DNA of 64,000 nucleotides. Source: a virus. Taxonomy: Duplodnaviria; Caudoviricetes. Numbering within the stretch: the first letter of the stretch is position 1; the number at the start of each line of letters is the position of its first letter. The notes under the pieces were generated by a model, which worked only from the letters and a program-made list of their open reading frames with translations, made no database searches and had not been told where the DNA came from. Positions 1-64,000 of this stretch are shown piece after piece. The stretch lies in the IMG/VR virus record IMGVR_UViG_3300037722_001090. One strand, given 5' to 3'. A program made the translations under genes and the position numbers.

Positions 1-2
1 TC

Positions 3-3000
3 GGATTAGTAGATCACGCATTAGGTGCTGCAACTATGTCTCCAACTGGTCGTGGACCATTTACTGAGATTCCAATTAAGGCATTTGAAGCTGCGTCATT
101 AGCTTATACAAAACTATCCGATATAACAGGACTAACTGACTGGGCTAAATGGCAAGATAGAGTAGCTCCTGGATCTACAGGCATTGGTATTATGGCTCCT
201 GCAGCAACAGCTACCGGTCTTTACTTTATGGGTGAAAAAATGTATCAGCATGGACCTGACTTTATCGGAGGTACAATAGATAAAGCTGGCAGGAAAATGC
301 TACAGCATCCACTTATGAGGGCTGCAGCTAGGCCTGAAGCGTACAAGGGCGCTTTAGCCCGAGGACCAGTTGAAAATCTATTGTCTTATGTTATTAAGAA
401 TCCAAAGAAAGGAATCTTTGGGTTAGCAATGCTACCATCAATTCCATTTCTACCCGGGTTCTTTGGTTCAGATAAGAACTATGCTGAGAAGAAAGCTGAA
501 TATAAAGGAGAGAAAGAAGTTGCTATTCGTAAATATCGAGGATGGTTACTATCATCTTCTCCTTTTGAGGGCGGAAGAGTAAGATCATGGCGTAGACATT
601 CACTAAATCTTATCGAAAGTGATTTTGAAAACAGAGGCGTTGTCTATCCTTCATTCACAGATCGCTTTATGCATAATGCATCTCTTGGTATGTATAAACC
701 TAATATACTAGAAGACTACCACGGAGATGCACAGCCCGTATATAAATCCTCTCCTTGGGGAACAAACGTACCTCTTGTTGGTCCAATTATAGCAGGAACA
801 ATTGGCAAGCTAATTGGAACCAAAACATATCACACACCAGGAGAGTATGCACCAAGAGAAGTTCAGGAGTATGCTGGTGACGGAGCAAACCATGATCAGG
901 AATCTGGTCTATCTAGAAGTGTAGAGATGGGTACAGTCAAGAAGTTATTTGGTGATGATCAGAATAAAACTGGATACATGATAGGACTACAGGATCCATC
1001 GTCACTTAATTCTTTAGCTTCTAGGTTTGCAGACAGCTTAGGAGACCTATCTGGTTTCCGTGGATTCTCACTACAAACAACGTATGAAAAAATGGCAGGC
1101 AAGAACCTACCAGATAAATATACACCATATGCACAAGATAGTAGCCAAATGTATAGTCCAGCTGAACAGATGTGGCAATACAATCTTGGTGATATTACTG
1201 TAGTCGGTGGCGAGTTTATGCGTCGTATATTACAGAACTCAGAGAAAAAATGGGAAGTTAACGATATTCCCAATGAGTTATTTGGTGTTAGCTGGATTCC
1301 TCAAGCCGATGACCAAAGAGGTACAACTAAAGACTTAACTCACGGGACTACCTTTAATAAAGTAGATATGGGTTGGCTATATGGATCTAGAAAAGGATGG
1401 GAATTCTTATATCCAGGAGAAGCAAAAGGAGACATGGAATCCTATAGTGCTCCTCTTAAAACAGAGATTCTTCAGCAACTAGCTCCTTATTCAGCTAAAT
1501 TTAATGAAGCAGCTAAAGAGACATACGGTCAAGCTATAGGGGGTCAGTTAAGTCCAAAGCAAGAACAAAGATTCTATGAAACACTAGATCAAGTATCACA
1601 AGTAAAACAACAACTATATGCTACAGCTGGTGAGTATTCATTTGCACTTGATACAGAAGCAGAATCTGGTATTGTAGATACTGTACAAGATGATGGTTCT
1701 TTTAGTATGAAAGGTAAAAACTATAGGCTTGCAGGTGTATCTTTACATGAGGCAGATATAAGAGCTAGGCTTTTACAAAAGAACGAGTATAATAGTGCAC
1801 AGGCGCTTGCAGATGATGTAGCATCAATCAGAGAAAGAACTGCTCAAATCATAAGTAAACACTTAGGTCCGGGCAGAGAGGTTAGTTTTAATAAGGCCAC
1901 AGCTACTATGTTACCTTCCGAGACAGAGTCTGGTATAGAAGTTCAAATAGATAGCCTTACAGAGGAACTGTGGAGCGCTGGTGCACCTTTTGCGAACACT
2001 GGCAACCTTGCTTCCCATAATATAGCACAAGACAGAGATGGTATTATGAGCAGGGTATCGGCTGCATATTGGGATGGGCTTACTGCTACTAACTCTTATT
2101 GGAATAAAAAGCTAATATCTAAACGTGACTACTTAGATAATTATACAACTAATCAGGTATATAATAGAGAAGTTAAACTTTGGACTAGACCTATAGAACA
2201 TATTGTTAAGCCATTTCTAGCATCTACAGTTCATAATCTTACAGGCATAGATTTCATACCATCATTCACTAAAGAAAGAAGAGCTAATCAGCAATACTGG
2301 GATGTAGTAAAGTATATAAAATATAAAATGTTATCTGGCAGAGCTAAAGATGAAGGTGACATGGAATCGGCTGCTTTCTTTGAGTCTCAATGGAGAAGCA
2401 CAATGATTGGTGCTGACCCTACAGATAGTAGTATGAAAGACGTACTTAATGCTCTTCCTGTAAATGAAAGACAATATTTTAATAACTTTGCTAATGAACC
2501 GGATCCAGAAAAAAGAAAAGAGATCTTTGGGTATTTACCAGAACAAGCAAAGAGACTTTACTCTAGTATATGGATGAGGAAAGCTGCAGCTGCATCTAAT
2601 GACCAGCAACTACTTGCAAACTGGAGTAAGCTTCAAGAATCTGAAGGATGGGATTTATCTGAAGACGAAGAAGCTGAGTATGCTAATGAAACAGGTGGAC
2701 GTGCCTCTAAGGCTGATTGGGCTAGAGCTAAGTATGTTCAGTCATATGCACAGAAAAGAAACCTTCCTGGAGCAGAATGGTCTGGATGGAATGAGAGCGT
2801 TGACATAAATAACGTTCAATTATTAGCATTACAAGAAGATGGAGAGAACGTACAAGATTACGGATTCTTCGATAGTAATATAAGACAAGCAATTTATGAT
2901 GATTACGCATATGCCGCCGCTACAAGCTACGAATCAATGTCTGTATCAGCTAATGTAATTATGGGCGATATAACACCGATGCTAATGGAAGACTCTGTTA

Positions 3001-3143
3001 TGTCTGCATATGCGACACCGACGTCATCTATGTCACCAATTAGAGAAGTAAATATAGAAACTAATGGCTTTGCAAGAATACTTGATAAGTTAAACAATTT
3101 TGGAAGTGAAATACTAGATGATTATTTTACGGACCCTTACTAA
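3..3143 (+). CDS. Large virion protein in tape-measure position, 5'-truncated by window edge; contains a degenerate SNase-like OB-fold
   Basis: Frame is open from position 3 (GLVDHALGAATM) to TAA 3143; Gly/Ala-rich hydrophobic helices; segment GIVDTVQDDGSF...YRLAGVSLHE...LTEELWSAGA resembles the thermonuclease fold; precedes the hub and baseplate genes. Confidence 0.6.
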   Translation, partial: GLVDHALGAATMSPTGRGPFTEIPIKAFEAASLAYTKLSDITGLTDWAKWQDRVAPGSTGIGIMAPAATATGLYFMGEKMYQHGPDFIGGTIDKAGRKMLQHPLMRAAARPEAYKGALARGPVENLLSYVIKNPKKGIFGLAMLPSIPFLPGFFGSDKNYAEKKAEYKGEKEVAIRKYRGWLLSSSPFEGGRVRSWRRHSLNLIESDFENRGVVYPSFTDRFMHNASLGMYKPNILEDYHGDAQPVYKSSPWGTNVPLVGPIIAGTIGKLIGTKTYHTPGEYAPREVQEYAGDGANHDQESGLSRSVEMGTVKKLFGDDQNKTGYMIGLQDPSSLNSLASRFADSLGDLSGFRGFSLQTTYEKMAGKNLPDKYTPYAQDSSQMYSPAEQMWQYNLGDITVVGGEFMRRILQNSEKKWEVNDIPNELFGVSWIPQADDQRGTTKDLTHGTTFNKVDMGWLYGSRKGWEFLYPGEAKGDMESYSAPLKTEILQQLAPYSAKFNEAAKETYGQAIGGQLSPKQEQRFYETLDQVSQVKQQLYATAGEYSFALDTEAESGIVDTVQDDGSFSMKGKNYRLAGVSLHEADIRARLLQKNEYNSAQALADDVASIRERTAQIISKHLGPGREVSFNKATATMLPSETESGIEVQIDSLTEELWSAGAPFANTGNLASHNIAQDRDGIMSRVSAAYWDGLTATNSYWNKKLISKRDYLDNYTTNQVYNREVKLWTRPIEHIVKPFLASTVHNLTGIDFIPSFTKERRANQQYWDVVKYIKYKMLSGRAKDEGDMESAAFFESQWRSTMIGADPTDSSMKDVLNALPVNERQYFNNFANEPDPEKRKEIFGYLPEQAKRLYSSIWMRKAAAASNDQQLLANWSKLQESEGWDLSEDEEAEYANETGGRASKADWARAKYVQSYAQKRNLPGAEWSGWNESVDINNVQLLALQEDGENVQDYGFFDSNIRQAIYDDYAYAAATSYESMSVSANVIMGDITPMLMEDSVMSAYATPTSSMSPIREVNIETNGFARILDKLNNFGSEILDDYFTDPY

Positions 3144-3156
3144 ACGGAGTTAACAA

Positions 3157-6100
3157 ATGGCAAACAATCCATACTATGAAGAAAATAGCGGCTTTGGTAG
3201 TGTATTAAAAGGTGCATCTTTTGCTGGCGCAGCTGGTGCATCTTATATGGCATATAAGAACCCTGAAGCTACTACCCGTGTATTTAATCGTGTAGTTAAT
3301 TCTGTTGCACCACTAAAAGCACCTGAGCTTAATCCATATCAAAGCAACATAGTTAGTGCTAGAGAGGCAATCTTCAGTACTATGGAAGCCAGAAATATAC
3401 GTAGAGTAGCTTTAGATAAAGATATGCAAGCAAGAGCTTTACAGACAATCGGTAATGTAAATAACTGGGGTACTGTAAGTGCTGTAGGTGCTGGTATAAA
3501 AGGTGGCAAATCTGATTCATTTAAAAGCCTAACTGATATTCTAGACATAGAAGGTAATGAAATAGGGACAAAAATACATAACGCACTAGAGAAGAGATTT
3601 AATTCTAAAATCGATGCTCCTAAATTTAGTGGAACAAGAGGAACCTGGAAGATAGCAGGAGAAGATTTGTCTATTGATTTCTCTAAAAAAGGACTAGATT
3701 CAGGACTAGGAAATTCATGGTTCAAGCGCGTTGGAGAGTCTTATTATGCTTCACCTTATCAGTCTAAAATGGCTAATCGTGGCGGAGGGAAGCTTGGATA
3801 TGATGTAATGAGTCCAAATGAATTTGTATTAAATGTGCTACAAGAAGAAAATGCTGGGAGTGGAAGACTGGCATATGTAGAGAGTCCTACTAAGTTTAGG
3901 AACGCATATGAAAAGGTAATAGGAGAGAAAGTTACTGGACTAAGTGGACATGACGATGCTGTTAAGTATGCTGTTCAGCAAGTACGTAAAGAAATAGAGT
4001 TAGGATCTAATGCTAGTGTTAGCAATGTAAGAACTATGCAAAAGGCTTTAAAGAAAGTATTTAATACAGATACTATGTTTGTAGAAACTGACCCAGTAAA
4101 GCTTGGCTTATTTGGCAGTGAAGTTCGCGTAGAAGAATATTCTAGATATATACTTGGTAATACAGAACCTGAATTTAAAGGTGTAGGTTCAAACCGCGTA
4201 GGCAGAAACATGAATAGTCTTACAGGAGGAAGCGTAAACATAGAAGGTAATGCACTTAAAGTAGCATATAATATTCCTCATGATGCAAGAACTGATAGTT
4301 CTTTAATTAGGATTGTTAATGGTAGTGGCGCTACGTTGAAAAGTAAAAATGCTACATTTATGCAAAAAATGATGTCTCTGTTTGGTGGATATAGGCTTGG
4401 ACAAGATCCTTCATCTGAATTTGCATGGGCTGTTAGACCTACTGTTCTTCCTGTTATTGCGGAAGGAGATAAGTCTATGAAGGGTGCTTTATGGGCAGAT
4501 GATAATACCGTTATTAGAAAAAATGGCACTCAGGGTATTTCTATGGGAAAGGAATATTTCAGAGGAACAGGAACAAAAAGAATTGAAGCACACAGACTTG
4601 AAACATTAAGGCATATGTCTTTTATTGACGACACTAAGATTACTGAAGCTGCTGCTTCAAGCTCAGATTATGTAAAGGGTAAAATATATTCTCAGCAAAA
4701 TAAAGGCATTTATAATATGACAATGGCTCTTAACCCGTTTTCTGAAGAGTCTATTCAAGTAAGTTCAGGTATGAGTAAGCATATGAAAGTTCTTATTCCA
4801 AAAACAGCTACTGTGGACACAATTGCACTTAAAGGAGAAGAATCGTATAGGAGGTCGCTACTTACACTAATGGATGCAAACGGTGTATTAGATAAGGAAT
4901 CATTTACTATAAAAGAAATAATGGAAAGTAAAGCTTTATCAGAAAGAGTTAGTACTGGTCAATCCAAAATTAAGATAGGAAGAGGGACATATCTAGGCAG
5001 AAAGAACATAGGTATGGAAATATCTAATGCTGAAGACTTTTACTCTACATTTGAAAGAGACGGAGAGATTATTAAAGCAAAAGTAGATATGTATATAGAC
5101 AGTACAGACTTTAATCAAATGGTCGAATCAAATCAAAGAATGATGGGTGAAGGACATAAGCATGCAGGAGGAGTTAAATATATAGCTAAGGCCATGGATG
5201 ACCCTGCTAAAGTTGCACTTACTGGTATAAGAGCCCGTGGAGCTTATGCAGTTGGCGATGACGGATTACTTAATAGTTTATATGCAAGTGCAGGACTAGG
5301 TAATAAGCAAGAAGCTACTATTTCTCTTGGTATGTTTAAAAAAACATTCCCTAAGATTTCTAATAACAGCCTTCTTCTTGGTAAAGATTCACCTGAACTA
5401 TTACACTTTACACAATCTGCACTTGGATGGCAATCCTTACAAAGTAGCATGGATATAACATTAAGTAAAAATGCCGCTGATCATTTTGTCGGTAAATACG
5501 TAAATGATGCATCAAAAGTATTAGGCAATCAAGATTATTATACTGGAAGAGGTGCATCTAAAAAGTTTAGCTTTAGTAAGGCTATGCGAGATGGAGCAAT
5601 ATCTTTTACTCAAAGAACAGAATCAGATGCTGCATTTGCACAGCAATATCAAGACACTGTACAGGTGCTTGGTACTGCGCGAAGAGAATGGGGTAATAAT
5701 CGTAAAGTTGCACACATAGAAAGCTTCTCTACGACTAATGCTAAAGATGCTGCTAAAGTTATAGATAATCAAATTGAAGCAATAGACAATATGGGCAAGC
5801 TTGCAAAAGGTGAATATGCTGTAAGGCTATTTAATAAACAGGTAGATGCAAAAGAGCTTGGAGAACAAGCCTTAGTTAGGACAAGAGTATCACAAGGTAG
5901 TAGTGCTGGTCTTGGATCGACAAAAGCACTCACAATGGGTATTCTTGGAGGACTTCAACCTCAGGAACAAAACTGGCTAGCTCTTGGTGGTGAATTTAAT
6001 AAGATGCGTATTTCATGGAGAGATATGTATCACTTTACAGACAAGGCAGATATACTAAGAGATATTTCAGTTAGAAGCTTAACAGATGCAGATACTAGCG

Positions 6101-8646
6101 CAACTATGATTAAGCTAATGAGTGACTCTGCTGTAGGGCATAATGTTACTTCTGCTGTTAATGCATTTGAGAAGAAATATGGTAAAATTCCAAAACTAAA
6201 AAAGACAGAAGAGATTTTGGAAATGATAGGTGGTGATGCCGCTATGGTTCCAGGTGCTATTAGAGATCCTGAATTCTTAGCAACAAAAAGCTTCTTAGGT
6301 AATAAAAAGAATGAGTTCGGTTTTATGGTCGAAATGGGTGAGCGTAATGTTTATATTCCAGGTAGAGATGTTTGGAAAGGATATGCAACTGATGAGGGGA
6401 TGGCTACATTTGATTCTTTATTTGCAGAAACTCATAACTTACTTTTGAATAAAGCTCTAGGATCGAACATACATCAAGATAGAGATGAGTACCAAAATTG
6501 GGTTAAAAGAATAATCAATGAAACAGGAAGCTCAAAAGAAGGACTACAAAGAACAATTTCATTATCTATTGACCATGCAGTTGCTGCAAAACATATAGAA
6601 GATCCATCGTTTATTCATAATAAAATTATGATTGGTGCTATGGAGAGCTGGAAAGGTAATGCAGACAAGAAGTTAATTCCTGGATATGTAGCAAAAGCAG
6701 AAGCTCTAGAAAATACATTTGGTAATATAGCTAAAATCGGAGAAAAAGATTTTAGTTCAAGTATTAAACAGCTTATAACTGACACTAAGACAATAGCTAG
6801 TAGCCCTGGAAGCAGACAGACAATGCAAGAGGTTCTTACCTCACAATATGGTGAAGATCATTTTCTACAAAAGTATGCAAATAGGATGAGTGCAAACATG
6901 GACAAGGAAGGTGTAGCCAGTCTTGTTAAGGATATTACAACGGATCATGTTGCTAGTAGTAAGCTACTTATGAGCAAAATAAAAGAATATGCATCAACAG
7001 GGAATGAGTCTTTATTTGGAGAGATAGACACGCTTGTAGGAGGTGCACATAAGATTTTTGCCGTTAGACATCCTACACTTTATACTGGATCTTATTCAGG
7101 ATTAATAGCTCTTATTGATAGTCAAATTGAAGGAACACAAAAAATAGCAATAGCACACAGAGCTAGTAAAAATATGGCGTCGGACTGGGACGGAGATACA
7201 ATTAACTATGTTGACCTTAGATCTAAACTGGGAAGACAAAAAGCATTGAATCTTATTAATACGGATCAGAAAATTGCATATGGTGTAATGAGTTCTAAAG
7301 TGCAAGACAGAATGACTGGAATTTTAACTGGCAAAGGAACTAATGCTCCATCCGAGGCCCTTGCTTTTTTTAACTCACTAGACTCCCCTGCAGCACTAAA
7401 TACAGTAGCTAAAAATATTTTACATGATGCTCCTGGCTCAACAGCTATTTCATCGTATTTTACTAAAGCAATGACCGGTCAATTTAATATCTCTGCAATG
7501 GAAACAAAAAACTATATAAGAGATTTATCTGATAGTAAAAACTTATCACAAGAGCATATGAAAGAGCTAGGTCACTACTTTGGAGTAATGGCATCTAAGA
7601 ACTCTGAGCAGGAAGTAATCTCAGCTAAGCATGCAGAGACATGGCTTAAGAATATGAACAAAAGTGAAAGTAAGATGAACTATCTTACTAATTTAATAGG
7701 CGCTCAATCTGGACAAGAACAAATAGCGGAGTCTATTAGAGAGCTTGGATCAGTACATCCTATTGCTCAGATGGCAGCAATGAACGCCAAAGGTAAAGAT
7801 AATGAGAAGTTTGCTGGTATGGTTTCTGACTTTATGGATTTTAAGGTAGGATGGAAACAGCTTGAGCAGCCAAGATTCGAAACTATGTGGGAAGGACTAG
7901 GTCTTGAAAAATCTCATGGAGTTAATACCTCAGCAGCTTGGGACATGTACGACTCTTGGTTAAAAGAAGGTGAACATATTTTTGGTAATAAAATGGAATC
8001 TTCTGTTGCCGCTGGTATATCAGAACTCAGCTATTTAGAAGTTACTAAGCAGGCAATGTTTGATAAGAGATCTTCTGCAAGTGAAAGTATAGAGGCCATG
8101 TTTAGCCGTGCATTAGAGTTTATGAAAATGAGCGATAATGATAGGGCTGGAGATGCTGCAATGGGCGTATTAGATAAGCTCGGATATAGGAAAACAGCAC
8201 TACAGATGCTCACTTTACATGAGCAACAATCAAATATGGCACAAGCAACTCGCAAGATAGCTGGCTTTGATACAGTATCTAAAGCAGCACAGTGGATGGT
8301 AGAAAAACCTGTTAGATTAGCTGGAGCTGTAGGTATTGGCTTATTAGGCATGACTGCAATTAACCTACTAAGCGGAGATGGTGGCCTTGAAGATCCAAAT
8401 GATTTACCTAGTGTTAGTAATCCGGCATTTACAGGCGGTGGTGGAAATGGTATGATGAATACACATGGAGTCCAGCCACACGTAGGCGTAAACGCTAATG
8501 TAAACTTATTAACAGACAGTAACGATAATCCACAAAGTGCACTTAGTTACATTTCTAATATGTTTGGCTATAGTCAGGGCAGCGTTGTATCTGTTATGCA
8601 TGATGGTGAAAACCCATACAAAAAAGATATGATGTATTATAATTGA
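3157..8646 (+). CDS. Putative virion-packaged single-chain two-barrel (DPBB) DNA-dependent RNA polymerase, 1829 aa
   Basis: Beta'-like signature AVRHPTLY (7066)...IEG...AIAH...NMASDWDGD (7183-7197) followed by TINYVDLRSKLGRQKALNLI; upstream KEGLQR (6535) switch-2-like motif; candidate beta-barrel lysines GHKHAGGVKY (5158, 5176); GGAG RBS. Confidence 0.8.
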   Translation: MANNPYYEENSGFGSVLKGASFAGAAGASYMAYKNPEATTRVFNRVVNSVAPLKAPELNPYQSNIVSAREAIFSTMEARNIRRVALDKDMQARALQTIGNVNNWGTVSAVGAGIKGGKSDSFKSLTDILDIEGNEIGTKIHNALEKRFNSKIDAPKFSGTRGTWKIAGEDLSIDFSKKGLDSGLGNSWFKRVGESYYASPYQSKMANRGGGKLGYDVMSPNEFVLNVLQEENAGSGRLAYVESPTKFRNAYEKVIGEKVTGLSGHDDAVKYAVQQVRKEIELGSNASVSNVRTMQKALKKVFNTDTMFVETDPVKLGLFGSEVRVEEYSRYILGNTEPEFKGVGSNRVGRNMNSLTGGSVNIEGNALKVAYNIPHDARTDSSLIRIVNGSGATLKSKNATFMQKMMSLFGGYRLGQDPSSEFAWAVRPTVLPVIAEGDKSMKGALWADDNTVIRKNGTQGISMGKEYFRGTGTKRIEAHRLETLRHMSFIDDTKITEAAASSSDYVKGKIYSQQNKGIYNMTMALNPFSEESIQVSSGMSKHMKVLIPKTATVDTIALKGEESYRRSLLTLMDANGVLDKESFTIKEIMESKALSERVSTGQSKIKIGRGTYLGRKNIGMEISNAEDFYSTFERDGEIIKAKVDMYIDSTDFNQMVESNQRMMGEGHKHAGGVKYIAKAMDDPAKVALTGIRARGAYAVGDDGLLNSLYASAGLGNKQEATISLGMFKKTFPKISNNSLLLGKDSPELLHFTQSALGWQSLQSSMDITLSKNAADHFVGKYVNDASKVLGNQDYYTGRGASKKFSFSKAMRDGAISFTQRTESDAAFAQQYQDTVQVLGTARREWGNNRKVAHIESFSTTNAKDAAKVIDNQIEAIDNMGKLAKGEYAVRLFNKQVDAKELGEQALVRTRVSQGSSAGLGSTKALTMGILGGLQPQEQNWLALGGEFNKMRISWRDMYHFTDKADILRDISVRSLTDADTSATMIKLMSDSAVGHNVTSAVNAFEKKYGKIPKLKKTEEILEMIGGDAAMVPGAIRDPEFLATKSFLGNKKNEFGFMVEMGERNVYIPGRDVWKGYATDEGMATFDSLFAETHNLLLNKALGSNIHQDRDEYQNWVKRIINETGSSKEGLQRTISLSIDHAVAAKHIEDPSFIHNKIMIGAMESWKGNADKKLIPGYVAKAEALENTFGNIAKIGEKDFSSSIKQLITDTKTIASSPGSRQTMQEVLTSQYGEDHFLQKYANRMSANMDKEGVASLVKDITTDHVASSKLLMSKIKEYASTGNESLFGEIDTLVGGAHKIFAVRHPTLYTGSYSGLIALIDSQIEGTQKIAIAHRASKNMASDWDGDTINYVDLRSKLGRQKALNLINTDQKIAYGVMSSKVQDRMTGILTGKGTNAPSEALAFFNSLDSPAALNTVAKNILHDAPGSTAISSYFTKAMTGQFNISAMETKNYIRDLSDSKNLSQEHMKELGHYFGVMASKNSEQEVISAKHAETWLKNMNKSESKMNYLTNLIGAQSGQEQIAESIRELGSVHPIAQMAAMNAKGKDNEKFAGMVSDFMDFKVGWKQLEQPRFETMWEGLGLEKSHGVNTSAAWDMYDSWLKEGEHIFGNKMESSVAAGISELSYLEVTKQAMFDKRSSASESIEAMFSRALEFMKMSDNDRAGDAAMGVLDKLGYRKTALQMLTLHEQQSNMAQATRKIAGFDTVSKAAQWMVEKPVRLAGAVGIGLLGMTAINLLSGDGGLEDPNDLPSVSNPAFTGGGGNGMMNTHGVQPHVGVNANVNLLTDSNDNPQSALSYISNMFGYSQGSVVSVMHDGENPYKKDMMYYN

Positions 8647-8653
8647 GGTAGAT

Positions 8654-11600
8654 ATGGCAATTTCTAATAAAGAGTTTATTGATGTGCTTAAAGCAGAAGG
8701 CTTATGGCCACCACAGGCAAATGCTGAAGCAGCATATGGAGCAGTTGAGTTTCCAGTAGGAAAACTTAAAATTGATGGAGATGCCTCTTTTACATCTATT
8801 TATGTAATGGACGGAGATACCATTGAGTTACATAAGCCCGGATATGTATTTAGTACAACAGGAGATCATGGCACAGTACCCGCCGAAGGCATGGATGGCA
8901 TGGCAACCTCTCTTCGTTATTATGGCTTAGATACAAAAGAGACAGCAAAAGAGGGCACAGGTAAAGCTGCAGAGCCATATGCTAATTGGCAAACTAGGGC
9001 AAACTTAGCCTTATTTAAATATGCAGAAAGAACAGGTAAAAATGTTGATGTTACTGGATACAATCAAGATGCTTACAAGAGAACAGTTGCTGCAATAAAT
9101 ATTGATGGTACGGATGTAGCTGATCTCTTTGTACGAAATGGTATATCTGCCGCAGGTACCGCCGCAGAAGCAGGCTTTGTACCTGAAGGGGGGATAACTG
9201 TTCGCTCACTGCAAGAATCAATGAATGAGGCAGCAACTAAAGGCTGGGGTCTATGGAATAAAAATCAAATTTATGATGTCTTAAGAGATGTAAATAAAGA
9301 GACTGAATATCTTGATGGTTATATTAATGATCGATTTGGTAAAGCTAAAAGCATGACAGACGATACTGTTAAGCTTGGAGACGTATATCTTGATATACCT
9401 CCTACACACATAAGTATTAATCAGTTAAGAACATCATATTCTACACCACAATTTGGTGGCGAATCAAAGCCAACATCTACAAGTACAGCGCGAACAACTA
9501 TAAAGCTAAACCTTATTTTTAATGGTGAAGACTCAGTAAACGATGATTTTAAAAGAATCTATTGGCAGTTTATCTATTGTCCAATTAACTTACTGTATTC
9601 AAAAGATATATACGAGAAGGTTGTTTCAGATAATCCTTATATAGCTAGGATGAATACTGCCACAATTAACACTGAAGAATCGTCTTCTTCTAAGTCATCT
9701 TCGTATTTTATCCCTGTAACTATGGATAGTTGGACCGTATATACTATTGAGGGTCATCCAGGGTCTATTGGATGTACAATACAGCTATCTATCTTTAACT
9801 ATTCTGCATACTTTGAAGGTGCAGGTAATGGCGTTGAATACTATACATATAGTGATAATCCAGGAAAGCATGGTAATGCAGTTAGATACACTAAGCACCT
9901 AGAAGAAGCTATTCACCCATATAACCAATATATCATGAAGCACCTCGGTAATAGCATTCAGCACTTTGATGCATCAGATAGTCGCACTCTTATTTTTAAG
10001 GTTGAAGATAATAAATCTAGATTTGAAGGTAAACAAGAAGATATTAATGAGGATGTTTCAGATTTATCTGAATATCTAAAAGTTATACTTGAATCAGAAG
10101 TTGATGAATTAATGGTTAATGGTTCTGTAACTTTTCATAATAACTTTGCATGGTTACCAATTATAGGATATACGCAACCAACAGCACAGTATATTGGTCC
10201 TGGTGAAACCAATATGTCACTAAGTATTAGAACTAAAAACAATAAAACCATATCAGGACTATTAGCAACATTTGGTGAAATGGTTCTTGATAGAACTAAA
10301 CATACATACTATGATGATAGATACTTAGTGTCCAACTCGCTGTCTAGGCTATGTAAGGCTTCTGTTTGTTCACTACGTAATATCTCAATTACAAACGTAG
10401 ATCATCACCCAGGATGGTCCGATATTAATATTCAGCTCTCTAAGTCTTCCTATGCAGATCATCAGGATGAAGTAAACCCAGCTGCAGAATTTGATGAATA
10501 TTTTGGACTACAAAGGTTGATTAAAGCTGCAAATGTAGATGAGGTTATGGAGGCTCTTGAAAGAGAACTTAAACTAGCTGACATGACAGATATATCTCTT
10601 CCTGCAGAAGATGATTTGCTAGGACAAATGTGTATACTCTCTGGTATAATAAATGCACATTCATACATTAGTGATGAAGCATACCTTGGGTACAATGAAA
10701 TACTTTCTAATATACGTGCTTTTAAAGCAACTATTAATGATAAAGACATGAAAGAGCTTGGATTTTCTAAGCCTCTTATGGGAGACATAAAAAGTCTAGA
10801 GGTAAAAGGTACGGACATAATTGATCGTATGTTCATTCAGTCTCTACCTATATCTGTAAAATCTGACCCTAAACAAATGAAAGCAATAGTTGATTTCGAA
10901 ACATACTATAATGCTAAGAAAAAAGCAGGTGTTGTTAATGAATTTGATTCTTTTGAAAGCGCACTTAGAGGAGATAATTCTAAAGAGGGTTTTGAATTAA
11001 GAGCAGAGATGATAGATAGGTATTTACCTCTTGATGAAATGATAGATATGACAGGTACTAAAAATAAAATAGTAGATGTAAATAAACACCTATTTAATGC
11101 CTGGGAAGAGTATTGGGGAGATAGACATACAGTAAGGTCGCTAAGCAGTGTATATATAAAAGATTTATTAGCTAGTGGTGTGGACACATCAGTATATGAT
11201 GAAGAAATGGAAAATATAGTATATAGGATACTTAGATCCATATCTAATGAAGGCATGATGTTAAGTTACCAGAAGGCTTGGAATCCGCTAGCTCTTTCAA
11301 TGGCTCGTGGTCATGCAATTGTTTTTAAGTTTACTGGTACAATATTAGAAGCACAAATAATTAAAGCAGCCCTTAGGGTTGGAGATGAGACATCATCTAT
11401 AATTGGAGAGGCAGCTAGTTTTGGTACGCATGGATCTAAAGCAAGAAAGTTTTTTAGTTTACAAAACAATGTTAAATATCCATCTATTTCAGTAAAGTTA
11501 ACTTGTCATAATAAGGATGTTGCATATAGTGAATATAGCACTAGTATGTCAGAGGCATCAAAAGAGGCATCATGGTCTTTAGCTACTGCGTTTAGAGCTA

Positions 11601-14600
11601 AAAAAAGTAATGATGCTATATCTAGCTTTACGGGTAATGATAAGATTAACCAATCAGAAGTAAGTAAAGAGCTAGCTCTTTTGCGCGAGGATATGGAAGA
11701 TGTTGCTTTTAGCAGAATACCTATGCCTCATGCAGCACATAGATACTTTCCTTTTATAGATCAGTATATTAAACATAGCGAGCTTTTCTCTGCAAGCATG
11801 GGTGATTGGTTTAGAAATACAGCAGAAGACGATCCTTATTCATTTTTTGAAGAAGTAAGCGAAACTGTTGAAAATTCAGTATCACCGCTCATGAACAATA
11901 AGGGGTGGACATCAACTTATCTTCAAAAAAGATATGGAAATACATATATAAACAAAATCAATGAAGATATTAATGACCCATCTAAAATAATGGAAGCACT
12001 TTCTTTACCTGTATCATCGAAGGATTCAAGCGATAGAAATAAAGATGGATCACTTGCAAGACTTAAAGACGGTAAGATGGATACATCTATGCCTAAATTT
12101 AGTAAAGATATGGTAACAGACTTGCTTGGTAACTATAAGTATGATGAAGACATTGACAATAAGCCATATAGTGGAACTGTTCATTCAGGAGTATTTATTG
12201 CAGGATTCTATGATGGTGCAAAAGATGGTAAGAGAGCAAAAGATTTTAGACAAAATACATATGATACACATTCTATATGGCTTGATAGTGACGGTGCAAT
12301 AAGCGGTCTTTATAATAAGCTAAATAGAAATCAATTAGTACCAAACGGAAACATGTTAGTAGAGGCTTCAGAAGCTCGCGAAACTAATGTTGCCTCAACA
12401 TTAATTAATGGTGTAGGAAGAAGTTTAGCTGGTCCAATAGATACATCAGTTAAGTATGCTGGTGTATTTAAATCAACATCACTTATAATGGCGCTTAATA
12501 AAAATCCTAAGATGTTCATGATAGAAACAGATAGGATACCTCCAGCACAATTTGCTCTTGGTCCAGATAGTGGACTTAATATTGTTCAGGCTGATGAAAA
12601 AATATTGACTATGTTTGTTAGAGCTATTACATCTATACATAAAGGTGGCAGTGCTACAGATTATAAGAATATTGGATGGTCAGATCGTGCATCTAGACAT
12701 TATGCTAAGGTTTTAGTTGCAGAAATTAAAACTAAATTAAGAGCAAGTGGATATTCAGACAGTTGTATTTACTATGCTAAGCAATCAGAAGTTTCTGCTT
12801 TTGTAGCACAGAAAGAAGCTATATCATATGAGGAAGGTGCACCAGAAGAAATCTTTATGAGGGCACTAAGATTAAGAGCTGACAGTAATTTGCCTGTAGC
12901 TGACTTTGTTGATGATCATACAAAAAATATAGTTGCAAGACAATCTATGGCTTCATTAATGTCAACTACATGTTTAGAGAATGCTTTCCCTACTTATAAG
13001 CTATACATTATTGAAGAAGATACATCTGACATTAGGTATTTTTCACTAGACGATTATTATGATCTAAGAACAGCACAAGACTTAATGATTATAAAATCAA
13101 AAGATAATCCAGTACATATTCTAAAAGGTAGAATAATAGTAGATCCAAGATACATAACTGTTACAGATAAGGTAAAACAAAAAGTATCAAAATACAATGA
13201 AGATAGTGAACATGAACTAAATGAGCCATCATTACAGTTTATTGATACTAGGCTTGAAAACTACTTCAATAAAGGTTTTACACCTTTAAGAGAAGGTATG
13301 CGAGTTTGCGTTAAGCTTGGATATCATACTGATCCAAGAATGCTTGATACAATATTTATTGGTACTATTACTGGATTAAAAGGTAACATGACTTCTGGTG
13401 TATATGAACTTGAAGCAAAAGGTGATGGAAGAGAATTATTATCTCCTCCTAGTCCAGAGCTAAGGCCTAACGTAAGTGGTAAGAACTTTGCAGAGGTAAT
13501 ATCAAAGATACTTAGAACTAATCCAAGTATTATTCACTTTGGTAAAACATATGGATCTTTCATTGAAAAATTCTCTAGAGATCACTATACATTACTTGCA
13601 ATAGCTAAGAATGGACTTCTGCAAGGAAGCTCAATGGCAGGTGGTGGACTAATGGGCACAATTGCAGTATCATTGTCAATGGCATCTCCACAGAGAGCTA
13701 TGTATAAGGTTGGAGCTAGAGTAATTGCTGGAATAGTAGGTATAGGTGCTGGTGGACTTATGGCTCAACTATACAGCCCAGTACCATATAGTTTAATACA
13801 GAAAAGTAGAGATAAGTTTAAGCACGAAGCATTAGCGCAGTATAGTGGACATATATTCAAAGGGCTTTGGTTTTCAGAGGAGTTTAAAGCTGCAAACTTT
13901 TCACAAGCAAAAAAATGGATTCAAGGACATACATTCGATCCAGCAAAAGCGGCAAGAGAGGTTGCAGAGATATCTTACAATACACTTAAGTATGGTAATG
14001 ATCCTATTGATGACAATATATTAGCAGTTGATATTTGGCAAACAGGAATGACTCCATGGAAAACATTCAATATGCCTGTTAATGGAGCAAGAACCGTATG
14101 GGACATTCTTGTAGATATAAAAAGAATGTATCCTAACTTTGCACTAGACATTAGGCCATATGGCAATAGATCAACATTATTTATGGGGCCTTATGAGTCT
14201 GAAATGTGGAGAACAGATGACCCTCTACAGGCAATGGCTCCACAGTTATATCAAATGAGCAACGGAGCACCTTGGGCAGATGGACAGGCTTACGCTGAGC
14301 ATACTAAGGCTGCTATTGAAAATATGGTTACTAGAGATCAGTTTCATAATGCTACTCCAAATACACGTAATATAGCGCCTAGAGAGCCATTCCAAAGAAC
14401 ACACTTAGTGTCTTCCTTTAGCGATATAATTATGAATGGAGTTAGATCTACACCATATAGGGGATGGAACGATGTAATAGTTTCTTACTCTAAAGATCCA
14501 GATGATGATGATTCGCCTCCAATTGTAAATCAAGTTGTTAATGCACAGCTAGATCCTAAAGCTAAAAGGACAAAGTATGTAAACCTTGACTGGACAAATG

Positions 14601-16069
14601 ATAAGCAAATGGCTAATGCATATGCTTTAGGTTTCCTTAAAGAAGGTGTTGGTAAAATGTACGGAGGGACACTAAGCATTAGAGGTAACTCTAAAGTTGA
14701 ACCACACGATAAAGTATATATTTGCGATTCAGTTAATAAAATGTTTGGATGGATAGAAGTAGAAACAGTAATACATAAGCTAGACATGAATACTGGATTT
14801 ACTACACATATTGTTCCAAACATGGTATGTTCAATTAATGATGATGCCTATACAACAACAAGTCAGTTGTTCCGTAAGAAAATGCTTGGCAGTGTAGCTA
14901 AATTAATTTTACATACAGCAGCCGCTTATCCTGCAGGTATTGCACTGACTGCCGTGTTAGCGCCAGTATTAGGCTCTGCCGCATTTATAGTCGGTATTGT
15001 ACTTGGTACAGCTGCTCTTGGATATACTGTGTATCAATCAGCCAGTGCAATAAAAAGTAAAGCTGAAGCTATTATGACCGAGGCTACAGCTAACGGACTT
15101 ATAAAAGAAGAACAGGAGTATATTCAGCATAAGCTTCAAAACATACTAATGGTGTCTACTATGAAGTCATCTTTCGATTTGGGTATATTCTCACACTATG
15201 TATTGAAGTTTACTGGCGGACCAGGTAACATTAAAAGGAATGTTCTTGCATACACAACTAATACGGCAGAAAGAGCAGCGCTTATAGAAAAGGTTTCAGC
15301 GGGATCTAAGGCAAGGTTTGCAGTTGCAAGCAATTATATAGCTAAGCTCAGCAATAAAACTGGTGTTACCTCTACATCAAAAATGAAGAAAATACTAGAT
15401 GATGCAGCTAAAAAAATGGGAAGAGCTCCAATTAACTTTGACGACTACGAAGTAAAAATGGCTGCTGCTGTAACACCAGAAGAAAGAGTTCTTCAAAGAA
15501 AGATGTTAGCTATAGAAATTGAAGATTTAGTTAAAGAAGCAGCTAATGATTTTTCTGACGATGTTAAGACTAAAATTACAAGCACAATAAACGATCCTGC
15601 TGCACTAGATAAACTAACAAACTCTTCAGTCATTGAACCTGAGATACCAAAAGCAGGAGATGGTAAGGTTAATACTAGAGCTGCCGCAGCTAAGCCATTT
15701 AAGCCAATAGCAACCAAAGCTAATCTAAAAATAGCAGCTGGTGGATTCTTAGCCTTCCTAGCACTTGGAGCCGAGTTATTACCTTTAGGTTTTGAAACTA
15801 TTGCTATGAATGCAATGCTTAAGTCTAATGTAATATTTTGTTCACCATTAACACACAAGTCAAGTCAAATGATGACTGGACTAGAAGGCTATATTAATCA
15901 GTCTTCTTATCTACACCTAGGAAGTATGATTATTCATGCTAAGGACTTTATGAATGATGCTATTGATTCTGTTAGGAATTGGGACCAGGTAGTACAAATA
16001 GGTGACTCTTCATATTCTAAACTTACAAATGTGTTCGGTAGATCAGTTGATGATCAGGGAGGTATGTAA
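8654..16069 (+). CDS. Baseplate hub-like (T4 gp27/Mu gp44/P2 gpD-type) protein with N-terminal thermonuclease (SNase) domain, 2471 aa
   Basis: N-terminus has DGDT (D53,D55), LRYYGLDTKE (R88,D93,E96), DAYKR (R143), DVADLFVRNG; later hub-type strands MRVCVKLGY...IFIGTITGL...LEAKGDG and GTLSIRGNSKVEPHDKVYI...IEVETVIHKLDMNTGFTTHI; immediately upstream of spike/gp25/gpJ genes. Confidence 0.7.
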   Translation: MAISNKEFIDVLKAEGLWPPQANAEAAYGAVEFPVGKLKIDGDASFTSIYVMDGDTIELHKPGYVFSTTGDHGTVPAEGMDGMATSLRYYGLDTKETAKEGTGKAAEPYANWQTRANLALFKYAERTGKNVDVTGYNQDAYKRTVAAINIDGTDVADLFVRNGISAAGTAAEAGFVPEGGITVRSLQESMNEAATKGWGLWNKNQIYDVLRDVNKETEYLDGYINDRFGKAKSMTDDTVKLGDVYLDIPPTHISINQLRTSYSTPQFGGESKPTSTSTARTTIKLNLIFNGEDSVNDDFKRIYWQFIYCPINLLYSKDIYEKVVSDNPYIARMNTATINTEESSSSKSSSYFIPVTMDSWTVYTIEGHPGSIGCTIQLSIFNYSAYFEGAGNGVEYYTYSDNPGKHGNAVRYTKHLEEAIHPYNQYIMKHLGNSIQHFDASDSRTLIFKVEDNKSRFEGKQEDINEDVSDLSEYLKVILESEVDELMVNGSVTFHNNFAWLPIIGYTQPTAQYIGPGETNMSLSIRTKNNKTISGLLATFGEMVLDRTKHTYYDDRYLVSNSLSRLCKASVCSLRNISITNVDHHPGWSDINIQLSKSSYADHQDEVNPAAEFDEYFGLQRLIKAANVDEVMEALERELKLADMTDISLPAEDDLLGQMCILSGIINAHSYISDEAYLGYNEILSNIRAFKATINDKDMKELGFSKPLMGDIKSLEVKGTDIIDRMFIQSLPISVKSDPKQMKAIVDFETYYNAKKKAGVVNEFDSFESALRGDNSKEGFELRAEMIDRYLPLDEMIDMTGTKNKIVDVNKHLFNAWEEYWGDRHTVRSLSSVYIKDLLASGVDTSVYDEEMENIVYRILRSISNEGMMLSYQKAWNPLALSMARGHAIVFKFTGTILEAQIIKAALRVGDETSSIIGEAASFGTHGSKARKFFSLQNNVKYPSISVKLTCHNKDVAYSEYSTSMSEASKEASWSLATAFRAKKSNDAISSFTGNDKINQSEVSKELALLREDMEDVAFSRIPMPHAAHRYFPFIDQYIKHSELFSASMGDWFRNTAEDDPYSFFEEVSETVENSVSPLMNNKGWTSTYLQKRYGNTYINKINEDINDPSKIMEALSLPVSSKDSSDRNKDGSLARLKDGKMDTSMPKFSKDMVTDLLGNYKYDEDIDNKPYSGTVHSGVFIAGFYDGAKDGKRAKDFRQNTYDTHSIWLDSDGAISGLYNKLNRNQLVPNGNMLVEASEARETNVASTLINGVGRSLAGPIDTSVKYAGVFKSTSLIMALNKNPKMFMIETDRIPPAQFALGPDSGLNIVQADEKILTMFVRAITSIHKGGSATDYKNIGWSDRASRHYAKVLVAEIKTKLRASGYSDSCIYYAKQSEVSAFVAQKEAISYEEGAPEEIFMRALRLRADSNLPVADFVDDHTKNIVARQSMASLMSTTCLENAFPTYKLYIIEEDTSDIRYFSLDDYYDLRTAQDLMIIKSKDNPVHILKGRIIVDPRYITVTDKVKQKVSKYNEDSEHELNEPSLQFIDTRLENYFNKGFTPLREGMRVCVKLGYHTDPRMLDTIFIGTITGLKGNMTSGVYELEAKGDGRELLSPPSPELRPNVSGKNFAEVISKILRTNPSIIHFGKTYGSFIEKFSRDHYTLLAIAKNGLLQGSSMAGGGLMGTIAVSLSMASPQRAMYKVGARVIAGIVGIGAGGLMAQLYSPVPYSLIQKSRDKFKHEALAQYSGHIFKGLWFSEEFKAANFSQAKKWIQGHTFDPAKAAREVAEISYNTLKYGNDPIDDNILAVDIWQTGMTPWKTFNMPVNGARTVWDILVDIKRMYPNFALDIRPYGNRSTLFMGPYESEMWRTDDPLQAMAPQLYQMSNGAPWADGQAYAEHTKAAIENMVTRDQFHNATPNTRNIAPREPFQRTHLVSSFSDIIMNGVRSTPYRGWNDVIVSYSKDPDDDDSPPIVNQVVNAQLDPKAKRTKYVNLDWTNDKQMANAYALGFLKEGVGKMYGGTLSIRGNSKVEPHDKVYICDSVNKMFGWIEVETVIHKLDMNTGFTTHIVPNMVCSINDDAYTTTSQLFRKKMLGSVAKLILHTAAAYPAGIALTAVLAPVLGSAAFIVGIVLGTAALGYTVYQSASAIKSKAEAIMTEATANGLIKEEQEYIQHKLQNILMVSTMKSSFDLGIFSHYVLKFTGGPGNIKRNVLAYTTNTAERAALIEKVSAGSKARFAVASNYIAKLSNKTGVTSTSKMKKILDDAAKKMGRAPINFDDYEVKMAAAVTPEERVLQRKMLAIEIEDLVKEAANDFSDDVKTKITSTINDPAALDKLTNSSVIEPEIPKAGDGKVNTRAAAAKPFKPIATKANLKIAAGGFLAFLALGAELLPLGFETIAMNAMLKSNVIFCSPLTHKSSQMMTGLEGYINQSSYLHLGSMIIHAKDFMNDAIDSVRNWDQVVQIGDSSYSKLTNVFGRSVDDQGGM

Positions 16070-16443
16070 TGAGTGACTTAAGAGATTTAGATAGTGGAGT
16101 AAATGAAGCTAAAGGAGATATCGGTAGGTGGCAAGGCATAAATAGTCAGGCCAGACAAGTCTCAATAGCAGAAGTAGTAAGTGAAGATACTTCAAAAAAT
16201 ATCTTTATTATCTACTTTAAGGATGATAAAGTTGAGGTTCCTGCAGTATTGTTGGGGAACCTCAACGGAATCATTGGATCAGCTACTCCAGAGGTTGGAG
16301 AGTTAGTATTAGTGGTGCATAATGAAACATCAGATGCTATAATTATTGGACTATTGGATAAGCAAAGATCTATTCCATGGGCAGATAACAGTAAGTCAAG
16401 TGCATATAATAAAAATGGCATTATAGGTGCAATGGGGAATTAA
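16069..16443 (+). CDS. Baseplate spike OB-fold protein (gp5/gpV N-terminal-like)
   Basis: VSIAEVVSED...TPEVGELVLVV...IIIGLL pattern of gpV OB-fold; follows hub with TAATG overlap. Confidence 0.6.
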   Translation: MSDLRDLDSGVNEAKGDIGRWQGINSQARQVSIAEVVSEDTSKNIFIIYFKDDKVEVPAVLLGNLNGIIGSATPEVGELVLVVHNETSDAIIIGLLDKQRSIPWADNSKSSAYNKNGIIGAMGN

Positions 16444-16445
16444 TA

Positions 16446-16841
16446 ATGACAATTAAGAATACAGAACTCAGCAGCTTTGGCACACAAAACGACAAACAAG
16501 ATCCTAGTCAAGCTCCTATGGTAAATCCGGATTTAGATGAAAGAAAGATATCAACACGCACTGGTAATGCACAAATTATTATTAAAGATAATATATTGCT
16601 ATTATCAAATAGAGCTAATGGAATAATGATTAATGAAAGAGGAACAGTTGTATGTAATCCCTTACATATAGCAACAGATCCATCTACTACTAGGATAAAC
16701 TCATTCTGGGTAATTAATGACGAAATTATGACAGGATTACCATCAACAATTTATACACCAATGCCATTATTAAAATATAAACGTCCCGCAATAGCAGATC
16801 AGATTTCTGATTTAGCAAAAAAGCTTGCTGCAATAGGATAA
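16446..16841 (+). CDS. Putative spike-associated beta-strand protein
   Basis: Short beta-strand repeats (TGNAQIIIKDNILLLSNRANGIMINERG); lies between OB-fold gene and gp25-like gene. Confidence 0.35.
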   Translation: MTIKNTELSSFGTQNDKQDPSQAPMVNPDLDERKISTRTGNAQIIIKDNILLLSNRANGIMINERGTVVCNPLHIATDPSTTRINSFWVINDEIMTGLPSTIYTPMPLLKYKRPAIADQISDLAKKLAAIG

Positions 16842-16843
16842 GC

Positions 16844-16853
16844 GTTATTAACA
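16844..16853 (+). promoter_or_regulatory. GTTAWTAACA element (candidate late promoter)
   Basis: GTTATTAACA in intergenic space, 18 nt before ATG 16872; same motif recurs before other late genes and intron ORFs. Confidence 0.5.
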
Positions 16854-16871
16854 AATAGTCAGGAGTAAACA

Positions 16872-17273
16872 ATGCTAAGTATTTTAGATATGAAAACAGA
16901 TAATTCTGATGATATCATTATTAATGGTGACATTGAATTTGAAAACGATACGCTTCTTTCTACAATAAAGACAGCTGAAAGGCGTATTACTGCTAGATAT
17001 GATGATTTTCAACTGAGTAATATATCAGCTGGACTCGAGAGTCATGTATGGCATAGAATTAATGAGTCTACAAAATATGCGATCAGCGAAGACATAAAGC
17101 GTGCATTAACATTAAATGGACTTATTGGTTTAAATGAATATAAAACCATTCTTCTGGATGAACTTGCAGATGGTAGTATGCCTATTATCATTAAGTTCAC
17201 ATCACCATATATTTCATCAAACTACTCCTTTAGTACAATAGTAAATCAACAGAATCAGAGGTCTTATAATTAA
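16872..17273 (+). CDS. Baseplate wedge subunit, gp25/gpW-like
   Basis: 133 aa, DIIINGDIEF N-terminus, directly upstream of gpJ-like gene; AGGAG RBS. Confidence 0.6.
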   Translation: MLSILDMKTDNSDDIIINGDIEFENDTLLSTIKTAERRITARYDDFQLSNISAGLESHVWHRINESTKYAISEDIKRALTLNGLIGLNEYKTILLDELADGSMPIIIKFTSPYISSNYSFSTIVNQQNQRSYN

Positions 17274-17274
17274 T

Positions 17275-18489
17275 ATGGCTACCTACAAAGATAAGCAAGA
17301 CAGAATTTTAAAGGTTATGTCAGAGAGAGCTGGATTTTCTAGCCTAGTACCTGGCACAAAAGGCTATCAACTAGCAGAGGCGTTTGCATATGAACAAATG
17401 TTACAAGAGTCTGAAATTGAAGAGTTTACTAGAAAAAATAGTATCTTAACTGCTAAAAAGCAAGAGCTTGATGATATTGGTGAGAATTTTTTTAACGTTA
17501 AGAGACTTGGAAATATTAAACCTTTTATTACGTCATCAATGAAAGCACTTAAGTTTTACGTTGATACAGCTCAGTCATTTGGCCAAATAAATGTCATAAA
17601 GCAGGCAGGCATTGAAATACCTCAAGACATTATAATCCCAGAAGGTGTAATTATAAGTGGCACAAAAGATGGTATTGATTATAAGTTTAGAGTTTCAAAA
17701 ACAACGATATTACCTAAAGATGATAATGTAGCATACGTGCAAGCAGAGTTAATGCAAGGTCCACTTGCACAGATACCAGCGAACATATTAAAGATGCATA
17801 GTTTTACTAAATATACACAAGCAACAAGTAATATGCTTAAGGTTACAAATCCAGTTCCAGTTATGAATGGAAGGCAATCAGAGAGTGATGATAACTATAG
17901 GTTTAGAGTCTCTAATGCATTAAGTGCATTTCCAAGAACAAACACAACAGCTATACATCAATTACTAACTGAACTTCCAGCTATATCTAACGTATATATA
18001 GAGCCATCATCTAATGGTGGTGGAACATTTACTGTATATGTACAAGGTACAACACCAATTACTGGGGATGAAATAATCCGTGAAGCAGAGATGGTTCTTG
18101 AGCGAGTTATTAGTCCATGGATAGTATCTTATACTGTAGTTAAGCCAAGTTATATTGGTATTCAGGCATCTATAGATATGGTTCTTAGAGATAGTTTTAA
18201 CTCCAATATTACGTCTTTAATATCTCAAAAGGTAACTAATTATCTTGATAACTTTGATGGGGATACATTTTATATAAACTCCATATTAAGTCTTGTACAA
18301 GGGATGCATCAAGATATACTAGATGTATCATTTAACTATGTTAGGGTTTATTCTGGGTCAGAAGATATAAGATCTTATGAGGAATTAGACTTTACCGTAA
18401 ATCCAAACCCCATAATTAGCATTAGTATTAAAGAGAAGTTAATTTCAGAGCCTATCTCTAATCCAATTACATTAACTATAACGGTTTAA
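17275..18489 (+). CDS. Baseplate J-like wedge protein
   Basis: IIIPEGVIISG...YKFRV; VTNPVPVMNGRQSESDDNYRFRV (E-S-D-x-x-Y-R-x-R motif); GTFTVYV. Confidence 0.85.
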   Translation: MATYKDKQDRILKVMSERAGFSSLVPGTKGYQLAEAFAYEQMLQESEIEEFTRKNSILTAKKQELDDIGENFFNVKRLGNIKPFITSSMKALKFYVDTAQSFGQINVIKQAGIEIPQDIIIPEGVIISGTKDGIDYKFRVSKTTILPKDDNVAYVQAELMQGPLAQIPANILKMHSFTKYTQATSNMLKVTNPVPVMNGRQSESDDNYRFRVSNALSAFPRTNTTAIHQLLTELPAISNVYIEPSSNGGGTFTVYVQGTTPITGDEIIREAEMVLERVISPWIVSYTVVKPSYIGIQASIDMVLRDSFNSNITSLISQKVTNYLDNFDGDTFYINSILSLVQGMHQDILDVSFNYVRVYSGSEDIRSYEELDFTVNPNPIISISIKEKLISEPISNPITLTITV

Positions 18490-18491
18490 AT

Positions 18492-20915
18492 ATGCTACAA
18501 TATTCTATACAGGCAATTACAACTAAAAACATAGCACAATTTAAGTATGGTTTATATTCAGCGATGAGTGTTAATATGCTAAAATATAATCATGATAGTT
18601 CCGCTATGATTAGGCTGTTAAGTTGCTTTACAGATACGTCTAATGAGGTACTTGAAGATCTTAACTATCAGTTTAGGTTAAACTTAAAGGCACTTGAGTT
18701 TATTAATATTGACAGGCTATGTGGCTATTTAATTTCATCTATACCTAACTTCTCTCTAGATAATCCAGAAGACAGATTACTTTCAGGATATTCAAGGTAC
18801 ACAGATAAGTGGTATATACTTGGTAGTATAGACAAGAAAAGTGACTTTATTAGACATTCACTTCCAGTCGACTCTTTCTTTAGTTCTATGACTATAACTA
18901 AAAATACAACAAGGGTTATTGCTTATCCATATGCTAAAGAGCCGGTTGGCTTAAGTGTACAAAATAGCGCAGTTACCATTCGCCCTATATCTGGATTTAA
19001 TTTACTTTCACGAGAAAATCAATATCCATTATCAATAACACTTTTTGGTATAGATATGTATGGTGAAGATATTGAAGAAGAGATATTTATTCAAGCAACT
19101 ATCGATTATGTATCAGAAAAGGCATTTAGTAAAATTGAATATGTCATGCTTAAGAATTCTAAGTACGCTGTTAATATAGATATCTATCCGTATATAAATG
19201 GAGAAATTGTTTTATGGGATAAGACGTTTATTGATAGAGAAGAGCTAGATGAACACAGCACTATACTTACTGTTGATACATTAAAGCAAAAACTTAACTT
19301 CAATACATTAAGAGAAAATAAAGGTGAGTATCCATATAGTTACGATATCAGTAAGACTGTAGATTTAGAGGTTGGGAACGATGAACTATCTATAGCACAT
19401 TTTATTGATATTAATAATAGACTCCTATATCTATCAACAGAAAAAGAGACATCTGAACAAATAGAAATTCCACAATATGAGCTAGATGATAATTTCGAAC
19501 GAACAGGAGTGACGGATGCATATGAATATGGTTTATGGTATGGATACACTCCAGGTAGTCACCTATTAGAAGGCGGCAAAGTAAGACTTCATATGGAAGA
19601 TCTTATGTCTACATATGAAATACAAGAATTATACTATGAGTGGCAGGCGGACCTTTCGTTTGAAATGAACTATGCATTTGGCCCTGGAATTGGTAATGTA
19701 AATAGCTGGGTAAGAGTTATTGCTGGAACTACATATTTTATATGGTTTAATCTAAATAATGATGGGTCTATAGTAGCAAGAATTGAAAATGAATCTAGCG
19801 TTGAGACTCTAGACTTATCTCAATTTATAGATACACAAATGGGCACATTAAAGTTCTCTTTAGTGTACGGCATTAGAGATGATGGCACTACAGGCCTGCA
19901 AGAGTATATGAAATGTATTTCTGAAGATGGTCTTACTGAAACATCAGAGTATATTAAAGGTAGTGCTCCTTTCTGGAAACAACCTGTACAACTTCGTGCC
20001 TGGTGGGATAGTATGAACTTCCAGGATGTAAAAATTCCAGGACAATATGATACAGTCATAAATATAAGTAATTTCAAGTATAATATACATCCAGCATCTT
20101 ATGTTATGATAGCAGGATCTGGACCAGAGCCATGGTCGTTATATAATACACTAGATACAGTGGAGGATAATCTTTATTGTTATCCACTTATCGTACCTAC
20201 TATACATGACAATACCTTAGATGCACGTAAGACAGCAAGCCAGTCTATAAAGATTGAATATATAGAAGACTCAGTTAATGAGCAGTTTATATTTTATGTA
20301 TTTCCAACATCGAAGACATTGGATGTAGAGTTTTTAAACATACTAATAAATGATACAATATATGAACAGGATATCTATTTAGATTTAATTAGAGAAAATA
20401 TTGAAACTAACAGATTTATAATACCTTTTTCAGAATTATTTATAGATAGTGATAAGGCTATTGTAGAATTTAAAACATTCGGTAAAACACAAACTGTTCA
20501 ACCAATATTAGTACACAGAACAAAGCTTTCTCCTTTATGGAAAAAAGACATAACTACATATGACCTAATGTTTAAGACAGCACCAGACATAACTGAAGAG
20601 TATGTATCACCAACTATTAATAGCAGTAGAATTCCTTACCTACCAATGGGAGCGTTTGGATGGGGTAAAGAAGGATATGGTGGTACTATAAACTGGAATA
20701 ATGAAACAGGCATTGCAGAAGATGGTGTATTTGGTTATGGTGGATTTAAGAAACCTAATCCAAGTAAATTATTTAAGTTATCTAACGTAGGTAATGTAAT
20801 GTTAGATGGATCAAGAATTGTTAATGTATTCAATAGTTTCTTTTATGATGACACAGATGATATGATAATTACATCAGATACAATTACGCATATAACTTCT
20901 ATTCCAGCATTATAA
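18492..20915 (+). CDS. Putative baseplate/structural protein
   Basis: 807-aa beta-rich acidic ORF in baseplate operon. Confidence 0.45.
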   Translation: MLQYSIQAITTKNIAQFKYGLYSAMSVNMLKYNHDSSAMIRLLSCFTDTSNEVLEDLNYQFRLNLKALEFINIDRLCGYLISSIPNFSLDNPEDRLLSGYSRYTDKWYILGSIDKKSDFIRHSLPVDSFFSSMTITKNTTRVIAYPYAKEPVGLSVQNSAVTIRPISGFNLLSRENQYPLSITLFGIDMYGEDIEEEIFIQATIDYVSEKAFSKIEYVMLKNSKYAVNIDIYPYINGEIVLWDKTFIDREELDEHSTILTVDTLKQKLNFNTLRENKGEYPYSYDISKTVDLEVGNDELSIAHFIDINNRLLYLSTEKETSEQIEIPQYELDDNFERTGVTDAYEYGLWYGYTPGSHLLEGGKVRLHMEDLMSTYEIQELYYEWQADLSFEMNYAFGPGIGNVNSWVRVIAGTTYFIWFNLNNDGSIVARIENESSVETLDLSQFIDTQMGTLKFSLVYGIRDDGTTGLQEYMKCISEDGLTETSEYIKGSAPFWKQPVQLRAWWDSMNFQDVKIPGQYDTVINISNFKYNIHPASYVMIAGSGPEPWSLYNTLDTVEDNLYCYPLIVPTIHDNTLDARKTASQSIKIEYIEDSVNEQFIFYVFPTSKTLDVEFLNILINDTIYEQDIYLDLIRENIETNRFIIPFSELFIDSDKAIVEFKTFGKTQTVQPILVHRTKLSPLWKKDITTYDLMFKTAPDITEEYVSPTINSSRIPYLPMGAFGWGKEGYGGTINWNNETGIAEDGVFGYGGFKKPNPSKLFKLSNVGNVMLDGSRIVNVFNSFFYDDTDDMIITSDTITHITSIPAL

Positions 20916-20944
20916 TAGTAAGAAATATAAAATAAGGACAATAT

Positions 20945-21736
20945 ATGGATTTCGGAATTTGGAACCACCTTGACGAAATGGGGCTTTATTTAAATATAAG
21001 TAGGCTTGAATATGAAACTGATGAGGACTTTTATACTAGAATTAAAAAGTTTAGTAAGTGGAAATTCAAGACAGACTATTATACTCTCGCTCATTCTGTA
21101 CCGTTACAGTTAGGTTTAGATACTGTAAATATGCTTGAGATAACTACAGTTAATGGTAAGAGATTTGTATGTGATATAAATTGGGAATATTTTACACTTG
21201 AAAGCTTTAATGATGATGGATCATCATCAGAATATATTCGTATATATATAAATACACATGCTACTACTGTGCAAAAAGTCCTTGATATTATCAATACGTC
21301 TTCTATTGATTTCCAGTATATAATTTATAATAGTTCTTTTAATAGATATCCATTTAAAAATATCATTAGAAATACAAATACATTTATGTATAAAGATTAT
21401 ATTTCTAATAAAGCATCAAACCTTTCAAATAAAAATATCATTAAGAAAACTTTAAGATCTAATAACAATAGTGTAATTAACAGAGAGGTAAGCTCTCTTC
21501 TTGATTTAAAGAAAAAGGGCGACTATTTTGTAGATTATGAAAATGGATATATAGAAACATATAGTATTATAGATGGACCAATTGATATTTCCTATCAATA
21601 TTATACTCCTAGATTTATTCTAGAATATACAGATGTCAATCTTATTCCAGTAAACGTTATAGCCAAATACGGCATCACAGATGACCTTATTGACATGATA
21701 CCATTTATCTTAGCAAACCAGACATGGGGTGCATAA
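20945..21736 (+). CDS. Baseplate wedge protein (gpI/gp53-like N-terminal motif)
   Basis: LDEMGLYLNISRLEYETDEDFYTRI resembles the LDxxGxxxxxxRxxxETDxxYRxRI wedge motif. Confidence 0.5.
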   Translation: MDFGIWNHLDEMGLYLNISRLEYETDEDFYTRIKKFSKWKFKTDYYTLAHSVPLQLGLDTVNMLEITTVNGKRFVCDINWEYFTLESFNDDGSSSEYIRIYINTHATTVQKVLDIINTSSIDFQYIIYNSSFNRYPFKNIIRNTNTFMYKDYISNKASNLSNKNIIKKTLRSNNNSVINREVSSLLDLKKKGDYFVDYENGYIETYSIIDGPIDISYQYYTPRFILEYTDVNLIPVNVIAKYGITDDLIDMIPFILANQTWGA

Positions 21737-22367
21737 TATGCCTAATGTACAATCTTACAAAGTAAACTGTGCAGATATACTAGACTCAAATGTTGTAAAT
21801 ATATACAACCTAGGGCCTACATTATTATTTGCTATGGACATATTTATATACTCAAGAGTACAAACATCTATTAACTGGATATTGTCTCCCAATACAGATG
21901 GTAGTCCCAAAATACAATTTAGAGTTGATGATAGTCAAACTTTCGATATTATGACTGGTTCTGAGGGAGAATCTTTTTCTAATCCAATTTCTTATTCTAG
22001 AAATACGAACATAGGACCAAATATTAAAAAGATCCCAACACACAATAAAGACTATCAAACAGACGTATCTTTTATTGGTGGGGGTATGAATAGCTCTGCT
22101 GGATCTAACTGGTCATATAGGTTTCCTATTACAAATACGGAAAACGATATATCTTTACAGCTTCATAATCCAGGCCTAAATAATGACTTCTTAAAGCTAG
22201 AGATTTTAATATCTCCATCTACTGATTTTACGCTATTGAATAACTACATGAAAGATGTTACTATTACTGTAGCACCATCACTCTTTAAAGGTCTCAAGTA
22301 TTCATATTTAGACTATGACTCTGAACCAGAAACTCCAACAGCTATTTTAGAAGGTATAAGGTATTAA
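21729..22367 (+). CDS. Hypothetical structural protein
   Basis: 212-aa ORF tightly packed in + strand operon. Confidence 0.4.
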   Translation: MHNMPNVQSYKVNCADILDSNVVNIYNLGPTLLFAMDIFIYSRVQTSINWILSPNTDGSPKIQFRVDDSQTFDIMTGSEGESFSNPISYSRNTNIGPNIKKIPTHNKDYQTDVSFIGGGMNSSAGSNWSYRFPITNTENDISLQLHNPGLNNDFLKLEILISPSTDFTLLNNYMKDVTITVAPSLFKGLKYSYLDYDSEPETPTAILEGIRY

Positions 22368-22368
22368 T

Positions 22369-24576
22369 ATGTCAAGTAATGTTAGCGCAGGACTAGATGT
22401 TCTAAGAAGAGGTGTCTTAGCTGTAATATTGCAGAATACACCAGTTAAGTTTACAGGCATTAAAGAGTCGCTAGATAAATATATAAATAATGGTAGTCCT
22501 GTATTTAGAAGCCTGCTTCATTTAATGAACTTTAATGTGAATACACTATACTCATCACAAGTTAGCGCATCATATCTATTGTCATACATGGATTTCTATT
22601 CTATATATGCACTGATGTATTCTAATTATATTCCTGTTTTTCAAAATCTTAAGAACATATCAAAAAACAAATATACATATATTTATAATCTATATAAAGA
22701 TCTTAATGGGCTAGTAAAAGAGAAGCAAGTATCACAGGATTATCTTTCTGTTATGTACAGTAACTTTCTATTTCCTAGTAATATAGATGTCGCTAATTCT
22801 GGCATGATTAATCGTAGCAATAAATCATCAAAGGCACTTAGTTATAATGGTGTATGTACATTACCAATTAAAAGCATTAAGAGAATTCTTCCTTCCTCTA
22901 TTACTTTTTTTAGTAATGATGGTACAGTAAATGTAAGCAAAAGCATAACTGGAGCAGATTATTTTTCATATGAAATTTTAAGAAAACAAAACAATAAAGT
23001 TGGTATCGTAAGATCAGATGGAGTCAAAAAAGCTAGTGATATAGTTGGTGGCATACCAGATGTTAAAGGTACTATCTTTGGATATTTTGCTGATTTGATT
23101 TACGTTGAAGTAACCAACATAAATAAAGATGAAAGTGCTAATATAGTATCAGTAGAAATTAAGTGTTCTACAAACGGAAATGATTGGTCTGATCCATATG
23201 ATGTAAATATAAATATTCCTACAAAAATTATTATTGAAGATAATATTGAATTAGGACTAGAGATAAACTTTTTCGAAGGCATGTCTATATCGATAAGCAA
23301 TAGATGGAAAATAGAAGTCAGTAATGTACAGATAACAGATCCGCAATTAGCAGTCACTATAGGTTTTGATATATTAGAGCCAGTTTCTCATATTAAGTAT
23401 ATGGACACAAGCTCATATAGGTTAAATATAATTTCTAGTTCTATTGATAGAAACAGGTTTAGTTCAGAGAACTCTGATGCAACTGTATTTGATGGTAGAA
23501 TTGGACATGTTATTGTATGCCAAGGTGAAATAAATAAATATAAAACCATACTAGAACAAAGTGATTGTGACATTAAATCAAAAGATGGAGAATTATTCTT
23601 TAAATATGATTTTAAATTAGCTAACATAGAAGGCTTTATTTCTAAATACGAGAGACATGGATCAGGAGTGTTTAATCCTGTAAAAGCTGAAAAGATTAGT
23701 ACTGTATCTGTTAATGCAAACTGTCTTATTCCTGATTACTCACCAATAAACATAGAGTATGATGAAACTATAGAAGACCAAGCAAGTAAAATTAGAGTAC
23801 CTAAGTCCGAGTCAATCTTTAATATCATAGCAGAAACAAATATAAGCAAGGTTATAATTCCTATACTACCAACAAATACTATAACTAGTATTAAGTATCT
23901 TGGAAACAAAGAAACAAACACCATAGTTAATGTAAGTAATGAGCTTATCTTGCTAGCTAAGAAAAATGATAGAGTAATAATTAAAGAGGCTATTGACCCA
24001 GGTAATGGCGGTACATATGCATTTAATGGTTACGTTTGGGTTAAGATATCAGAAGATGAACGACAAGACATTGCTCTTATTTTTGAAAATGTAGTTCCTG
24101 ATAAAATTGACCACAATGAATCATTTGGTAATATTGAATATGCACCAGCTAAATATACACCAAGATTTCCAGTTGATGAGACATATGATATTAAATCAGG
24201 ACGACACATACTCGCATTTAGTTCAGAGAAAATGATTGAGTCTGCATCGGATTATATTAATAGTACTAATACATTAACTATATCTGAATATTTCATGAAA
24301 GATACTCATTCTATATATTATGCTGTAAGTATAAATGGTATTACAGATATTTTAGATATCGTACCAAACGATAAATGGATCCAGGCAGCAAGTGACATTT
24401 ACTATACATATTATATGGATGAAAACCAAAATGTTCACTTAGCATTAAGATCTAAAAACTCCGAAGGAATATTAATGCCCTTTACTGGTCAGATTAGCGG
24501 CCAAGTAGAGATGTCATCTATAGATGACGAGTACATTACTCCAATGTTGTTTGAATATACTTTAGGGATAATTTAA
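22369..24576 (+). CDS. Putative baseplate/tail structural protein
   Basis: 735 aa, helical N-terminus then beta-sandwich-like sequence; ends YITPMLFEYTLG, similar in style to the two following genes. Confidence 0.45.
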   Translation: MSSNVSAGLDVLRRGVLAVILQNTPVKFTGIKESLDKYINNGSPVFRSLLHLMNFNVNTLYSSQVSASYLLSYMDFYSIYALMYSNYIPVFQNLKNISKNKYTYIYNLYKDLNGLVKEKQVSQDYLSVMYSNFLFPSNIDVANSGMINRSNKSSKALSYNGVCTLPIKSIKRILPSSITFFSNDGTVNVSKSITGADYFSYEILRKQNNKVGIVRSDGVKKASDIVGGIPDVKGTIFGYFADLIYVEVTNINKDESANIVSVEIKCSTNGNDWSDPYDVNINIPTKIIIEDNIELGLEINFFEGMSISISNRWKIEVSNVQITDPQLAVTIGFDILEPVSHIKYMDTSSYRLNIISSSIDRNRFSSENSDATVFDGRIGHVIVCQGEINKYKTILEQSDCDIKSKDGELFFKYDFKLANIEGFISKYERHGSGVFNPVKAEKISTVSVNANCLIPDYSPINIEYDETIEDQASKIRVPKSESIFNIIAETNISKVIIPILPTNTITSIKYLGNKETNTIVNVSNELILLAKKNDRVIIKEAIDPGNGGTYAFNGYVWVKISEDERQDIALIFENVVPDKIDHNESFGNIEYAPAKYTPRFPVDETYDIKSGRHILAFSSEKMIESASDYINSTNTLTISEYFMKDTHSIYYAVSINGITDILDIVPNDKWIQAASDIYYTYYMDENQNVHLALRSKNSEGILMPFTGQISGQVEMSSIDDEYITPMLFEYTLGII

Positions 24577-24577
24577 T

Positions 24578-26899
24578 ATGGCAAAGCAAGGAAGCATTAT
24601 CTATAAGGACGAATTAGAGCAAGGCTTTAATTTAATCCAAAGCATAAGTGATACACTTTATTCAGACATAGTATCTGGATTTAATAATAGCAATATTCTA
24701 TATAGTATGTCATCTATACTTGAAGATATTGTTCTTGATAAGTATCTAGCATTATTCAATACTGCAAAGGCAATAAATATCAGTAATGTATTGAGGAACA
24801 ATGTTATTATAGAATCATTTACATCTAGAGATTTCTATGACTTAGATTTTCCTGTAGACAAACAACTTAACCTAGATACGCAAAATGGAGATTTAATATT
24901 ACCGATTAAGTCAACTAGAAATCTAAAGGTTTCTAGCATTATTGTTAATATAGAAAGTAATGGCAAGTTCGGCAATTCACTAGAGGGTGGTAAGAATAGT
25001 GATGTAAATGTAATCTTAAATAATGGGTCTAGCGAAATGCTAGAATATGAATTAATTACTAACTCTTGGAAATCACCTACTCTATATTTTGCAGCAACAT
25101 TAAAGCTTACAAGTGAAGAGATCGCCAATGGTTTATATATTAAAACATATGCTGAAGATGGAACACTTTATCCTAAGATTGACAAGGTAACAGTTTCTTT
25201 AGACGGAGAAACATGGACAGATCTTCCTTCTGTTATAGATATAAATAAAGCAGATTACTTTATTAGATTTAAGGCAAAGAAGATTAGATTTGTTAAGATT
25301 ATTCTTTCTCAAACTACATACTATAAAGCTACTACTCCTTTTGGAATTAAGAACAGATACCTTATTGGCCTTAGAGAAGTTTCAGTAAAACAAACAACCT
25401 ATGAAGAAAAAGGCGAGTATGTATCAAAACCATTTTCAAGTGGTAAGGTAATTAATGGTATTATATTTAATTCACTAGAAGAGTCAAATTTAGATATTAG
25501 TTATTTTACTAGTGCCGACAATGGATCAAGATGGGTTCGTATAACACCAAAACAGTTGTTAGTATTAAACAATATAGACTTTGGCTTAAATGGCAATATA
25601 GATATTAACTCAATAAGAATAAGAGTTCTTATGCACAGAACATTACTACCTAATTCAAAGACAACTATTGACCAAATGAATGTTAATTCAGCAAGTACAT
25701 ATATTCTTAAAAACAAACCTATAAGTGCAGATTCAGTACAGGCATGGATTGGTGGACATATTACTTGTGGTGATGGTGTAGAGTATGAAATTAACACTAG
25801 AGATACAAGTGTGGTAGATAAAGAAATTTTAGATCAAGCAAAATGTATACTTGATAAAAAAGTTAATTATGCAGCTATTTTAAAATATGTACCATGGTAC
25901 CTAAATATAGAGAATGATATTATTTTAAAAATGAACGGAATAACAATTAAGAATGATAGATTAATATGGAATATTATAAGTCATCCAAATCCGTCGCACT
26001 CAATATTAGTTATTAACCAAGATGCATTTCTAAGCGGTAGTGTACCAACAGCACAAGTAAGTATTATTTTTAAGCCTTTTTGGCATGACAATAGAACATT
26101 TAAGACACAGACAATTAAATTGCAGCCCACTAAGCCCGCATTAGTTCCATCTAAAGAGGGTATTAATGTTATCGCAATGCAATACTCTGATATTGCCGTT
26201 ACTAGTGCATCAAATCAACTAGCATTTGACGGACTAGCTGAAACTTCAGTTACTTTAGAAGGTAAGACTGATATTGATAGCCTTAGTTGCTGGCTAATTG
26301 AAACAGGACAAATTGATAAGGCAGTATGTCCAAAGCAGTATATTTTAACTCCACACGATAATGACAGCAATGATTGGTCGCTCAATCCTTCAGCATGGGT
26401 GTTTGAGGGCTCCGTAAATGGCACTAGCTGGGTTTTAATAGATAAGCAAGACATTGGCCTTACTCAGTGGACAAATAAGCCTAAGGCGTTTAAATTAGAT
26501 AACGATTGTTATTTTAAGTTCTTTAGATTTAGATTTACAGAAAACTCAACATCATATAATGATACAACCTTTCAGATTGCAAATATCTCAATTTTTGAAG
26601 GTATTCCTCTACAGCTTAAGAAAGCAGACTTTGATGTTATTGATAGGTGGACAATTGAAATTAAAAAAGATAGCTATAGTCCACGATGGGACTATTTAGT
26701 TGAATACGCACCTTGTGCTGATATAAGTAGGTATTTACCAGATACAATTAGTGGTAACTCAATACCAATGCTAGGGTTACCTCAGCCACCATTAACATGT
26801 AAGTTAAGTTTTACGTATAAGTATCAAGATTTAGATTCAAAAGAGGGTGAAGAATATTATACACCTAACTGCAAAGAGTATAGGATTGAAATGATATGA
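24578..26899 (+). CDS. Structural protein with discoidin (F5/8 type C)-like carbohydrate-binding domains
   Basis: VTVSLDGETWT...IRFVKII and PSAWVFEGSVNGTSWVLID...FKFFRFRF patterns. Confidence 0.55.
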   Translation: MAKQGSIIYKDELEQGFNLIQSISDTLYSDIVSGFNNSNILYSMSSILEDIVLDKYLALFNTAKAINISNVLRNNVIIESFTSRDFYDLDFPVDKQLNLDTQNGDLILPIKSTRNLKVSSIIVNIESNGKFGNSLEGGKNSDVNVILNNGSSEMLEYELITNSWKSPTLYFAATLKLTSEEIANGLYIKTYAEDGTLYPKIDKVTVSLDGETWTDLPSVIDINKADYFIRFKAKKIRFVKIILSQTTYYKATTPFGIKNRYLIGLREVSVKQTTYEEKGEYVSKPFSSGKVINGIIFNSLEESNLDISYFTSADNGSRWVRITPKQLLVLNNIDFGLNGNIDINSIRIRVLMHRTLLPNSKTTIDQMNVNSASTYILKNKPISADSVQAWIGGHITCGDGVEYEINTRDTSVVDKEILDQAKCILDKKVNYAAILKYVPWYLNIENDIILKMNGITIKNDRLIWNIISHPNPSHSILVINQDAFLSGSVPTAQVSIIFKPFWHDNRTFKTQTIKLQPTKPALVPSKEGINVIAMQYSDIAVTSASNQLAFDGLAETSVTLEGKTDIDSLSCWLIETGQIDKAVCPKQYILTPHDNDSNDWSLNPSAWVFEGSVNGTSWVLIDKQDIGLTQWTNKPKAFKLDNDCYFKFFRFRFTENSTSYNDTTFQIANISIFEGIPLQLKKADFDVIDRWTIEIKKDSYSPRWDYLVEYAPCADISRYLPDTISGNSIPMLGLPQPPLTCKLSFTYKYQDLDSKEGEEYYTPNCKEYRIEMI

Positions 26900-29049
26900 G
26901 AGAAATAATTCTTAGACAAATCATTGAAGATAAGTTTAGAAGAGGTATTAAGTCACAAAGTGCTTGCCCTAGGTTTGTAGATATTTACAACTCAGCATTA
27001 ACAGCATTAGCTGAAGTAACTGATACAAGTAAAATACCAGGAATTACATTTAAATCTAGAACATCAGCATCAACTTACAATACGTCAATAGAAACAATTA
27101 AGTCTTGGTTTTCTATTGCAAGTGGTGCAATGAGAGAGATGGTTAGTGACTATGAAAAACTATCTAATGACTATAATGACATATCTACTAGAATTTTTAA
27201 TGAAACAAATGAGTTTAAAAATACAATTAATAGTATAATGAATTACTCTTGTATTTATTGCTCACCTAACTATTCTAATCAAACAGATAGTTCTGTAGCA
27301 GGGAAAATTGGTAATTATATTACATTGCCATTTTATATTAGAACTACAGAAATGTATAATGGTGGTGCAGCATTTAATGTATTTTCTTCAGGTACAATTA
27401 TTTTCTCAAACACAGATAGAATAACTTCTGTTCCTCTAGTAGAGCCGTTATCGTTAAAAGTAATCTCTAGCAATAATATTGGTCAAACGACAATAAATAT
27501 AACAGTTAATAAAACAACTGCAAATATGATCTATTTTAGATTTATGAATGATATAATAAAATGCAAATTAATTTTATTCAAAGACAAAGTAAAAGTATAT
27601 GAGAAAGTATCTAATAACGGAGAAGTTTTAGCAAATTTCTATCCTCAAGAATTTGACTATATTTCTATTCTTGTTGATTACAATAATGTAAATACAGATA
27701 AGCCATTCCCTATATATCTAGATGCGTTTGAAATATTTAATAAGATTCAGTTTTCTAAATCAGGTAATTTTGAATCTAAACCATACTTTTTAAATAAATC
27801 ATCATCTATTGATAATATTGGTCTTACATATAATAGTTCTGGTGATTCTAATGCGACAACTACTACTAATCTTATTTCTATTTCAAGCAAAGCAGATGGA
27901 TTAGTTTATAATAAAGTAGAAGATAATGATACTATAGATGTATCATCATATAAATTTAGACATGCAACTAATTTTACTGGACTATCAGACCCATACTCAG
28001 TTAGAGTAATAGGGGACAGAAGCTTCTTTGAGTTAAGTATAGACGAGCTAGATAATGATTTATGGAATATGAACTTTGAGCATGCTGTTGTTTTCCATGG
28101 AATAAACTCTGACTTTTCAGAAGATAACGAGGCGGGTACTGGATATTATGGTCAGCCATATGAGAACTGGACAAAGACTGGTGTTTATTGGAGATCAATG
28201 ATTTTTGTCACAGATGATGAGGCTTGGATTGATATTGGAAAATCTACATGCTTAATAAACGGCACTACTCGTACAGGTAAGTTCAAAATGCCTAAAGGTA
28301 TATCTATGATAGATGTACATGAAAAAGATATAGATTTTAATTTAGGTAAACAAGTTATAAATGATCTTTCTAGAAAAGATGACATATTAAGCGATCCTTT
28401 ATATCCATTTAATTTCGCATATATGTTTTCTGGATTACCAGAATATGACTCAAATGGAGATAAGGAAGGTAAGCTTCTTAGGCAATTTAATGTAACTGGT
28501 GTAACTACATTATTTTTAAATGAACCATTTATACCTATGTCACTAGACGTTCTTGATGTCAATCAAGTAGAGCCATATAGGTTGCAATTGACAGCTGGTG
28601 TTTCAACACCAGGAACATATAGTATAGAACCTTATTCTGGAAAGATTAAGATTTATCCAGCAATAGATGGTCCTACAAATATCCAAGTTTACTATAGACG
28701 GGCATCATTTTTTAGAAGACCAGTTGGCGTTATGTTTAATCGGTTATTAACATTTATGCCGATCAAAGCTCTAATTGGAATGCAGGGCGTAACGGAAGAT
28801 CAAGCGAACTATAAATATGTATTTGATAATGAATCTTTTTTTACCTTAGATGGAAGTACACAGTCTAGAAAACTACTACTACAAGATGTATCAAGTACTG
28901 ATAGTTTTACAGGAAATAAAATACAACATTCACAGGTTATATATAATAGAACGGATGAGAATTTTTACGTTTCAGCTAAAATTGAAATGGAAACTATTAA
29001 TAGATATATGTCTCCTATAGTAAGAGATATTTATATCTCGGTAGGATAA
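26896..29049 (+). CDS. Putative baseplate/tail structural protein
   Basis: 717 aa, ATGA overlap with previous gene; GNFESKPY motif parallels GEYVSKPF in previous gene; ends SPIVRDIYI. Confidence 0.45.
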   Translation: MREIILRQIIEDKFRRGIKSQSACPRFVDIYNSALTALAEVTDTSKIPGITFKSRTSASTYNTSIETIKSWFSIASGAMREMVSDYEKLSNDYNDISTRIFNETNEFKNTINSIMNYSCIYCSPNYSNQTDSSVAGKIGNYITLPFYIRTTEMYNGGAAFNVFSSGTIIFSNTDRITSVPLVEPLSLKVISSNNIGQTTINITVNKTTANMIYFRFMNDIIKCKLILFKDKVKVYEKVSNNGEVLANFYPQEFDYISILVDYNNVNTDKPFPIYLDAFEIFNKIQFSKSGNFESKPYFLNKSSSIDNIGLTYNSSGDSNATTTTNLISISSKADGLVYNKVEDNDTIDVSSYKFRHATNFTGLSDPYSVRVIGDRSFFELSIDELDNDLWNMNFEHAVVFHGINSDFSEDNEAGTGYYGQPYENWTKTGVYWRSMIFVTDDEAWIDIGKSTCLINGTTRTGKFKMPKGISMIDVHEKDIDFNLGKQVINDLSRKDDILSDPLYPFNFAYMFSGLPEYDSNGDKEGKLLRQFNVTGVTTLFLNEPFIPMSLDVLDVNQVEPYRLQLTAGVSTPGTYSIEPYSGKIKIYPAIDGPTNIQVYYRRASFFRRPVGVMFNRLLTFMPIKALIGMQGVTEDQANYKYVFDNESFFTLDGSTQSRKLLLQDVSSTDSFTGNKIQHSQVIYNRTDENFYVSAKIEMETINRYMSPIVRDIYISVG

Positions 29050-29051
29050 TT

Positions 29052-29330
29052 ATGAATAACGATTATTATGTAGAGCAAGACTTTAACTTGGATGCACAGT
29101 TAATTCAACCAAGTATTAAGACACAGGTACTTAATGGTATAAAACAAAGAATTACAGATCAATATTTAAGTACTGAAAACAAAGATATATTAGCTGTATT
29201 AGATGCGCAGACACAGATAATAGAAGATGCATATAAGATAGATATGTATAAGTTCCAATTCAAGCTATTAATTAACATCTTAAATAAAGAGCTTGATAAT
29301 ATAAAAACAATCCTACTATATGAAATGTAA
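29052..29330 (+). CDS. Hypothetical helical protein
   Basis: 92-aa ORF in operon. Confidence 0.4.
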   Translation: MNNDYYVEQDFNLDAQLIQPSIKTQVLNGIKQRITDQYLSTENKDILAVLDAQTQIIEDAYKIDMYKFQFKLLINILNKELDNIKTILLYEM

Positions 29331-30186
29331 TAAAATGATACAGGAATTACTAGAAGATCTATTTAAAAAAACATCTAAACCGCAAAAAGAACATAAGGAC
29401 CGATTCTATCCAACACAATCATCAGTCTCAGTAAGTCACAAGTCTTATAAGAAAGTAGAAGGTAAGTGCTTAAGGGCAGCTTATTATAATTGTATTGCTG
29501 CAGACTCAGAAGATACATTTAGTCTAAATAAAGAAATTATATTTGAGCTAGGTGATTATGTTGAGAAGATGGTGCTAGACAAGCTTGATCGTAAAGGGGT
29601 ACTCGTAAGTAGAGATACGAAGTTCGAGATTAGCACATATAAAATAAGCGGTAAGTTAGATGCTATTATTTTAGATAGTAATGGCAAAAAAGTTGGCGTT
29701 GAAATTAAAAGCATTGGTGGTAATAATAAATATGCAACAAATGCAATCTATGGAAGTCAATGGAATTTACCAGAACCTAAATGGCAGAACTTATTTCAAA
29801 CCTTAGTATACTGTTATGCCTTTCGAGATGAGATAGATAGATTTATATTATTTTATATCAGAAGAGATACAGGTGAAATTAAGGAATTTGAAATTTCTAT
29901 ACTGCCAAAAAAAGGCAAGCTATATCCTGTAATAGACGGTAAGATTGAAGAGAGATATACAGTAAACGATATATTAGATAGATACACTATTCTTAATAGA
30001 TATATAGAGAAAAAAGAAACCCCTCCTAGAGAATTCCAGCATACATACAAAAAAGAACTTATTGATACTTACGTAAAATTTGGTATAATGTCTAAGTACC
30101 AAGCAGATAAATATAAAGAAATACCCTTTGGTGACTTTGAATGCAGATTCTGTAGCTATTCAAAACGCTGCCTAATTGATAAGTGA
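29320..30186 (+). CDS. Cas4-like PD-(D/E)XK exonuclease with 4-Cys cluster
   Basis: N-terminal CLRAAYY, ISGKLDAII, VEIKS, QTLVY, C-terminal CRFCSYSKRC. Confidence 0.85.
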   Translation: MKCNKMIQELLEDLFKKTSKPQKEHKDRFYPTQSSVSVSHKSYKKVEGKCLRAAYYNCIAADSEDTFSLNKEIIFELGDYVEKMVLDKLDRKGVLVSRDTKFEISTYKISGKLDAIILDSNGKKVGVEIKSIGGNNKYATNAIYGSQWNLPEPKWQNLFQTLVYCYAFRDEIDRFILFYIRRDTGEIKEFEISILPKKGKLYPVIDGKIEERYTVNDILDRYTILNRYIEKKETPPREFQHTYKKELIDTYVKFGIMSKYQADKYKEIPFGDFECRFCSYSKRCLIDK

Positions 30187-31342
30187 GGATAGTATGTCTA
30201 GTTTAATAACCAAAAAAAACGCAACTGATACTTATAAATACTTTTATCCAGAAATAAGCTCTCTAGGTATTCCAGATCCTAATCCTAGGGCTGCTGTAAT
30301 TAAAGATAATTATATGTTTTTATATTATGGAAAGATCCCCCGTGTTACAGATGGAGTAATATCTAAGCTTGCAAAAATAAATCTTAATACAAATGAGGTT
30401 GAAACAGTTGTATTTACATATAACGCAGCAGGATCAAGCGTACAATATAGTGTCCCTCTTGGTATCTTAAATGTTGATATGCCAGCTAGCAATAGAGCTA
30501 TTCTTTGGAATGGTAATACATTAGTAACACTAATTAGAACTATGCAGCCATTTGATGGTGTTACTTTAGTTAAACTAGACTTAAGCTCTAATACAATTAC
30601 ACTTAGGGCATTAACAGGTATGGCTTCAGACTCATATATATTAGATCTTACTATTGATGGCAATAATCTTTATGTTATAAGTAAGGCTGGAAGTATAGAG
30701 GAGTCTTATAATAAGGTACATAAAATTGACTTAAATAGTAATACGGCAGATGGATGTGCAACGTCTGGATATACAATTAACTCTCTCCTTAGAGGTAACA
30801 ATGCCATACATTTTCATAATGGATTATTATATATGTTTGGTGGCAGGTACTATGATAGTATTGAATCTATAGTATTGGATGCTTCTAGTAAATACTTTTC
30901 AATTAATGTGCTTGATCTTTCAGATCCTGACTGCATAAATACACATAACATAATCTCTCAAATAGCTATCCCTGTAACCATTAATAATATACCGGTAATA
31001 TTTAATGGAGTGCAAGTACATATTCCTTATAATCCAAATGTATTTACATTTAATTTAGAAGATGGTAGTTTATATAAAAACGCATCAACAGAAATAATGT
31101 ACGGTAATATTAGCGCATTAAATGGTACAGAAATTATTTTCTTAGACTTTACATCAGGAACAATAATTAGATCAGCAGAGCCATCATCTATACATCTAGT
31201 TGCATATGGAACAATACAGTTCTATGATGGAGTAGAAAGTAATAGTAGTACAAAGAAAACGTACTATACGAGATCGATTAATAAAATAACAGATAAAGAA
31301 TATATAACTAAATTTATATTAAACGATACAGGAGGGATTTAA
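30176..31342 (+). CDS. Kelch-like beta-propeller protein
   Basis: LLYMFGGRYY, MFLYYG, LYVISKAG blade motifs. Confidence 0.55.
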   Translation: MISEDSMSSLITKKNATDTYKYFYPEISSLGIPDPNPRAAVIKDNYMFLYYGKIPRVTDGVISKLAKINLNTNEVETVVFTYNAAGSSVQYSVPLGILNVDMPASNRAILWNGNTLVTLIRTMQPFDGVTLVKLDLSSNTITLRALTGMASDSYILDLTIDGNNLYVISKAGSIEESYNKVHKIDLNSNTADGCATSGYTINSLLRGNNAIHFHNGLLYMFGGRYYDSIESIVLDASSKYFSINVLDLSDPDCINTHNIISQIAIPVTINNIPVIFNGVQVHIPYNPNVFTFNLEDGSLYKNASTEIMYGNISALNGTEIIFLDFTSGTIIRSAEPSSIHLVAYGTIQFYDGVESNSSTKKTYYTRSINKITDKEYITKFILNDTGGI

Positions 31343-31369
31343 CTACAAAGTAGTTATTTAATATTTAAT

Positions 31370-33859
31370 ATGAGATTTGACTTAGAGTTTAATATAGTTT
31401 CACAGCTTAGCGCAGCAGGACTTTCTGAGCTTGCTGAAATATTTTATGGTGAAGATGGAAATAAACTTACTCCAACTCAATGGGATACAGTAACGCTTAT
31501 AGATAAGGCAAATAGATCTAGTAATGCTATAGATACGTCTAGATATACTGGATTAGTTAATGTACCTAGCTGGCTATATTCTTCAGGAGTATTACTGGAT
31601 AATGATCTTACATTAAGCAGGTTAGTTGCACGCAATAATATGATCGTGCCATTATTTACTACCGGATCCGTATTTTTTAATAAATATGAATTTAAATGGT
31701 CAAATAATACTATTAGAAAACAATTTACTTTTGATAGAAACTTAAATTTATATGCTTGTAAAGTTGATGCAGATATAAATAAAGAAAGTATTCAAGCATT
31801 TACTTTGAGATTTAAATATCCTGGATATGTAGCATATGAAAAAATATGGAAGCATGTTGAATTTATTAATGATACTAACAAGACGCTAAAAGAAAATTTA
31901 GATATAACGTTTACTAACAGTAAAGAAGACTATAAGCTTACTATGGCTATGTATGGGGAAGATACATATGTTTTTCTTAGTGGTAAGATGATTTCAGTTG
32001 ATAAGCTACAGATAGGTACAGCATATGCTAATAAGGGTAATATTATGGCAATTGGAGAGTATCCTATAAGCCAAGACGGTATTGTTATTGATTCATATAA
32101 TTCATTACAAGGTGAATATAAATTCTTCTCTAGTACAATGGTATTTAAGAATATTACATCTTCTGATATTGATATAAAAATTAGCTATGAGATTACACCG
32201 ATACTTACATATAATCAATTGAGTAGGACTAACACTAGTGATGATATTATTTATGCAAGTGCTAATATTATACCAAGTGCAATTGGATTTAAAAACGGTA
32301 TAATTGCAATTCACAATACAGGATCAGCCGGCGGCACTATAACTACAGACCAAGGAAATAATATAATTATTCCAACTGAACTAGAGTTAATAGTTGATAA
32401 GTCAACTACATCTGTATTAGACTCAGTAAAAGCAACAGCAAAATTGCTTGGTATAGATGGTATGCCAGTTAAAGATGCTAAGATAAGGTTTAAAATAAAC
32501 TCAACAAGCGATGATGTTAAGTTTTTAGAGTCTGGATCTTCATCTTATAGTACGTTCACAGGGATAGATGGTCACTGTACAGCAAATGCATTTATTGATA
32601 GATCAAGATTTGGTTGGTATTTACAAAAAGAATGGATAAATGGCAATAAAATTAATGTTCCTTTCGATATTAAGACATCAAGAGAAGATGAGATTTATTT
32701 ATATTTTATTACATCAGATGATCCAATATTAGGTAAATTATTTAATAGAGATATAGAAACACCACTCACAGAATATTATTCAACAGAAACATCCATTGAA
32801 GGGTACGAGGTTAGTGGAAGAAAAGTTGCATATGTAAAAATGCACAATAGAAACAATGGCGGTTCCAATGTTATTTACAGTGCATTCGTAAAACCTAAGT
32901 CGGTTATTAGAGATCAGTCATTTGGTTTTATCTTTAAAGATCTTTATATCAAAAATAGCTCACAGGCAATAAGCAGTTTTCTATCTGACTTACCTCAATA
33001 TGTTAGTATTAATTCACTTACTCCATCAGTAAGCTATACAGCGAGTAGCCTAGGATATGCAGAAGGAATACTCCCTAATAATATTTTGAGTTTTTATAGT
33101 GCAAATACAACAGACGGTACTATCATTGAATTTAATGAGTCTATCCCAGCATATGATAATATCGTAGGTTATTGGTTAATAACAGGTAGCTCTTCTGACG
33201 TTACGATTAGTGCAGTATTTGAGGACCGTAATAGTTTTATTACATTAAGGTCTAATGATGTGTCTATTTCTACAACAAACTACATTAAGTCTGAATATGA
33301 GTTTATACTTACAGATTCAGATGTAAGCAATCAAAATACAGCCTTATCTGCATTTGGATATTATACAGTATCAGAATACTTAGAAAACCCATACAAGCAA
33401 AGTGCATGCACATATACTTGTACATACTGCAATCCAATCCTTAAGAAGTGTACATTTTCAAATAACACATACGATGCTTTCTATAAGAATGATGGATTAT
33501 CTGGAATTTGCATAAAACCTGCACAAAATAATACATTAGAATTGGATGAAAGATGTCCTATTACGACAGCTAAGTTTTTGTCAGATATAGATGGTAATTT
33601 ACTTTTTGAACAAGAATTAGTTAATGGAACACTTAGAGATATCTGGAAATGGACAAACGTAAATAGTTACATGCAATATAATGGTAAGGAACCACACATA
33701 GCTTTTTGGGATGAGAGTGGAGACATAACAGATCAGTCAGCATGGGATTTATTAGTAACAAACGATATGATTATTCCACTTTACAAAAACAACACAAACT
33801 ATGATCCAACTGCATGGGGATTTATTAACCCGTTTATTATGCATGCTGAGAGAGCATAA
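31370..33859 (+). CDS. Tail/baseplate protein with Ig-like (Big-1) domain and Cys-rich segment
   Basis: VKATAKLLGIDGMPVKDAKIRF...TGIDGHCTA Big-1 pattern; CTYTCTYCNPILKKC. Confidence 0.5.
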   Translation: MRFDLEFNIVSQLSAAGLSELAEIFYGEDGNKLTPTQWDTVTLIDKANRSSNAIDTSRYTGLVNVPSWLYSSGVLLDNDLTLSRLVARNNMIVPLFTTGSVFFNKYEFKWSNNTIRKQFTFDRNLNLYACKVDADINKESIQAFTLRFKYPGYVAYEKIWKHVEFINDTNKTLKENLDITFTNSKEDYKLTMAMYGEDTYVFLSGKMISVDKLQIGTAYANKGNIMAIGEYPISQDGIVIDSYNSLQGEYKFFSSTMVFKNITSSDIDIKISYEITPILTYNQLSRTNTSDDIIYASANIIPSAIGFKNGIIAIHNTGSAGGTITTDQGNNIIIPTELELIVDKSTTSVLDSVKATAKLLGIDGMPVKDAKIRFKINSTSDDVKFLESGSSSYSTFTGIDGHCTANAFIDRSRFGWYLQKEWINGNKINVPFDIKTSREDEIYLYFITSDDPILGKLFNRDIETPLTEYYSTETSIEGYEVSGRKVAYVKMHNRNNGGSNVIYSAFVKPKSVIRDQSFGFIFKDLYIKNSSQAISSFLSDLPQYVSINSLTPSVSYTASSLGYAEGILPNNILSFYSANTTDGTIIEFNESIPAYDNIVGYWLITGSSSDVTISAVFEDRNSFITLRSNDVSISTTNYIKSEYEFILTDSDVSNQNTALSAFGYYTVSEYLENPYKQSACTYTCTYCNPILKKCTFSNNTYDAFYKNDGLSGICIKPAQNNTLELDERCPITTAKFLSDIDGNLLFEQELVNGTLRDIWKWTNVNSYMQYNGKEPHIAFWDESGDITDQSAWDLLVTNDMIIPLYKNNTNYDPTAWGFINPFIMHAERA

Positions 33860-33868
33860 GGAGATTCA

Positions 33869-35206
33869 ATGCAAAACACTCAATTATTCCAAAAGATGCT
33901 GCCTGTTAAAATTAACTTCTATCAGGGCGAATCACCATCACCATCTAAGTTAAATGGTATCTTTAATTATATACAGGCTTCATATTATATTGCCGAGTCA
34001 TATCTAGGTAACGGTATTGACTATGAATTTACACCAGGGAATCTTACTAGCAGAAAAATGATGCATAATATTGCAGGTGCCATTGGTAAGATGGGTGATA
34101 TTTATAAGCCTATTAATAAACTTGGAAGCTTAGAGCATATTCACAGATGCTATGGTGCAGTAAACCAAGGCAATACTGCAACGGACGGACTACACAATGC
34201 TCATACTATATATGTGCCAGGTACAAACGGATATCTAGATGAGTACCTGCAGATTGATGAGGAGATTAATATTCCTATTAGCGTGCAAGTTGAATCTAAT
34301 GATAGCTACTCTTTAATAATTAACTTTAAAGGGCAAGGAGCACTTACAGTTAATAATGGACTGAGCAACTCATTAAATGTATGTGATGATGGTATTGGTG
34401 GAAGTGCTATTTATCCTACAAGTAAAATAATTACAATTGTAGGTGGATCTTATATAGATTTTATAAAAATTACACCAGTTTCAAACTTTAACATACTAAG
34501 CATATCACTGCTATCTAATAGTGAATCACATGCCTATCAGACACTATGTTTTAATGTTGCAGCTAGTATGCCTCTTAATCAAGAAAAATACTGGACAGTT
34601 AAGTCTCCATGCTCAAGGGCATATACTCAATCAACAAATGAGCTATGTGACAAAGCAACTTGCCAGTTTTGCATAGGGAATACATATGATATTTATTTAC
34701 AAGATGGAGCATTAGCAGATGATGCTAGATATGGAATACCTATTTGTGGTGGAGACTTTGAAACACTATTGCCATCAGAATTAATCCCTAAAGACAATGC
34801 AGTAAGTACAGTAGCATATACAGCTTATAATCCAGCAGGTAGCGTTAAGACTTATTCTGTACAGTCATCCTTATTAATGACTAGTAGATATTTTATGTCT
34901 AAATATAGTCCATTTGCAGCATATGATCCAAATATATATGGAGTAGGAGATCCTATTGCTAAAAACGAAACAGTTATTTATGATAGTGGCGCTTTAAAAA
35001 GCCCTATTCTTCTTGACGTAGTTATTTTCGCATCTGGCAGACCTGATATAGTTTATTTATCTGATGTTAAAAATGAAATAATTGCACCTACAAATACTAG
35101 GTTTTTTGTGACTGGAGGGTCTTATAGTATAGCACAAATGCTAAGAGACATTCTCCTATATCTATCAAACCAACAAAAACCAATGACAGCAGTTTATTCT
35201 GACTAA
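33869..35206 (+). CDS. Putative tail structural protein
   Basis: INFYQGESPSPSKLNG N-terminus; Cys cluster CSRAY...CDKATCQFC; operon context. Confidence 0.4.
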   Translation: MQNTQLFQKMLPVKINFYQGESPSPSKLNGIFNYIQASYYIAESYLGNGIDYEFTPGNLTSRKMMHNIAGAIGKMGDIYKPINKLGSLEHIHRCYGAVNQGNTATDGLHNAHTIYVPGTNGYLDEYLQIDEEINIPISVQVESNDSYSLIINFKGQGALTVNNGLSNSLNVCDDGIGGSAIYPTSKIITIVGGSYIDFIKITPVSNFNILSISLLSNSESHAYQTLCFNVAASMPLNQEKYWTVKSPCSRAYTQSTNELCDKATCQFCIGNTYDIYLQDGALADDARYGIPICGGDFETLLPSELIPKDNAVSTVAYTAYNPAGSVKTYSVQSSLLMTSRYFMSKYSPFAAYDPNIYGVGDPIAKNETVIYDSGALKSPILLDVVIFASGRPDIVYLSDVKNEIIAPTNTRFFVTGGSYSIAQMLRDILLYLSNQQKPMTAVYSD

Positions 35207-35215
35207 GGTGTTAAT

Positions 35216-36868
35216 ATGAGATTCGATTTAGAAATACCAAGCACATATGTTGATCTTACATATATTTCAGAAGGCAATAAGCTTCCATCAGCTGCAATCC
35301 CTTTATATTATATGGATATTAACTATAAGACAAAGATCCCAAAAGACTTTCTTACAATCAATGAGGACGTAGTAGAGGATCCTACTAGTGAGCTTATTTT
35401 TGAGGAAGCAGCAGGACCATCTTTTGGTATACGAGGAAACAGGTTTATCATTACAAATGTAGCAAAATATTCATCAATATATAATACTAAAGTTCCATTA
35501 TTTTATAAGTTCATACTAAATGAAAGAGTAAGTGAATTCTCTATTAAGATAATAGATTACCTAGGAAATCAATTAGATAGGGATGAGTATATTGTAGAAG
35601 AAGCTGCAACAAGAACGGTTATTTATATTAATGACTATGATAAGTTGCTTTTTGTAGAATATATATCTAGCAATAAGTCTGTTAAGAAAATCATAAGCCT
35701 GCAAAGAATATTTGAAGAAATAACATGGGATGATATCGTAAGAAACCCTAATGAAATACCTAGATATAAATATCTGGTATCTGATGACGGCATGCTTCAG
35801 ACATCACATAATAGCACTTTATATGTTAAATATGAGCATGACATTCATTTGCTTCAGACACCAGTAGCTAACATAGAGGATAGTTGGTATATTGGACTTA
35901 AGAATACGTCATTTAAAGTACTTAATGAAGATAGTGGTATTACATATAACTATGAGATACCAGAGTTTTATATTCAAAACCCACTAGCACAACACAGGCT
36001 TGAGGAGATAAAAGATAAGAAGTGCATTATTATCTATGAAGATATTATTAAGTTACAATCTGTTCCTGCAGAAAATGCGCTAGATAAAATAAGATTAGTT
36101 GTTAAGGACTACTTTACTAATGAAATTAAATACGCATTTACTACAAACCAAGAATTGAATGGTGCACAATATGAGGGTGTATATTTTTCGTTAGTAAAAG
36201 ATTTTAACAATGAAGGATATGTACAATTACCAATTAAATTAAGTCCAAACGATACTGTAAGTGCATCATATCTTGTAAAAAATGATTATTATAAATTTAG
36301 ATTTTTGAACTTTAACTCATCTGAAGTAGGACAAGATTGCTACTTTGCAATCTATATGAAACCAAATCCTCAAGAAGTTGAATTGGCCGTCTTTTATGCT
36401 GTAATTGGTAAGAAAGAAAATCAAGATATTGATGCTGCAACTTGGAGACAAGGAAGACGGTTTGGTACAATAGAAGAGTATAAGAATTTTATTAAAGAGA
36501 ATAATGCATATCATGTTGCAACAATAGGGATATCAACAAGCACTGAGCTTAATATTTCTAACTTTACAGATATAAGATCTATTGGTGGAGAGATTATCAA
36601 TAAAGAATCAGCATGCAGAATAACTGCAGATGTATTCTATGATGACTTAATTAAAGGCAACTTAAGCATTCCAACATCAGATTCTGTTATAGCAAATATA
36701 TCAGCTAGTAAACTAATTGCAAATAAGATTGCGAATATAGATACTAATACATTGCAAACAGATAATCATACTAAACAATTTATAGAAAACGCAAGAGAAG
36801 TAATAGACAAAAACTTAGATGCTACAACAAAGTCTATTATAGAGATTAACGTTAAAGGAGCAGTATAA
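35216..36868 (+). CDS. Putative tail structural protein
   Basis: 550 aa; starts MRFDLE like 31370 ORF. Confidence 0.4.
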   Translation: MRFDLEIPSTYVDLTYISEGNKLPSAAIPLYYMDINYKTKIPKDFLTINEDVVEDPTSELIFEEAAGPSFGIRGNRFIITNVAKYSSIYNTKVPLFYKFILNERVSEFSIKIIDYLGNQLDRDEYIVEEAATRTVIYINDYDKLLFVEYISSNKSVKKIISLQRIFEEITWDDIVRNPNEIPRYKYLVSDDGMLQTSHNSTLYVKYEHDIHLLQTPVANIEDSWYIGLKNTSFKVLNEDSGITYNYEIPEFYIQNPLAQHRLEEIKDKKCIIIYEDIIKLQSVPAENALDKIRLVVKDYFTNEIKYAFTTNQELNGAQYEGVYFSLVKDFNNEGYVQLPIKLSPNDTVSASYLVKNDYYKFRFLNFNSSEVGQDCYFAIYMKPNPQEVELAVFYAVIGKKENQDIDAATWRQGRRFGTIEEYKNFIKENNAYHVATIGISTSTELNISNFTDIRSIGGEIINKESACRITADVFYDDLIKGNLSIPTSDSVIANISASKLIANKIANIDTNTLQTDNHTKQFIENAREVIDKNLDATTKSIIEINVKGAV

Positions 36869-38190
36869 TGTCAAGAGCATCGAAAGTTTACTACTTAAGT
36901 GTAAGGCCAACGGGAGATATTACTGCCGATATAAATACGCAAATTGGTGAACTACCACAAAGCGGTGATATTGCAGTTGATATATCAACAAATACTATTG
37001 GTGGAATCACTACAGATATTACCAATCATTTAAATAATGGAGAAGTATATCAGTTTGATAGTGCTTACTGGAATATTCTAACAAACAGAGAGACAGCATG
37101 GACTGATCAGAATATCATCTCTAATGTTACCAAGGTAAGATCTGCGCATACTGGTGAGATAAGAAACTTTATTAATTTTATACAAAGAACACATGCCAGA
37201 AGATATGGTGAGACTTGGTATAACAAACATAATATGTCTGCAGCTATTTTATATTGGGGTAGTAATACTGATTTTGCTAGGATTTATATGGCAAATTATG
37301 GTGCTGACATGGACTATCTCACTATAGAATGCGGAGATGATTCAACAGATAAGATCAAATTTGTAAATAGAATATCATCTACTAGTAATACTATACAAAA
37401 CATATTTGATATTAGTCCTGGTGGATTAACATCTTATGTGCCTGTAATTTTTAATGAAAACTTAATTATTAGTAAAGATCTATTTGTAATACTCGAGGCT
37501 GAATTCAGTAATAATGTACATATGTTGTCAGACTTAGATGTTGACGGAACATTAAATATAGATACGGCACTGGTTTCTAATGGCACATCTACGCTAAATG
37601 GAATAGTAACATTAGGAGATGTCCTTTATCCAAAAACTGGACAAACTAAGGGAATTAAATTTACTGGAGTTACAAGAATTTGTGAAGGTGCTACAGCCCT
37701 TGAAATAGCAAGTGCTAATCAAATAAATCTTATTGCACAAGATAATGATAGCGTTAAGATTAATGATAATAAAATAATGCATACTGGAAATGGTGGACAT
37801 GGATCTGGATTTGATGCAGATAAACTAGATGGTCATGAATGGAGCGAAATTGTAACAGCACTTGAACCAGTTGGAACAAGTAATATTATTTTTGAAAAAG
37901 TAAATGGTAGTAGCATTTTGGACTTTGATTTACCTCCTGGCACATGGTTTATAAATGCAGAGTCTGGATTTTTACAATCTGCATTTGGAGGGGGCTGGCT
38001 TAAGATTGACGGCGTAACAGTAGATACGCAGCCTAATATGGGACAAGACCTTCCAGGTGTATCTTGGTTACAATTAAACGGAACAGCGATCCTAGAAGGA
38101 GGGCGTACAATAACTATTCAGTTATTTCCAACCCATGTCTGGGGAGCTGGTACAATGAGAGTCAGTGCATTCGCAATTAAAGTAGCATAA
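36868..38190 (+). CDS. Tail fibre protein
   Basis: IMHTGNGGHGSGFDADKLDG fibre repeat; beta-helix-like segment; C-terminal beta-sandwich. Confidence 0.75.
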   Translation: MSRASKVYYLSVRPTGDITADINTQIGELPQSGDIAVDISTNTIGGITTDITNHLNNGEVYQFDSAYWNILTNRETAWTDQNIISNVTKVRSAHTGEIRNFINFIQRTHARRYGETWYNKHNMSAAILYWGSNTDFARIYMANYGADMDYLTIECGDDSTDKIKFVNRISSTSNTIQNIFDISPGGLTSYVPVIFNENLIISKDLFVILEAEFSNNVHMLSDLDVDGTLNIDTALVSNGTSTLNGIVTLGDVLYPKTGQTKGIKFTGVTRICEGATALEIASANQINLIAQDNDSVKINDNKIMHTGNGGHGSGFDADKLDGHEWSEIVTALEPVGTSNIIFEKVNGSSILDFDLPPGTWFINAESGFLQSAFGGGWLKIDGVTVDTQPNMGQDLPGVSWLQLNGTAILEGGRTITIQLFPTHVWGAGTMRVSAFAIKVA

Positions 38191-38202
38191 TAGGAGAATA
38201 TA

Positions 38203-40032
38203 ATGTCTAGCTTAACACAAAACTTTGGATTAAACATTCCTGATCGCGGAGAGCTTCCTGGCACATGGGATACGCTTGTTAATGCAAACTGGATTTTGCT
38301 TGATACACTAATAAAAGATGCTTACTTTAATAGATCTTCAGTAGATGAACCAGTAGATGCATCTGTAGGTTTAACTTGGTACGATATCTCGCTATTACTA
38401 TTAAAAGTACGAGCACCTTCAGGATGGGTTAATGTTGTTGCTCATACGCATGATGGTACAATAGTAGGTGTGCCTAAAATTAATTTAGCTACAGACATAC
38501 TGGATGATATAGCATATAAGTTACCAGGACATCTTGTAAGCACTCTTAATCTTGATGCTGACCTAATAGATGGTAAGCACTTATCTGAGTTAGCTACAGA
38601 GCTTGCAGGAGCTGGACTATCAGCAGTAGCAGGTAAAATAATAATGCCAGATATATCGGCTCTAGTTACACTTATTGGAGCTGGGTCATCAGTAAGTCTT
38701 ACTAAAGTTACAGTCGATAAGAGTGGTAAGATTATTAATGGATCTACCCCAAACACATTATTTGGAGCTGGTATCACAGATGCATATACTAAAACTGAAT
38801 CAGGCTTAAATTTTGCGCTTAAAAAAGGCGAAATACTTAAGATGTTCCAAGTAAAAGATCCGGTTGATGGAGCTACAGATCCTGATATACTAGATACAAC
38901 AAAATGTGCAATTAGTAGATTTTTTGCAGACAATAAATACGCACAACTTGGTCATACTCATTCAACAGTCGACTATACTAATGTTTTTCATCCAAAAAAT
39001 GGATCAGAAACAGAGTTATTAGTTGCAAAAATGCCAGACTCAGATTCATCACTATTCGACAATTATTTGATTTCAAGAATATATGCTGATAGTAGATATT
39101 TAAGATCTGTTCCAAGTAATACTTATTTATCTTTATCTGGCGGAACAATGACTGGTGAGCTTGAGCTTTCTAGTGCTATTGCTCCGATTAGTGATTCAGG
39201 TGCAACATCTAAAGCATACGTGATCTCGCATGTACTTAATAAGATAGCTGAGCTTACAGCACCTAAAGCAGGTGATGAGGCACAATCATTTTTAATTGCA
39301 AAGGCTCCAATATCGCCAGATCCAAACTGGGAAAAATATGCACTTAATAAACTAAGGGCAGATGAAATATATTCACAACTTGAACATACACATGCAAATT
39401 ATGTAACATCGGCAGATTTATACGCAGAAGTAAGTACTCAGGTTTCAGGAATTATAGATACACTAACGGCATCTTCATGGTCAATACTAGCTGCATTAGA
39501 TCTTATTTATGACATTCCTTTACCGGGAACTATTAATGATACGCTTATTACAGTTAATTCTATTGATCTTGGTGTACTAGTATCTGATATTCCAGCATCT
39601 GGATATTTAAAAGTTACAGGACATACAACATTATACTCTTATGTTTATAGTGATCCTACAGGAGCACCAGGAGCTTTAACTTTAACACCTGGACTAGAAG
39701 CATCAATAATTGGAGGAGAAGATGCAACTATTTATAATGCTGCTGGTGATACAATAATTACAAAAAATAGCTATGACGTTAATTCTGGCAGTGAGTATTT
39801 TATAGATACAACCAATGATATAATTAATTTAACACTACCTATAACTCCTGTACTTGGAGATACGGTAGAGTTTGTGGATGTAGCAGGATTATTTGAAACA
39901 AACAACTTAACTATTCTTAGAAACGATGAAAAAATAATGGGACTAGCAGAAGACATGATTGTAAGTACAAATAATACTTCATTAAAGCTAGTATATTCTA
40001 ATACAGTATATGGATGGAGGATTGTAAGATGA
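38203..40032 (+). CDS. Tail fibre protein
   Basis: LDADLIDGKH, TKVTVDKSGKII, HTH/HSH metal motifs; C-terminal YFIDTT...LTLP..PVLGDTVEFVDVAG.F..NNLTI..N..KIMG domain typical of T4-like fibres. Confidence 0.8.
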   Translation: MSSLTQNFGLNIPDRGELPGTWDTLVNANWILLDTLIKDAYFNRSSVDEPVDASVGLTWYDISLLLLKVRAPSGWVNVVAHTHDGTIVGVPKINLATDILDDIAYKLPGHLVSTLNLDADLIDGKHLSELATELAGAGLSAVAGKIIMPDISALVTLIGAGSSVSLTKVTVDKSGKIINGSTPNTLFGAGITDAYTKTESGLNFALKKGEILKMFQVKDPVDGATDPDILDTTKCAISRFFADNKYAQLGHTHSTVDYTNVFHPKNGSETELLVAKMPDSDSSLFDNYLISRIYADSRYLRSVPSNTYLSLSGGTMTGELELSSAIAPISDSGATSKAYVISHVLNKIAELTAPKAGDEAQSFLIAKAPISPDPNWEKYALNKLRADEIYSQLEHTHANYVTSADLYAEVSTQVSGIIDTLTASSWSILAALDLIYDIPLPGTINDTLITVNSIDLGVLVSDIPASGYLKVTGHTTLYSYVYSDPTGAPGALTLTPGLEASIIGGEDATIYNAAGDTIITKNSYDVNSGSEYFIDTTNDIINLTLPITPVLGDTVEFVDVAGLFETNNLTILRNDEKIMGLAEDMIVSTNNTSLKLVYSNTVYGWRIVR

Positions 40033-40409
40033 GTAACTTAAATGATTTTATGCCTAAGGTAGATACATTATTAGATTATAGTGAAACTGGTATTAATATT
40101 GGGGTACTTAGTAGTAGTTACACGTTAGATCTTAGCATAGCCAACTACTTTGAGGGGACTACAGGGGCAGTTAATGCTGTATTCACATTACCAGATGCAC
40201 CTACATATCCGGATGCGCGTAGCTTTACTGTAGTAGTTAAGCAGGGAGCAACCCCTCGACTGGTTACTTTCTCAGGAGGTGGTGGGATCAAGTGGCTTAG
40301 TGGCACTATTGATGCAAAGGCTACAGCAGCAAAGATCACTCTCTGGACATTCTTCTATAGCTGGACTGCCGGAGCATGGGTGAGTACTGGCGCTATCCAG
40401 GAGCCTTGA
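40014..40409 (+). CDS. Small tail-fibre-associated beta-sandwich protein (start may be 40029)
   Basis: TLDLSIANYF...SFTVVVKQGATPRLVTF...IKWLSG pattern; elevated GC. Confidence 0.55.
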   Translation: MEDCKMSNLNDFMPKVDTLLDYSETGINIGVLSSSYTLDLSIANYFEGTTGAVNAVFTLPDAPTYPDARSFTVVVKQGATPRLVTFSGGGGIKWLSGTIDAKATAAKITLWTFFYSWTAGAWVSTGAIQEP

Positions 40410-40410
40410 T

Positions 40411-40746
40411 ATGTTAGCGCATAGGGTTTTGATGGCGTCGGGTGGTGTTATTCTTCTCTCTGTGTCACTTACTTTTTCTTCTAATGATCCTTCAGCTTAC
40501 GCATGGGTAAAAATAAACGGGGTTAGTGTATCAGTAGGCAGCCACTTCGTATCAGTAGGTGATCAAATTACAGCTGCGGTATACTCGTCTGATTCTTATG
40601 ACTGGTTAGATATAAGCTTAGGCTCTAACCTAGGTTCATTTTCTCATCTATCTTCAGGGGGGCCTGCAACCCTTAGTTCCCCTATAATGACTGTCACTGC
40701 TGGTATGACAAATATATGGGCAACAGCCTCAGTTGAAGGAGAATAA
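40411..40746 (+). CDS. Small tail-fibre-associated protein
   Basis: Starts MLAHRVLMASGG; beta-rich; elevated GC with neighbour. Confidence 0.45.
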   Translation: MLAHRVLMASGGVILLSVSLTFSSNDPSAYAWVKINGVSVSVGSHFVSVGDQITAAVYSSDSYDWLDISLGSNLGSFSHLSSGGPATLSSPIMTVTAGMTNIWATASVEGE

Positions 40747-40872
40747 ATGAAAAATCAAAGTCCACATTTTCTACAGCTCTAAACTCCTCTGGCTCTCCCT
40801 TTATAGTGGAGTAATTATATTCATACATTAGACTTATAAGTTATTTCTAATGCTTAAACACTAAAATACTAA

Positions 40873-40882
40873 GTTAATAACA
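40873..40882 (+). promoter_or_regulatory. GTTAWTAACA element (candidate late promoter) before lysis cassette
   Basis: GTTAATAACA in the 153-nt intergenic gap, 17 nt before ATG 40900. Confidence 0.5.
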
Positions 40883-40899
40883 CGAAGGAGAATATACAA

Positions 40900-41124
40900 A
40901 TGAATGATGCATTTAGTATTAAAAGTATATTTAGCTCAAAAACAATATGGGGCATCATAATTGCAGGGATTGGTAGACTTACAAACACTAATCTAGACAT
41001 GGATGATGCGACATTACAACAGTTTGCACAGTTTGCAAGTGTAGCAGTTGAGATTGGGGGCGCAGTCTTAGCTATCTATGGACGTATTGTAGCAAAAGAC
41101 AAATTAACTTTAAAAGGAACGTAA
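40900..41124 (+). CDS. Holin-like small membrane protein
   Basis: 74 aa, two hydrophobic segments, SKTIWG...LAIYGRIVA motif; AAGGAG RBS. Confidence 0.6.
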   Translation: MNDAFSIKSIFSSKTIWGIIIAGIGRLTNTNLDMDDATLQQFAQFASVAVEIGGAVLAIYGRIVAKDKLTLKGT

Positions 41125-41125
41125 C

Positions 41126-41764
41126 ATGCCAATAAATGAATTTCAAGAACTTGACGAACGCCTTCGCGAAGTAGAGCGTGTTACTGCTAGCATTACATCT
41201 ACAATTAATAATGTTAGTACTGATATTTCTGAACTTAAAAATATGTTTAGAAGCTTTTTAGCGGAGAGTACGAAAATTGCAACTATAGAAGAAAAGATTC
41301 GTAACATAGACAGAATTGATAAGAAAGTACAAGATCTAGACTCTAAACAAACACAATTAACATCAACATTTATCGCTATTCAAGCTGAGCACAGTATGTG
41401 TCAGCTATCTAAAGGTAGATCGGAGGATGTATTGAGAGAGCTTGGAACAAGGTTTGGATTAACAGAAACTCGTACTCAGGCACAATTAGCGCAAATCCAG
41501 GCAGACTTAACTTCACTTAAGCAAAATACTGGTAGAGTTGATAAGATGTTTTGGAACTGGGGCAATAAGCTAGGATTCTTATTTATTACAGGAATGCTAT
41601 ACTTATTTCTAACTAATGCAAATGAAGTTAAAAGTGTACTTAGTGGTCAAAACCCTATAATAAAAGTTGGCGAAAAAGCAGTATTGCACTTTAATGAAGG
41701 AAATAATAATAGTGAAGAAGTGGAGCAAGAAGATGAAACTAAAACTAAAGAGCCTAGGAGATAA
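41126..41764 (+). CDS. Coiled-coil protein with C-terminal TM (holin/antiholin-like)
   Basis: Long heptad region then LGFLFITGMLYLFL TM segment; in lysis cassette. Confidence 0.5.
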   Translation: MPINEFQELDERLREVERVTASITSTINNVSTDISELKNMFRSFLAESTKIATIEEKIRNIDRIDKKVQDLDSKQTQLTSTFIAIQAEHSMCQLSKGRSEDVLRELGTRFGLTETRTQAQLAQIQADLTSLKQNTGRVDKMFWNWGNKLGFLFITGMLYLFLTNANEVKSVLSGQNPIIKVGEKAVLHFNEGNNNSEEVEQEDETKTKEPRR

Positions 41765-42029
41765 TACATTTAATTTTATTTACCTAGCAGTATCAATAGC
41801 GCTTGTTTATCTTTCATTTACATATGAAATTAACTACTTACAAATTATCTCAATTGCCTTAGTGAAGGTTGGCATATTTACACTTACTAGTACTTGGATG
41901 ATTAGGTTTCTTAATGGATTAGATTGTAATATTTATAAAGAAATATTTGAGGAACATAATACAGCAGCATCTATATTGGTCGCGGGACTATTAATTGGAC
42001 TAGCGATTGTTATTGCTGTAGCAGTTTAA
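41733..42029 (+). CDS. Three-TM membrane protein (DUF350-like, holin candidate)
   Basis: GGAG RBS before ATG 41733; IFEEHNTAASILVAGLLIGLAIVI motif. Confidence 0.55.
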   Translation: MKLKLKSLGDNTFNFIYLAVSIALVYLSFTYEINYLQIISIALVKVGIFTLTSTWMIRFLNGLDCNIYKEIFEEHNTAASILVAGLLIGLAIVIAVAV

Positions 42030-42039
42030 AGAGACTTGA

Positions 42040-42678
42040 ATGAAAAATCTAATTATTACAATAATGTTACTCCTGTTAACTACAGGAGTATCATTAGCCT
42101 CAGATATTGACTGTAATATCTGCCACTCTGAGAAACCATTGCAGTATAATGCCGTACACACTGCATTAACTTATGAAGGATTAACAGAGCTGACAAATAA
42201 GAATGACGGTATTGAGATAACTAGATGGCTTAAAAATGTAGGACTAAATGGAGGATACCCATATTGTGCGGCCTTCATGTATAGTATGTATATGGAGTCT
42301 CAACAGTTTCTATCAATCAAAACAACTCTTCCGCTTAAGTCAGCACGCGTGTCTACAATATATTATCACGCAAAGAAAAATCCGTTTAAATACAAAGTTT
42401 TTACACCAAATCAAGTATTCCTAGAAATAGAAACTTTAGAAGTTGGAGATATACCAATTTGGACTAGGAGTGCTGATGATATCGAAAACTTTAACGGACA
42501 TACTGGATTAATAATAGAACAGATAAGTAATGAGAAGTTTAAGTCAATTGAAGCTAATACTAGATCAGACTCTAAAGGTGATCAAGGTGAAGGCGGTGGT
42601 ATTTTCATTAAAACAAGAAGCGTAAGAGATTTAAGCTTTAAGCTTAAGGGATTTATAAGATTAAGAGAGAATAAATAA
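42040..42678 (+). CDS. CHAP-domain endolysin with N-terminal signal peptide and CxxCH motif
   Basis: MKNLIITIMLLLLTTGVSLA signal; GYPYCAAF (Cys), GHTGLI (His), FKSIEANT; CNICH at 42112-42126. Confidence 0.8.
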   Translation: MKNLIITIMLLLLTTGVSLASDIDCNICHSEKPLQYNAVHTALTYEGLTELTNKNDGIEITRWLKNVGLNGGYPYCAAFMYSMYMESQQFLSIKTTLPLKSARVSTIYYHAKKNPFKYKVFTPNQVFLEIETLEVGDIPIWTRSADDIENFNGHTGLIIEQISNEKFKSIEANTRSDSKGDQGEGGGIFIKTRSVRDLSFKLKGFIRLRENK

Positions 42679-42679
42679 T

Positions 42680-44107
42680 ATGTTTATAAATCTTGACGGA
42701 GAAACCATTAATGCAGAAGCAATAAGATCATATGAAGCTAGTGAAAATAAAACACTAGTTAGTTTTGATAATAATGAGCATAAGATATTTAATGTTGATA
42801 TTAATTCATTTACAGCATTATTGTCTATGGATGCAAACTGGCTTATATTTATTTTATGTAACAATCAATATATTTCATTAAATCACATTAAATCAATTAA
42901 GGATATAGACTTAAGTACTTCTATAATTGAATACACCGATGGATCTTTTAAGAAAATAGATATAAATAGTCAGCAAATTAAAGACAGTTATGTCCCTACA
43001 GCTCTCTCACCAACCAATATAATAGAAGACGCCACTCATAGATTTACAAATGATGAATCAATCATACTTGCCGAAACTGCATACGCGCATAGTCAATCTG
43101 AGCATTCACCTATAATAACTACAGTTCAGATGTCAGAATGGGATACTGGATATCAACATTCTGGAGCTACACATGCCCCAGTCGATGCAAATAACTATAC
43201 ATTGCCATTAGGTGATGTTGTTGCTGGTGGAATTAAAACTGGTGGCGATATTACAATGACCAATGGTATTGCAGTTGTTAATTCTTTAGATGGAAAACTT
43301 GTATCACTTATTGGTACAGAAAACACAGTACCTATAAGAGATGAATATGGCAATCTAGAGGCTAGGTTATTTAAGTGCAATATTGGTGCATGGAATATGG
43401 CAGCATCACATTATTTTTTTGAATCTAGTGATCCTCTTGAGGCAGGATTTATAGCGAAAAAACCACTAGCAGATGTAAGAACAGAAATAGTTACAAAAGA
43501 AGCAGTAGAAATAAGCCTTACTGGTGATATTAACTCACATAGTCACAGTAGCTACTTAGAGGCAAATAAAGCGGCAATAGAGGCTATACTTACAGGTCTA
43601 ATCAATAGTCATTCACATACATATGAAAGCATACCTCCTGGAGCAGTTGAATTTTTTGCTATGAGTACTCCTCCAAGTGGATGGCTTAAATGTAATGGCG
43701 CATTATTAAGTAGAACTGTCTATGCTGATCTGTTTGCAAAAATCGGAACAGCATTTGGTGCAGGAAACGGATATTCGACATTTAGTATACCAGATCTTAG
43801 AGGGGAATTCTTAAGAGCGCTAGATGACGGCAAAGGAGTAGATGTAGGAAGGGTTCTTGGCTCAACACAAGCAGATGCTATTAGGGATATAAGCGGACAG
43901 TTACTTGGAATTGGTGGACAGCCTCAAGGAAACCCATCTGCAAATGGAGTTTTTCTAGAAACACTACAGTATAACGGAGGAGGCGCTGGTGGTGGTGGGC
44001 AGCTATATAATACAAGTAATTTTTCTTTTGATGCCAGTAGAGTTGTTCCAACAGCCTCAGAAAACCGACCACGAAATATTGCACTTTTGGCATGCATTAA
44101 ATATTAG
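42680..44107 (+). CDS. Tail fibre protein with tail-collar domain
   Basis: PPGAVEFFA...PSGWLKCNG..LSRT.YADLF..IG...PDLRGEFLR...ENRPRNIALLACIKY collar and tip. Confidence 0.9.
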   Translation: MFINLDGETINAEAIRSYEASENKTLVSFDNNEHKIFNVDINSFTALLSMDANWLIFILCNNQYISLNHIKSIKDIDLSTSIIEYTDGSFKKIDINSQQIKDSYVPTALSPTNIIEDATHRFTNDESIILAETAYAHSQSEHSPIITTVQMSEWDTGYQHSGATHAPVDANNYTLPLGDVVAGGIKTGGDITMTNGIAVVNSLDGKLVSLIGTENTVPIRDEYGNLEARLFKCNIGAWNMAASHYFFESSDPLEAGFIAKKPLADVRTEIVTKEAVEISLTGDINSHSHSSYLEANKAAIEAILTGLINSHSHTYESIPPGAVEFFAMSTPPSGWLKCNGALLSRTVYADLFAKIGTAFGAGNGYSTFSIPDLRGEFLRALDDGKGVDVGRVLGSTQADAIRDISGQLLGIGGQPQGNPSANGVFLETLQYNGGGAGGGGQLYNTSNFSFDASRVVPTASENRPRNIALLACIKY

Positions 44108-44115
44108 GACTAATT

Positions 44116-44721
44116 ATGATTATCTATAACTTTGACGCAATTACATATGAATATACTAACGAAGGACTAGCAGACCTAAATCCACTAGAGCCAGGAGAAT
44201 GGCTTATTCCTGCATATGCAACAGTAGTCACTCCACCAACAGTGGATATAAATGAAATACCTATATGGAATGACAATAGCTGGATAATTGCACCAGACTT
44301 CAGAGGACAACCTATTTGGAATAAAATAACATTGGAACAATCAGTAGTTAAAATAATAGGTCCTATTTCAAGTGAATATACATTAATTGAACCTCCTAAT
44401 TATAATTCTAAATGGGACATAAATACGTGGGTTATCGATATACTGGTACAAGAAGAAAACATAAAGAAAGAACTTATAAGTAGTGTATCTCGACATCTTG
44501 ATCAGATAGCTCAATCAAGAAATTATGATAATATACTTTCACTTTGTACATATGCAACAAGTACAAACCCTATTTTTGCACTAGAAGGACAGGCAGGTAT
44601 TCAGTGGAGAGATGAGGTTTGGACATACTGCTATCAGGTGTTATATGATTGTAGTAATGGATTAAGAGCAATTCCTACATCAAGTGAATTAATAAGTGAA
44701 TTACCAGTAATTTCATGGTAG
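44116..44721 (+). CDS. Tail fibre assembly chaperone (Tfa-like)
   Basis: IPAYATVVTPP...WNDNSWIIAPDFRG motif; directly after collar fibre. Confidence 0.8.
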   Translation: MIIYNFDAITYEYTNEGLADLNPLEPGEWLIPAYATVVTPPTVDINEIPIWNDNSWIIAPDFRGQPIWNKITLEQSVVKIIGPISSEYTLIEPPNYNSKWDINTWVIDILVQEENIKKELISSVSRHLDQIAQSRNYDNILSLCTYATSTNPIFALEGQAGIQWRDEVWTYCYQVLYDCSNGLRAIPTSSELISELPVISW

Positions 44722-44740
44722 CAATATTGGAGGAATTATT

Positions 44741-45166
44741 ATGAAGCTCGCATTCTATAAATCAAAATATGGTAACTGGGCAGACAAGGGAATTGATTGG
44801 TGGACTGGTGGACACGGATATTCTCATTGCGAAATTGTCTTTTCAGACGGTATGTCTTTTTCTGCATCACAGAGAGATAACATTACTAGGTTTAAAGATA
44901 TTACTTATAATGAAAAATGGGATTTAGTTGAATTAGATATTGATGAGATGACAGAAAACATCATTAGAGCAAAGGCAGAGGGGCTACAAGGCAAGAAGTA
45001 TGATTGGATAGGGATAGTATTGCATCAGGGTATATTTAAGGGCTTATATCTTAACTTCATGCAATCAGATGGGAAATGGTGGTGCTCAGAGATTTGTTCT
45101 TATTTACTATGGGAAGGTAACTTCAGAGTAGACCCAAATACACTAGCAATTAGACATGGACTATAA
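44741..45166 (+). CDS. Permuted papain-like (NlpC/P60) amidase
   Basis: GYSHCEIV (His first), KYDWIG, KWWCSEI (Cys last). Confidence 0.75.
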   Translation: MKLAFYKSKYGNWADKGIDWWTGGHGYSHCEIVFSDGMSFSASQRDNITRFKDITYNEKWDLVELDIDEMTENIIRAKAEGLQGKKYDWIGIVLHQGIFKGLYLNFMQSDGKWWCSEICSYLLWEGNFRVDPNTLAIRHGL

Positions 45167-45183
45167 GTTTCCATTAAAGAAAT

Positions 45184-45220
45184 AAAAAAGGGACAGGAGA
45201 TTATTCTCCCGCCCCTTTTT
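45184..45220. terminator. Rho-independent terminator at convergence of + and - modules (stronger on - strand)
   Basis: - strand GGGGCGGGAGA-ATAA-TCTCCTGTCCC-TTTTTT; T-tract also on + side. Confidence 0.75.
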
Positions 45221-45548
45221 CTTTTTCGTCCGCAAGTAAGTTGATCTCTTGAATAGTTTGCTGGTTTAGCACACCCCATTTAATCATCTTAACTGTATTT
45301 CTTTGTATTGCCTTAACGTCTGATTCCAAGATACCACCTACGATACCCGGTGTACTGAGAGGGTAGATAGTGACAGATTCGAGTGGTTCTAGAGGTACGA
45401 TAGGGTATACTTTGTATGTTGGTGGTACGTATATTACTTTTGGTGCTGAAGGATTAAGTTCAGAATCCGATGGCTTCTTTAGGCACCCCACTTGGGATAA
45501 CGATATAAGGCTCAACAATAACACCATCCATGATAGGGATCTTAGCAT
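45201..45548 (-). CDS. Outer-membrane spanin (o-spanin) lipoprotein
   Basis: Signal peptide with lipobox-like SQVG-C, Pro-rich mature region; overlaps 3' end of i-spanin by 89 nt. Confidence 0.75.
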   Translation of the reverse strand: MLRSLSWMVLLLSLISLSQVGCLKKPSDSELNPSAPKVIYVPPTYKVYPIVPLEPLESVTIYPLSTPGIVGGILESDVKAIQRNTVKMIKWGVLNQQTIQEINLLADEKEKGAGE

Positions 45549-45888
45549 TGTTTATTTTCTCCAACATTTCATTATATTTTTTCTGGACTATGTCTGTATT
45601 TTTTTGAAGGTTCTTATATAGTTGCATATATCTATTAAGATCCTTTTCTCTTTTTTCATTAGCATTATTTAGTAAGAAGATAGAATCATCTCTGTCTTTT
45701 ATGCTAATATTTTTGTGCTGTATAGTTGCTTCAAGATTTGTAATTTGTGATTGCAGTGTATCTTTTGAATCTTTAAGTGACTGATATCGCATACCAAACC
45801 CAATAAGCGCACTTACAAGACCAGCTATTACAATACCAACTGCAATAATTTTCCAATTCCTAAGCAGGAACAGTGCTATTCCGCCCAT
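45460..45888 (-). CDS. Inner-membrane spanin (i-spanin)
   Basis: Single N-terminal TM (WKIIAVGIVIAGLVSALIGFG) then periplasmic coiled coil; GGAG RBS. Confidence 0.75.
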   Translation of the reverse strand: MGGIALFLLRNWKIIAVGIVIAGLVSALIGFGMRYQSLKDSKDTLQSQITNLEATIQHKNISIKDRDDSIFLLNNANEKREKDLNRYMQLYKNLQKNTDIVQKKYNEMLEKINNAKIPIMDGVIVEPYIVIPSGVPKEAIGF

Positions 45889-45903
45889 TATTATCTCCTA
45901 AAT

Positions 45904-45931
45904 AAGGGGAGCAGTCGCCCACTCCCCTTTT
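45904..45931. terminator. GC-rich hairpin/terminator between nrdJ and spanin
   Basis: - strand AAGGGGAGTGG-GCGA-CTGCTCCCCTT (GNRA loop); T-tract on + strand side. Confidence 0.55.
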
Positions 45932-45936
45932 ATTAT

Positions 45937-46516
45937 TTAACGCAATTCACAATTTCCACCACTACAAGCAAATTCCTGACTACCTTTAGTAGTATCTTGA
46001 TGCTCATAATTAGTTAACTCGTTAAAGTCAATTTTTGGAAATAGCTTAGCAAGCCTATCATATTCAGTGTCATCAATTTCTTCATAAGGAGCAAGAGGGT
46101 AAGTGCCACCATCGTGAGGCAGGAAGCTTAAGCCGCCTACACTGTCCCAGTTTTGATATACCCATCCACCAACAGTTAGCCACTCATGTTCTTTTACATA
46201 GATGGTAACACTCGGGTTATGGTCACACCAGGCATCCTTAAACATCTTCCAGTATTCTAATTGCTGAATTGCATTGCGATCATTACGTTCAATAGATCCA
46301 GTCTTTGGTCCACTTACAGGAAAGTCAAATACCATAGTACTATAACTCTCTAAAGACTGACCAACTTCCGGGTTCCACTGTACCCCTCTGTCGACTAGAA
46401 ACTGAGCAATAGGATCATCAGCAGTTACTCTAACTCTCCTAATGTAATTTTGGCTATGTCTAGGATGTAAACCTGAAGCACAGTTAACAAGCTGACTAAC
46501 CGTTCCTGACGGTTTA
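45937..46516 (-). CDS. nrdJ: Class II (B12-dependent) ribonucleotide reductase, exon 2
   Basis: Begins (T)AAA CCG TCA GGA ACG = KPSGTVSQLVNCASGLHPR; ends EFACSGGNCELR (C-terminal redox pair). Confidence 0.9.
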
Positions 46517-46529
46517 CAAAAGTTCAGCC

Positions 46530-47075
46530 TCAGTCGTTACTTGAGACTCGTTTTAGTCGATAATAATGTGTTTTACTAATGCCATATTTTTGTTTAGCTT
46601 CCTTAAAAGAAAGCTTAATTATCTCATCTTGAGAATAAGTATTTTGTGAGTCCCAATATTTCCTGGATACATCAGAGAATAATTTCTTATTATCATCAGT
46701 ATGACTCATTCCAAGAGCAGGCTTTCTGCCTTTTCTCTTTTCCTTTAACTTATTTTTCCAAGATTCAATATTAATAACATTAAATCCACCTTCACCACCA
46801 TCGGCTAGATTAAGAATTTTATGATTAGATTTTCTTGCTAATTTAATAGCTCTAATTTCAGCATCACAACATTCATTATGTGTATCAAATTCATCTTTAA
46901 GACAAATAATAAAATTATCTAATCCATACTTTCTCATACAGTCATACAGTGCAGTTTTCTTTTTAGATCTTGCTGCACTCTTATGACTATTAAGTCTATA
47001 GGATAACTTATTCTTAGTCATTCCTATATAATATGAATCTGTTTTATCTGATACTATATAATAAAGTTTGTACAT
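46530..47075 (-). CDS. Intron-encoded GIY-YIG homing endonuclease
   Basis: YKLYYI...YYIGMT...R...H, conserved Glu (EIRAI) and Asn (ILNL), NUMOD3-like GMSHTDDNKKLFS; GAGG RBS before 47075. Confidence 0.88.
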   Translation of the reverse strand: MYKLYYIVSDKTDSYYIGMTKNKLSYRLNSHKSAARSKKKTALYDCMRKYGLDNFIICLKDEFDTHNECCDAEIRAIKLARKSNHKILNLADGGEGGFNVINIESWKNKLKEKRKGRKPALGMSHTDDNKKLFSDVSRKYWDSQNTYSQDEIIKLSFKEAKQKYGISKTHYYRLKRVSSND

Positions 47076-47200
47076 TCTCAACCTCACTGCCCTAGCTTTC
47101 ACTAAGGATCGGACTATATCATCATCCATTTCTGGATGTCCTGAGCTTCCACATCACTCGATGCGTACTCCCACCTACGGGATAGTCTCTGAACCTTATT

Positions 47201-47210
47201 TGTTAATAAC
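47201..47210 (-). promoter_or_regulatory. GTTAWTAACA element inside nrdJ intron, upstream of GIY-YIG ORF
   Basis: - strand GTTATTAACAAATA, identical over 14 nt to the site at 16844. Confidence 0.45.
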
Positions 47211-47341
47211 CATTATAGTTCCATATGGTTTAAGTAATTAACAAATCTTGGCTGCTGATTGGCATATCTTTTTAGACTTAGCTTTCCAGCAATTCACAGG
47301 ATTTTCAATTATGCATTACTGCATAATGGCGCTAAACATTA

Positions 47342-48714
47342 ACGCAGGTTATAGCTTTAGGTCTATTGATACCGAGCGCATCTGCAAGACTATTACTAGT
47401 AAGACGCGTAACTGCTTTAATTTGAACTAACCAACTATAAGCTACTTCATCCTGATTTTGTAGTATAGGATGATCACACGTACCAGTTAAGCTAACTCCA
47501 AGTAACCGCTCTTCTTCACAATTATCTTTCCATACTTTTCTCAAGAATCCGAAATCAGTAAGAGTAGACTGCAAGACACCAAGTGTAGTAGCATGGATAG
47601 CCTTAGCCATAAGAGATTCAAGAGTATCATCAGCACGTACAATTATCTCTGAAAGGTTACAGAACTGATTAGGTCTTAGAATAATCTCACCACATGGATT
47701 TACACCATATGAGACATTAGGATCACGACCAAGAGAAGCAGCTGTCTTTTGTAGTCCTTCACGATTAACAATTCCTCGCTCACCATTACCGGACTTCATA
47801 AGTGACATCCACTCTTCCATAAAGATAATCATATCAGGCTTCTCAGTATATGCTACTGAGTTATTAGATAATGCACGATGAGGTTGTAGAATCCAGAATT
47901 CACCATCTTTAGCGCCACGCATTCTCATATCAGAAAGATTAGAAAGACTAATACCAGCACTACGACGAACACCACCAACCACAACACAGTTAGCAATCAT
48001 GCAGCAGATATCATGACATTCAATAGATGTAAGCTTGCGCCCACTTGCTTGCTTAAAGATACGTGTTGTAAACTTCAGTAAATCAATAAGAGGTTCAGGC
48101 CCACTAGCACGACCACCAAAAGTCTTAAGTCGTGAACCCTTCTTACGGATTTTACTTGTATCAACAGCCGGTATAATTCCTTCATAAAGAGCTGAAATAA
48201 ACTTACGATATCCTTCAGCCCAACCAAGCTTACTGTCAGCAAATACAATTGGGTTAAAAACATCAGAGTCTAATACCCTAGACGCATCAAAAAATCCATC
48301 AGGAATTTCTGGCAACTTACTTACATTTTGACGCTCAACACTAAAGCCTGCACCAGTACCATTCATAAGAATATACAAGATTTCACTAAAGGCACGAGGA
48401 TCATCAATAGATGTAAATGCACAGTTATATCCAGCAATATGCTCTCTAGCAAGTGCAGGGCCAGCAGCCCACAATGCACGCATAGAAGGCATAACTTCAA
48501 ATTTAACTACGGCACGAGTGGCAGACATTAATTGACTACGGATATTAGTTTTTACTTCTGGGGCAAGACTCATTTCTTCAATATGGTTAATAAAGAAGTC
48601 ACTATATCTCTGTACAGACTCAGACCAATTCTCTCTGCGAGACTCTTTTTCTAGCCATCGGCTATATGTTCTTTTATAAATAAACTCTTCATACGTACTT
48701 GGGAATACTGACAT
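47342..48714 (-). CDS. nrdJ: Class II ribonucleotide reductase, exon 1
   Basis: RTYSRW, MPSMRALWAAG, YNCAF, NPCGEIILR..FCNLSE, ERLLGVSLTG; GAGGTG RBS before ATG 48714. Confidence 0.92.
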
Positions 48715-48726
48715 TCTACACCTCAA

Positions 48727-49005
48727 TTACTCAGATACAGTACTTGTAGACACTGCAACTGGTACACTTTCATAACAAACTTCTTCAATAATTTCAGCTA
48801 GCTCACGATCTACAATCTCAAACTGTGCCTGATCCTTCAAGAAGTCTTTATAGTCCTTAAGAGCTTTTTTAATGCTCTGTTTATCTTTACCGTGGTTTTG
48901 TGCAAATATTTCTGTAGCTTCTTTAATTTCAGCAGCAATAGCTTTCTTTGCAACTTCTTTAGCAATTACTTCATCTGCAAATCCAATAAATTCTTGTTTA
49001 GTCAT
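48727..49005 (-). CDS. Small helical protein, possibly DsbA(T4)/GapR-like dsDNA-binding protein
   Basis: GGAG RBS before 49005; KKAIAAEIKEA...GKDKQSIKKAL pattern. Confidence 0.4.
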   Translation of the reverse strand: MTKQEFIGFADEVIAKEVAKKAIAAEIKEATEIFAQNHGKDKQSIKKALKDYKDFLKDQAQFEIVDRELAEIIEEVCYESVPVAVSTSTVSE

Positions 49006-49006
49006 A

Positions 49007-49483
49007 TTATTTAACTCCTGATTCGCCAAAGCCTGTTGTTGCACGTTCTGATTCTGGCAGAACATCAACGGTTTCAAACTCAGCTGTAGAATATTTCGTA
49101 AACACAAATTGTGCAATACGATCATTAGGTTCAATTCTGAAAGATTTTTTACTCATATTAATTAGAATAACACCGACCTCTCCACGGTATCCACTATCCA
49201 CTGTACCTGGTGAATTAAGAACGGTCACTCCATGCTTTAGGCATGTTCCACTTCTTGGACGAACCTGACACTCAAACCCCAGTGGGATTGCAAAATGTAA
49301 ACCAGTAGGACATAGCCAGATTTCTCCAGGCGACATAATCTTAGGTTCTTCAATATAGGCACGCACATCCATGCCTGCATCACCAGGTTTAGTATACACT
49401 GGAAGATCTGGACCAGCAAATAGCTTACCATTACGATCTGTATAAGCTCTATCTAGTACTTGTACTTTAATATTTTCTGACAT
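49007..49483 (-). CDS. dut: Trimeric dUTPase
   Basis: GDAGMDVRA, QVRPRSG, GTVDSGYRGEVGV, DRIAQ, RATTGFGESG motifs I-V. Confidence 0.95.
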   Translation of the reverse strand: MSENIKVQVLDRAYTDRNGKLFAGPDLPVYTKPGDAGMDVRAYIEEPKIMSPGEIWLCPTGLHFAIPLGFECQVRPRSGTCLKHGVTVLNSPGTVDSGYRGEVGVILINMSKKSFRIEPNDRIAQFVFTKYSTAEFETVDVLPESERATTGFGESGVK

Positions 49484-49502
49484 ATAAACTCCATTAGGGC
49501 AC

Positions 49503-49526
49503 AAAAGGGGCCCGAAGGCCCCCTTT
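49503..49526 (-). terminator. Rho-independent terminator with C(UUCG)G loop
   Basis: - strand GGGGCC-TTCG-GGCCCC-TTTT. Confidence 0.85.
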
Positions 49527-49549
49527 GTATATTCAAATTTTGAACTGAA

Positions 49550-49816
49550 TTAAGCTTCAGTAGTCTCTACAGGTTCTTCTACTGCTGATTCTGCTGCAAC
49601 TTTTTCCATAACCTCAGCAGTAATCTTAAAGATCTCCTGATTAAGGTCATCCATTTCCTTAGTAAGCTCATCATGAGTAGTCATACCCTTGTCAAGCATT
49701 AGTTTAGTAATAGAATTTGTCTGCAGATAAATAACATATAGCTGATTTTCAAGAGCTGCTACGCGCTGTTCAATTGTTAGTTCTGGTGCTACTGCACCTG
49801 GTACATTTTGTTCCAT
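49550..49816 (-). CDS. Hypothetical acidic coiled-coil protein
   Basis: 88-aa ORF with AGGAG RBS. Confidence 0.5.
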   Translation of the reverse strand: MEQNVPGAVAPELTIEQRVAALENQLYVIYLQTNSITKLMLDKGMTTHDELTKEMDDLNQEIFKITAEVMEKVAAESAVEEPVETTEA

Positions 49817-49817
49817 T

Positions 49818-50642
49818 TTAATCTCCTTCGTTAGCGATTAGTTCGCATTTATAAATAATGTCGTTAATTCTTTCATCTAGTTCTTCACTAGTTTCAAACC
49901 TTAATATACTAAGAATTTGTTTTTTTGTCAAGCCCATAATATCATAAAGATAAATTAAATATTTTTCATATGGACTTAAACACTTCCAAATATCATCTTT
50001 TCTAGCCAATACAGATATATCATCAGCATCATATAGTGATAAAATAAGAGAGTCTTCATATTTAAGATTCTCTTTAGAGAAACTCATTCTATCAAGGACT
50101 TCATCAACTTGTTCATCTGGATCATTAAAGTTAATTGGTATATCTACTGCATTAGCCATACCTGCATCACGTGATGTCTTTAAAACTAAGTCATGAATTT
50201 TAAATCTAGCGATTAACTGTATATAATAAATACAGTCACAGTCGCCTATTACATCCATGGACTTAATAGTTTTTATAAGTATCTCTACAGTTTGACTATA
50301 AATCTCTTCATAATCATATTTTCTCATTACCCATCTAACTCTAGCAATAGCCTTGTAATATGTCTCATGAGTAACTTTAGCAGCTCTTTCTTCTGGAGTT
50401 AAAAACATACCAAGGAATTTTGCCATAAAAGGATTTATATGGATTTGCTGGTGTTTATTACCAGGAGAAAGCATAATTGTAAATGAATTTACTATCCCCT
50501 CAAGATTCTTTAAAACCTCAAGAAGATCATTGTTATCATTAGTTTTTTTATACTTTTTAACTAAATCAGTAACAACACTATATTCATTTTTTTCACGCTT
50601 CTTACTTCGTTTTCGGTTCGATGCTACGTTTGTTAGTTCCAT
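49818..50642 (-). CDS. Divergent sigma70-like transcription factor
   Basis: Region 2-like DLVKKYK...LLEVLKNLEGIV...YDYEEIYSQTVEILIK; region 4-like LSPYEKYLIYLYDIMGLTKKQILSIL. Confidence 0.6.
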   Translation of the reverse strand: MELTNVASNRKRSKKREKNEYSVVTDLVKKYKKTNDNNDLLEVLKNLEGIVNSFTIMLSPGNKHQQIHINPFMAKFLGMFLTPEERAAKVTHETYYKAIARVRWVMRKYDYEEIYSQTVEILIKTIKSMDVIGDCDCIYYIQLIARFKIHDLVLKTSRDAGMANAVDIPINFNDPDEQVDEVLDRMSFSKENLKYEDSLILSLYDADDISVLARKDDIWKCLSPYEKYLIYLYDIMGLTKKQILSILRFETSEELDERINDIIYKCELIANEGD

Positions 50643-51198
50643 TAGGTATCTTTTTAGTTACAAGCTTTCTACCAATACGCTTGACAACTTTCCTTTTCTT
50701 TGGTTTCACAACACTAGTTGCTTCACCTAATTCTTTGGCTGTTAAGTTAGCAATATTTACCATATCATGTTCACCATCATATTGTTTAATAAAGATTTCA
50801 ATCCTAGGGTTTTCTTTATCGTATGTTTTTGTACATATGCAAGAGACTATCTGTCTATCGTCATAATATACAATATTTGAAAGAGCATCGCAAATACTTT
50901 TTGATAGATTAGGTGCATCAAAGACTCTTTTATTTTTAAAGTAACCATCTATTTGCATAAATAGTGGACCTTCATATTTCTGAATATTAAACTGACCCAT
51001 AACTCTAGCGCATTCAGCAGCTACAATTCTATCACTTTCTTGCATTCGCTCAGGTGTATAAGCACCATTCTTACCAAACTTTGTAAAGTTAGATTTGCTA
51101 TATGGTTCAACTTTAATGACACAATAGAACAATGACATATCTTTACCTAGTTTTTTTATATCTTTTGCTAATGTTTGTAGGATAGTAATTTTATTCAT
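50602..51198 (-). CDS. rusA: RusA-family Holliday junction resolvase
   Basis: DAPNLSKSICDALSNIVYYDDRQIV; ENPRIEIFI. Confidence 0.85.
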   Translation of the reverse strand: MNKITILQTLAKDIKKLGKDMSLFYCVIKVEPYSKSNFTKFGKNGAYTPERMQESDRIVAAECARVMGQFNIQKYEGPLFMQIDGYFKNKRVFDAPNLSKSICDALSNIVYYDDRQIVSCICTKTYDKENPRIEIFIKQYDGEHDMVNIANLTAKELGEATSVVKPKKRKVVKRIGRKLVTKKIPNGTNKRSIEPKTK

Positions 51199-51562
51199 TA
51201 TCATCCTCCATAAAAGGCATTAGTGTAGAAAACAATCCAGCATAATTTACATCTTCATTAAAAGGAATTTCAATGTAATTAAGCTTATATTGAATACATA
51301 GATTTTTTAGTTTATCATCTCTATTAATTTGCCTATTAAAAGCAATATTAGTGTCTACTTTGTTTCTACCAAATCCACTTGGCTTATAGTGCTGAACCCC
51401 ATGCACTTCAACTACGCATTGAAGTGATGGAATCCAGTAGTCAACTATGATACCAGAATGCAAAGGGCTCTTACATATCTTACCAAAATCAACTTGAGAT
51501 TTAGTATCGTTAGCTATTTTTTTTAATAGCTTTCCCACTATTTGTTCCTGTTGACTTGACAT
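51191..51562 (-). CDS. DUF559/Vsr-like PD-(D/E)XK endonuclease
   Basis: IVDYWIP...VVEVHGVQHY...DDKLKNLC...YIEIPF. Confidence 0.75.
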   Translation of the reverse strand: MSSQQEQIVGKLLKKIANDTKSQVDFGKICKSPLHSGIIVDYWIPSLQCVVEVHGVQHYKPSGFGRNKVDTNIAFNRQINRDDKLKNLCIQYKLNYIEIPFNEDVNYAGLFSTLMPFMEDDNE

Positions 51563-51980
51563 TCTTAAGTACCCCCGCAATCATTGCATCAATCTCTGTT
51601 TTTGTATAGCAATCAAATGCATCTTCAGAAACAAAGCCAGGTTCAATATCAGTAACGCATGATTTCATGTTTTGATAAGAAGCATTAGATGCTTCAGCTA
51701 TATCAATAAGTTCATTATGGTCACTAATAACTTTCATTAATCGTGCGTACATCTTAACTTCTGGATCTAATCTATTTCGTCCAGCAAAACTAGTACGAGT
51801 AGCAACTAGCCTACTACATACAAGACATCTAAGCACTGGAACAGTAGCTGTTTTAGATAGAAGAGGAGATCCATGTCTATACATGGTTAATGCTCCATCT
51901 TCTAGCTCAATAGGAGAAACTTGCTGAAAGATAGTGCATCCACATGAGCATTTTTGTAATTTTAATTCTTCTTGGTCCAT
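51510..51980 (-). CDS. Zinc-ribbon protein
   Basis: CSCGC and CLVCS pairs. Confidence 0.5.
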   Translation of the reverse strand: MDQEELKLQKCSCGCTIFQQVSPIELEDGALTMYRHGSPLLSKTATVPVLRCLVCSRLVATRTSFAGRNRLDPEVKMYARLMKVISDHNELIDIAEASNASYQNMKSCVTDIEPGFVSEDAFDCYTKTEIDAMIAGVLKNVKSTGTNSGKAIKKNS

Positions 51981-51989
51981 ATTTTCCCC

Positions 51990-52679
51990 TTATTTACAGT
52001 GCTCTTTTTTATCGCACTCACTACAATCATTAAATGTCCTAATTAAAGTTCCTGTAGACATTGACTTAGCAAGATCAGAAATTTGATGTAAATCACCAAT
52101 AAATCGATCAGGCAAATATTTAGCTTCTAATGTTGTAAAATTAACAGGATCAATAATACTTACAGAAACTTTTTTATTAAACTTATTTGCAAGATATGAA
52201 TATGGTATATAATATTGAGGCCAATATTTCAACTTACGTTGAAATCCTTCAAAGTCTGAAAGATCATCAATTTCACATACTATAATTTCTTCCTCCTCAT
52301 TAGTAAGCAGGAAGTCTACAATGTCTCTATATACTACAGATGTGCCAGGGGCACCAATATCTACTGGAACATTATATCCTAAAAATGTATTATTTGCAAA
52401 TACACTAAAGATAGAGTTTAGCTTAGGGACTATTTTTTCAACTAATAATCCTTGAGATGGTCGTGAATAATGCTTATTGGTAAACTTAGTACGATATTCA
52501 ATAAGACTATGCTTAGATCCATCCTGCATCTCAAGACAAGCAAGCTCAATAATATGCTTCTTAAGATACTTCGACATATCTGTAAGCTTAATTGTATTCT
52601 GTTTACTAGCAAGAATATTCTTACCAAACAAGAAAGGGCATTTAATAAAATCATCTATATGTTTTTTATGTACAATCAT
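51990..52679 (-). CDS. Degenerate Cas4/AddB-like PD-(D/E)XK-fold protein
   Basis: IDDFIKCP, DIVDFL, VCEID (catalytic Lys absent), CSECDKKEHC. Confidence 0.55.
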   Translation of the reverse strand: MIVHKKHIDDFIKCPFLFGKNILASKQNTIKLTDMSKYLKKHIIELACLEMQDGSKHSLIEYRTKFTNKHYSRPSQGLLVEKIVPKLNSIFSVFANNTFLGYNVPVDIGAPGTSVVYRDIVDFLLTNEEEEIIVCEIDDLSDFEGFQRKLKYWPQYYIPYSYLANKFNKKVSVSIIDPVNFTTLEAKYLPDRFIGDLHQISDLAKSMSTGTLIRTFNDCSECDKKEHCK

Positions 52680-55204
52680 TAGTTAATGAGTATTCCTTTT
52701 CCTTGTTTTTTAATACCGTTTTTAGAATTTTCTTCTTCGGCCTTCTTATTTGACTCTGCTGCATCTTTAATTTCTTTTACATCAGCCCTAGTTACTTCTT
52801 CGTAAAGTGCAAGCTCAGGATGAAACTTAAAGAAAAGAGAATCTTTAAACTCAGATAGCTTATTCTTCAAAACAAGAGCTTCGATAATAGGCTTAACTAC
52901 AGTTTTATATACATATCCTTCACCTGGATAATACTCAGGAACCTTAGACTCAAACGTAAGCACAGCATTTTCTCGCTCACAGTTCATTTCATTCCATAGA
53001 TATATTATCAAATTAGCGTCAAATTGTAAAGCAGCAGCTTCAGCAATACTAGATGCATTTGTTGGCTTAACATACATATCTTGTTTAGTCATTTCTACAG
53101 TACAGAATAAAGAACAATCATATCTAGTAGTATAAGACTTCATAAGAGATGACATAGCACGGAACTTATGCCTACCTTCAGAGTCCTCATTAGCTTCATA
53201 CTGTAACCTATGGAAGTTGTCACAGAAAGAAACAATTTTTCTTTCAGGATATCTTTCGCGAGTATATGCAATTAGCCTACCATGATATTCAGCAGATGCA
53301 CCATGAGAGATATCTTTAATAATTAATCGTTCTTCTCTAATATACTCAGCAATTTTACGGAATGCCATAGATCTAATCTTAGATTTATCAGCATCTAAGA
53401 AGTGCTTTGGACGCTTAATCCAGTTAATCTTAAGTTTAGATAGAGCAGCAACCATTCTATTTAAATATACTTCACGGCTATCATCAATAGTATGAATTAT
53501 GATAGATATATCATCATTCTCTTCAAGCATCCTTAATGCAAGAGTATCAAACAAGGCAGTCTTGCCAGTATTTGGAGGACCCATTATAAGAGCAAATGCT
53601 TCATTAAAAGGAATCGGGACCTCTTTATCCCAGTCAGTAAAGCCAGTATTGATAATAGGCTCATCATTTTCTGACTCCTGCCTATCTTGCATGTGAACAA
53701 GTGCCTTAAGTGTTTCATTTGCAGAATATAACTCTTCTTTATTTTCATTAGAATGTAAAGAATTAAGCTTTGTTTCAATTAAAGATAGTGCACCAGATAT
53801 ATTTTCTGGATTCATAATAAGAAGCTCTTTAGCCTCTTCCATAACTCTAAGCGCAAACTCACCTTGTCTCTCTGCAGAAGCAGAAATTTTCTGGTTAATC
53901 TCCTCAACAATAAGAGCTCTATCAATGCCAGTCAAATCAGCAATATGGTTAATTGTTTTTTGACGCATCAAAGGTGATCTTTGGAGTGCAATTAGAGGTG
54001 TAATATCTTGTAGTATTGTATAAGGATCTGCATTTTGCTGACTTAGTTCTTCAGTTACAATCCACTCAAGTGCCTGTTTTTCAACAATCGCTTTAAACGC
54101 TTCAACGCTATATTTCCTTAGGAATTCATCCGGATCTTTTACGTCATTAGCAATAGCAGACATATCCATAACAGAAAACTCTACTGAGGTTTTTCCAAAA
54201 TACTTGCGTATAATATTTTTAACCTTACCTTTACCTTTATCATCATTGTCTAATAACAATACAATATTAGTAACACCTAGGCTAGAAAGCTTATTAATTG
54301 TAGCCTCATTTAATTCAAGGCCTCCAAGTGCGAATACATTGTCAATACCAGCAAGTCTTAATGAATGTTTACATCCATGTCCTTCAACTGCAATTACTTT
54401 ATGGAAGTTCTTGCAGTCATGAATACCATATGGATAAAGAGGTTTTTCATATATACCAGTAAAGTTAGCACTACTATTATATTTCATAGGTGCTTTGCCT
54501 GGAGAAATCTCTAAGGCGCTTTGTCGTTTAATAAACTCTGCTTTTTTATCTTCATAATTTACATCACGAGAATAAAAAGCAATTGATCTACCAAACTCAT
54601 CATAAATAGTAAAGATAAAACCATCAGAATTAAACATATCAGCTCTATTTAAGCCAACCATATCAATAAATTCTTTAGTAAAACCATTAGACTTTAAGTG
54701 CTCTAAAAAATCTCCAAAAACAGGAACACATCCCATTCCAAGATCAATAGACTCTTTACGCTTCCATTTACGCTTCTTTATCTCTTTTAAAAACTCCTCT
54801 GTTGGAACTGTTTCTGCACAATTAACAATAAACTCAGAAGCAACTTTATATGCACGTAAATATGCATACTTCATAGCAATCTTAGCATCATCGCTTCTAA
54901 CAATATTATATTTAATGCCGAATTTATCAGCTAAATAAAAAACATTATCTTGTACAAATTCAGGACCAAGCAGAGGTTTATCTTCAACCCAGTTAGCTAC
55001 ACTAAAAATATCTCCAGCCTTACCACAAGAATGACATTTAACATAAAGGCCATCCTTATGCATGTTCATAGATGGATTTTTATCATCATGATCTGGATGT
55101 AGACATTTAAAATGCTTTAACGGATTTTCATTTCCGAGAGATTCTAGATAGTCACCCAGTCTAAGCCTTAAGGTGTCCACTAATTCTTCTATTTGAGTGA
55201 CCAT
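52679..55204 (-). CDS. Fused DnaG-type primase / DnaB-like helicase
   Basis: CHC2 zinc finger CLHPDHDDKNPS...CHSC; TOPRIM AVEG, LDND, DPDE; Walker A GPPNTGKT; DNFHRL; EAAALQFDA. Confidence 0.9.
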   Translation of the reverse strand: MVTQIEELVDTLRLRLGDYLESLGNENPLKHFKCLHPDHDDKNPSMNMHKDGLYVKCHSCGKAGDIFSVANWVEDKPLLGPEFVQDNVFYLADKFGIKYNIVRSDDAKIAMKYAYLRAYKVASEFIVNCAETVPTEEFLKEIKKRKWKRKESIDLGMGCVPVFGDFLEHLKSNGFTKEFIDMVGLNRADMFNSDGFIFTIYDEFGRSIAFYSRDVNYEDKKAEFIKRQSALEISPGKAPMKYNSSANFTGIYEKPLYPYGIHDCKNFHKVIAVEGHGCKHSLRLAGIDNVFALGGLELNEATINKLSSLGVTNIVLLLDNDDKGKGKVKNIIRKYFGKTSVEFSVMDMSAIANDVKDPDEFLRKYSVEAFKAIVEKQALEWIVTEELSQQNADPYTILQDITPLIALQRSPLMRQKTINHIADLTGIDRALIVEEINQKISASAERQGEFALRVMEEAKELLIMNPENISGALSLIETKLNSLHSNENKEELYSANETLKALVHMQDRQESENDEPIINTGFTDWDKEVPIPFNEAFALIMGPPNTGKTALFDTLALRMLEENDDISIIIHTIDDSREVYLNRMVAALSKLKINWIKRPKHFLDADKSKIRSMAFRKIAEYIREERLIIKDISHGASAEYHGRLIAYTRERYPERKIVSFCDNFHRLQYEANEDSEGRHKFRAMSSLMKSYTTRYDCSLFCTVEMTKQDMYVKPTNASSIAEAAALQFDANLIIYLWNEMNCERENAVLTFESKVPEYYPGEGYVYKTVVKPIIEALVLKNKLSEFKDSLFFKFHPELALYEEVTRADVKEIKDAAESNKKAEEENSKNGIKKQGKGILIN

Positions 55205-55208
55205 ATAT

Positions 55209-55514
55209 TTATCTTCCTAAAATTAATTTCTCTTTTGATGTTGGCATAATGATACTAGAGAAAATACCAGTTGCAGCTTCTTCATATGTTTTAGATAGAG
55301 CAGAAGGACACTCTAGTTCAATAGCAGAAGGAGGAAGCTTAGCCCACTCTTCTTTAATATACAATGGATTAAACTGTGCATTCTTACCATCAGAACTCAG
55401 AATCATCTTAAGAGGTCTTGATAGCTTTACTTTACCGCTGGGATATTCTTCGATAAAAGCACCAAAGATAATATCGCCACCTGATATAAACATTCTTATT
55501 TCTTTTTCTTCCAT
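55209..55514 (-). CDS. Hypothetical protein (possibly Sm-like fold)
   Basis: 101 aa, beta-rich, C-terminal IIMPT; ATG 55514. Confidence 0.45.
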   Translation of the reverse strand: MEEKEIRMFISGGDIIFGAFIEEYPSGKVKLSRPLKMILSSDGKNAQFNPLYIKEEWAKLPPSAIELECPSALSKTYEEAATGIFSSIIMPTSKEKLILGR

Positions 55515-55515
55515 T

Positions 55516-55635
55516 TTAACCCCCAAGTACTTTCATTCCACGCAAAGCATTTTTACTTGCTTCTGTTAATAGGATGAAAGAGATAATATTACCTGCAATT
55601 CTAAGCAGGATAGATAGTTGTTTTAATTTTAGCAT
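55516..55635 (-). CDS. Unannotated 39-aa hydrophobic peptide
   Basis: MLKLKQLSILLRIAGNIISFILLTEASKNALRGMKVLGG; GAGGTG RBS overlapping upstream TGA; fills the gap exactly. Confidence 0.55.
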   Translation of the reverse strand: MLKLKQLSILLRIAGNIISFILLTEASKNALRGMKVLGG

Positions 55636-55644
55636 TTATACACC

Positions 55645-56682
55645 TCAAAATAGATAGTCGATATTGTTTACTGCAGAGGTTAAATTTAATGCCTCTAACA
55701 TTTCTTTTACTAGTTCTTTGTTTATAGGCCTATTTATATTTCTATACTCAGCATCATAAACTAATGTTGCGATATTTAAGCTAAGCTGCATATCTTGCTT
55801 CTTAGTAGACTCCATATATCGGCATCCAATACATGTCTTATTTGTACATTTTTTATCAGACGCATTAGAGCAATTAATAAGCTTTTTCATGTATTTAAAC
55901 GGTACAGTATTTAGCTTGTCAAAGATTTGAATACAATTGCCAGTATTGGCAATAATCCACTCAGCAGCTTTAGGTCCAAGTCCATTAAGTAAGTTAAAAT
56001 TATCAGCAGAGTCTCCACAGATAGCAAGAAATTCATTAAAACGACCTGGATCTTTTATTTGAATTCCTTCTTTCTTACTTAAATGTTCATGAAATGACAT
56101 ACTATTAAATATTTCACGCTGTCGATATAAATCAATCTTAGGATGAGCAAGCAATGGAAACATATCCTTATCATCAGAAGCAACAACAACATAATGGCCT
56201 TTATTTGCATATTCTAGTGCAATAGTAGCCATTACATCATCAGATTCATGCTGATCCGAATAATAGCATTGTACACCAGTATATGGTAATAGTTTTTGTC
56301 CATAGTCCATTTGGAATGTAATCCAATCAGGAACAGGAGGCCTACCACCTTTATATGTATCAAGAAGCTTCATTCTATTAAGCTGATCTTTAGGAGGATC
56401 AAATACTGTAATTACTTTAAATCCCTGTTTAGCTTTTTCTATAATTTGAGAAAACACTGTAAATAAGCCGCCAGTTGGATGGCCATCTTTTGACTGCATA
56501 TACAGATAACCAGTACCGTTACATTTGCTGCAATTTAAATCTGGTACTTTAGTTGAGCTTTCTTCTAAGCATTTACATTTACGCCTATAAGCAAAAGAGC
56601 CATTATACATAAAGAATGAATAATCAGTAATCCAAATCTTTTCTTTAGGTTCTTCTATTTTTTTACTCCATGGTAAACTCAT
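55645..56682 (-). CDS. 5'-3' exonuclease (Pol I N-terminal/FEN-like) with two Cys-rich insertions
   Basis: ITDYS, HPTGGL, VFD, ESDDVMATIA, VASDDKDM, GDSADN..LLNGLGPKAA. Confidence 0.9.
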   Translation of the reverse strand: MSLPWSKKIEEPKEKIWITDYSFFMYNGSFAYRRKCKCLEESSTKVPDLNCSKCNGTGYLYMQSKDGHPTGGLFTVFSQIIEKAKQGFKVITVFDPPKDQLNRMKLLDTYKGGRPPVPDWITFQMDYGQKLLPYTGVQCYYSDQHESDDVMATIALEYANKGHYVVVASDDKDMFPLLAHPKIDLYRQREIFNSMSFHEHLSKKEGIQIKDPGRFNEFLAICGDSADNFNLLNGLGPKAAEWIIANTGNCIQIFDKLNTVPFKYMKKLINCSNASDKKCTNKTCIGCRYMESTKKQDMQLSLNIATLVYDAEYRNINRPINKELVKEMLEALNLTSAVNNIDYLF

Positions 56683-57538
56683 AATTTCCCTTATATTGAC
56701 AACAATTATCACTACTAGATACTATATTGTTTAAAGCTTTATTAGAACAAAATGAAAGAGTAACTCCTTCTTTATCTGCAATTTCTACAGCATCTTTAAC
56801 TTCATTAAGAAGCATAATATTGTCATATGTAGAATAATCACCAATTCTGACAGACAATAACTCAATATGTCGATTGCCAAGATTTTTAATGAGTAAAGAT
56901 TTAAAATAATCTGTAGCAAATAATTGTTTAATTATTATATTTTTTATATTAAAATTACCACACTCAACTACTACTCTTTCGAGCTCGCTTGAGTTTAATC
57001 CAACTATATATGGATCAAAATAAACGGTTGAATGGACTCCAAGATCAGAGGCCTCTTTAGCTAGCGCAAGAAGCGACTGTGTATTATCAAAATTAGGTGC
57101 AATAGATTCTCTTACTAAGTTACCAGTAGTTGAACCAATAGACGATATTACTCTAACTTGATATTGTATCTGTTTTGGATATTCTTTAAATAGACTCCAA
57201 AGTTGTACATTTTTATAGGCTTTAGCAGTTCTAAATATTATATTGCCACCATTAGTAAGAATATAAAAGGCAGCAGTAAGAGAGTTATCTCTAATTGTAT
57301 CATTACAAAAAGGATCACAATATCTAGAAATTGTAATTGGTTGATCAAGCATAAATGGAACATTTTCATGTTCCAGTCGTAAAAGGCCAGCCGTCCTCCT
57401 TTTTTCACGAAGAGGAGGGCTAACCTTATTATAACAAAACTCACAGCTTAGACATTCACTGTTTACAATATAACTATAATCACGCTGGAACCTACAAGTA
57501 TCATTTAAAGAGCTTACAGTTCCATAGTTTTTAGCCAT
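56663..57538 (-). CDS. SPL/COG1533-like radical SAM protein with atypical CX2CX2C motif
   Basis: ECLSCEFCY; ISRYCDPF; APN; FDPYIVGLN. Confidence 0.65.
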   Translation of the reverse strand: MAKNYGTVSSLNDTCRFQRDYSYIVNSECLSCEFCYNKVSPPLREKRRTAGLLRLEHENVPFMLDQPITISRYCDPFCNDTIRDNSLTAAFYILTNGGNIIFRTAKAYKNVQLWSLFKEYPKQIQYQVRVISSIGSTTGNLVRESIAPNFDNTQSLLALAKEASDLGVHSTVYFDPYIVGLNSSELERVVVECGNFNIKNIIIKQLFATDYFKSLLIKNLGNRHIELLSVRIGDYSTYDNIMLLNEVKDAVEIADKEGVTLSFCSNKALNNIVSSSDNCCQYKGNYEFTME

Positions 57539-57816
57539 TATGCCCTCAGAATAGCAAGTGCATTAACAGCATCTATAATTTTATATTCTTTATCTTCAAG
57601 CTTTAAGTCGAAATATGTACCAGATTTAATGACAATTACGTCATCAACTCTTACACCAACAGAGCTTGGCACATTAGGGCCAACGCATACAACACGCGCT
57701 CGCTCATATTTAATGCCTTTTGCTTCAGCACTAAGAATAAGTCCACCAGGAGTAGTGGTTTCAGTCTCAGTAATAATCTCGATAATAAGCCTATCATTTG
57801 CGGCCAGTAGCTTCAT
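57538..57816 (-). CDS. groES: GroES-like co-chaperonin
   Basis: NDRLII...TTPGGLIL...RVVCVGP...VRVDDVIVI...LEDKEYKII; AAGGA RBS. Confidence 0.85.
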   Translation of the reverse strand: MKLLAANDRLIIEIITETETTTPGGLILSAEAKGIKYERARVVCVGPNVPSSVGVRVDDVIVIKSGTYFDLKLEDKEYKIIDAVNALAILRA

Positions 57817-58021
57817 TTTTATTTCCTTTTCTTTGCTTATCTTTTTTATTGGCAATTTTCCAAAACATATGAATTGTTTCAAATGCTCGCCCTAACTTCA
57901 TGCACTCGCAGTACCAGTCCGTTTTTAGCCCACTGGGCGGACAAGGCATTTTAATAGCAACTTTGCCGCACTTACAGTCTTTAGCTTCTACCTTAAATGT
58001 ATCAGATAGCATTGTATTCAT
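57794..58021 (-). CDS. Small Cys-rich protein
   Basis: CKCG...C...CEC; GGAG RBS. Confidence 0.5.
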   Translation of the reverse strand: MNTMLSDTFKVEAKDCKCGKVAIKMPCPPSGLKTDWYCECMKLGRAFETIHMFWKIANKKDKQRKGNKNEATGRK

Positions 58022-58034
58022 TTTTCTCTCCTAA

Positions 58035-59108
58035 TTAAACATCATCTTGACCAATACCATCATCAACTATCATCTCACCTGTAGAGGCGCAGATCACTTT
58101 AGATTGATTAATAATATCATCATAAACATCTGTCCATAATTTAGCAAGGAACTCAGGATTATCCTTAAGTTCTTCCATAAACCTATCCATACCTTGTAGT
58201 TTTTTACCATTAAACTCAATCCATCCACCACCACCAAACTCAAGATATCCATGAGCAACAGCTAGGTCAACAAGATCTCTATTTACATCAATACCAATTT
58301 CACCAAGAGGCATCTGAAGAGTTAGACCCATACGTGCTGACCTTGTCTTCTCTGCCTTAACTTGAATAGGAGTATATGTAAGATTTCTATTAGATAGACG
58401 CTTAAAAATAAAGATAGTATCTGCAAAGTGACGAAGAGCCTTGCCTCCAGAGAAAGTAATAACCTCGCCTTTACTCATAGTATCCATTTTTACACGAGCT
58501 TGTTTAATAAAAATAGATGTAATTTTATTTTCAGCAAGCTTACCATAAAGACTAGGCAGATGTGAAGCAATGGCACCAGCAACCGAGCCCATTGTATTAG
58601 CATAAGAGTTGTCATCTTGCTTCCTTGGAATAAGTCCATCTAAAGAGTCTACTACTAACGCATAGATAAGTCCAGCAGAAATAAGCTCATCAGCCTTTTC
58701 AAAAGCCTCTTCTAGCACTTTATACTTATCAATAATAATAATATAATCTTGATCAATTCCAAGAGCTTTTGCATATTCTGGATCCCAAGAATTTTCAGGA
58801 TCAAACCATAGAATAAATCTACCAGTAATTTCAAGATCTTTCATTCTATCAATTAATGCTTTTAAGATGTGCATAGACATAGTTGATTTTCCAGCAGAAG
58901 GATTGCCGGCAAAAATCATCATCTTGCCTTCAGGAATTCCTCCACCAAGAAGATAGTCAAGAGTTGGTACACCAGTTCTGATTTTAAAAACTGTTCTTAA
59001 TTTTGTTATTTCATCATCACCAATAAGACAAGCGCCTTTGGTAAGTTTCTTAATCATCTTAACTGCTTCTTCACGAGAGCAGCCTAGTTCTTGCGGTTTT
59101 TTTGCCAT
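58035..59108 (-). CDS. recA: RecA/UvsX-like recombinase
   Basis: LDYLLGGGIPEGK, GNPSAGKST, VVDSL, FIKQAR, GGKALRHFA. Confidence 0.93.
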   Translation of the reverse strand: MAKKPQELGCSREEAVKMIKKLTKGACLIGDDEITKLRTVFKIRTGVPTLDYLLGGGIPEGKMMIFAGNPSAGKSTMSMHILKALIDRMKDLEITGRFILWFDPENSWDPEYAKALGIDQDYIIIIDKYKVLEEAFEKADELISAGLIYALVVDSLDGLIPRKQDDNSYANTMGSVAGAIASHLPSLYGKLAENKITSIFIKQARVKMDTMSKGEVITFSGGKALRHFADTIFIFKRLSNRNLTYTPIQVKAEKTRSARMGLTLQMPLGEIGIDVNRDLVDLAVAHGYLEFGGGGWIEFNGKKLQGMDRFMEELKDNPEFLAKLWTDVYDDIINQSKVICASTGEMIVDDGIGQDDV

Positions 59109-59110
59109 TA

Positions 59111-60219
59111 TTATTTCTCCAAAATATAACTTAAATAATCACTAATAACAATACCAACAGGTAGTTTATTATTAATTTTAAGAGTAGCCTTAATTAACGC
59201 ATCATCATTAGTATTAAACCAGTCAATAAACTCATCAGCTTTTACTTTAGTTTCTAGTATAAATCTTTCATAGTTTGAGCTAATTTCATTAACAATAAAT
59301 GTTTTATCATCATCGTCATCTTTGACTACACCGCTAATAGCAACAACTTTACCTTCTTCAATCATATCCATATGTTTAGAGTAAGATTGAGGGAATACAA
59401 TACATCTTATACTGTCTTCATCTGTAGTCAGTTCAAATGTAGCCATATTAGTTTTTGCTTTAGTTTTCCTAACATCAATAGAAGAAATTGCACCTATAGC
59501 AATAAAACCTTGACCATCAAAATAAGTACTCACTTCTGGGAGTGTACAAACTTTAACTCCACCCATAACCTTAGACGTGTCTATTTGTTTACCTTCAAGA
59601 GGATGTTTTGTAATATAAAAGCCAAGTGTTTCAATTTCATAAGATAAACTATCTTCTATATCATTTTTTATAATTTTACAGTTATCTATATATTTCTCTA
59701 AATCAATATCTTTAACTAAATCAAAGATTGTTTCATACTCAGAAACACTTTTCTGTCTATCCATAAAATCAAGAATATTACGTACACTTTCAAGTGAGCT
59801 TTCTTTATTTATATTTAATGTAGAAAATAATCCAGCCTTAGCGTATTGTTCAAGAATTTTCTTATTTAGACAATCCAAATTACGCATGATAAAGTGACCT
59901 AGGCTTTTATATCCTTTTTTTGTGCGACGCTTTAAAATCTTTCCAGATACAGCTTTGCCTACGCCTTTAACAGCCGCAATACCAAAGATAATACTATCTT
60001 TATCGATTGTAAAATCAACTCCAGATCTATTAATGTCTGGTGCCAAAACCTTAAACCCACGCTTCTTAACCGCACTTATATATCTTCTAATATCACTTGT
60101 CTTATCTGAATCTACAGTTAGTAGAGTTGTATAAAACTCCAACGGATAATAATGTGACAGAAAAGCAGTACGTGCAGAAATAAAAGAGTAGCATATAGCA
60201 TGACTCTTATTGAAACCAT
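59111..60219 (-). CDS. dnaE: DNA polymerase III alpha (C family), exon 3
   Basis: (T)AT GGT TTC AAT AAG AGT CAT = YGFNKSH; YPLEFY; PDINRS; FGIAAVKGVG; EIETLGFYITKHP; OB-fold. Confidence 0.93.
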
Positions 60220-60481
60220 CGTTTCATACCCTCGGTTTCCCGATATTTATTAGGGGTCTAGACTATACCTTAATCTACAGCATTACCTGTTTAGATCTCC
60301 CTTGGTAGTCGTTGAGAGCTTATCCTTATTCAGGATCTATCTCTGCGGATTATCCAATCCAATAGAATTTTTACTATACCGAAACGCATTACCGCTCGCC
60401 ACTTATAAATTACTTTATAAGCTTAGTATCTATTAGCTCTAAGGACTTCCCCGCATATTCAGGAAGTTCATAAGCAATTTC

Positions 60482-61144
60482 TTACTTATGGGGCATGTAA
60501 TAATCTTGAAAGATTTGATGTTTTCTTTCGAGAAATACATTCGATTTATCATATAAATACTCATAGAACTTTTTAACATCTGGCTTATTGCTTATAACAA
60601 GATAAAACATATAGTCAGTTTTAGATTTTTTATATCTAGTCTTAATACTGTGTTTATTGAGTTCAGATTCTATATCTTCAAGAATAGACTTAGTACCAAT
60701 TATAGATACCTCTATTCTATTATAAGAGTATTTCTTATTACTTCCGCTAGGGACACCACTCTTAATATATGTATATACAGATCCATCACCATCAAAATAG
60801 CCACGAATAAAATCTTTAATAAATCTAGTTTGTATGTTTGGAATTTTCATATCCTCATCATATCTACCAAGACTATTTATCTTATCGCACAGATATTTTC
60901 TACAAATTACTAATCTACCCATCTCACTGCTATTTTCAAAGCCACCAGTTGTAACTTTTTTAATATTACCAGTATAAGATATATGATCAGAGAACTGTTT
61001 AAGATGTTCCTGATCCTTTGTTTGTATACACAGAAACCACGGAGCTTTACGTGCAGAATATCCATCTGCCCATATATATCCTAGCCAATAAGCTTTCTCT
61101 TTTGTATTTATATTATCGAAATATTCTTTATTTACATCAATCAT
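60482..61144 (-). CDS. Intron-encoded double-motif LAGLIDADG homing endonuclease
   Basis: AYWLGYIWADG and FIRGYFDGDG; lies 5' of intron core; AAGGAG RBS. Confidence 0.9.
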   Translation of the reverse strand: MIDVNKEYFDNINTKEKAYWLGYIWADGYSARKAPWFLCIQTKDQEHLKQFSDHISYTGNIKKVTTGGFENSSEMGRLVICRKYLCDKINSLGRYDEDMKIPNIQTRFIKDFIRGYFDGDGSVYTYIKSGVPSGSNKKYSYNRIEVSIIGTKSILEDIESELNKHSIKTRYKKSKTDYMFYLVISNKPDVKKFYEYLYDKSNVFLERKHQIFQDYYMPHK

Positions 61145-61174
61145 TACATTATCTCCTTAGGCTTCCTGCCTACT

Positions 61175-61184
61175 TGTTAATAAC
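61175..61184 (-). promoter_or_regulatory. GTTAWTAACA element upstream of LAGLIDADG ORF
   Basis: - strand CGTTATTAACAA, 30 nt before ATG 61144. Confidence 0.5.
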
Positions 61185-61209
61185 GTAACCTTCAAATTAT
61201 TAGTAGTTT

Positions 61210-61562
61210 ACCCGCTAAACCCTTCAATTTGACTAAACAGCTCTGCCAGATCTTTTTCATTATAACCCCTTTCTGCTCCACCCTTAACAAACTCTTGTTT
61301 AAGGGCCTTCATTACATCTTCCTTTTTCTTACCCATAGCACGTCTAGCATTATCGCCTTCAATCTCATTGAATCCACCGATCTCAGTAAAACACTTAATT
61401 ACTTGCTCTTGATAAACCATAAGACCATAAGAAGAAGCACAAATTTCCCATACTTTTTCAATTAACTTTTGATCACTAAGCTTATATCGATACTTATTAC
61501 CATTAAACTTAGCATCTACATATTGATCAAGCATACCCATAGACATTGGTCCAGGTCGCATG
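61210..61562 (-). CDS. dnaE: DNA polymerase III alpha, exon 2
   Basis: (C) ATG CGA CCT GGA CCA = MRPGPM; SYGLMVYQEQV; ARRAMGKKK. Confidence 0.93.
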
Positions 61563-61575
61563 CAAAACAAATTCA

Positions 61576-61585
61576 GTTAATAACA
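61576..61585 (+). promoter_or_regulatory. GTTAWTAACA element upstream of antisense endonuclease ORF
   Basis: + strand GTTAATAACA, 26 nt before ATG 61612. Confidence 0.5.
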
Positions 61586-61611
61586 TATATTACATTTACA
61601 AAGGAATATTT

Positions 61612-62553
61612 ATGGCTAAGCAAACCTATAATTTAACACCAAGAGATAAAGTTATCTCTGAGCTTTTACAGGTTTACAATAAAAATAAACAGTTAACTCT
61701 TCCTCTGATTGAGATAGAGTGCTCTTTTTCTAGAAGAGCATTAAGGACACATTTCGGTTCTTTACAAAACTTTATGAATGAATTTAATTTAGAAAATCAA
61801 ACATTAGGTCGTCAAGAATCTAGAAAAGGAAAACCCTTAAACAGATGGACCAAAGAACAAGTTATACTTAAATTAAAGCAAATTGAACTTGAACATGGCT
61901 ATGTATCTAAAACTCTGTTAGAAACAATTAAGTCTCCAACTCCAAAAGTAATATATAGACTATGGAATAATTTCGAAAATATGTATATCGAAACAGGAAT
62001 TAAGAAAAAAGAGCATAATGAGCTAGAATATTCAAGAGAAGAATTAATTCTAGAATTAATGTCACTATTTTCTAAATACGGCAATATAACATATGATATT
62101 ATAAAAATTTATTCTAATATTTCTTACAGTCCATTCTTTAGAGAATTTGGATCTATAGAAAATATGCATAAGGTAATCTCTGCTAAATATAAAAGAGAGC
62201 ATTATTTAAGTAAATCTGCATTTGCAATTATAAAAATTGCTGAAGAATACTTAGAAGAGAAAGCTATACTAGAATTTAAAGACAATAGAGTTAAAAACCC
62301 GAAAACTAATAGGCATCTAAGAGTAGATGCATATTTTGCTAAACACAATCTAGCAGTTGAAATACATGGCTTACAACACTATAGCTTTAAGTCACATTTC
62401 TTTAAAATAAAAAAACAATTCAAATATAGACTATTACTAGATAGACTTAAGAGAATGCAGCTAAAGAAATATGGTTATAAATATCTTGAAATAAAATATT
62501 CTCTATCAGAGAATACAATAATTCAACTTCTTTCCACAGTAAAACTAAATTGA
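61612..62553 (+). CDS. Putative homing endonuclease (three helical HEG-associated repeats + DUF559/PD-(D/E)XK-like domain), antisense to its intron
   Basis: AAAGGA RBS; repeats ending HFGSL / LWNNF / EFGSI; C-terminal LRVDAYF...AVEIHGLQHY...YLEIKY. Confidence 0.8.
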   Translation: MAKQTYNLTPRDKVISELLQVYNKNKQLTLPLIEIECSFSRRALRTHFGSLQNFMNEFNLENQTLGRQESRKGKPLNRWTKEQVILKLKQIELEHGYVSKTLLETIKSPTPKVIYRLWNNFENMYIETGIKKKEHNELEYSREELILELMSLFSKYGNITYDIIKIYSNISYSPFFREFGSIENMHKVISAKYKREHYLSKSAFAIIKIAEEYLEEKAILEFKDNRVKNPKTNRHLRVDAYFAKHNLAVEIHGLQHYSFKSHFFKIKKQFKYRLLLDRLKRMQLKKYGYKYLEIKYSLSENTIIQLLSTVKLN

Positions 62554-62805
62554 CAGGTATTTAAACCTGTCCATAGACTTTCATCTATGACTGGACTATA
62601 TCATTCTGTAGAATAAATTCTACATAGCGGGGTTACACTATAAAATTACTAATATAATGCTCGAGTTTTCTCGATAGTCTCTGAGGCGGAACTTATCGTG
62701 CCTGCTGATTGTCCATTGTAATATCCTTAAAATTTTTACACTTTGGTATTTAAGGCTTTAGGAGGTTCCAGCATATAACCCACTTTTACTTCCCCCATAC
62801 TGTTA

Positions 62806-63758
62806 AGGGAAGTTATATCTGATAATTCATCTACTGTAGTAGGAATTACTTGGCGGACAGCACCTTGAAAGAGGTTTGACTCAAACTGAAAGATACCTGT
62901 ATTATGTCCACTATTAAGTACTTCATAGATACCCTTATCGTTAACATCGATATTTTCTATATCTATTTCTATTCCTCTTAATTCTCTTACTCGATCCACA
63001 GTACCTTTAATTACATCTAAGGTCTTTAGACCAAGCAAGTCCATCTTAAGGCAACCCATAGCTTCAACATCATAATACTCATACTGAGTAAGAATATCAG
63101 CTCCATCTTTCTTAGTAGAAATCATCTGAGGAACATATTCAGTAGTTTTCTTGTCTGTAATAACAAAAGCACATGCATGAACACCAAGAGCCTGGGGAAG
63201 ACCTTCTAGTTTAATAGCTATTTCCCAAATCTTTTTAGCTTCATCATTTTTAACTACAGCTTCTTGAAGTTGCTTATTAGCATCATATGCTTCCATGAGC
63301 TTAATGCCAGGAACATCAGGAATATGTTTAGCAATATCAGCACCAGTTTGAATAGCATATCCAAGAGCACGCTGAGAGCTCCTAACTGCAGCTTTAGCTG
63401 CTAGCGTATTGAATGTCAATACATCACATACTCTGTCATCACCATACTTACCTTTAAGATACTGCTTAACTTCTCCTCGCATCTCTTTAGAGAAGTCAAT
63501 ATCAAAGTCAGCATATGAGCCTTGAGATGCAATCTTTAATGACTTAACAGGCTTATCATCCATAAAACCCAGCACCCAATGTAAAAGAGAGTTAACGCTA
63601 GTATCTACATCTCCTGTTAGCTTATCTGAAATGCCCTGTAGTATAACATTTCGCACTTCAGAGTATAGCTGTTTGTGTTCTAATTCAGAAAGCTCATTAA
63701 ATCTATCCTTAGATCTAACAAGCTTAGTAAAATCATTATCTATGTGCCACGTTACCAT
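62806..63758 (-). CDS. dnaE: DNA polymerase III alpha, exon 1 (short N-terminus, no PHP domain)
   Basis: ADFDIDF catalytic motif, TFNTLAAKAAVR, GVHACAFVI, LKMDLLGLKTL, GIFQFES; AAAGGG RBS before ATG 63758. Confidence 0.9.
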
Positions 63759-63768
63759 ATAAACCCTT

Positions 63769-63999
63769 TTAAATAGATAGGTACTGTATATCTATATCAC
63801 TATTATGAAACATATCTAGAATTATCTTATTAGCTATGCTTTTTTCAATAGATACAACTTTATTTAAAGTCATAATAGACGATTGAACAGTACTGCAATC
63901 ATGTATTTTTGTTTCATTCTGAAACTGAGAAAAAACCTCTGAAGAAGAAAATCTACTATCTGACCGAACTATATCCATGGATATAGCAGAACAGCACTT
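63769..63999 (-). CDS. 3' part of an ORF running off the window edge
   Basis: Frame open from 63999 to stop at 63769. Confidence 0.4.
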   Translation of the reverse strand, partial: KCCSAISMDIVRSDSRFSSSEVFSQFQNETKIHDCSTVQSSIMTLNKVVSIEKSIANKIILDMFHNSDIDIQYLSI

Positions 64000-64000
64000 A

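Follow-up and report, generated by a model that had tools for sequence, protein, structure and literature searches.

A degenerate staphylococcal-nuclease-like domain in a gp145-type virion protein of a contractile-tailed phage

Positions 1650-2042 of the window, a stretch of 64,000 nucleotides from a tailed virus (Caudoviricetes; IMG/VR record IMGVR_UViG_3300037722_001090), probably encode a catalytically dead staphylococcal-nuclease-like (SN-like) domain of OB fold, an ancestral module of its protein family with, most likely, a non-enzymatic role in binding or structure. The protein that carries it, encoded by the first open reading frame (ORF1) of a contractile-tailed phage of the 0305phi8-36 type, is a gp145-type virion protein, and the domain is embedded in its large C-terminal body, which is modelled as compact and mostly helical. 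The domain probably arose from an SNase-type nuclease ancestor; it would have been present ancestrally in the gp145-type family, would have been lost several times and, in the clade closest to the window (hereafter the close clade), would have been enlarged by extra helices. As a non-enzymatic module, it would most likely be packed onto the remainder of ORF1 or bind a partner. Nothing recognisable as a domain had been known from the C-terminal 1,000 residues of this virion protein family, which is uncharacterised and very widespread among large contractile-tailed phages (at least 1,050 representative clusters).

The sequence-only reading of this DNA had placed a second, degenerate SNase-like fold in the giant protein upstream of a putative RNA polymerase (RNAP) gene, and had quoted a peptide running from GIVDTVQDDGSFSMKGKNYRLAGVSLHE to LTEELWSAGAPFA. 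The peptide is real: it matched exactly the translation of positions 1668-1995 on the plus strand, which correspond to ORF1 residues 545-653 when numbering starts from the ATG at position 36. The relevant features of ORF1 are the following.

3..3143, plus strand: ORF1, last 1,046 codons of a gene for a gp145-type virion protein; open at the 5' end, with the start upstream of the window.
1632..2117, plus strand: whole variable module, made of the SN-like core and two C-terminal helices; an all-or-none block among relatives (domain-HMM E 5e-53).
1650..2042, plus strand: core of the SN-like (staphylococcal-nuclease-fold) domain, ORF1 residues 539-669 (AF2 pLDDT 93-98, VIA-align, Foldseek, hhalign).
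1722..1751, plus strand: YRLAGVSLHE, strand 3 and former active-site stretch; R564, S569 and E572 occupy the R35, D40 and E43 positions in the hhalign register.
1755..1775, plus strand: DIRARLL, start of an extra helix (572-582) in place of the SNase omega-loop (AF2 secondary structure).

Full-length relatives of ORF1 measure 1,940-2,275 aa, and the gene call on record for the ORF1 protein is 1,183 aa. ORF1 was assigned to the gp145-type family because its C-terminal ~1,000 aa are homologous and its gene lies between the tail chaperones and the gene in the tape-measure slot; tblastn linked it to ME3_35, Edson 0930 and Moorella CDS0026. The hydropathy profile of the window part did not reveal any 19-residue segment at or above 1.5, and no tape-measure Pfam family was found among 28 members of the ORF1 family. 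Pfam, PHROGs and PDB sequence searches with ORF1, its 109-aa piece and family profiles produced nothing usable. The ESM Atlas gave no match for ORF1 or for ORF2, the next gene, and the RNA fold at the ORF1/ORF2 junction was unremarkable.

The fold was predicted in two independent AF2 models. The first was built on a 181-aa piece (window 1608-2150) with 27 relatives (A7, an alignment of 28 sequences) and was confident over piece residues 11-135, with block means of 84-97, down to 71 at 101-110. Its elements were, in order, four short strands, a helix, a long helix, a strand, a strand, a helix and two further helices. The second covered all 1,035 ORF1 residues with an alignment of 60 sequences (pLDDT 86.6, pTM 0.85) and predicted a compact, mostly helical body for the part of ORF1 inside the window. 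In both models residues 539-669 formed a domain made of a beta-barrel plus helices, with pLDDT above 90 and with helices after strands 3 and 5, as in SNase. The five-stranded OB barrel, the helices after strands 3 and 5 and the C-terminal helix that define the SNase fold were all present in the prediction, and the model matched staphylococcal nuclease (1sta_A).

Comparison of the first model with the PDB by Foldseek placed staphylococcal nuclease in nearly all top rows, with weak E-values (from 0.027) and target-normalised TM scores of 0.45-0.56; the search with the whole-ORF1 model again returned SNase first. VIA-align was run against 48,161 representative chains. With the first model, the best matches were Tudor-SN (2wac_B, Z 8.4, 2.5 A over 99 residues), human Tudor-SN (3bdl_A, Z 8.2) and staphylococcal nuclease (1sta_A, Z 7.7, 107 of 137 residues aligned). 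Ranks 1 to 15 were all occupied by Tudor-SN, SNase or extended-Tudor SN-like structures (Z 8.4-3.9); the first structures of other kinds appeared at Z of 3.7 or less, generic OB folds remaining below 4. Residues 539-669 of the whole-ORF1 model gave Z 8.7 for both 2wac_B and 3bdl_A and Z 7.7 for 1sta_A. Since a best Z of about 7-8 is common with this tool, the weight of the fold assignment rests on the agreement of two programs, on the single fold family at the top and on the gap below it. In the rest of the whole-ORF1 model, neither Foldseek nor VIA-align detected another convincing fold. The best two BFVD matches to the AF2 model were pieces of giant phage proteins, and thermonucleases came next; one match, A7KUR9_2, carries an accession of the 0305phi8-36 type and is presumably gp145.

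Kinship to SNase could also be detected at the sequence level. As reference we used five phage SNase domains verified by Pfam, one from ORF3 of the window and four retrieved through PF00565 in related records. Alignment of the close-clade profile to this set with hhalign gave a probability of 40% (P 3e-4), which rose to 84% (P 7.6e-6) when divergent copies were added (50-sequence profile); the control with a reversed template gave 0.1% (P 0.48). The register was the expected one, RLAGVSxxE falling on the RxxG-I-D-T-x-E strand and the G-x-L-N-x-x-L-x-x-G-A helix on its SNase counterpart. The Pfam SNase model (gathering score 21 bits) did not match ORF1 or its 109-aa piece at E-values up to 1, nor the ORF1 homologues of five related records. 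For the copy in Moorella phage MTATph1, Pfam SNase was the best family, at a sub-threshold score (E 0.032, 15.1 bits). The short forms of the domain in Moorella and 0305phi8-36 bear the SNase-type motif Y-x-x-[LI]-x-A-V-V-Y...N-[LI]-N-x-x-L-I. Two models, two structural comparison programs and the profile alignment agree with the SNase-like fold that had been proposed for residues ~545-655, and the resemblance goes beyond chance.

The active-site columns were read in the hhalign register and counted over 52 relatives. In the ORF1 domain DGDT is replaced by D-D-G-S-F. The D21 position holds no Asp, here or in any of the 52 relatives, and no Arg falls at the R87 position in either hhalign alignment. 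The D40 position is S569 (S in 23 relatives, N in 12, G in 8, D in 2) and the T41 position is L570 (T in 18, L in 12, M in 7). Two positions are kept in this copy: R564 at R35 (R in 20, K in 14) and E572 at E43, the latter with Glu in 15/52. The sequence-only reading had described this same pattern, with the canonical DGDT, the D40 equivalent and the arginine of Y-G-R missing and the R and E residues retained, and was right on each count. As judged from these columns, the ORF1 domain is without canonical nuclease chemistry, the Ca2+-binding and catalytic residues being lost. The columns conserved throughout the family are mainly glycine or hydrophobic (G554, F556, G567, L580, G613, L645, G649 and G669). 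Basic residues predominate only at K561 and R564 (65-75% of relatives), which makes some phosphate binding possible. The window copy has a pI of 4.8 and a net charge of -8, and the family median pI is 5.7. On these sequence features, nucleic-acid binding by the domain is neither shown nor favoured, and we infer that a protein ligand or packing within the molecule is favoured over nucleic acid.

Two other explanations of the domain itself have to be weighed against these data. It might still be a nuclease with a non-canonical set of residues: R564 and E572 are present, and the close clade conserves D574, E635 and R576, the last of which, within DIRARLL, is invariant there (alignment A7). Across the family, however, retention falls to the 15/52 given above for E572, to 26/52 for R576 and to 31/52 for E635, and the D21, D40 and R87 positions are lost throughout, apart from the two relatives with Asp at the D40 position; residual catalysis of this kind is very improbable. 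That the domain is a generic OB barrel unrelated to SNase, or a modelling artefact, could be argued from the weak Foldseek E-values (0.027 or more), from the lack of a Pfam SNase match for the window copy and from the frequency of best Z values of 7-8. Such a barrel would not account for 15 top structures of one fold family with a gap before the generic OB folds, for helices placed after strands 3 and 5, for a profile match that falls in the proper register and vanishes when the template is reversed, or for the SNase-type motif of the Moorella and 0305phi8-36 short forms, and we give this explanation very little credit. The assignment as a dead SN-like domain is thus the one retained in what follows.

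The distribution of the domain was followed in the whole ORF1 family. Exhaustive HMMER searching with profile A4, which behaved as a full-length profile, retrieved 1,050 representatives at E<=1e-3. About 25 close representatives align with ORF1 from end to end, and many distant ones match piecewise, skipping the stretch with the SN-like domain. In the first alignment of six sequences, residues ~535-690 already stood out as a block absent from the relatives L004 and L005 and from the TAG-recoded L003. A domain HMM detected strong copies in the close clade; in some 26 distant representatives it detected weaker ones (E 1e-13 to 1e-3), placed at the corresponding point of the protein. We then placed presence and absence on a midpoint-rooted FastTree phylogeny of 143 representatives, computed from the core only. 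The domain is present in 61 of the 143, at the same site throughout, and the tips bearing it form four clades (37, 15, 7 and 2) interleaved with domain-less clades. At least four state changes are needed, the root state being ambiguous under midpoint rooting. Since every copy occupies one and the same site, ancestral presence followed by several losses explains the pattern more simply; repeated gain seems less likely. A clade-specific insertion, confined to the nearest relatives, was considered as well and is ruled out by the divergent copies found in three more clades and among cultured phages. Within the close clade the median identity is 37.7% for the domain versus 49.1% for the core, which indicates that the domain evolves faster than the core.

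Downstream of ORF1, the window contains the following features.

3157..8646, plus strand: ORF2, occupying the tape-measure slot (1,829 aa), with two-barrel RNAP-type motifs and one C-terminal hydrophobic segment.
5152-5178, plus strand: RNAP-type motif GHKHAGGVK of ORF2 (residue 666).
7066-7197, plus strand: RNAP-type motif RHPTLY...DWDGD of ORF2 (motif columns).
8654..16069, plus strand: ORF3, hub-type protein of 2,471 aa (PHROG matches), with three hydrophobic segments (hydropathy).
About 8786-9298, plus strand: N-terminal SNase of ORF3 (Pfam SNase 1.2e-5, 26.1 bits versus a cut-off of 21).
17275..18489, plus strand: baseplate wedge gene, gp6/gpJ-type (phrog_6, E 4.1e-23).

In ORF2, R1304-x-P1306 and D1343-x-D1345-x-D1347 are invariant across four homologues, and the GHKxAGGVK motif lies upstream of RxP..DxDxD. 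These motifs are in line with the RNAP named in the sequence-only reading and would fit a single-chain two-barrel RNAP. Searches of the phage collection and of the PDB, whether with the ORF2 sequence or with a profile, gave no match. The N-terminal domain of ORF3, which the sequence-only reading took for an active nuclease, is a motif-complete SNase (DGDT, R..D-T-x-E, K-R). A word-indexed homologue search with this SNase piece did not find anything. From its gene content this region is the tail module of a contractile-tailed phage, as indicated by the baseplate wedge downstream and by the tail sheath found upstream in the relative L002. The same two genes rule out a crAss-like podovirus context.

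The RNAP gene had been described as bracketed by SNase domains, within a three-gene unit that would form an undescribed system. Both domains and the RNAP motifs are there, and the three genes keep their order in distant relatives and in cultured ones. Tail chaperones, ORF1-like protein, second giant protein and hub follow one another in Acinetobacter phage ME3, Moorella phage MTATph1, Bacillus phage Edson and 0305phi8-36 alike. In the close clade, RxP..DxDGD is found in all five loci with enough downstream sequence and an N-terminal SNase on the hub in four of the five. Outside this clade the parts separate, and a functional bracket was not supported. The ORF1 domain is present in 0305phi8-36 and Moorella MTATph1, where no RxP..DxDxD motif is seen in the next gene; L004 and L005 lack the domain, and their next gene can be aligned with ORF2 over the DxDxD columns; ME3 has neither the domain nor the RNAP motif in the next gene. 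The tape-measure-slot gene of Edson bears RxP..DxDGD. The hub SNase varies in position: it may be N-terminal, it is internal in L004 and ME3_37 and C-terminal in L005, and some hubs have none. One group has a Pfam-type SNase on a different upstream protein. Because the parts separate in this way, their co-occurrence in the window is best read as shared descent within one clade, and the domain beside an RNAP-like gene and an SNase hub as conserved gene order, not as a dedicated three-part device. Nor is the trio new as such, since the gp145/gp146/gp147 slot was laid out in 2007 (PMC2147016) and a tape-measure-fused RNAP has been described in P23-45 (PMC10770324).

A role in nucleic-acid handling is the main alternative to a structural or protein-binding module. 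In the version proposed earlier, the domain would be an inactive nucleic-acid-binding OB fold, and ORF1 would be a DNA guide that is ejected with the RNAP of ORF2 and the nuclease of ORF3 and works with them as one system. Binding of nucleic acids is common among SN-like and OB folds, R564 and K561 are basic in most relatives, and the close relatives combine RxP..DxDGD with the hub SNase in the proportions given above. Full-length relatives also show DEDDh-type exonuclease motifs, DxE...N..D...HxxxxD, near their N-terminus, so that ORF1 may handle nucleic acid; these are motifs only, and Pfam was negative for an N-terminal exonuclease in L001 and L002. Against a DNA guide stand the acidity of the domain and of its family, the loss of the residues of the SNase nucleotide pocket, the occurrence of the domain without RNAP motifs downstream (0305phi8-36, Moorella) and of RNAP-like genes without the domain (L004, L005), and a hub SNase that changes position or is absent. 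We consider this reading unlikely. In a related scheme that we regard as distinctly unlikely, ORF1 would be an injected protein that processes nucleic-acid ends, the dead domain holding the substrate for the N-terminal DEDDh-type exonuclease; it would then grasp the DNA at its leading end, or the nascent transcript, next to an RNAP delivered through the tail. If so, the gp145 family would consist of phage pilot proteins that act on nucleic acids, and this class would be widespread. Under the preferred reading, that of a non-enzymatic module, the domain is a fossil nuclease and not an enzyme, which tempers the idea of a matched pair of nucleases around an RNAP.

Among known systems, Thermus phage P23-45 provides the precedent for an RNAP in the tape-measure slot: its gp96 is a tape-measure-fused virion RNAP of the DxDGD two-barrel type that is delivered from the tail (PMC10770324). 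P23-45 is a siphovirus, unlike the contractile-tailed phage of the window; no sequence match to ORF2 was found, and the word 'nuclease' is absent from the text of that paper. Bacteriophage 0305phi8-36 has the gene slot and order of the window, homology being traced through Edson, whose protein 0930 is 37% identical to 0305phi8-36 ORF145 over the last 739 residues (4e-109). Hardies et al. assigned its tape measure to orf146 and its gp27-type hub to orf147 (PMC2147016); the tape measure is thus the gene after gp145, in the ORF2 slot. According to the GenBank record, mass spectrometry identified both gp145 and gp146 in the virion. Unlike ORF2, gp146 has no RxP..DxDxD motif, and unlike ORF3, gp147 carries wall-degrading domains and no SNase. 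The domain of gp145, at about residues 1350-1500, is the shorter form also seen in Edson 0930 and Moorella CDS0026, without the extra helices of the window copy and with the catalytic positions equally lost. No mention of an SN-like domain in gp145-type phage proteins was found in the searchable literature, including PMC2147016. The role of the domain and of gp145 could be tested in the cultured phages 0305phi8-36, Edson, WH1 and Moorella MTATph1.

Staphylococcal nuclease (PF00565; 1sta) shares its topology with the ORF1 domain and matches it in the hhalign register, but the ORF1 domain is missing the Ca2+ ligands and R87, is acidic and is embedded in a protein of ~2,000 aa. The best structural matches were Tudor-SN (SND1/p100; PDB 2wac, 3bdl, 4qmg) and extended-Tudor proteins, at Z 8.4-8.7 and rmsd 2.5-3.2 A over 99-106 residues, reflecting the common SNase fold; PDB sequence searches did not detect any sequence similarity to Tudor-SN. 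The ORF1 domain differs from these proteins by its prokaryotic-virus context, by its extra helices after strand 3 and by the absence of an inserted Tudor barrel from the AF2 model, 2wac and 3bdl being aligned by their SN part only. SN-like domains are familiar from Tudor-SN and extended-Tudor proteins, where they serve as binding scaffolds. What is new here is the presence of an SN-like domain in gp145-type proteins; SN-like scaffold domains as such were already known.

The C-terminal body of ORF1, the gp145-type virion protein, was modelled together with its SN-like domain. Leaving that domain aside, the body is confidently predicted to be compact and mostly helical (pLDDT 86.6, pTM 0.85), and a search of the PDB with the predicted model gave no convincing match for it. 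The family comprises at least 1,050 representative clusters. Among the 28 members in alignment A8, six carry intein or Hint domains, three of these with LAGLIDADG, and REase_MTES_1575 / DUF559 endonuclease domains occur in four. The homologue in the related locus L003 (9401-12900) has 18 in-frame TAG codons, apart from which the reading frame is open; TAG is probably reassigned in this relative.

Comparison of the full-length homologues of loci L001 and L002 revealed invariant N-terminal residues (D14-x-E16, N223..D227 and H335-x4-D340), a sequence pattern suggestive of a DEDDh-type exonuclease. Pfam returned no match for either N-terminus. The corresponding part of ORF1 is located upstream of the window.

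Modelled part of ORF1 and N-terminal regions of its homologues
Window 36-3140: modelled part of ORF1 (1,035 aa)
L002 7664-8863: N-terminal DEDDh-type pattern
L001 7655-8854: N-terminal DEDDh-type pattern

The position of the staphylococcal nuclease (SNase) domain within the hub protein varies among relatives. The window's hub carries it at the N-terminus, as do the hubs of L002, L013 and L017; in L004 and Acinetobacter phage ME3 it lies internally, and in L005 close to the C-terminus. Inspected by eye, the N-terminus of the L005 hub instead looks like a GH108-type lysozyme motif. The distant relatives L024, L025, L026, L027 and L039 belong to a group in which a 466-aa ORF, placed between a gene of sheath size and the homologue of ORF1, has a Pfam-type SNase domain as its C-terminal part. 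Nuclease domains are thus found repeatedly, and on different proteins of the tail module.

SNase domains in related loci
L004 20726-21175: hub SNase, internal
L010 (ME3) 23183-23590: hub SNase, internal (ME3_37)
L009 (record of L005): hub SNase of L005
L024 5523-6923: 466-aa ORF with C-terminal SNase (match 6441-6896)

Amid the tail and fibre genes of the window, a 288-aa ORF (29320-30186) matches Cas4 / PD-(D/E)XK exonuclease PHROGs (phrog_1706, 6.8e-20).

Three genes occupying the tape-measure slot of ORF2 in cultured phages, 0305phi8-36 gp146, ME3_36 and Moorella CDS0027, were checked for a motif of the RYPT...DHDGD type, and it was absent from all three. RYPT...DHDGD is present in the 2,515-aa tape-measure-slot gene GAKEdson_0920 (L012 12631-20178) of Edson, a cultured Bacillus cereus phage in which the tail-module RNAP could be studied in the laboratory.

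Follow-up and report, generated by a model that had tools for sequence, protein, structure and literature searches.

To our knowledge, only a handful of phage groups inject an RNA polymerase, namely N4, the phiKZ-like phages, the crAss-like phages and P23-45, and the strategy is not known from the protein family or the tail type described below. The crAss-like phages are podoviruses, whose polymerase gp66 is a capsid cargo protein, and we know of no packaging of YonO. With an injected RNA polymerase a phage can start its programme without the host enzyme, and such polymerases shape how sensitive the phage is to inhibition of the rifampicin type and to the defences of the host. In the Thermus phage P23-45, the two-barrel virion RNA polymerase gp96 is fused to the tape measure (Chaban et al. 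2024, PMC10770324). This 5,002-residue fusion protein of a non-contractile tail is described as flat and clampless, is delivered with the tail contents and transcribes the pre-early genes (PMC10770324). The two-barrel superfamily takes in RNA-dependent polymerases and DNA polymerases (PMC9508822, PMC7824862), and one of its traits is a second barrel that faces the first and carries two conserved basic residues (PMC7824862), the basic residues of Rpb2 being K979/K987 (PMC9508822). A comparative survey of jumbo phages credits only the members of two groups with a polymerase of their own, and the only polymerase reported for Bacillus phage 0305phi8-36 is a YonO-like enzyme encoded elsewhere in its genome (PMC7824862).

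Here we describe P0001, a protein encoded in a 64,000-nucleotide stretch of viral DNA (Caudoviricetes; IMG/VR record IMGVR_UViG_3300037722_001090), which is referred to as the window. Like gp96, P0001 is a single-chain two-barrel polymerase homologue located in a tail module at the tape-measure position, and both proteins are sequence orphans outside the DxDGD region. That the protein enters along with the tail contents and transcribes pre-early genes is shown for gp96 and proposed here for P0001. In contrast to gp96, P0001 is a separate protein of 1,829 residues in a contractile-tail module, where two giant proteins flank it, and its alignment to beta-prime covers the N-terminal, clamp-side part, whereas gp96 is described as clampless. 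No sequence similarity between the two proteins was detectable, and gp96 is absent among the structural matches listed.

The best sequence-profile and structural matches of P0001 are beta-prime subunits of multisubunit RNA polymerases, especially the split beta-prime of the jumbo phages phiKZ (gp55, PDB 7OGP/8QUE) and AR9 (PDB 7S00). With these it has in common the RxP...NADxDGD barrel, a helical N-terminal region before it and a bridge helix followed by a trigger loop. Unlike the multisubunit enzymes, P0001 appears to carry both barrels on one chain, the second being a candidate from the structural model in which no SBHM/flap-type insert is evident, and it has no beta, alpha or omega subunits as separate partners, its gene standing among tail genes. 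Structural scores for the group of single-chain polymerases that comprises the crAss-like virion enzymes and the QDE-1/RDR/YonO clade are below those of the beta-prime subunits, and phi14:2 gp66 is absent among the structural matches listed.

An unannotated family of giant phage proteins

The reading frame of P0001 is open throughout and is preceded by a GGAG Shine-Dalgarno sequence 8 nt 5' of the ATG (Table 1). P0001 is the founding member of an unannotated family of 45 cluster representatives, which are found in metagenomes only, are mostly 1650-1960 aa long and are all uncharacterised. A previous reading of the DNA, made from the sequence only, had expected automatic annotation to miss this protein. 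Indeed, the annotation libraries give no recognition: scans of P0001 against Pfam and PHROG returned nothing relevant, and Pfam applied to the core regions of all 29 aligned family members found no RNA polymerase family. There was no match in a phmmer search against PDB sequences or in a tblastn search of P0001, P0035 and P0043 against 50,697 phage records (INPHARED). The sole match of a word-index protein search was P0001 itself, a scan of IMG/VR for P0001 found nothing, and a feature search of the ESM Atlas gave one uninformative, unnamed cluster at 0.82.

Across the 29 divergent family members, which have about 20% identity, only 20 of the 1829 columns are invariant. Ten of these are R1304, P1306, D1343, D1345, G1346, D1347, K1437, G1441, Q1485 and K1491.

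Table 1 Features of the P0001 gene and of its neighbours in the window. Residue numbers refer to the protein encoded by the respective gene.
Feature	Residues	Position	Strand	Basis
Upstream giant gene, cut by window edge	C-terminal 1046 aa	3..3143	+	0305phi8-36 gp145 homologue, E 1.7e-21
ORF P0001, single-chain two-barrel RNA polymerase homologue	1829 aa	3157..8646	+	ORF call, family profile
N-terminal region	1-560	3157..4836	+	sequence, family consensus
Candidate beta-type double-psi barrel	683-770	5203..5466	+	model topology, invariant residues
Beta-prime-like module	~994-1567	6136..7857	+	structural alignment
Catalytic beta-prime-type double-psi barrel	1298-1368	7048..7260	+	profile, hhalign, model strands
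D1343-W-D1345-G1346-D1347, predicted Mg-binding triad	1343-1347	7183..7197	+	motif, family alignment
Bridge-helix-like long helix	1411-1461	7387..7539	+	model helix 852-902, family alignment
Trigger-loop-like motif Q1485-EVISA-K1491-H1492	1485-1492	7609..7632	+	family alignment, structural alignments
Predicted transmembrane/hydrophobic C-terminal helix	1719-1740	8311..8376	+	Kyte-Doolittle 1.73, 19-residue window
Strongly conserved C-terminal tail		8377..8643	+	family alignment
Downstream giant gene	2471 aa	8654..16069	+	0305phi8-36 gp147 ('endolysin') homologue, E 1e-13; phrog_20474 4e-30
Baseplate wedge / P2 gpJ-like gene		17275..18489	+	phrog_6 4.1e-23; 0305phi8-36 gp151 1.9e-13

P0001 contains a beta-prime-type catalytic module

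A check against the sequence placed the open reading frame and all motifs quoted in the sequence-only reading where that reading had put them, namely KEGLQR at residue 1127 (nt 6535), IFAVRHPTLY at 1300 (nt 7054), KIAIAH at 1329, DWDGD at 1343-1347 (nt 7183), MTGQFN at 1439 (nt 7471), QEVISAKH at 1485 (nt 7609) and the lysines K668 and K674. The region around DWDGD had been aligned by eye with beta-prime, and hhalign against E. coli RpoC reproduced this alignment independently with one match (beta-prime 417-473, E 0.0023). When the family profile was searched against all PDB sequences with hmmsearch, the top match was gp55 of the phiKZ RNA polymerase (nvRNAP; E 0.0024), which covers exactly this aligned stretch, followed by bacterial beta-prime chains over RxP...NADxDGD (S. 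aureus beta-prime, E 0.036).

DWDGD is the sole DxDxD in P0001. Since about 0.03 occurrences of D-x-D-G-D are expected by chance in a protein of this length and composition, the motif says little on its own; it gains weight from its invariance in 29 homologues of about 20% identity and from the hhalign and hmmsearch matches over this region. Conservation among homologues had been set beforehand as the test of the earlier claim, and both outer aspartates, the middle one and the glycine are present in 29/29 members, with A or G before D1343 in 27 of them. The invariant residues of the barrel are R1304-x-P1306 and this NADFDGD-like metal-binding loop, and its strands lie at 739-744, 754-762, 770-773 and 789-794 in the numbering of the AF2 model. 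Together with the matches to PDB sequences and structures, these results bear out the claim of an intact beta-prime-type catalytic barrel.

The catalytic barrel is followed by a 50-residue helix and then by helices with Q1485...K1491-H1492, as expected for a bridge helix and a trigger loop. Within the long helix, K and G of T1436-K1437-x-x-T1440-G1441 are invariant and both threonines occur in 28/29 members; in the second motif Q and K are invariant, S1489 occurs in 27/29 and H in 20/29. MTGQFN and QEVISAKH, which had been proposed as bridge-helix-like and trigger-loop-like, both contain invariant residues. Two other proposals did not hold, since K668 and K674, taken for the lysines of the beta barrel, are K in 5/29 and 10/29 members, respectively, and KEGLQR, taken for switch-2, has its K in 14/29 and its G in 17/29.

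H1492 is replaced in 9/29 members, which counts against the explanation favoured below.

The AF2 model, which covers residues 560-1620 (1,061 residues) and was built on 29 sequences, is a globular alpha/beta core (pLDDT 79.6, pTM 0.76). In a Foldseek search of the PDB, the best 50 matches were all largest subunits of RNA polymerases with E-values of about 2e-4 to 2e-3 and low TM-scores of 0.07-0.14, and the 10 top matches of the VIA structure search over 48,161 chains were largest subunits as well. Matches in BFVD comprised RNA polymerase subunits of jumbo phages and giant viruses and unannotated giant phage proteins. In structural alignments, the beta-prime-like module matches E. coli beta-prime 24-1250 and phiKZ gp55 7-460. 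Alignments to E. coli beta-prime end at the trigger-loop-like motif (beta-prime 929-936), as in the case of 6rh3_D (model 437..932 to chain 26..936), and some reach 1250.

The pair of barrels claimed by the earlier reading is thus clear on the beta-prime side, where AF2 and Foldseek lead to RNA polymerase largest subunits, and weakly supported on the other. The candidate second barrel is predicted to consist of two strand-strand-helix-strand (beta-beta-alpha-beta) units; strand 1 contains K685, and R694 lies at strand 2. These residues and K743 are its conserved basic residues and are invariant. Searched alone, this region gave only noise as a profile against the PDB (MurA, E > 1), nothing significant with Foldseek in the PDB and AFDB clusters, and no match with hhalign against E. 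coli RpoB. The model offers weak structural support for residues ~683-770 as the putative partner barrel. We conclude that P0001 is genuinely homologous to two-barrel RNA polymerases and that its active site is intact; the fold of the beta-prime-like module and the family-wide conservation of the catalytic residues are demonstrated.

Outside the modelled core, the N-terminal region has a Gly/Ala-rich, mildly hydrophobic stretch near residue 12-33, and the family consensus of the N-terminal region contains the conserved patches NxPYxxD, FxGT and DPNTxxLxxLxD. The position of the C-terminal hydrophobic helix is conserved across the family, and the tail behind it carries the motifs GDGTPxxxNDLPSVNNPSF ... 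LLTD ... S-V-R-x-D-G-x-N-P-Y ... M-x-Y. This tail is a candidate signal for virion incorporation or membrane docking.

P0001 lies in a conserved contractile-tail module

Gene for gene, the module is homologous to gp139-gp151 of 0305phi8-36 (sheath, tube, tube paralogue, gp142, gp145, gp147 and gp151). The gpJ-like baseplate gene identifies it as a contractile-type tail, as had been claimed from the sequence, and sheath and tube genes lie upstream in the syntenic relative L004. P0001 is separated from its flanking genes by 13 nt and 7 nt, and the tight packing, the conserved gene order and the baseplate genes that follow place it in a late structural gene block. Its neighbours had been taken for a tape measure and a hub; they are actually homologues of 0305phi8-36 gp145, a virion protein, and gp147, a giant 'endolysin'. 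The order itself is kept on four other contigs, including one of 167 kb and one of 401 kb, and the polymerases on the five syntenic contigs have identities as low as about 19-22%. Relatives of the truncated upstream gene encode 1961-2114 aa, and the downstream protein combines an N-terminal staphylococcal-nuclease domain (SNase 1.2e-5) with a lysin-like region and three hydrophobic segments. No tRNA genes were found in the window.

The slot of P0001 corresponds to gp146 of 0305phi8-36, annotated as 'hypothetical tape measure protein'. According to the annotation, gp145, gp146 and baseplate proteins including gp151 were found in virions by mass spectrometry. Because gp146 (2,537 aa) is no homologue of P0001, with no similarity between the two and no DxDxD in gp146, this evidence carries over to P0001 only through the common gene slot. 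Neither hmmsearch with the family profiles nor a DxDxD scan revealed a polymerase core in 0305phi8-36 gp145, gp146 or gp147.

P0001 is not fused to a tape measure, as its open reading frame is separate and has its own stop, and the gene that follows in the window is in another frame; the stretch of about 230 residues behind the core is too short for a tape measure. A programmed frameshift that joins the polymerase to the next giant gene was rejected since frame offsets differ among relatives, and an all-against-all blastp of the three giant proteins revealed no common C-terminal or packaging module.

Proposed role of P0001 and alternative explanations

Taken together, we favour, with a probability of about 0.62, that P0001 is a DNA-dependent two-barrel RNA polymerase on a single polypeptide, which is built into the virion, is ejected and transcribes the first phage genes. 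The beta-prime-like module supplies the catalytic barrel with the predicted Mg-binding residues D1343/D1345/D1347, and then the bridge-helix-like helix and the Q...KH motif, and the partner barrel would contribute K685, R694 and K743, which may hold the 3' end of the RNA and the phosphates of the NTP. Its gene would share transcription with the late genes for tail and baseplate, and it is one of a conserved trio of giant genes that, in a putative jumbo myophage lineage related to 0305phi8-36, separates the tail-tube/chaperone genes from the baseplate genes. Such co-transcription and the conserved position in the trio would imply that the protein becomes part of the virion and leaves it together with the DNA; virion carriage and injection to start phage transcription are thus probable, as judged from gene position. 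P0001 would most likely travel with the tail-lumen/ejection proteins, aided by its conserved C-terminal hydrophobic helix and tail, and the injected enzyme would transcribe the first phage genes without the host polymerase.

The lumen of a tail tube offers little room for a folded polymerase core of about 1000 residues, which counts against ejection, and P0001 raises the mechanical question of how such a core exits through a contractile tail.

Recognition of the family would change the annotation of a conserved giant gene in uncultured jumbo phages and add a beta-prime-like fused enzyme to the evolution of two-barrel polymerases, and it could become the source of a compact single-chain polymerase with a promoter specificity of its own. 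A wider scenario, which we regard as tentative, is that a contractile-tailed jumbo lineage carries a self-contained, cellular-type RNA polymerase in the tape-measure slot, delivers it through the tail or along with it, together with one nuclease-bearing and one lysin-bearing giant protein, and thereby switches on a second, YonO-like polymerase in a fully host-independent two-polymerase cascade. If so, no myovirus beyond the phiKZ group would have shown this before, and tail injection of large folded enzymes would be widespread.

Less likely, P0001 could be an active two-barrel polymerase that is made with the late genes and acts inside the cell, for instance in late transcription or other RNA synthesis, its place in the tail module being a historical accident of the genome. 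The catalytic evidence is the same for this explanation, and the unrelated gp146 in the 0305phi8-36 slot implies that a polymerase gene may have been inserted or exchanged there. However, the position between the gp145-like and gp147-like genes is strictly kept on five contigs at polymerase identities down to about 19-22%, the conserved C-terminal hydrophobic helix and tail would be superfluous in a soluble polymerase of the cytoplasm, and an enzyme first made with the tail proteins would come too late for most of the infection cycle. Moreover, known late-expressed phage polymerases, namely those of N4, the crAss-like phages and phiKZ (vRNAP), are packaged. The same applies to the late-expressed gp96 of P23-45 (PMC10770324).

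Somewhat more improbable still is a structural tail-lumen or tape-measure-type ejection protein with a fold derived from an RNA polymerase, which makes no transcripts or performs another nucleotidyl transfer, for example RNA-templated synthesis, priming or, like archaeal PolD, the synthesis of DNA. In its favour are the annotation of the 0305phi8-36 slot, the C-terminal hydrophobic segment, as found in many tape measures, the weakly supported second barrel and the breadth of the superfamily (PMC9508822, PMC7824862).

A chance motif in an unrelated giant protein, with the fold match as an artefact of a low-information AlphaFold model, is already disfavoured and very improbable: the expectation of about 0.03 DxDGD per protein of this size, the model from only 29 sequences and the TM-scores of 0.07-0.14 speak for it, whereas hmmsearch against the PDB, hhalign against RpoC and the structure searches by two programs, whose 50 top Foldseek and 10 top VIA matches are all RNA polymerase largest subunits, all lead to one class of proteins over a single stretch of 60 residues.

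A divergent protein family with an invariant polymerase signature

P0001, a putative single-chain two-barrel RNA polymerase (RNAP), is encoded by the middle one of three giant ORFs, which follow each other on the + strand with gaps of 13 and 7 nt (see the table). Translation of the ORF placed all motifs named in the sequence-only reading at the correct positions, including the single DxDxD of the protein (DWDGD, 1343-1347); since the amino-acid composition predicts about 0.03 chance occurrences of such a motif, DWDGD by itself is little proof. P0001 had no match in Pfam, PHROGs, PDB sequences, 50,697 phage records, a word-index protein search or IMG/VR. An exhaustive HMMER search with residues 630-1829 against 1.84 billion cluster representatives retrieved 45 family proteins (42 at E <= 1e-10), which are mostly 1650-1960 aa long and mostly align end to end.

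An alignment of 29 full-length members, with a mean identity to P0001 of about 20%, contains only 20 invariant columns, and the polymerase signature accounts for 10 of these: R1304-x-P1306, D1343-x-D1345-G1346-D1347 (directly preceded by A/G in 27/29 members), K1437 and G1441 inside T-K-x-x-T-G, and Q1485 and K1491 inside Q-x-x-I-S-S-K-H. Conservation of DxDGD among the aligned homologues, on which the polymerase proposal depended, is thus complete. Six further invariant residues are located upstream of the signature (G614, K685, R694, K743, E937 and G944). The K668/K674 pair, which had been proposed as the beta-barrel lysines, and KEGLQR, proposed to be switch-2-like, are not conserved in this alignment.

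The best-conserved stretch of the family (GDGTPxxxNDLPSVNNPSF ... LLTD ... SVRxDGxNPY ... M.Y) comes after the predicted C-terminal hydrophobic helix and is absent from the two neighbouring giants, as indicated by a comparison of the three proteins. It is a reasonable guess that this tail represents a virion-incorporation or membrane-docking signal.

Relationship to the RNA polymerase beta-prime subunit

A profile of the family core (A2) was searched against all PDB sequences. The top match was the phiKZ non-virion RNAP subunit gp55 (E 0.0024), and the other five matches include three bacterial beta-prime sequences (E 0.036-0.89), aligned over the stretch RxP...NADxDGD. Comparison of A2 with E. 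coli RpoC by hhalign gave one match, P0001 1296-1356 with beta-prime 417-473 (E 0.0023), which exactly reproduced the alignment previously made by eye. The AlphaFold2 model of residues 560-1620, based on the 29-sequence alignment, reached a mean pLDDT of 79.6 and a pTM of 0.76, and its best 50 Foldseek matches in the PDB were all RNAP largest subunits (bacterial beta-prime, AR9, Pol I and plastid; E ~2e-4 to 2e-3). Several structural alignments stop at model positions 927-937, facing beta-prime 929-936, so that the Q1485...H1492 motif coincides with the trigger loop, and a predicted 50-residue helix (1411-1461) bearing TK..TG occupies the expected bridge-helix place. The suggested bridge-helix and trigger-loop equivalents (MTGQFN and QEVISAKH) therefore fit the structural alignments of the model.

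The second barrel is the weakest link of the polymerase case. The structural alignment starts with P0001 residue 681 paired with QDE-1 732, and judged from the range ends, K685 would lie opposite QDE-1 Q736 if the alignment is gap-free; the position of Q736 corresponds to Rpb2 K979 (PMC9508822). In an additional model, which covers residues 600-1000 (pLDDT 76.4), residues 683-770 form strand-strand-helix-strand two times; K685 belongs to strand 1, R694 lies at strand 2 and K743 ahead of the second helix. The best structural match of the second-barrel model among 48,161 chains was the Pol I A135 barrel region, and the matches listed also include the ASFV, vaccinia and Pol III second subunits.

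Together with the fold, the conservation of the active-site residues leads us to predict, with a probability of about 0.9, that P0001 is a working RNAP-type nucleotidyl transferase. Its closest matches are DNA-dependent beta-prime subunits, not RdRPs.

Genomic position and putative packaging

Contigs with distant family members, among them one of 167 kb and one of 401 kb, share the following gene order: genes for ~130 aa and ~190 aa, a ~2000-aa giant, the ~1800-aa polymerase, a giant of 2500-3100 aa that includes a lysin domain, three small genes and the gpJ-like gene. Upstream on the 401-kb contig (ENA ERZ25038502 NODE_2, 401,713 bp), possibly a megaphage or else a prophage-bearing host genome, a tail sheath gene (phrog_16991, 1.7e-17) and tube-like genes were found. 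The replication genes of the window gave a distant pointer to Bacillus phage 0305phi8-36, and direct comparison revealed gene-by-gene homology of the tail modules, from which it follows that P0001 fills the gp146 slot. The slot is conserved in related genomes, and its flanks are gp145- and gp147-like, so that the labels "tape-measure-position gene" and "hub" given to the neighbours were wrong.

Features of the window and of the 401-kb relative (pieces L003 and L004)
Feature	Location	Strand	Note	Homologue in 0305phi8-36 (E)
Upstream giant ORF	3..3143	+	open at window edge	gp145, virion protein by mass spectrometry (1.7e-21)
P0001 ORF	3157..8646	+	1829 aa	
P0001 C-terminal hydrophobic helix	residues 1719-1740		prediction	
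Downstream giant ORF	8654..16069	+	2471 aa	gp147, "endolysin" (1e-13)
Baseplate gpJ/gp6-like gene	17275..18489	+	phrog_6, E 4.1e-23; small genes between giants and it	gp151 (1.9e-13)
Cas4/PD-(D/E)xK-type exonuclease gene	29320-30186	+	phrog_1706, 6.8e-20; amid tail and fibre genes	
Strand switch and GC-skew sign change	~45,200			
Ribonucleotide reductase (RNR) ORF	47332-48726	-	N-terminal pieces only	
DNA polymerase III (PolIII) alpha ORF	59111-60142	-		
DNA polymerase III alpha ORF	62736-63758	-		
Relative, upstream giant	L003:3645-9989		2114 aa	gp145
Relative, sheath	L004			gp139 (7.6e-13)
Relative, tube	L004			gp140 (2e-27)
Relative, tube paralogue	L004			gp141 (1.2e-12)
Relative, 550-aa gene	L004			gp142 (2.8e-07)

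Four points suggest that P0001 may be packaged in the virion and injected: its gene lies in a late operon, the slot it fills among virion genes is strictly conserved, its C-terminal tail is signal-like, and there is a precedent in P23-45 gp96, a virion two-barrel RNAP fused to the tape measure (PMC10770324). The strongest alternative is a polymerase that is not packaged, which would agree equally with the active site and the fold; the mass-spectrometry result of 0305phi8-36 carries over to P0001 only by position. The occupant of the same slot there is gp146, a virion protein of 2,537 aa that carries the annotation "hypothetical tape measure protein" and that showed neither similarity to P0001 in a sequence comparison nor a DxDxD in a motif scan. 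Less probably, P0001 could be a structural protein that has exapted the fold, or possess another polymerase activity. A chance resemblance to RNAP, conceivable for DWDGD taken singly, is least compatible with the profile and structural matches.

Regarding the giant neighbours, the downstream one is a candidate injected nuclease/lysin. Its residues 87-202, near the N terminus, match a staphylococcal-nuclease domain (Pfam SNase, E 1.2e-5), another region is lysin-like (phrog_20474, 4e-30), and three segments are hydrophobic (1686-1708, 2084-2128 and 2358-2384). In the upstream giant of the relative, residues 1243-1335 match REase_MTES_1575 (E 2e-24), a domain resembling restriction endonucleases, which indicates that nucleic-acid enzymes tend to occur in the giant trio.

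Comparison with known phage polymerases

With gp96, a virion two-barrel RNAP of the tail module is already known as a kind. P0001 differs from gp96 in belonging to a new sequence family, of which our literature search found no description, in its contractile-tail context, in being a stand-alone protein instead of a fusion and in an architecture nearest to multisubunit beta-prime. A comparative survey of jumbo phages described own RNAPs as absent from phages outside two groups (PMC7824862).

The best BFVD matches of the polymerase core were unannotated giant phage proteins, namely an unnamed entry, A0A172Q021 (Acinetobacter phage vB_AbaM_ME3), A0A8S5SD80 (uncultured siphovirus, "minor tail protein") and A0A075BUT7 (Microcystis phage MaMV-DC), the three named ones at E 9.9e-6 to 8.5e-4. 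They were followed by RNAP subunits of jumbo phages, giant viruses, poxviruses and a nudivirus, and by the uncharacterised P23-45 protein A7XX94. The three named proteins could likewise be unrecognised two-barrel polymerases; ME3 is a member of a jumbo-phage group described as being without its own RNAP (PMC7824862).

Other features of the window

The switch at ~45,200 divides the + strand structural block from the - strand replication block (RNR, RusA, primase-helicase, FEN, RecA-like and PolIII alpha). The NTPase/finger and HHH/OB parts of PolIII alpha are separated by ~2.6 kb with intervening ORFs, one of which is on the opposite strand. The split PolIII alpha and the partial RNR suggest that introns, inteins or homing elements have interrupted these genes.

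What the first reader, a model, noticed from the sequence alone, without database searches (positions are those of the whole stretch)
8790..9260. Apparently intact thermonuclease domain fused to the N-terminus of a giant baseplate hub protein
Seen: DGDT, R88, D93-x-x-E96 and R143 reproduce the staphylococcal nuclease catalytic set (D19/D21, R35, D40, E43, R87). The C-terminal half has hub-type strands and three long hydrophobic Gly/Ala segments (around VIAGIVGIGAGG, AGIALTAVLAPVLGSAAFIVGIVLG, GGFLAFLALGAELL). Established: the hub/spike is driven into the cell envelope on sheath contraction, and evolved VgrG proteins carry effectors this way. Inference: a virion-delivered nuclease, perhaps for host DNA/RNA degradation, clearing extracellular DNA in biofilms, or genome-end processing, possibly with membrane-inserting helices forming an entry channel.
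Basis: partly seen in the sequence, partly recalled or inferred. Interest (0 to 1): 0.75.

Follow-up and report, generated by a model that had tools for sequence, protein, structure and literature searches.

The report
Nuclease domain on giant phage baseplate hub
The tail-tip hub protein of an uncultured sediment jumbo phage starts with a staphylococcal-type nuclease domain whose active site looks intact, but this arrangement was noted in related phages in 2007 and its role has never been tested.

Summary
ORF 8654-16069 (+, 2471 aa) opens with a staphylococcal-nuclease (SNase) domain at residues 37-202. It scores 26.1 bits on Pfam PF00565 (cut-off 21). The predicted fold matches S. aureus nuclease at Z about 13 over about 130 of 135 residues. 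A family profile matches SNase at E = 3e-14. D53/D55, R88, D93, T94, E96 and R143 match SNase D19/D21, R35, D40, T41, E43 and R87.

The rest of the protein is a baseplate hub. Residues 237-603 form a duplicated tail-tube fold. Residues 1444-2063 form a Mu gp44 / T4 gp27-type hub fold (Z up to 21.6). Three hydrophobic segments are conserved in position. A baseplate J gene lies downstream.

This is a new member of the giant "hyperplastic hub" family of Bacillus phage 0305phi8-36. Hardies et al. (2007) already reported an N-terminal SNase domain there. Cultured phages ME3 and WH1 carry one too, and this scan has noted SNase-bearing hubs in at least six other genomes.

Added here: among 22 full-length members the intact SNase set occurs in every major branch, and it has decayed at least four times. 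Most relatives end in swappable cell-wall hydrolases, but this protein and its sister have none. The function is untested. My best guess is a Ca2+-dependent nuclease that acts outside the cytoplasm.

The parts
8645..8648 (+). GAGG Shine-Dalgarno-like site. It overlaps the TGA stop (8644-8646) of the upstream 1829-aa gene and lies 5 nt before the ATG at 8654, which suggests translational coupling.
   Evidence: Read directly from the sequence; ORF list.
8654..16069 (+). Giant baseplate hub gene, 2471 aa (P0001). It is one uninterrupted ORF.
   Evidence: An identical protein, P0002, is in JGI data. P0003 (40% identity) aligns end to end and lies in a fully syntenic locus, L003.
8762..9259 (+). 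SNase (thermonuclease) fold, residues 37-202, with D53/D55, R88, D93, T94, E96 and R143.
   Evidence: Pfam 26.1 bits against a cut-off of 21. Fold match Z about 13, rmsd 2.8-3.0 A, about 130/135 residues. Profile against PDB SNase E = 3e-14. Residue table.
8834..8905 (+). Insertion of 24 residues (61-84) in the beta2-beta3 hairpin of the SNase fold. It is predicted disordered and is absent in the sister protein P0003.
   Evidence: pLDDT below 50 at residues 69-82; alignment A1.
9362..10462 (+). Duplicated tail-tube-like beta-sandwich module, residues 237-603. It is the most conserved N-terminal block of the family.
   Evidence: VIA Z 13.8 with 235 residues aligned to HFTV1 tail chain 9fkb_BA. 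Foldseek hits to T5 tail tube and tip chains 7qg9_A and 9iny_A, E about 2e-6. 41 invariant columns in A1, almost all within residues 225-621.
10571..12913 (+). Middle region, residues 640-1420. It is variable, with weak conservation around 876-1285, and has no recognised fold or family.
   Evidence: BLAST map. No Pfam or PHROG hit. The ESM Atlas feature search gave nothing at 0.9 or above. This region was not folded.
12983..14842 (+). Hub fold of the Mu gp44 / P2 gpD / T4 gp27 type, residues 1444-2063. It is interrupted by a Gly/Ala-rich hydrophobic insertion of about 150 residues (about 1645-1790).
   Evidence: VIA Z 21.6 to 3d37_B (296/316 residues), 19.4 to Mu gp44 1wru, 18.4 to the R2 pyocin hub, 15.3 to T4 gp27 1k28_D. 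Foldseek E 1e-10 to 1e-7. tblastn to the hubs of phages WH1, Edson, KLEB27-3 and ME3. The A2 HMM hits WH1 gp094 at 2e-41 and ME3_37 at 6e-36.
13709..13777 (+). Hydrophobic Gly/Ala segment 1, residues 1686-1708, inside the insertion in the hub fold.
   Evidence: Kyte-Doolittle 19-residue window above 1.5. A segment at equivalent alignment positions occurs in 17 of the 24 aligned sequences.
14903..15022 (+). Hydrophobic segment 2, residues 2084-2123. It is long enough for two helices and lies directly after the last hub strand.
   Evidence: Present at this alignment position in 23 of 24 family members.
15725..15802 (+). Hydrophobic segment 3, residues 2358-2383, followed by a conserved C-terminal block (about 2377-2450). 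The protein then ends. No C-terminal peptidoglycan hydrolase follows.
   Evidence: Relatives continue for 170-500 more residues. Where scanned, those extensions are SLT, glucosaminidase, NlpC/P60 or Phage_lysozyme2 domains.
17275..18489 (+). Baseplate J-like wedge gene. It serves as the context marker for the baseplate module.
   Evidence: PHROG 6, E = 4e-23. Pfam Baseplate_J 54.6 bits.

Best explanation
ORF 8654-16069 encodes the central baseplate hub of an uncultured sediment/soil jumbo myophage of the 0305phi8-36 lineage. It is a member of that lineage's giant modular hub family.

Shown here:
- A gp27 / Mu gp44-type hub fold (1444-2063) and a duplicated tube-fold module (237-603) make up the structural core.
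- An SNase-fold domain with the complete Ca2+-binding and catalytic residue set sits at the N-terminus.
- Three hydrophobic segments are conserved in position.
- Unlike nearly all relatives, the protein has no C-terminal cell-wall hydrolase.

Inferred:
- The SNase domain is an active Ca2+-dependent endo/exonuclease carried in three copies at the tail tip.
- Staphylococcal-type nucleases need roughly millimolar Ca2+ (textbook knowledge). The domain should therefore be silent in the cytoplasm while the virion is assembled. It should become active only outside the cytoplasm, in the extracellular matrix or the cell envelope, during adsorption or penetration.
- There it would cut extracellular or surface-bound DNA or RNA that hinders access.
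- The fold probably also has a structural role in the hub, because the domain is kept in place in lineages that have lost the catalytic residues.
For: Identity as a hub:
- Fold matches of Z 15-21.6 cover nearly whole hub chains, with supporting Foldseek hits.
- Sequence homology to the hub proteins of cultured phages. ME3_37 is annotated as a homologue of the 0305phi8-36 hub. WH1 gp094 is annotated as a virion structural protein.
- The gene order giant, giant, hub, small genes, baseplate J is shared.
- Hardies et al. 2007 assigned gp147 as a T4 gp27 homologue.

SNase domain:
- Pfam score above the cut-off, fold match at Z about 13, profile E = 3e-14 with the catalytic columns aligned.
- The D-x-D, R, D, E and R set is complete in 8 of 22 full-length family members and differs at one position in 4 more, at 17-37% domain identity.
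- In a tree of the hub region these forms lie in every major branch. This points to an ancestral domain kept under selection.

Site of action: this rests on the established Ca2+ requirement of SNase, not on a test made here.

Structural role: 10 of 22 members keep the N-terminal domain in place with degenerate catalytic residues.
Against: - No activity, virion location or stoichiometry was measured.
- No equivalents of the SNase nucleotide-stacking tyrosines Y113/Y115 were found (alignment), and K84/Y85 appear as Y141-K142.
- A 24-residue disordered insertion lies in the hairpin next to the Ca2+ site.
- At least four lineages lost the catalytic set, so the activity is dispensable for the hub.
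- The domain sits directly before a tube-fold ring. It could therefore be buried in the baseplate or the lumen, with no access to matrix DNA before contraction.
- The 12 sequences used for the profile were picked because they have the motif, so their invariant columns are partly circular.
Confidence: 0.5

Rival explanations
1. The SNase fold is mainly a structural or nucleic-acid-binding OB-fold module of the hub, with no catalysis that matters for infection. It could, for example, be an assembly plug or a contact for the tape-measure protein or the DNA end. On this view the intact-looking residues are a leftover.
For: Ten of 22 family members keep a domain of the same size in the same place with the catalytic residues gone, in at least four independent lineages. 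No equivalents of SNase Y113/Y115 were found. OB-folds are used structurally in hub-spike complexes, for example the N-terminal domain of T4 gp5 (textbook knowledge).
Against: The full D-x-D, R, D, T, E and R set is conserved between proteins that share only 17-37% identity in this domain, and it occurs in every major branch of the family. Neutral decay would not be expected to preserve it. Cultured phage ME3 carries a strong SNase domain (53 bits) at a different position in its hub. That argues the enzyme, not a particular structural contact, is what is recruited.
Confidence: 0.2
2. The SNase domain is an injected effector. It would leave the virion with the tail-internal proteins encoded by the two upstream giant genes and degrade host, or competing, DNA or RNA inside the cell or periplasm. 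The hydrophobic segments would help to form the entry channel.
For: Three conserved hydrophobic segments are present. The upstream 1829-aa gene carries a DWDGD motif, and an earlier scan note reads it as a virion RNA polymerase (unverified by me). There is a precedent for an enzyme fused to a tail-internal protein: the tape-measure-fused virion RNAP gp96 of P23-45 (PMC10770324). Evolved VgrG spikes deliver fused nucleases (textbook knowledge).
Against: Canonical SNase needs Ca2+ far above cytoplasmic levels. The domain is covalently joined to two ring-forming structural modules that have to stay at the tube tip or fall away as a block. A nuclease travelling in the same channel as the phage genome would endanger that genome. 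No cleavage site or delivery signal was identified.
Confidence: 0.15
3. The domain cuts a phosphodiester polymer that is not a nucleic acid, such as a teichoic-acid or phosphodiester-linked capsule backbone. It would then stand in for the missing cell-wall hydrolase.
For: P0001 and P0003 are the only family members without a C-terminal extension. No clear virion-associated wall hydrolase was found in the tail module. The stacking tyrosines that hold the base in SNase have no detected equivalents.
Against: I know of no SNase-family member with such a substrate. SNase and wall hydrolases occur together in at least eight relatives, so SNase is not in general a replacement for them. The host and its envelope type are unknown.
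Confidence: 0.05

Closest known systems
Hub protein gp147 of Bacillus thuringiensis phage 0305phi8-36 and its BtI1/BwK1 prophage homologues, the 'hyperplastic homologue of T4 gp27' (Hardies, Thomas & Serwer 2007, Virol J 4:97, PMC2147016)
   Same: [quoted passage not shown] Both sit after a giant tape-measure-position gene and before the gpV/gpJ-like genes, and both have exchangeable enzyme domains at the ends. The BtI1 homologue has an N-terminal staphylococcal-nuclease domain.
   Different: I did not align P0001 directly with gp147 or BtI1; the link runs through ME3_37 and WH1 gp094. gp147 itself has an N-terminal transglycosylase plus C-terminal NlpC and M23 domains. P0001 has only the SNase domain and no wall hydrolase. 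P0001 comes from an uncultured sediment/soil phage with about 33-38% GC and an unknown host.
Acinetobacter phage vB_AbaM_ME3 gp37 ('baseplate hub protein', AND75198.1) and Bacillus phage vB_BceM_WH1 gp094 ('virion structural protein', BCO16147.1)
   Same: These are cultured-phage members of the same hub family: tblastn 26% identity over about 300 residues, and the A2 HMM at E 6e-36 and 2e-41. Gene order is the same. Both carry an SNase domain.
   Different: In ME3 the SNase domain (53 bits) is internal, at 1126-1241, and is followed by Peptidase_M23. In WH1 only a partial N-terminal SNase match (175-263) is seen. Identity to P0001 outside the hub core is too low to align.
Staphylococcus aureus thermonuclease (Nuc; PDB 1stn, 1snc, 1ey0)
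   Same: The fold matches (Z about 13, about 130/135 residues, 25-28% identity). The residues matching D19, D21, R35, D40, T41, E43 and R87 are all present.
   Different: Nuc is a secreted stand-alone enzyme. Here the domain is the first 8% of a structural virion protein. It has a 24-residue hairpin insertion and no detected equivalents of Y113/Y115.
Mu gp44 / P2 gpD / T4 gp27 baseplate hubs and the gp27-like part of T6SS VgrG
   Same: The four-domain hub fold matches at Z 15-21.6. Like 'evolved' VgrGs and T4 gp5, the central tail-tip complex carries a fused enzyme.
   Different: Those hubs are 320-390 residues long (VgrG 600-900). In evolved VgrGs the effector is at the C-terminus after a beta-helical spike. 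Here the enzyme is N-terminal, the region after the hub fold is predicted helical and hydrophobic, and the spike is presumably a separate small gene.
Thermus phage P23-45 gp96, a tape-measure protein fused to a virion RNA polymerase (PMC10770324)
   Same: It is a precedent for a nucleic-acid enzyme fused to the N-terminus of a giant tail protein that also has membrane segments and, in relatives, a wall hydrolase.
   Different: It is a different protein class (tape measure, not hub), a different enzyme, and a siphovirus. Its activity and presence in virions were shown experimentally.

Membership tests
SNase / thermonuclease (Pfam PF00565) | Sequence match above the curated family threshold | tested here: met
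   26.1 bits against a gathering cut-off of 21, residues 87-202, profile positions 2-106 of 107. A family profile hits S. aureus nuclease at E = 3e-14.
SNase / thermonuclease (Pfam PF00565) | OB-fold beta-barrel packed against three helices | tested here: met
   The AF2 model has pLDDT mostly 70-90 in this domain. VIA Z 12.8-13.3, rmsd 2.8-3.0 A, about 130 of 135 residues of many SNase entries. This rests on a predicted structure, not a solved one.
SNase / thermonuclease (Pfam PF00565) | Ca2+ ligands D21, D40 and T41, plus D19 | tested here: met
   D55, D93, T94 and D53, by the family alignment and the profile alignment to SNase.
SNase / thermonuclease (Pfam PF00565) | Catalytic and phosphate-binding residues R35, E43 and R87 | tested here: met
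   R88, E96 and R143.
SNase / thermonuclease (Pfam PF00565) | Nucleotide-binding residues K84, Y85, Y113 and Y115 | tested here: inconclusive
   Y141-K142 precede R143, in the reverse order to K84-Y85. No tyrosines are aligned to Y113/Y115 in the phmmer alignment. That loop region is gapped and no residue-level structural alignment was available.
SNase / thermonuclease (Pfam PF00565) | Ca2+-dependent hydrolysis of DNA and RNA | not testable with these tools
   This needs an enzyme assay.
Baseplate hub (T4 gp27 / P2 gpD / Mu gp44 type) | Four-domain hub fold with two tube-like barrels | tested here: met
   Model residues 45-664 of the segment, equal to protein residues 1444-2063. Z 21.6 (3d37_B, 296/316 residues), 19.4 (Mu gp44 1wru, 299/325), 15.3 (T4 gp27 1k28_D, 320/364). 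The model's overall pLDDT is only 53, but 70-83 in the beta parts that align.
Baseplate hub (T4 gp27 / P2 gpD / Mu gp44 type) | Gene position between the tape-measure-position gene and the spike/gpW/gpJ baseplate genes | tested here: met
   Baseplate J-like gene at 17275-18489, with three small genes in between. The layout is the same in ME3, WH1 and L003. The small genes themselves gave no family hits apart from one weak PHROG match of unknown function for 16872-17273 (E = 5.5e-4).
Baseplate hub (T4 gp27 / P2 gpD / Mu gp44 type) | Trimer at the tube tip, present in virions | not testable with these tools
   Indirect only. The WH1 homologue is annotated as a virion structural protein. 0305phi8-36 gp147 is treated as a virion protein in PMC2147016.
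0305phi8-36 gp147-type giant modular hub | More than 2000 aa, with the gp27-type domain only a fraction of the chain and sequence homology to family members | tested here: met
   2471 aa, of which the hub fold takes about 620. 24 giant relatives at E from 0 to 1e-172, plus one distant one (P0026, E = 1.6e-10). HMM hits to WH1 gp094 and ME3_37. ME3_37's annotation cites homology to the 0305phi8-36 hub. No direct alignment to gp147 was made.
0305phi8-36 gp147-type giant modular hub | Exchangeable enzymatic domains at the termini | tested here: met
   N-terminal SNase is present here. Relatives carry C-terminal SLT, glucosaminidase, NlpC/P60 or Phage_lysozyme2, and these differ even between sister proteins. 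P0001 itself lacks the C-terminal module.
Evolved VgrG (T6SS spike with fused effector) | gp27-like module fused to a gp5-like OB-fold and a beta-helical spike, with a C-terminal effector | tested here: inconclusive
   VgrG chains align only through their gp27-like part, residues 5-352. The region after the hub fold is predicted helical, but at pLDDT below 50. I do not file P0001 here; it resembles these proteins only in carrying an enzyme on the central tip complex.

The most novel reading that the evidence does not exclude
The three consecutive giant genes (1-16069) encode one co-ejected nucleic-acid-processing payload. This would be an exonuclease-bearing tape-measure-like protein, a single-chain RNA polymerase and the SNase-bearing hub. 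On this reading the hub's N-terminal nuclease is released through a channel lined by the conserved hydrophobic segments. It would then destroy host or rival nucleic acids at the entry site while the injected polymerase starts phage transcription. In short, this is a contractile-tail phage whose tail tip is armed against nucleic acids rather than against the cell wall.
Probability: 0.12. Interest if true: 0.75.

Novelty: new member of a known kind. Interest (0 to 1): 0.38.

Why it matters
Phage tail tips are known to carry cell-wall hydrolases. Why a whole lineage of jumbo-phage hubs has kept a nuclease for a very long time is an open question. It is nearly 20 years old, and I found no experimental follow-up in the searchable literature.

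This protein and its sister are the cleanest cases. SNase is the only recognisable enzyme on the hub, so any tail-tip enzymatic effect should be attributable to it.

If the domain is active, it would be a virion-borne matrix or eDNA-degrading activity, or an injected one. That bears on phage movement through biofilms and sediments and on engineering phages against biofilms.

The family survey offers a natural experiment. It shows repeated loss of the active site with the fold kept, and free swapping of the C-terminal lysins. Cultured members (ME3, WH1) make the question testable.

Tried and rejected
- Megablast of 8000-20000 against 50,697 phage records gave no match. The phage has no close cultured relative.
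- No whole genome is held for this window.
- Single-sequence phmmer of residues 1-260 against the PDB gave only E = 0.026 and put DGDT in the wrong register. The profile and fold results supersede it.
- phmmer of residues 1700-2200, and of the upstream 1829-aa protein, against the PDB gave nothing useful.
- The search for homologous proteins restricted to residues 35-215 returned only the identical protein. This is uninformative, because a short divergent domain cannot reach E <= 1e-3 in a database of 5.8 billion. That search was wasted.
- The ESM Atlas feature search of residues 640-1420 had a best score of 0.77, below the useful range.
- Sequencing runs: no RNA holder is listed, so nothing can be said about expression.
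- I tried my SNase-hub HMM on all window ORFs of 80 aa or more. Only P0001 matches at E <= 1. A very degenerate fold would escape this test.
- I considered that P0001 is a tape-measure protein, because hydrophobic Gly/Ala segments and C-terminal lysins in relatives are tape-measure-like traits. I rejected this because of the full hub fold at Z up to 21.6 and the tube-fold module.
- I considered that SNase replaces the wall hydrolase at the same site. I rejected this: the hydrolases are C-terminal and co-occur with an N-terminal SNase in at least eight relatives.
- PHROG hits (phrog_20474 'endolysin', phrog_8809) cover only residues 1884-2092, inside the hub fold. The 'endolysin' label comes from other domains of those giant family members and says nothing about P0001.
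- Complex prediction was not used. A trimer of SNase plus the tube module exceeds the 1000-residue limit.
Full report
WHAT IS THERE

The finding lies at the start of a single 7,416-nt ORF, 8654-16069 on the + strand, encoding 2471 aa (P0001). Its ATG follows a GAGG site that overlaps the stop codon of the preceding 1829-aa gene. All large genes from 1 to about 45,000 are on the + strand. The composition is that of a low-GC phage, 30-40% GC.

The window is a phage structural and replication region:
- a baseplate J-like gene at 17275-18489 (PHROG 6, E = 4e-23; Pfam Baseplate_J, 54.6 bits);
- tail-fibre and collar genes at 38203-40032 and 42680-44107;
- ribonucleotide reductase and primase-helicase genes on the minus strand.

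There is no near-identical cultured phage. The same DNA occurs in several sediment and soil metagenome runs.

THE NUCLEASE DOMAIN

Coordinates 8790-9260 correspond to residues 46-203. Four lines of evidence identify an SNase domain:
- Pfam SNase (PF00565) matches residues 87-202 at 26.1 bits, above the curated cut-off of 21.
- An AlphaFold2 model of residues 1-660 was built on 22 family sequences and has mean pLDDT 70.5. Its strand and helix order is that of an SNase. It aligns to dozens of S. aureus nuclease crystal structures at Z 12.8-13.3, rmsd 2.8-3.0 A, over about 130 of 135 residues at 25-28% identity. Model 37-202 corresponds to SNase 8-141.
- A profile of the N-terminal domains of 12 family members hits SNase chains at E = 3e-14. 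It lines up DGDT, the arginine of strand 3, D-x-x-E and the G-R arginine.
- The same profile retrieves 7077 proteins at E <= 1e-3 from 1.84 billion representatives.

D53/D55 match D19/D21, R88 matches R35, D93 matches D40, T94 matches T41, E96 matches E43 and R143 matches R87.

Two departures from the staphylococcal enzyme are worth noting. A 24-residue, low-confidence insertion (61-84) sits in the beta2-beta3 hairpin; this is why single-sequence phmmer chose a wrong register. Also, no equivalents of the base-stacking tyrosines Y113/Y115 were seen.

THE REST OF THE PROTEIN

Residues 237-603 are the best-conserved N-terminal block of the family. They fold as a duplicated tail-tube-like module: Z 13.8 over 235 residues to an HFTV1 tail chain, plus Foldseek hits to T5 tail-tube and tip chains.

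Residues 640-1420 are variable and unexplained.

A second model covers residues 1400-2471. Its overall pLDDT is 53, but it reaches 70-83 in the beta-rich parts. Protein residues 1444-2063 align almost end to end with baseplate hubs:

| Structure | Z | Residues aligned |
|---|---|---|
| Neisseria Mu-like tail protein 3d37_B | 21.6 | 296 of 316 |
| Mu gp44 (1wru) | 19.4 | 299 of 325 |
| R2 pyocin hub (6u5h_A) | 18.4 | 309 of 318 |
| T4 gp27 (1k28_D) | 15.3 | 320 of 364 |

The gp27-like parts of VgrG and of eCIS spikes align as well. The hub fold is interrupted by a Gly/Ala-rich hydrophobic insertion of about 150 residues.

They recur at the same alignment positions in most of the family. Whether they enter a membrane is inference.

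THE FAMILY

A word-seeded search found 25 giant proteins (1556-3583 aa). They include an identical JGI protein annotated as a thermonuclease-family endonuclease, and P0003, which is 40% identical end to end. P0003 lies in a locus with the same gene order as the window.

The conserved blocks are at 225-640, about 1000-1200 and 1420-2450.

Most relatives continue 170-500 residues beyond the point where P0001 ends. Where Pfam recognises the extension, it is a peptidoglycan hydrolase: SLT, glucosaminidase, NlpC/P60 or Phage_lysozyme2. Only P0001 and P0003 lack any extension.

The N-terminal domain is present in all 22 full-length members. The catalytic set is complete in 8, differs at one position in 4, and is degenerate in 10.

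A maximum-likelihood tree of the hub region gives three results:
- SNase-intact proteins lie in every major branch.
- The degenerate forms fall in at least four separate places.
- Sister proteins can carry different C-terminal hydrolases (SLT against glucosaminidase, twice).

The simplest reading has three parts. The SNase domain is ancestral to this family. Its chemistry has been kept under selection in several deep lineages and abandoned in others while the fold stayed. The C-terminal lysin is a freely exchanged cassette that the P0001/P0003 lineage lost.

One caveat applies. I chose the 12 sequences of the SNase profile because they have the motif, so the invariance of the catalytic columns in that alignment is partly by construction. 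The tree distribution does not have this problem.

LINK TO KNOWN PHAGES AND TO THE LITERATURE

tblastn finds the hub core (1813-2126, about 26% identity) in giant proteins of Bacillus phages WH1, Edson and KLEB27-3 and of Acinetobacter phage ME3. A profile of the C-terminal half hits WH1 gp094 at 2e-41 and ME3 gp37 at 6e-36. Both lie in the same gene order.

ME3 gp37 is annotated as a baseplate hub homologous to that of 0305phi8-36. WH1 gp094 is annotated as a virion structural protein. Both carry SNase matches: ME3 has a strong internal one (53 bits, 1126-1241) followed by Peptidase_M23, and WH1 has a partial N-terminal one. A smaller 1512-aa hub (P0062) also has an N-terminal SNase.

Hardies, Thomas & Serwer 2007 (PMC2147016) described 0305phi8-36 gp147 as a 'hyperplastic' homologue of T4 gp27 with exchangeable terminal enzyme domains. 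They stated that the BtI1 prophage homologue has an N-terminal staphylococcal-nuclease-related domain whose use was 'still obscure'.

I found no later experimental work on such domains. I reached this paper before opening the scan's notes. Those notes show that the scan has met SNase-bearing hubs in at least six other genomes and reached the same reference.

HOW IT PROBABLY WORKS

Shown: the protein is the central hub, and it carries an SNase fold with a complete catalytic set that is conserved across deep divergence.

Inferred: the domain is an active nuclease present in three copies per virion at the tail tip. Staphylococcal-type nucleases need about millimolar Ca2+ (established biochemistry, not tested here). 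The simplest model is therefore that the domain is harmless in the cytoplasm during assembly and works only outside it. It would act in the matrix or envelope during adsorption or penetration, cutting extracellular or surface-bound nucleic acid.

I put about 0.95 on the anatomy, about 0.7 on catalytic competence and about 0.5 on the whole statement.

The rivals are:
- a purely structural or binding OB-fold (0.2), supported by the repeated loss of the active site with the fold retained;
- an injected effector (0.15), supported by the hydrophobic segments and by the neighbouring genes;
- a substrate that is not a nucleic acid (0.05).

NEIGHBOURS

Earlier notes of this scan (unverified AI notes) read the upstream 1829-aa gene as a single-chain RNA polymerase, and read the first giant gene as an exonuclease-bearing tape-measure-like protein.

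I checked only that the 1829-aa protein contains a DWDGD motif at residue 1343 and has no Pfam or PDB sequence match. The tape-measure-fused virion RNAP of P23-45 is a real precedent (PMC10770324).

If those readings hold, the three giant genes may form one nucleic-acid-directed payload. This is the most novel reading my evidence does not exclude, at about 0.12.

VERDICT

This is a new member of a known kind.

It is a good test case, because SNase is the only recognisable enzyme on this hub. But the arrangement itself has been on record since 2007 and is present in deposited cultured-phage genomes. Interest: 0.38.

Noticed in passing
window 3157-8646 (+): The 1829-aa gene in the usual tape-measure position has no Pfam, PHROG or PDB sequence match, but it contains a DWDGD motif at residue 1343. 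An earlier scan note reads it as a single-chain virion RNA polymerase.
   Followed up: partly
window 3-3143 (+), open at the 5' end: This is the C-terminal 1046 aa of another giant gene. It is about 1951 aa in the syntenic locus L003. There are no family hits, and my SNase-hub HMM finds no SNase-like domain in it at E <= 1.
   Followed up: partly
window 29320-30186 (+): A Cas4-like PD-(D/E)XK nuclease (PHROG 1706, E = 7e-20; Pfam PDDEXK_1, 25.4 bits) sits among baseplate and fibre genes, next to a Kelch-repeat protein (30176-31342).
   Followed up: no
window 42040-42678 (+): A 212-aa protein with an N-terminal signal-peptide-like hydrophobic stretch and a weak CHAP-domain match (22.6 bits, below the cut-off of 26) lies between tail-fibre genes. 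It is the only candidate wall hydrolase I saw in the structural module.
   Followed up: no
window 24578-26899 (+): A 773-aa tail-module protein has an F5/8 type C (discoidin) domain at 28.9 bits. It is a likely carbohydrate-binding receptor-recognition part.
   Followed up: no
P0004/P0007 and P0020/P0021 (relatives, not in the window): Sister hub proteins carry different C-terminal wall hydrolases, SLT against glucosaminidase. The lysin cassette has therefore been swapped recently and repeatedly within the family.
   Followed up: partly
L001:3766-10755 (Acinetobacter phage ME3 gp37): In this cultured phage the hub's SNase domain is internal (1126-1241, 53 bits) and directly precedes a Peptidase_M23 domain (1301-1401). 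The nuclease has therefore been placed at different positions in different hubs.
   Followed up: partly
P0062 (1512 aa, from the profile search): A much smaller hub-family protein also has an N-terminal SNase domain (86-255, 58 bits) together with hub-core matches. The nuclease-hub combination therefore reaches beyond the giant forms.
   Followed up: partly
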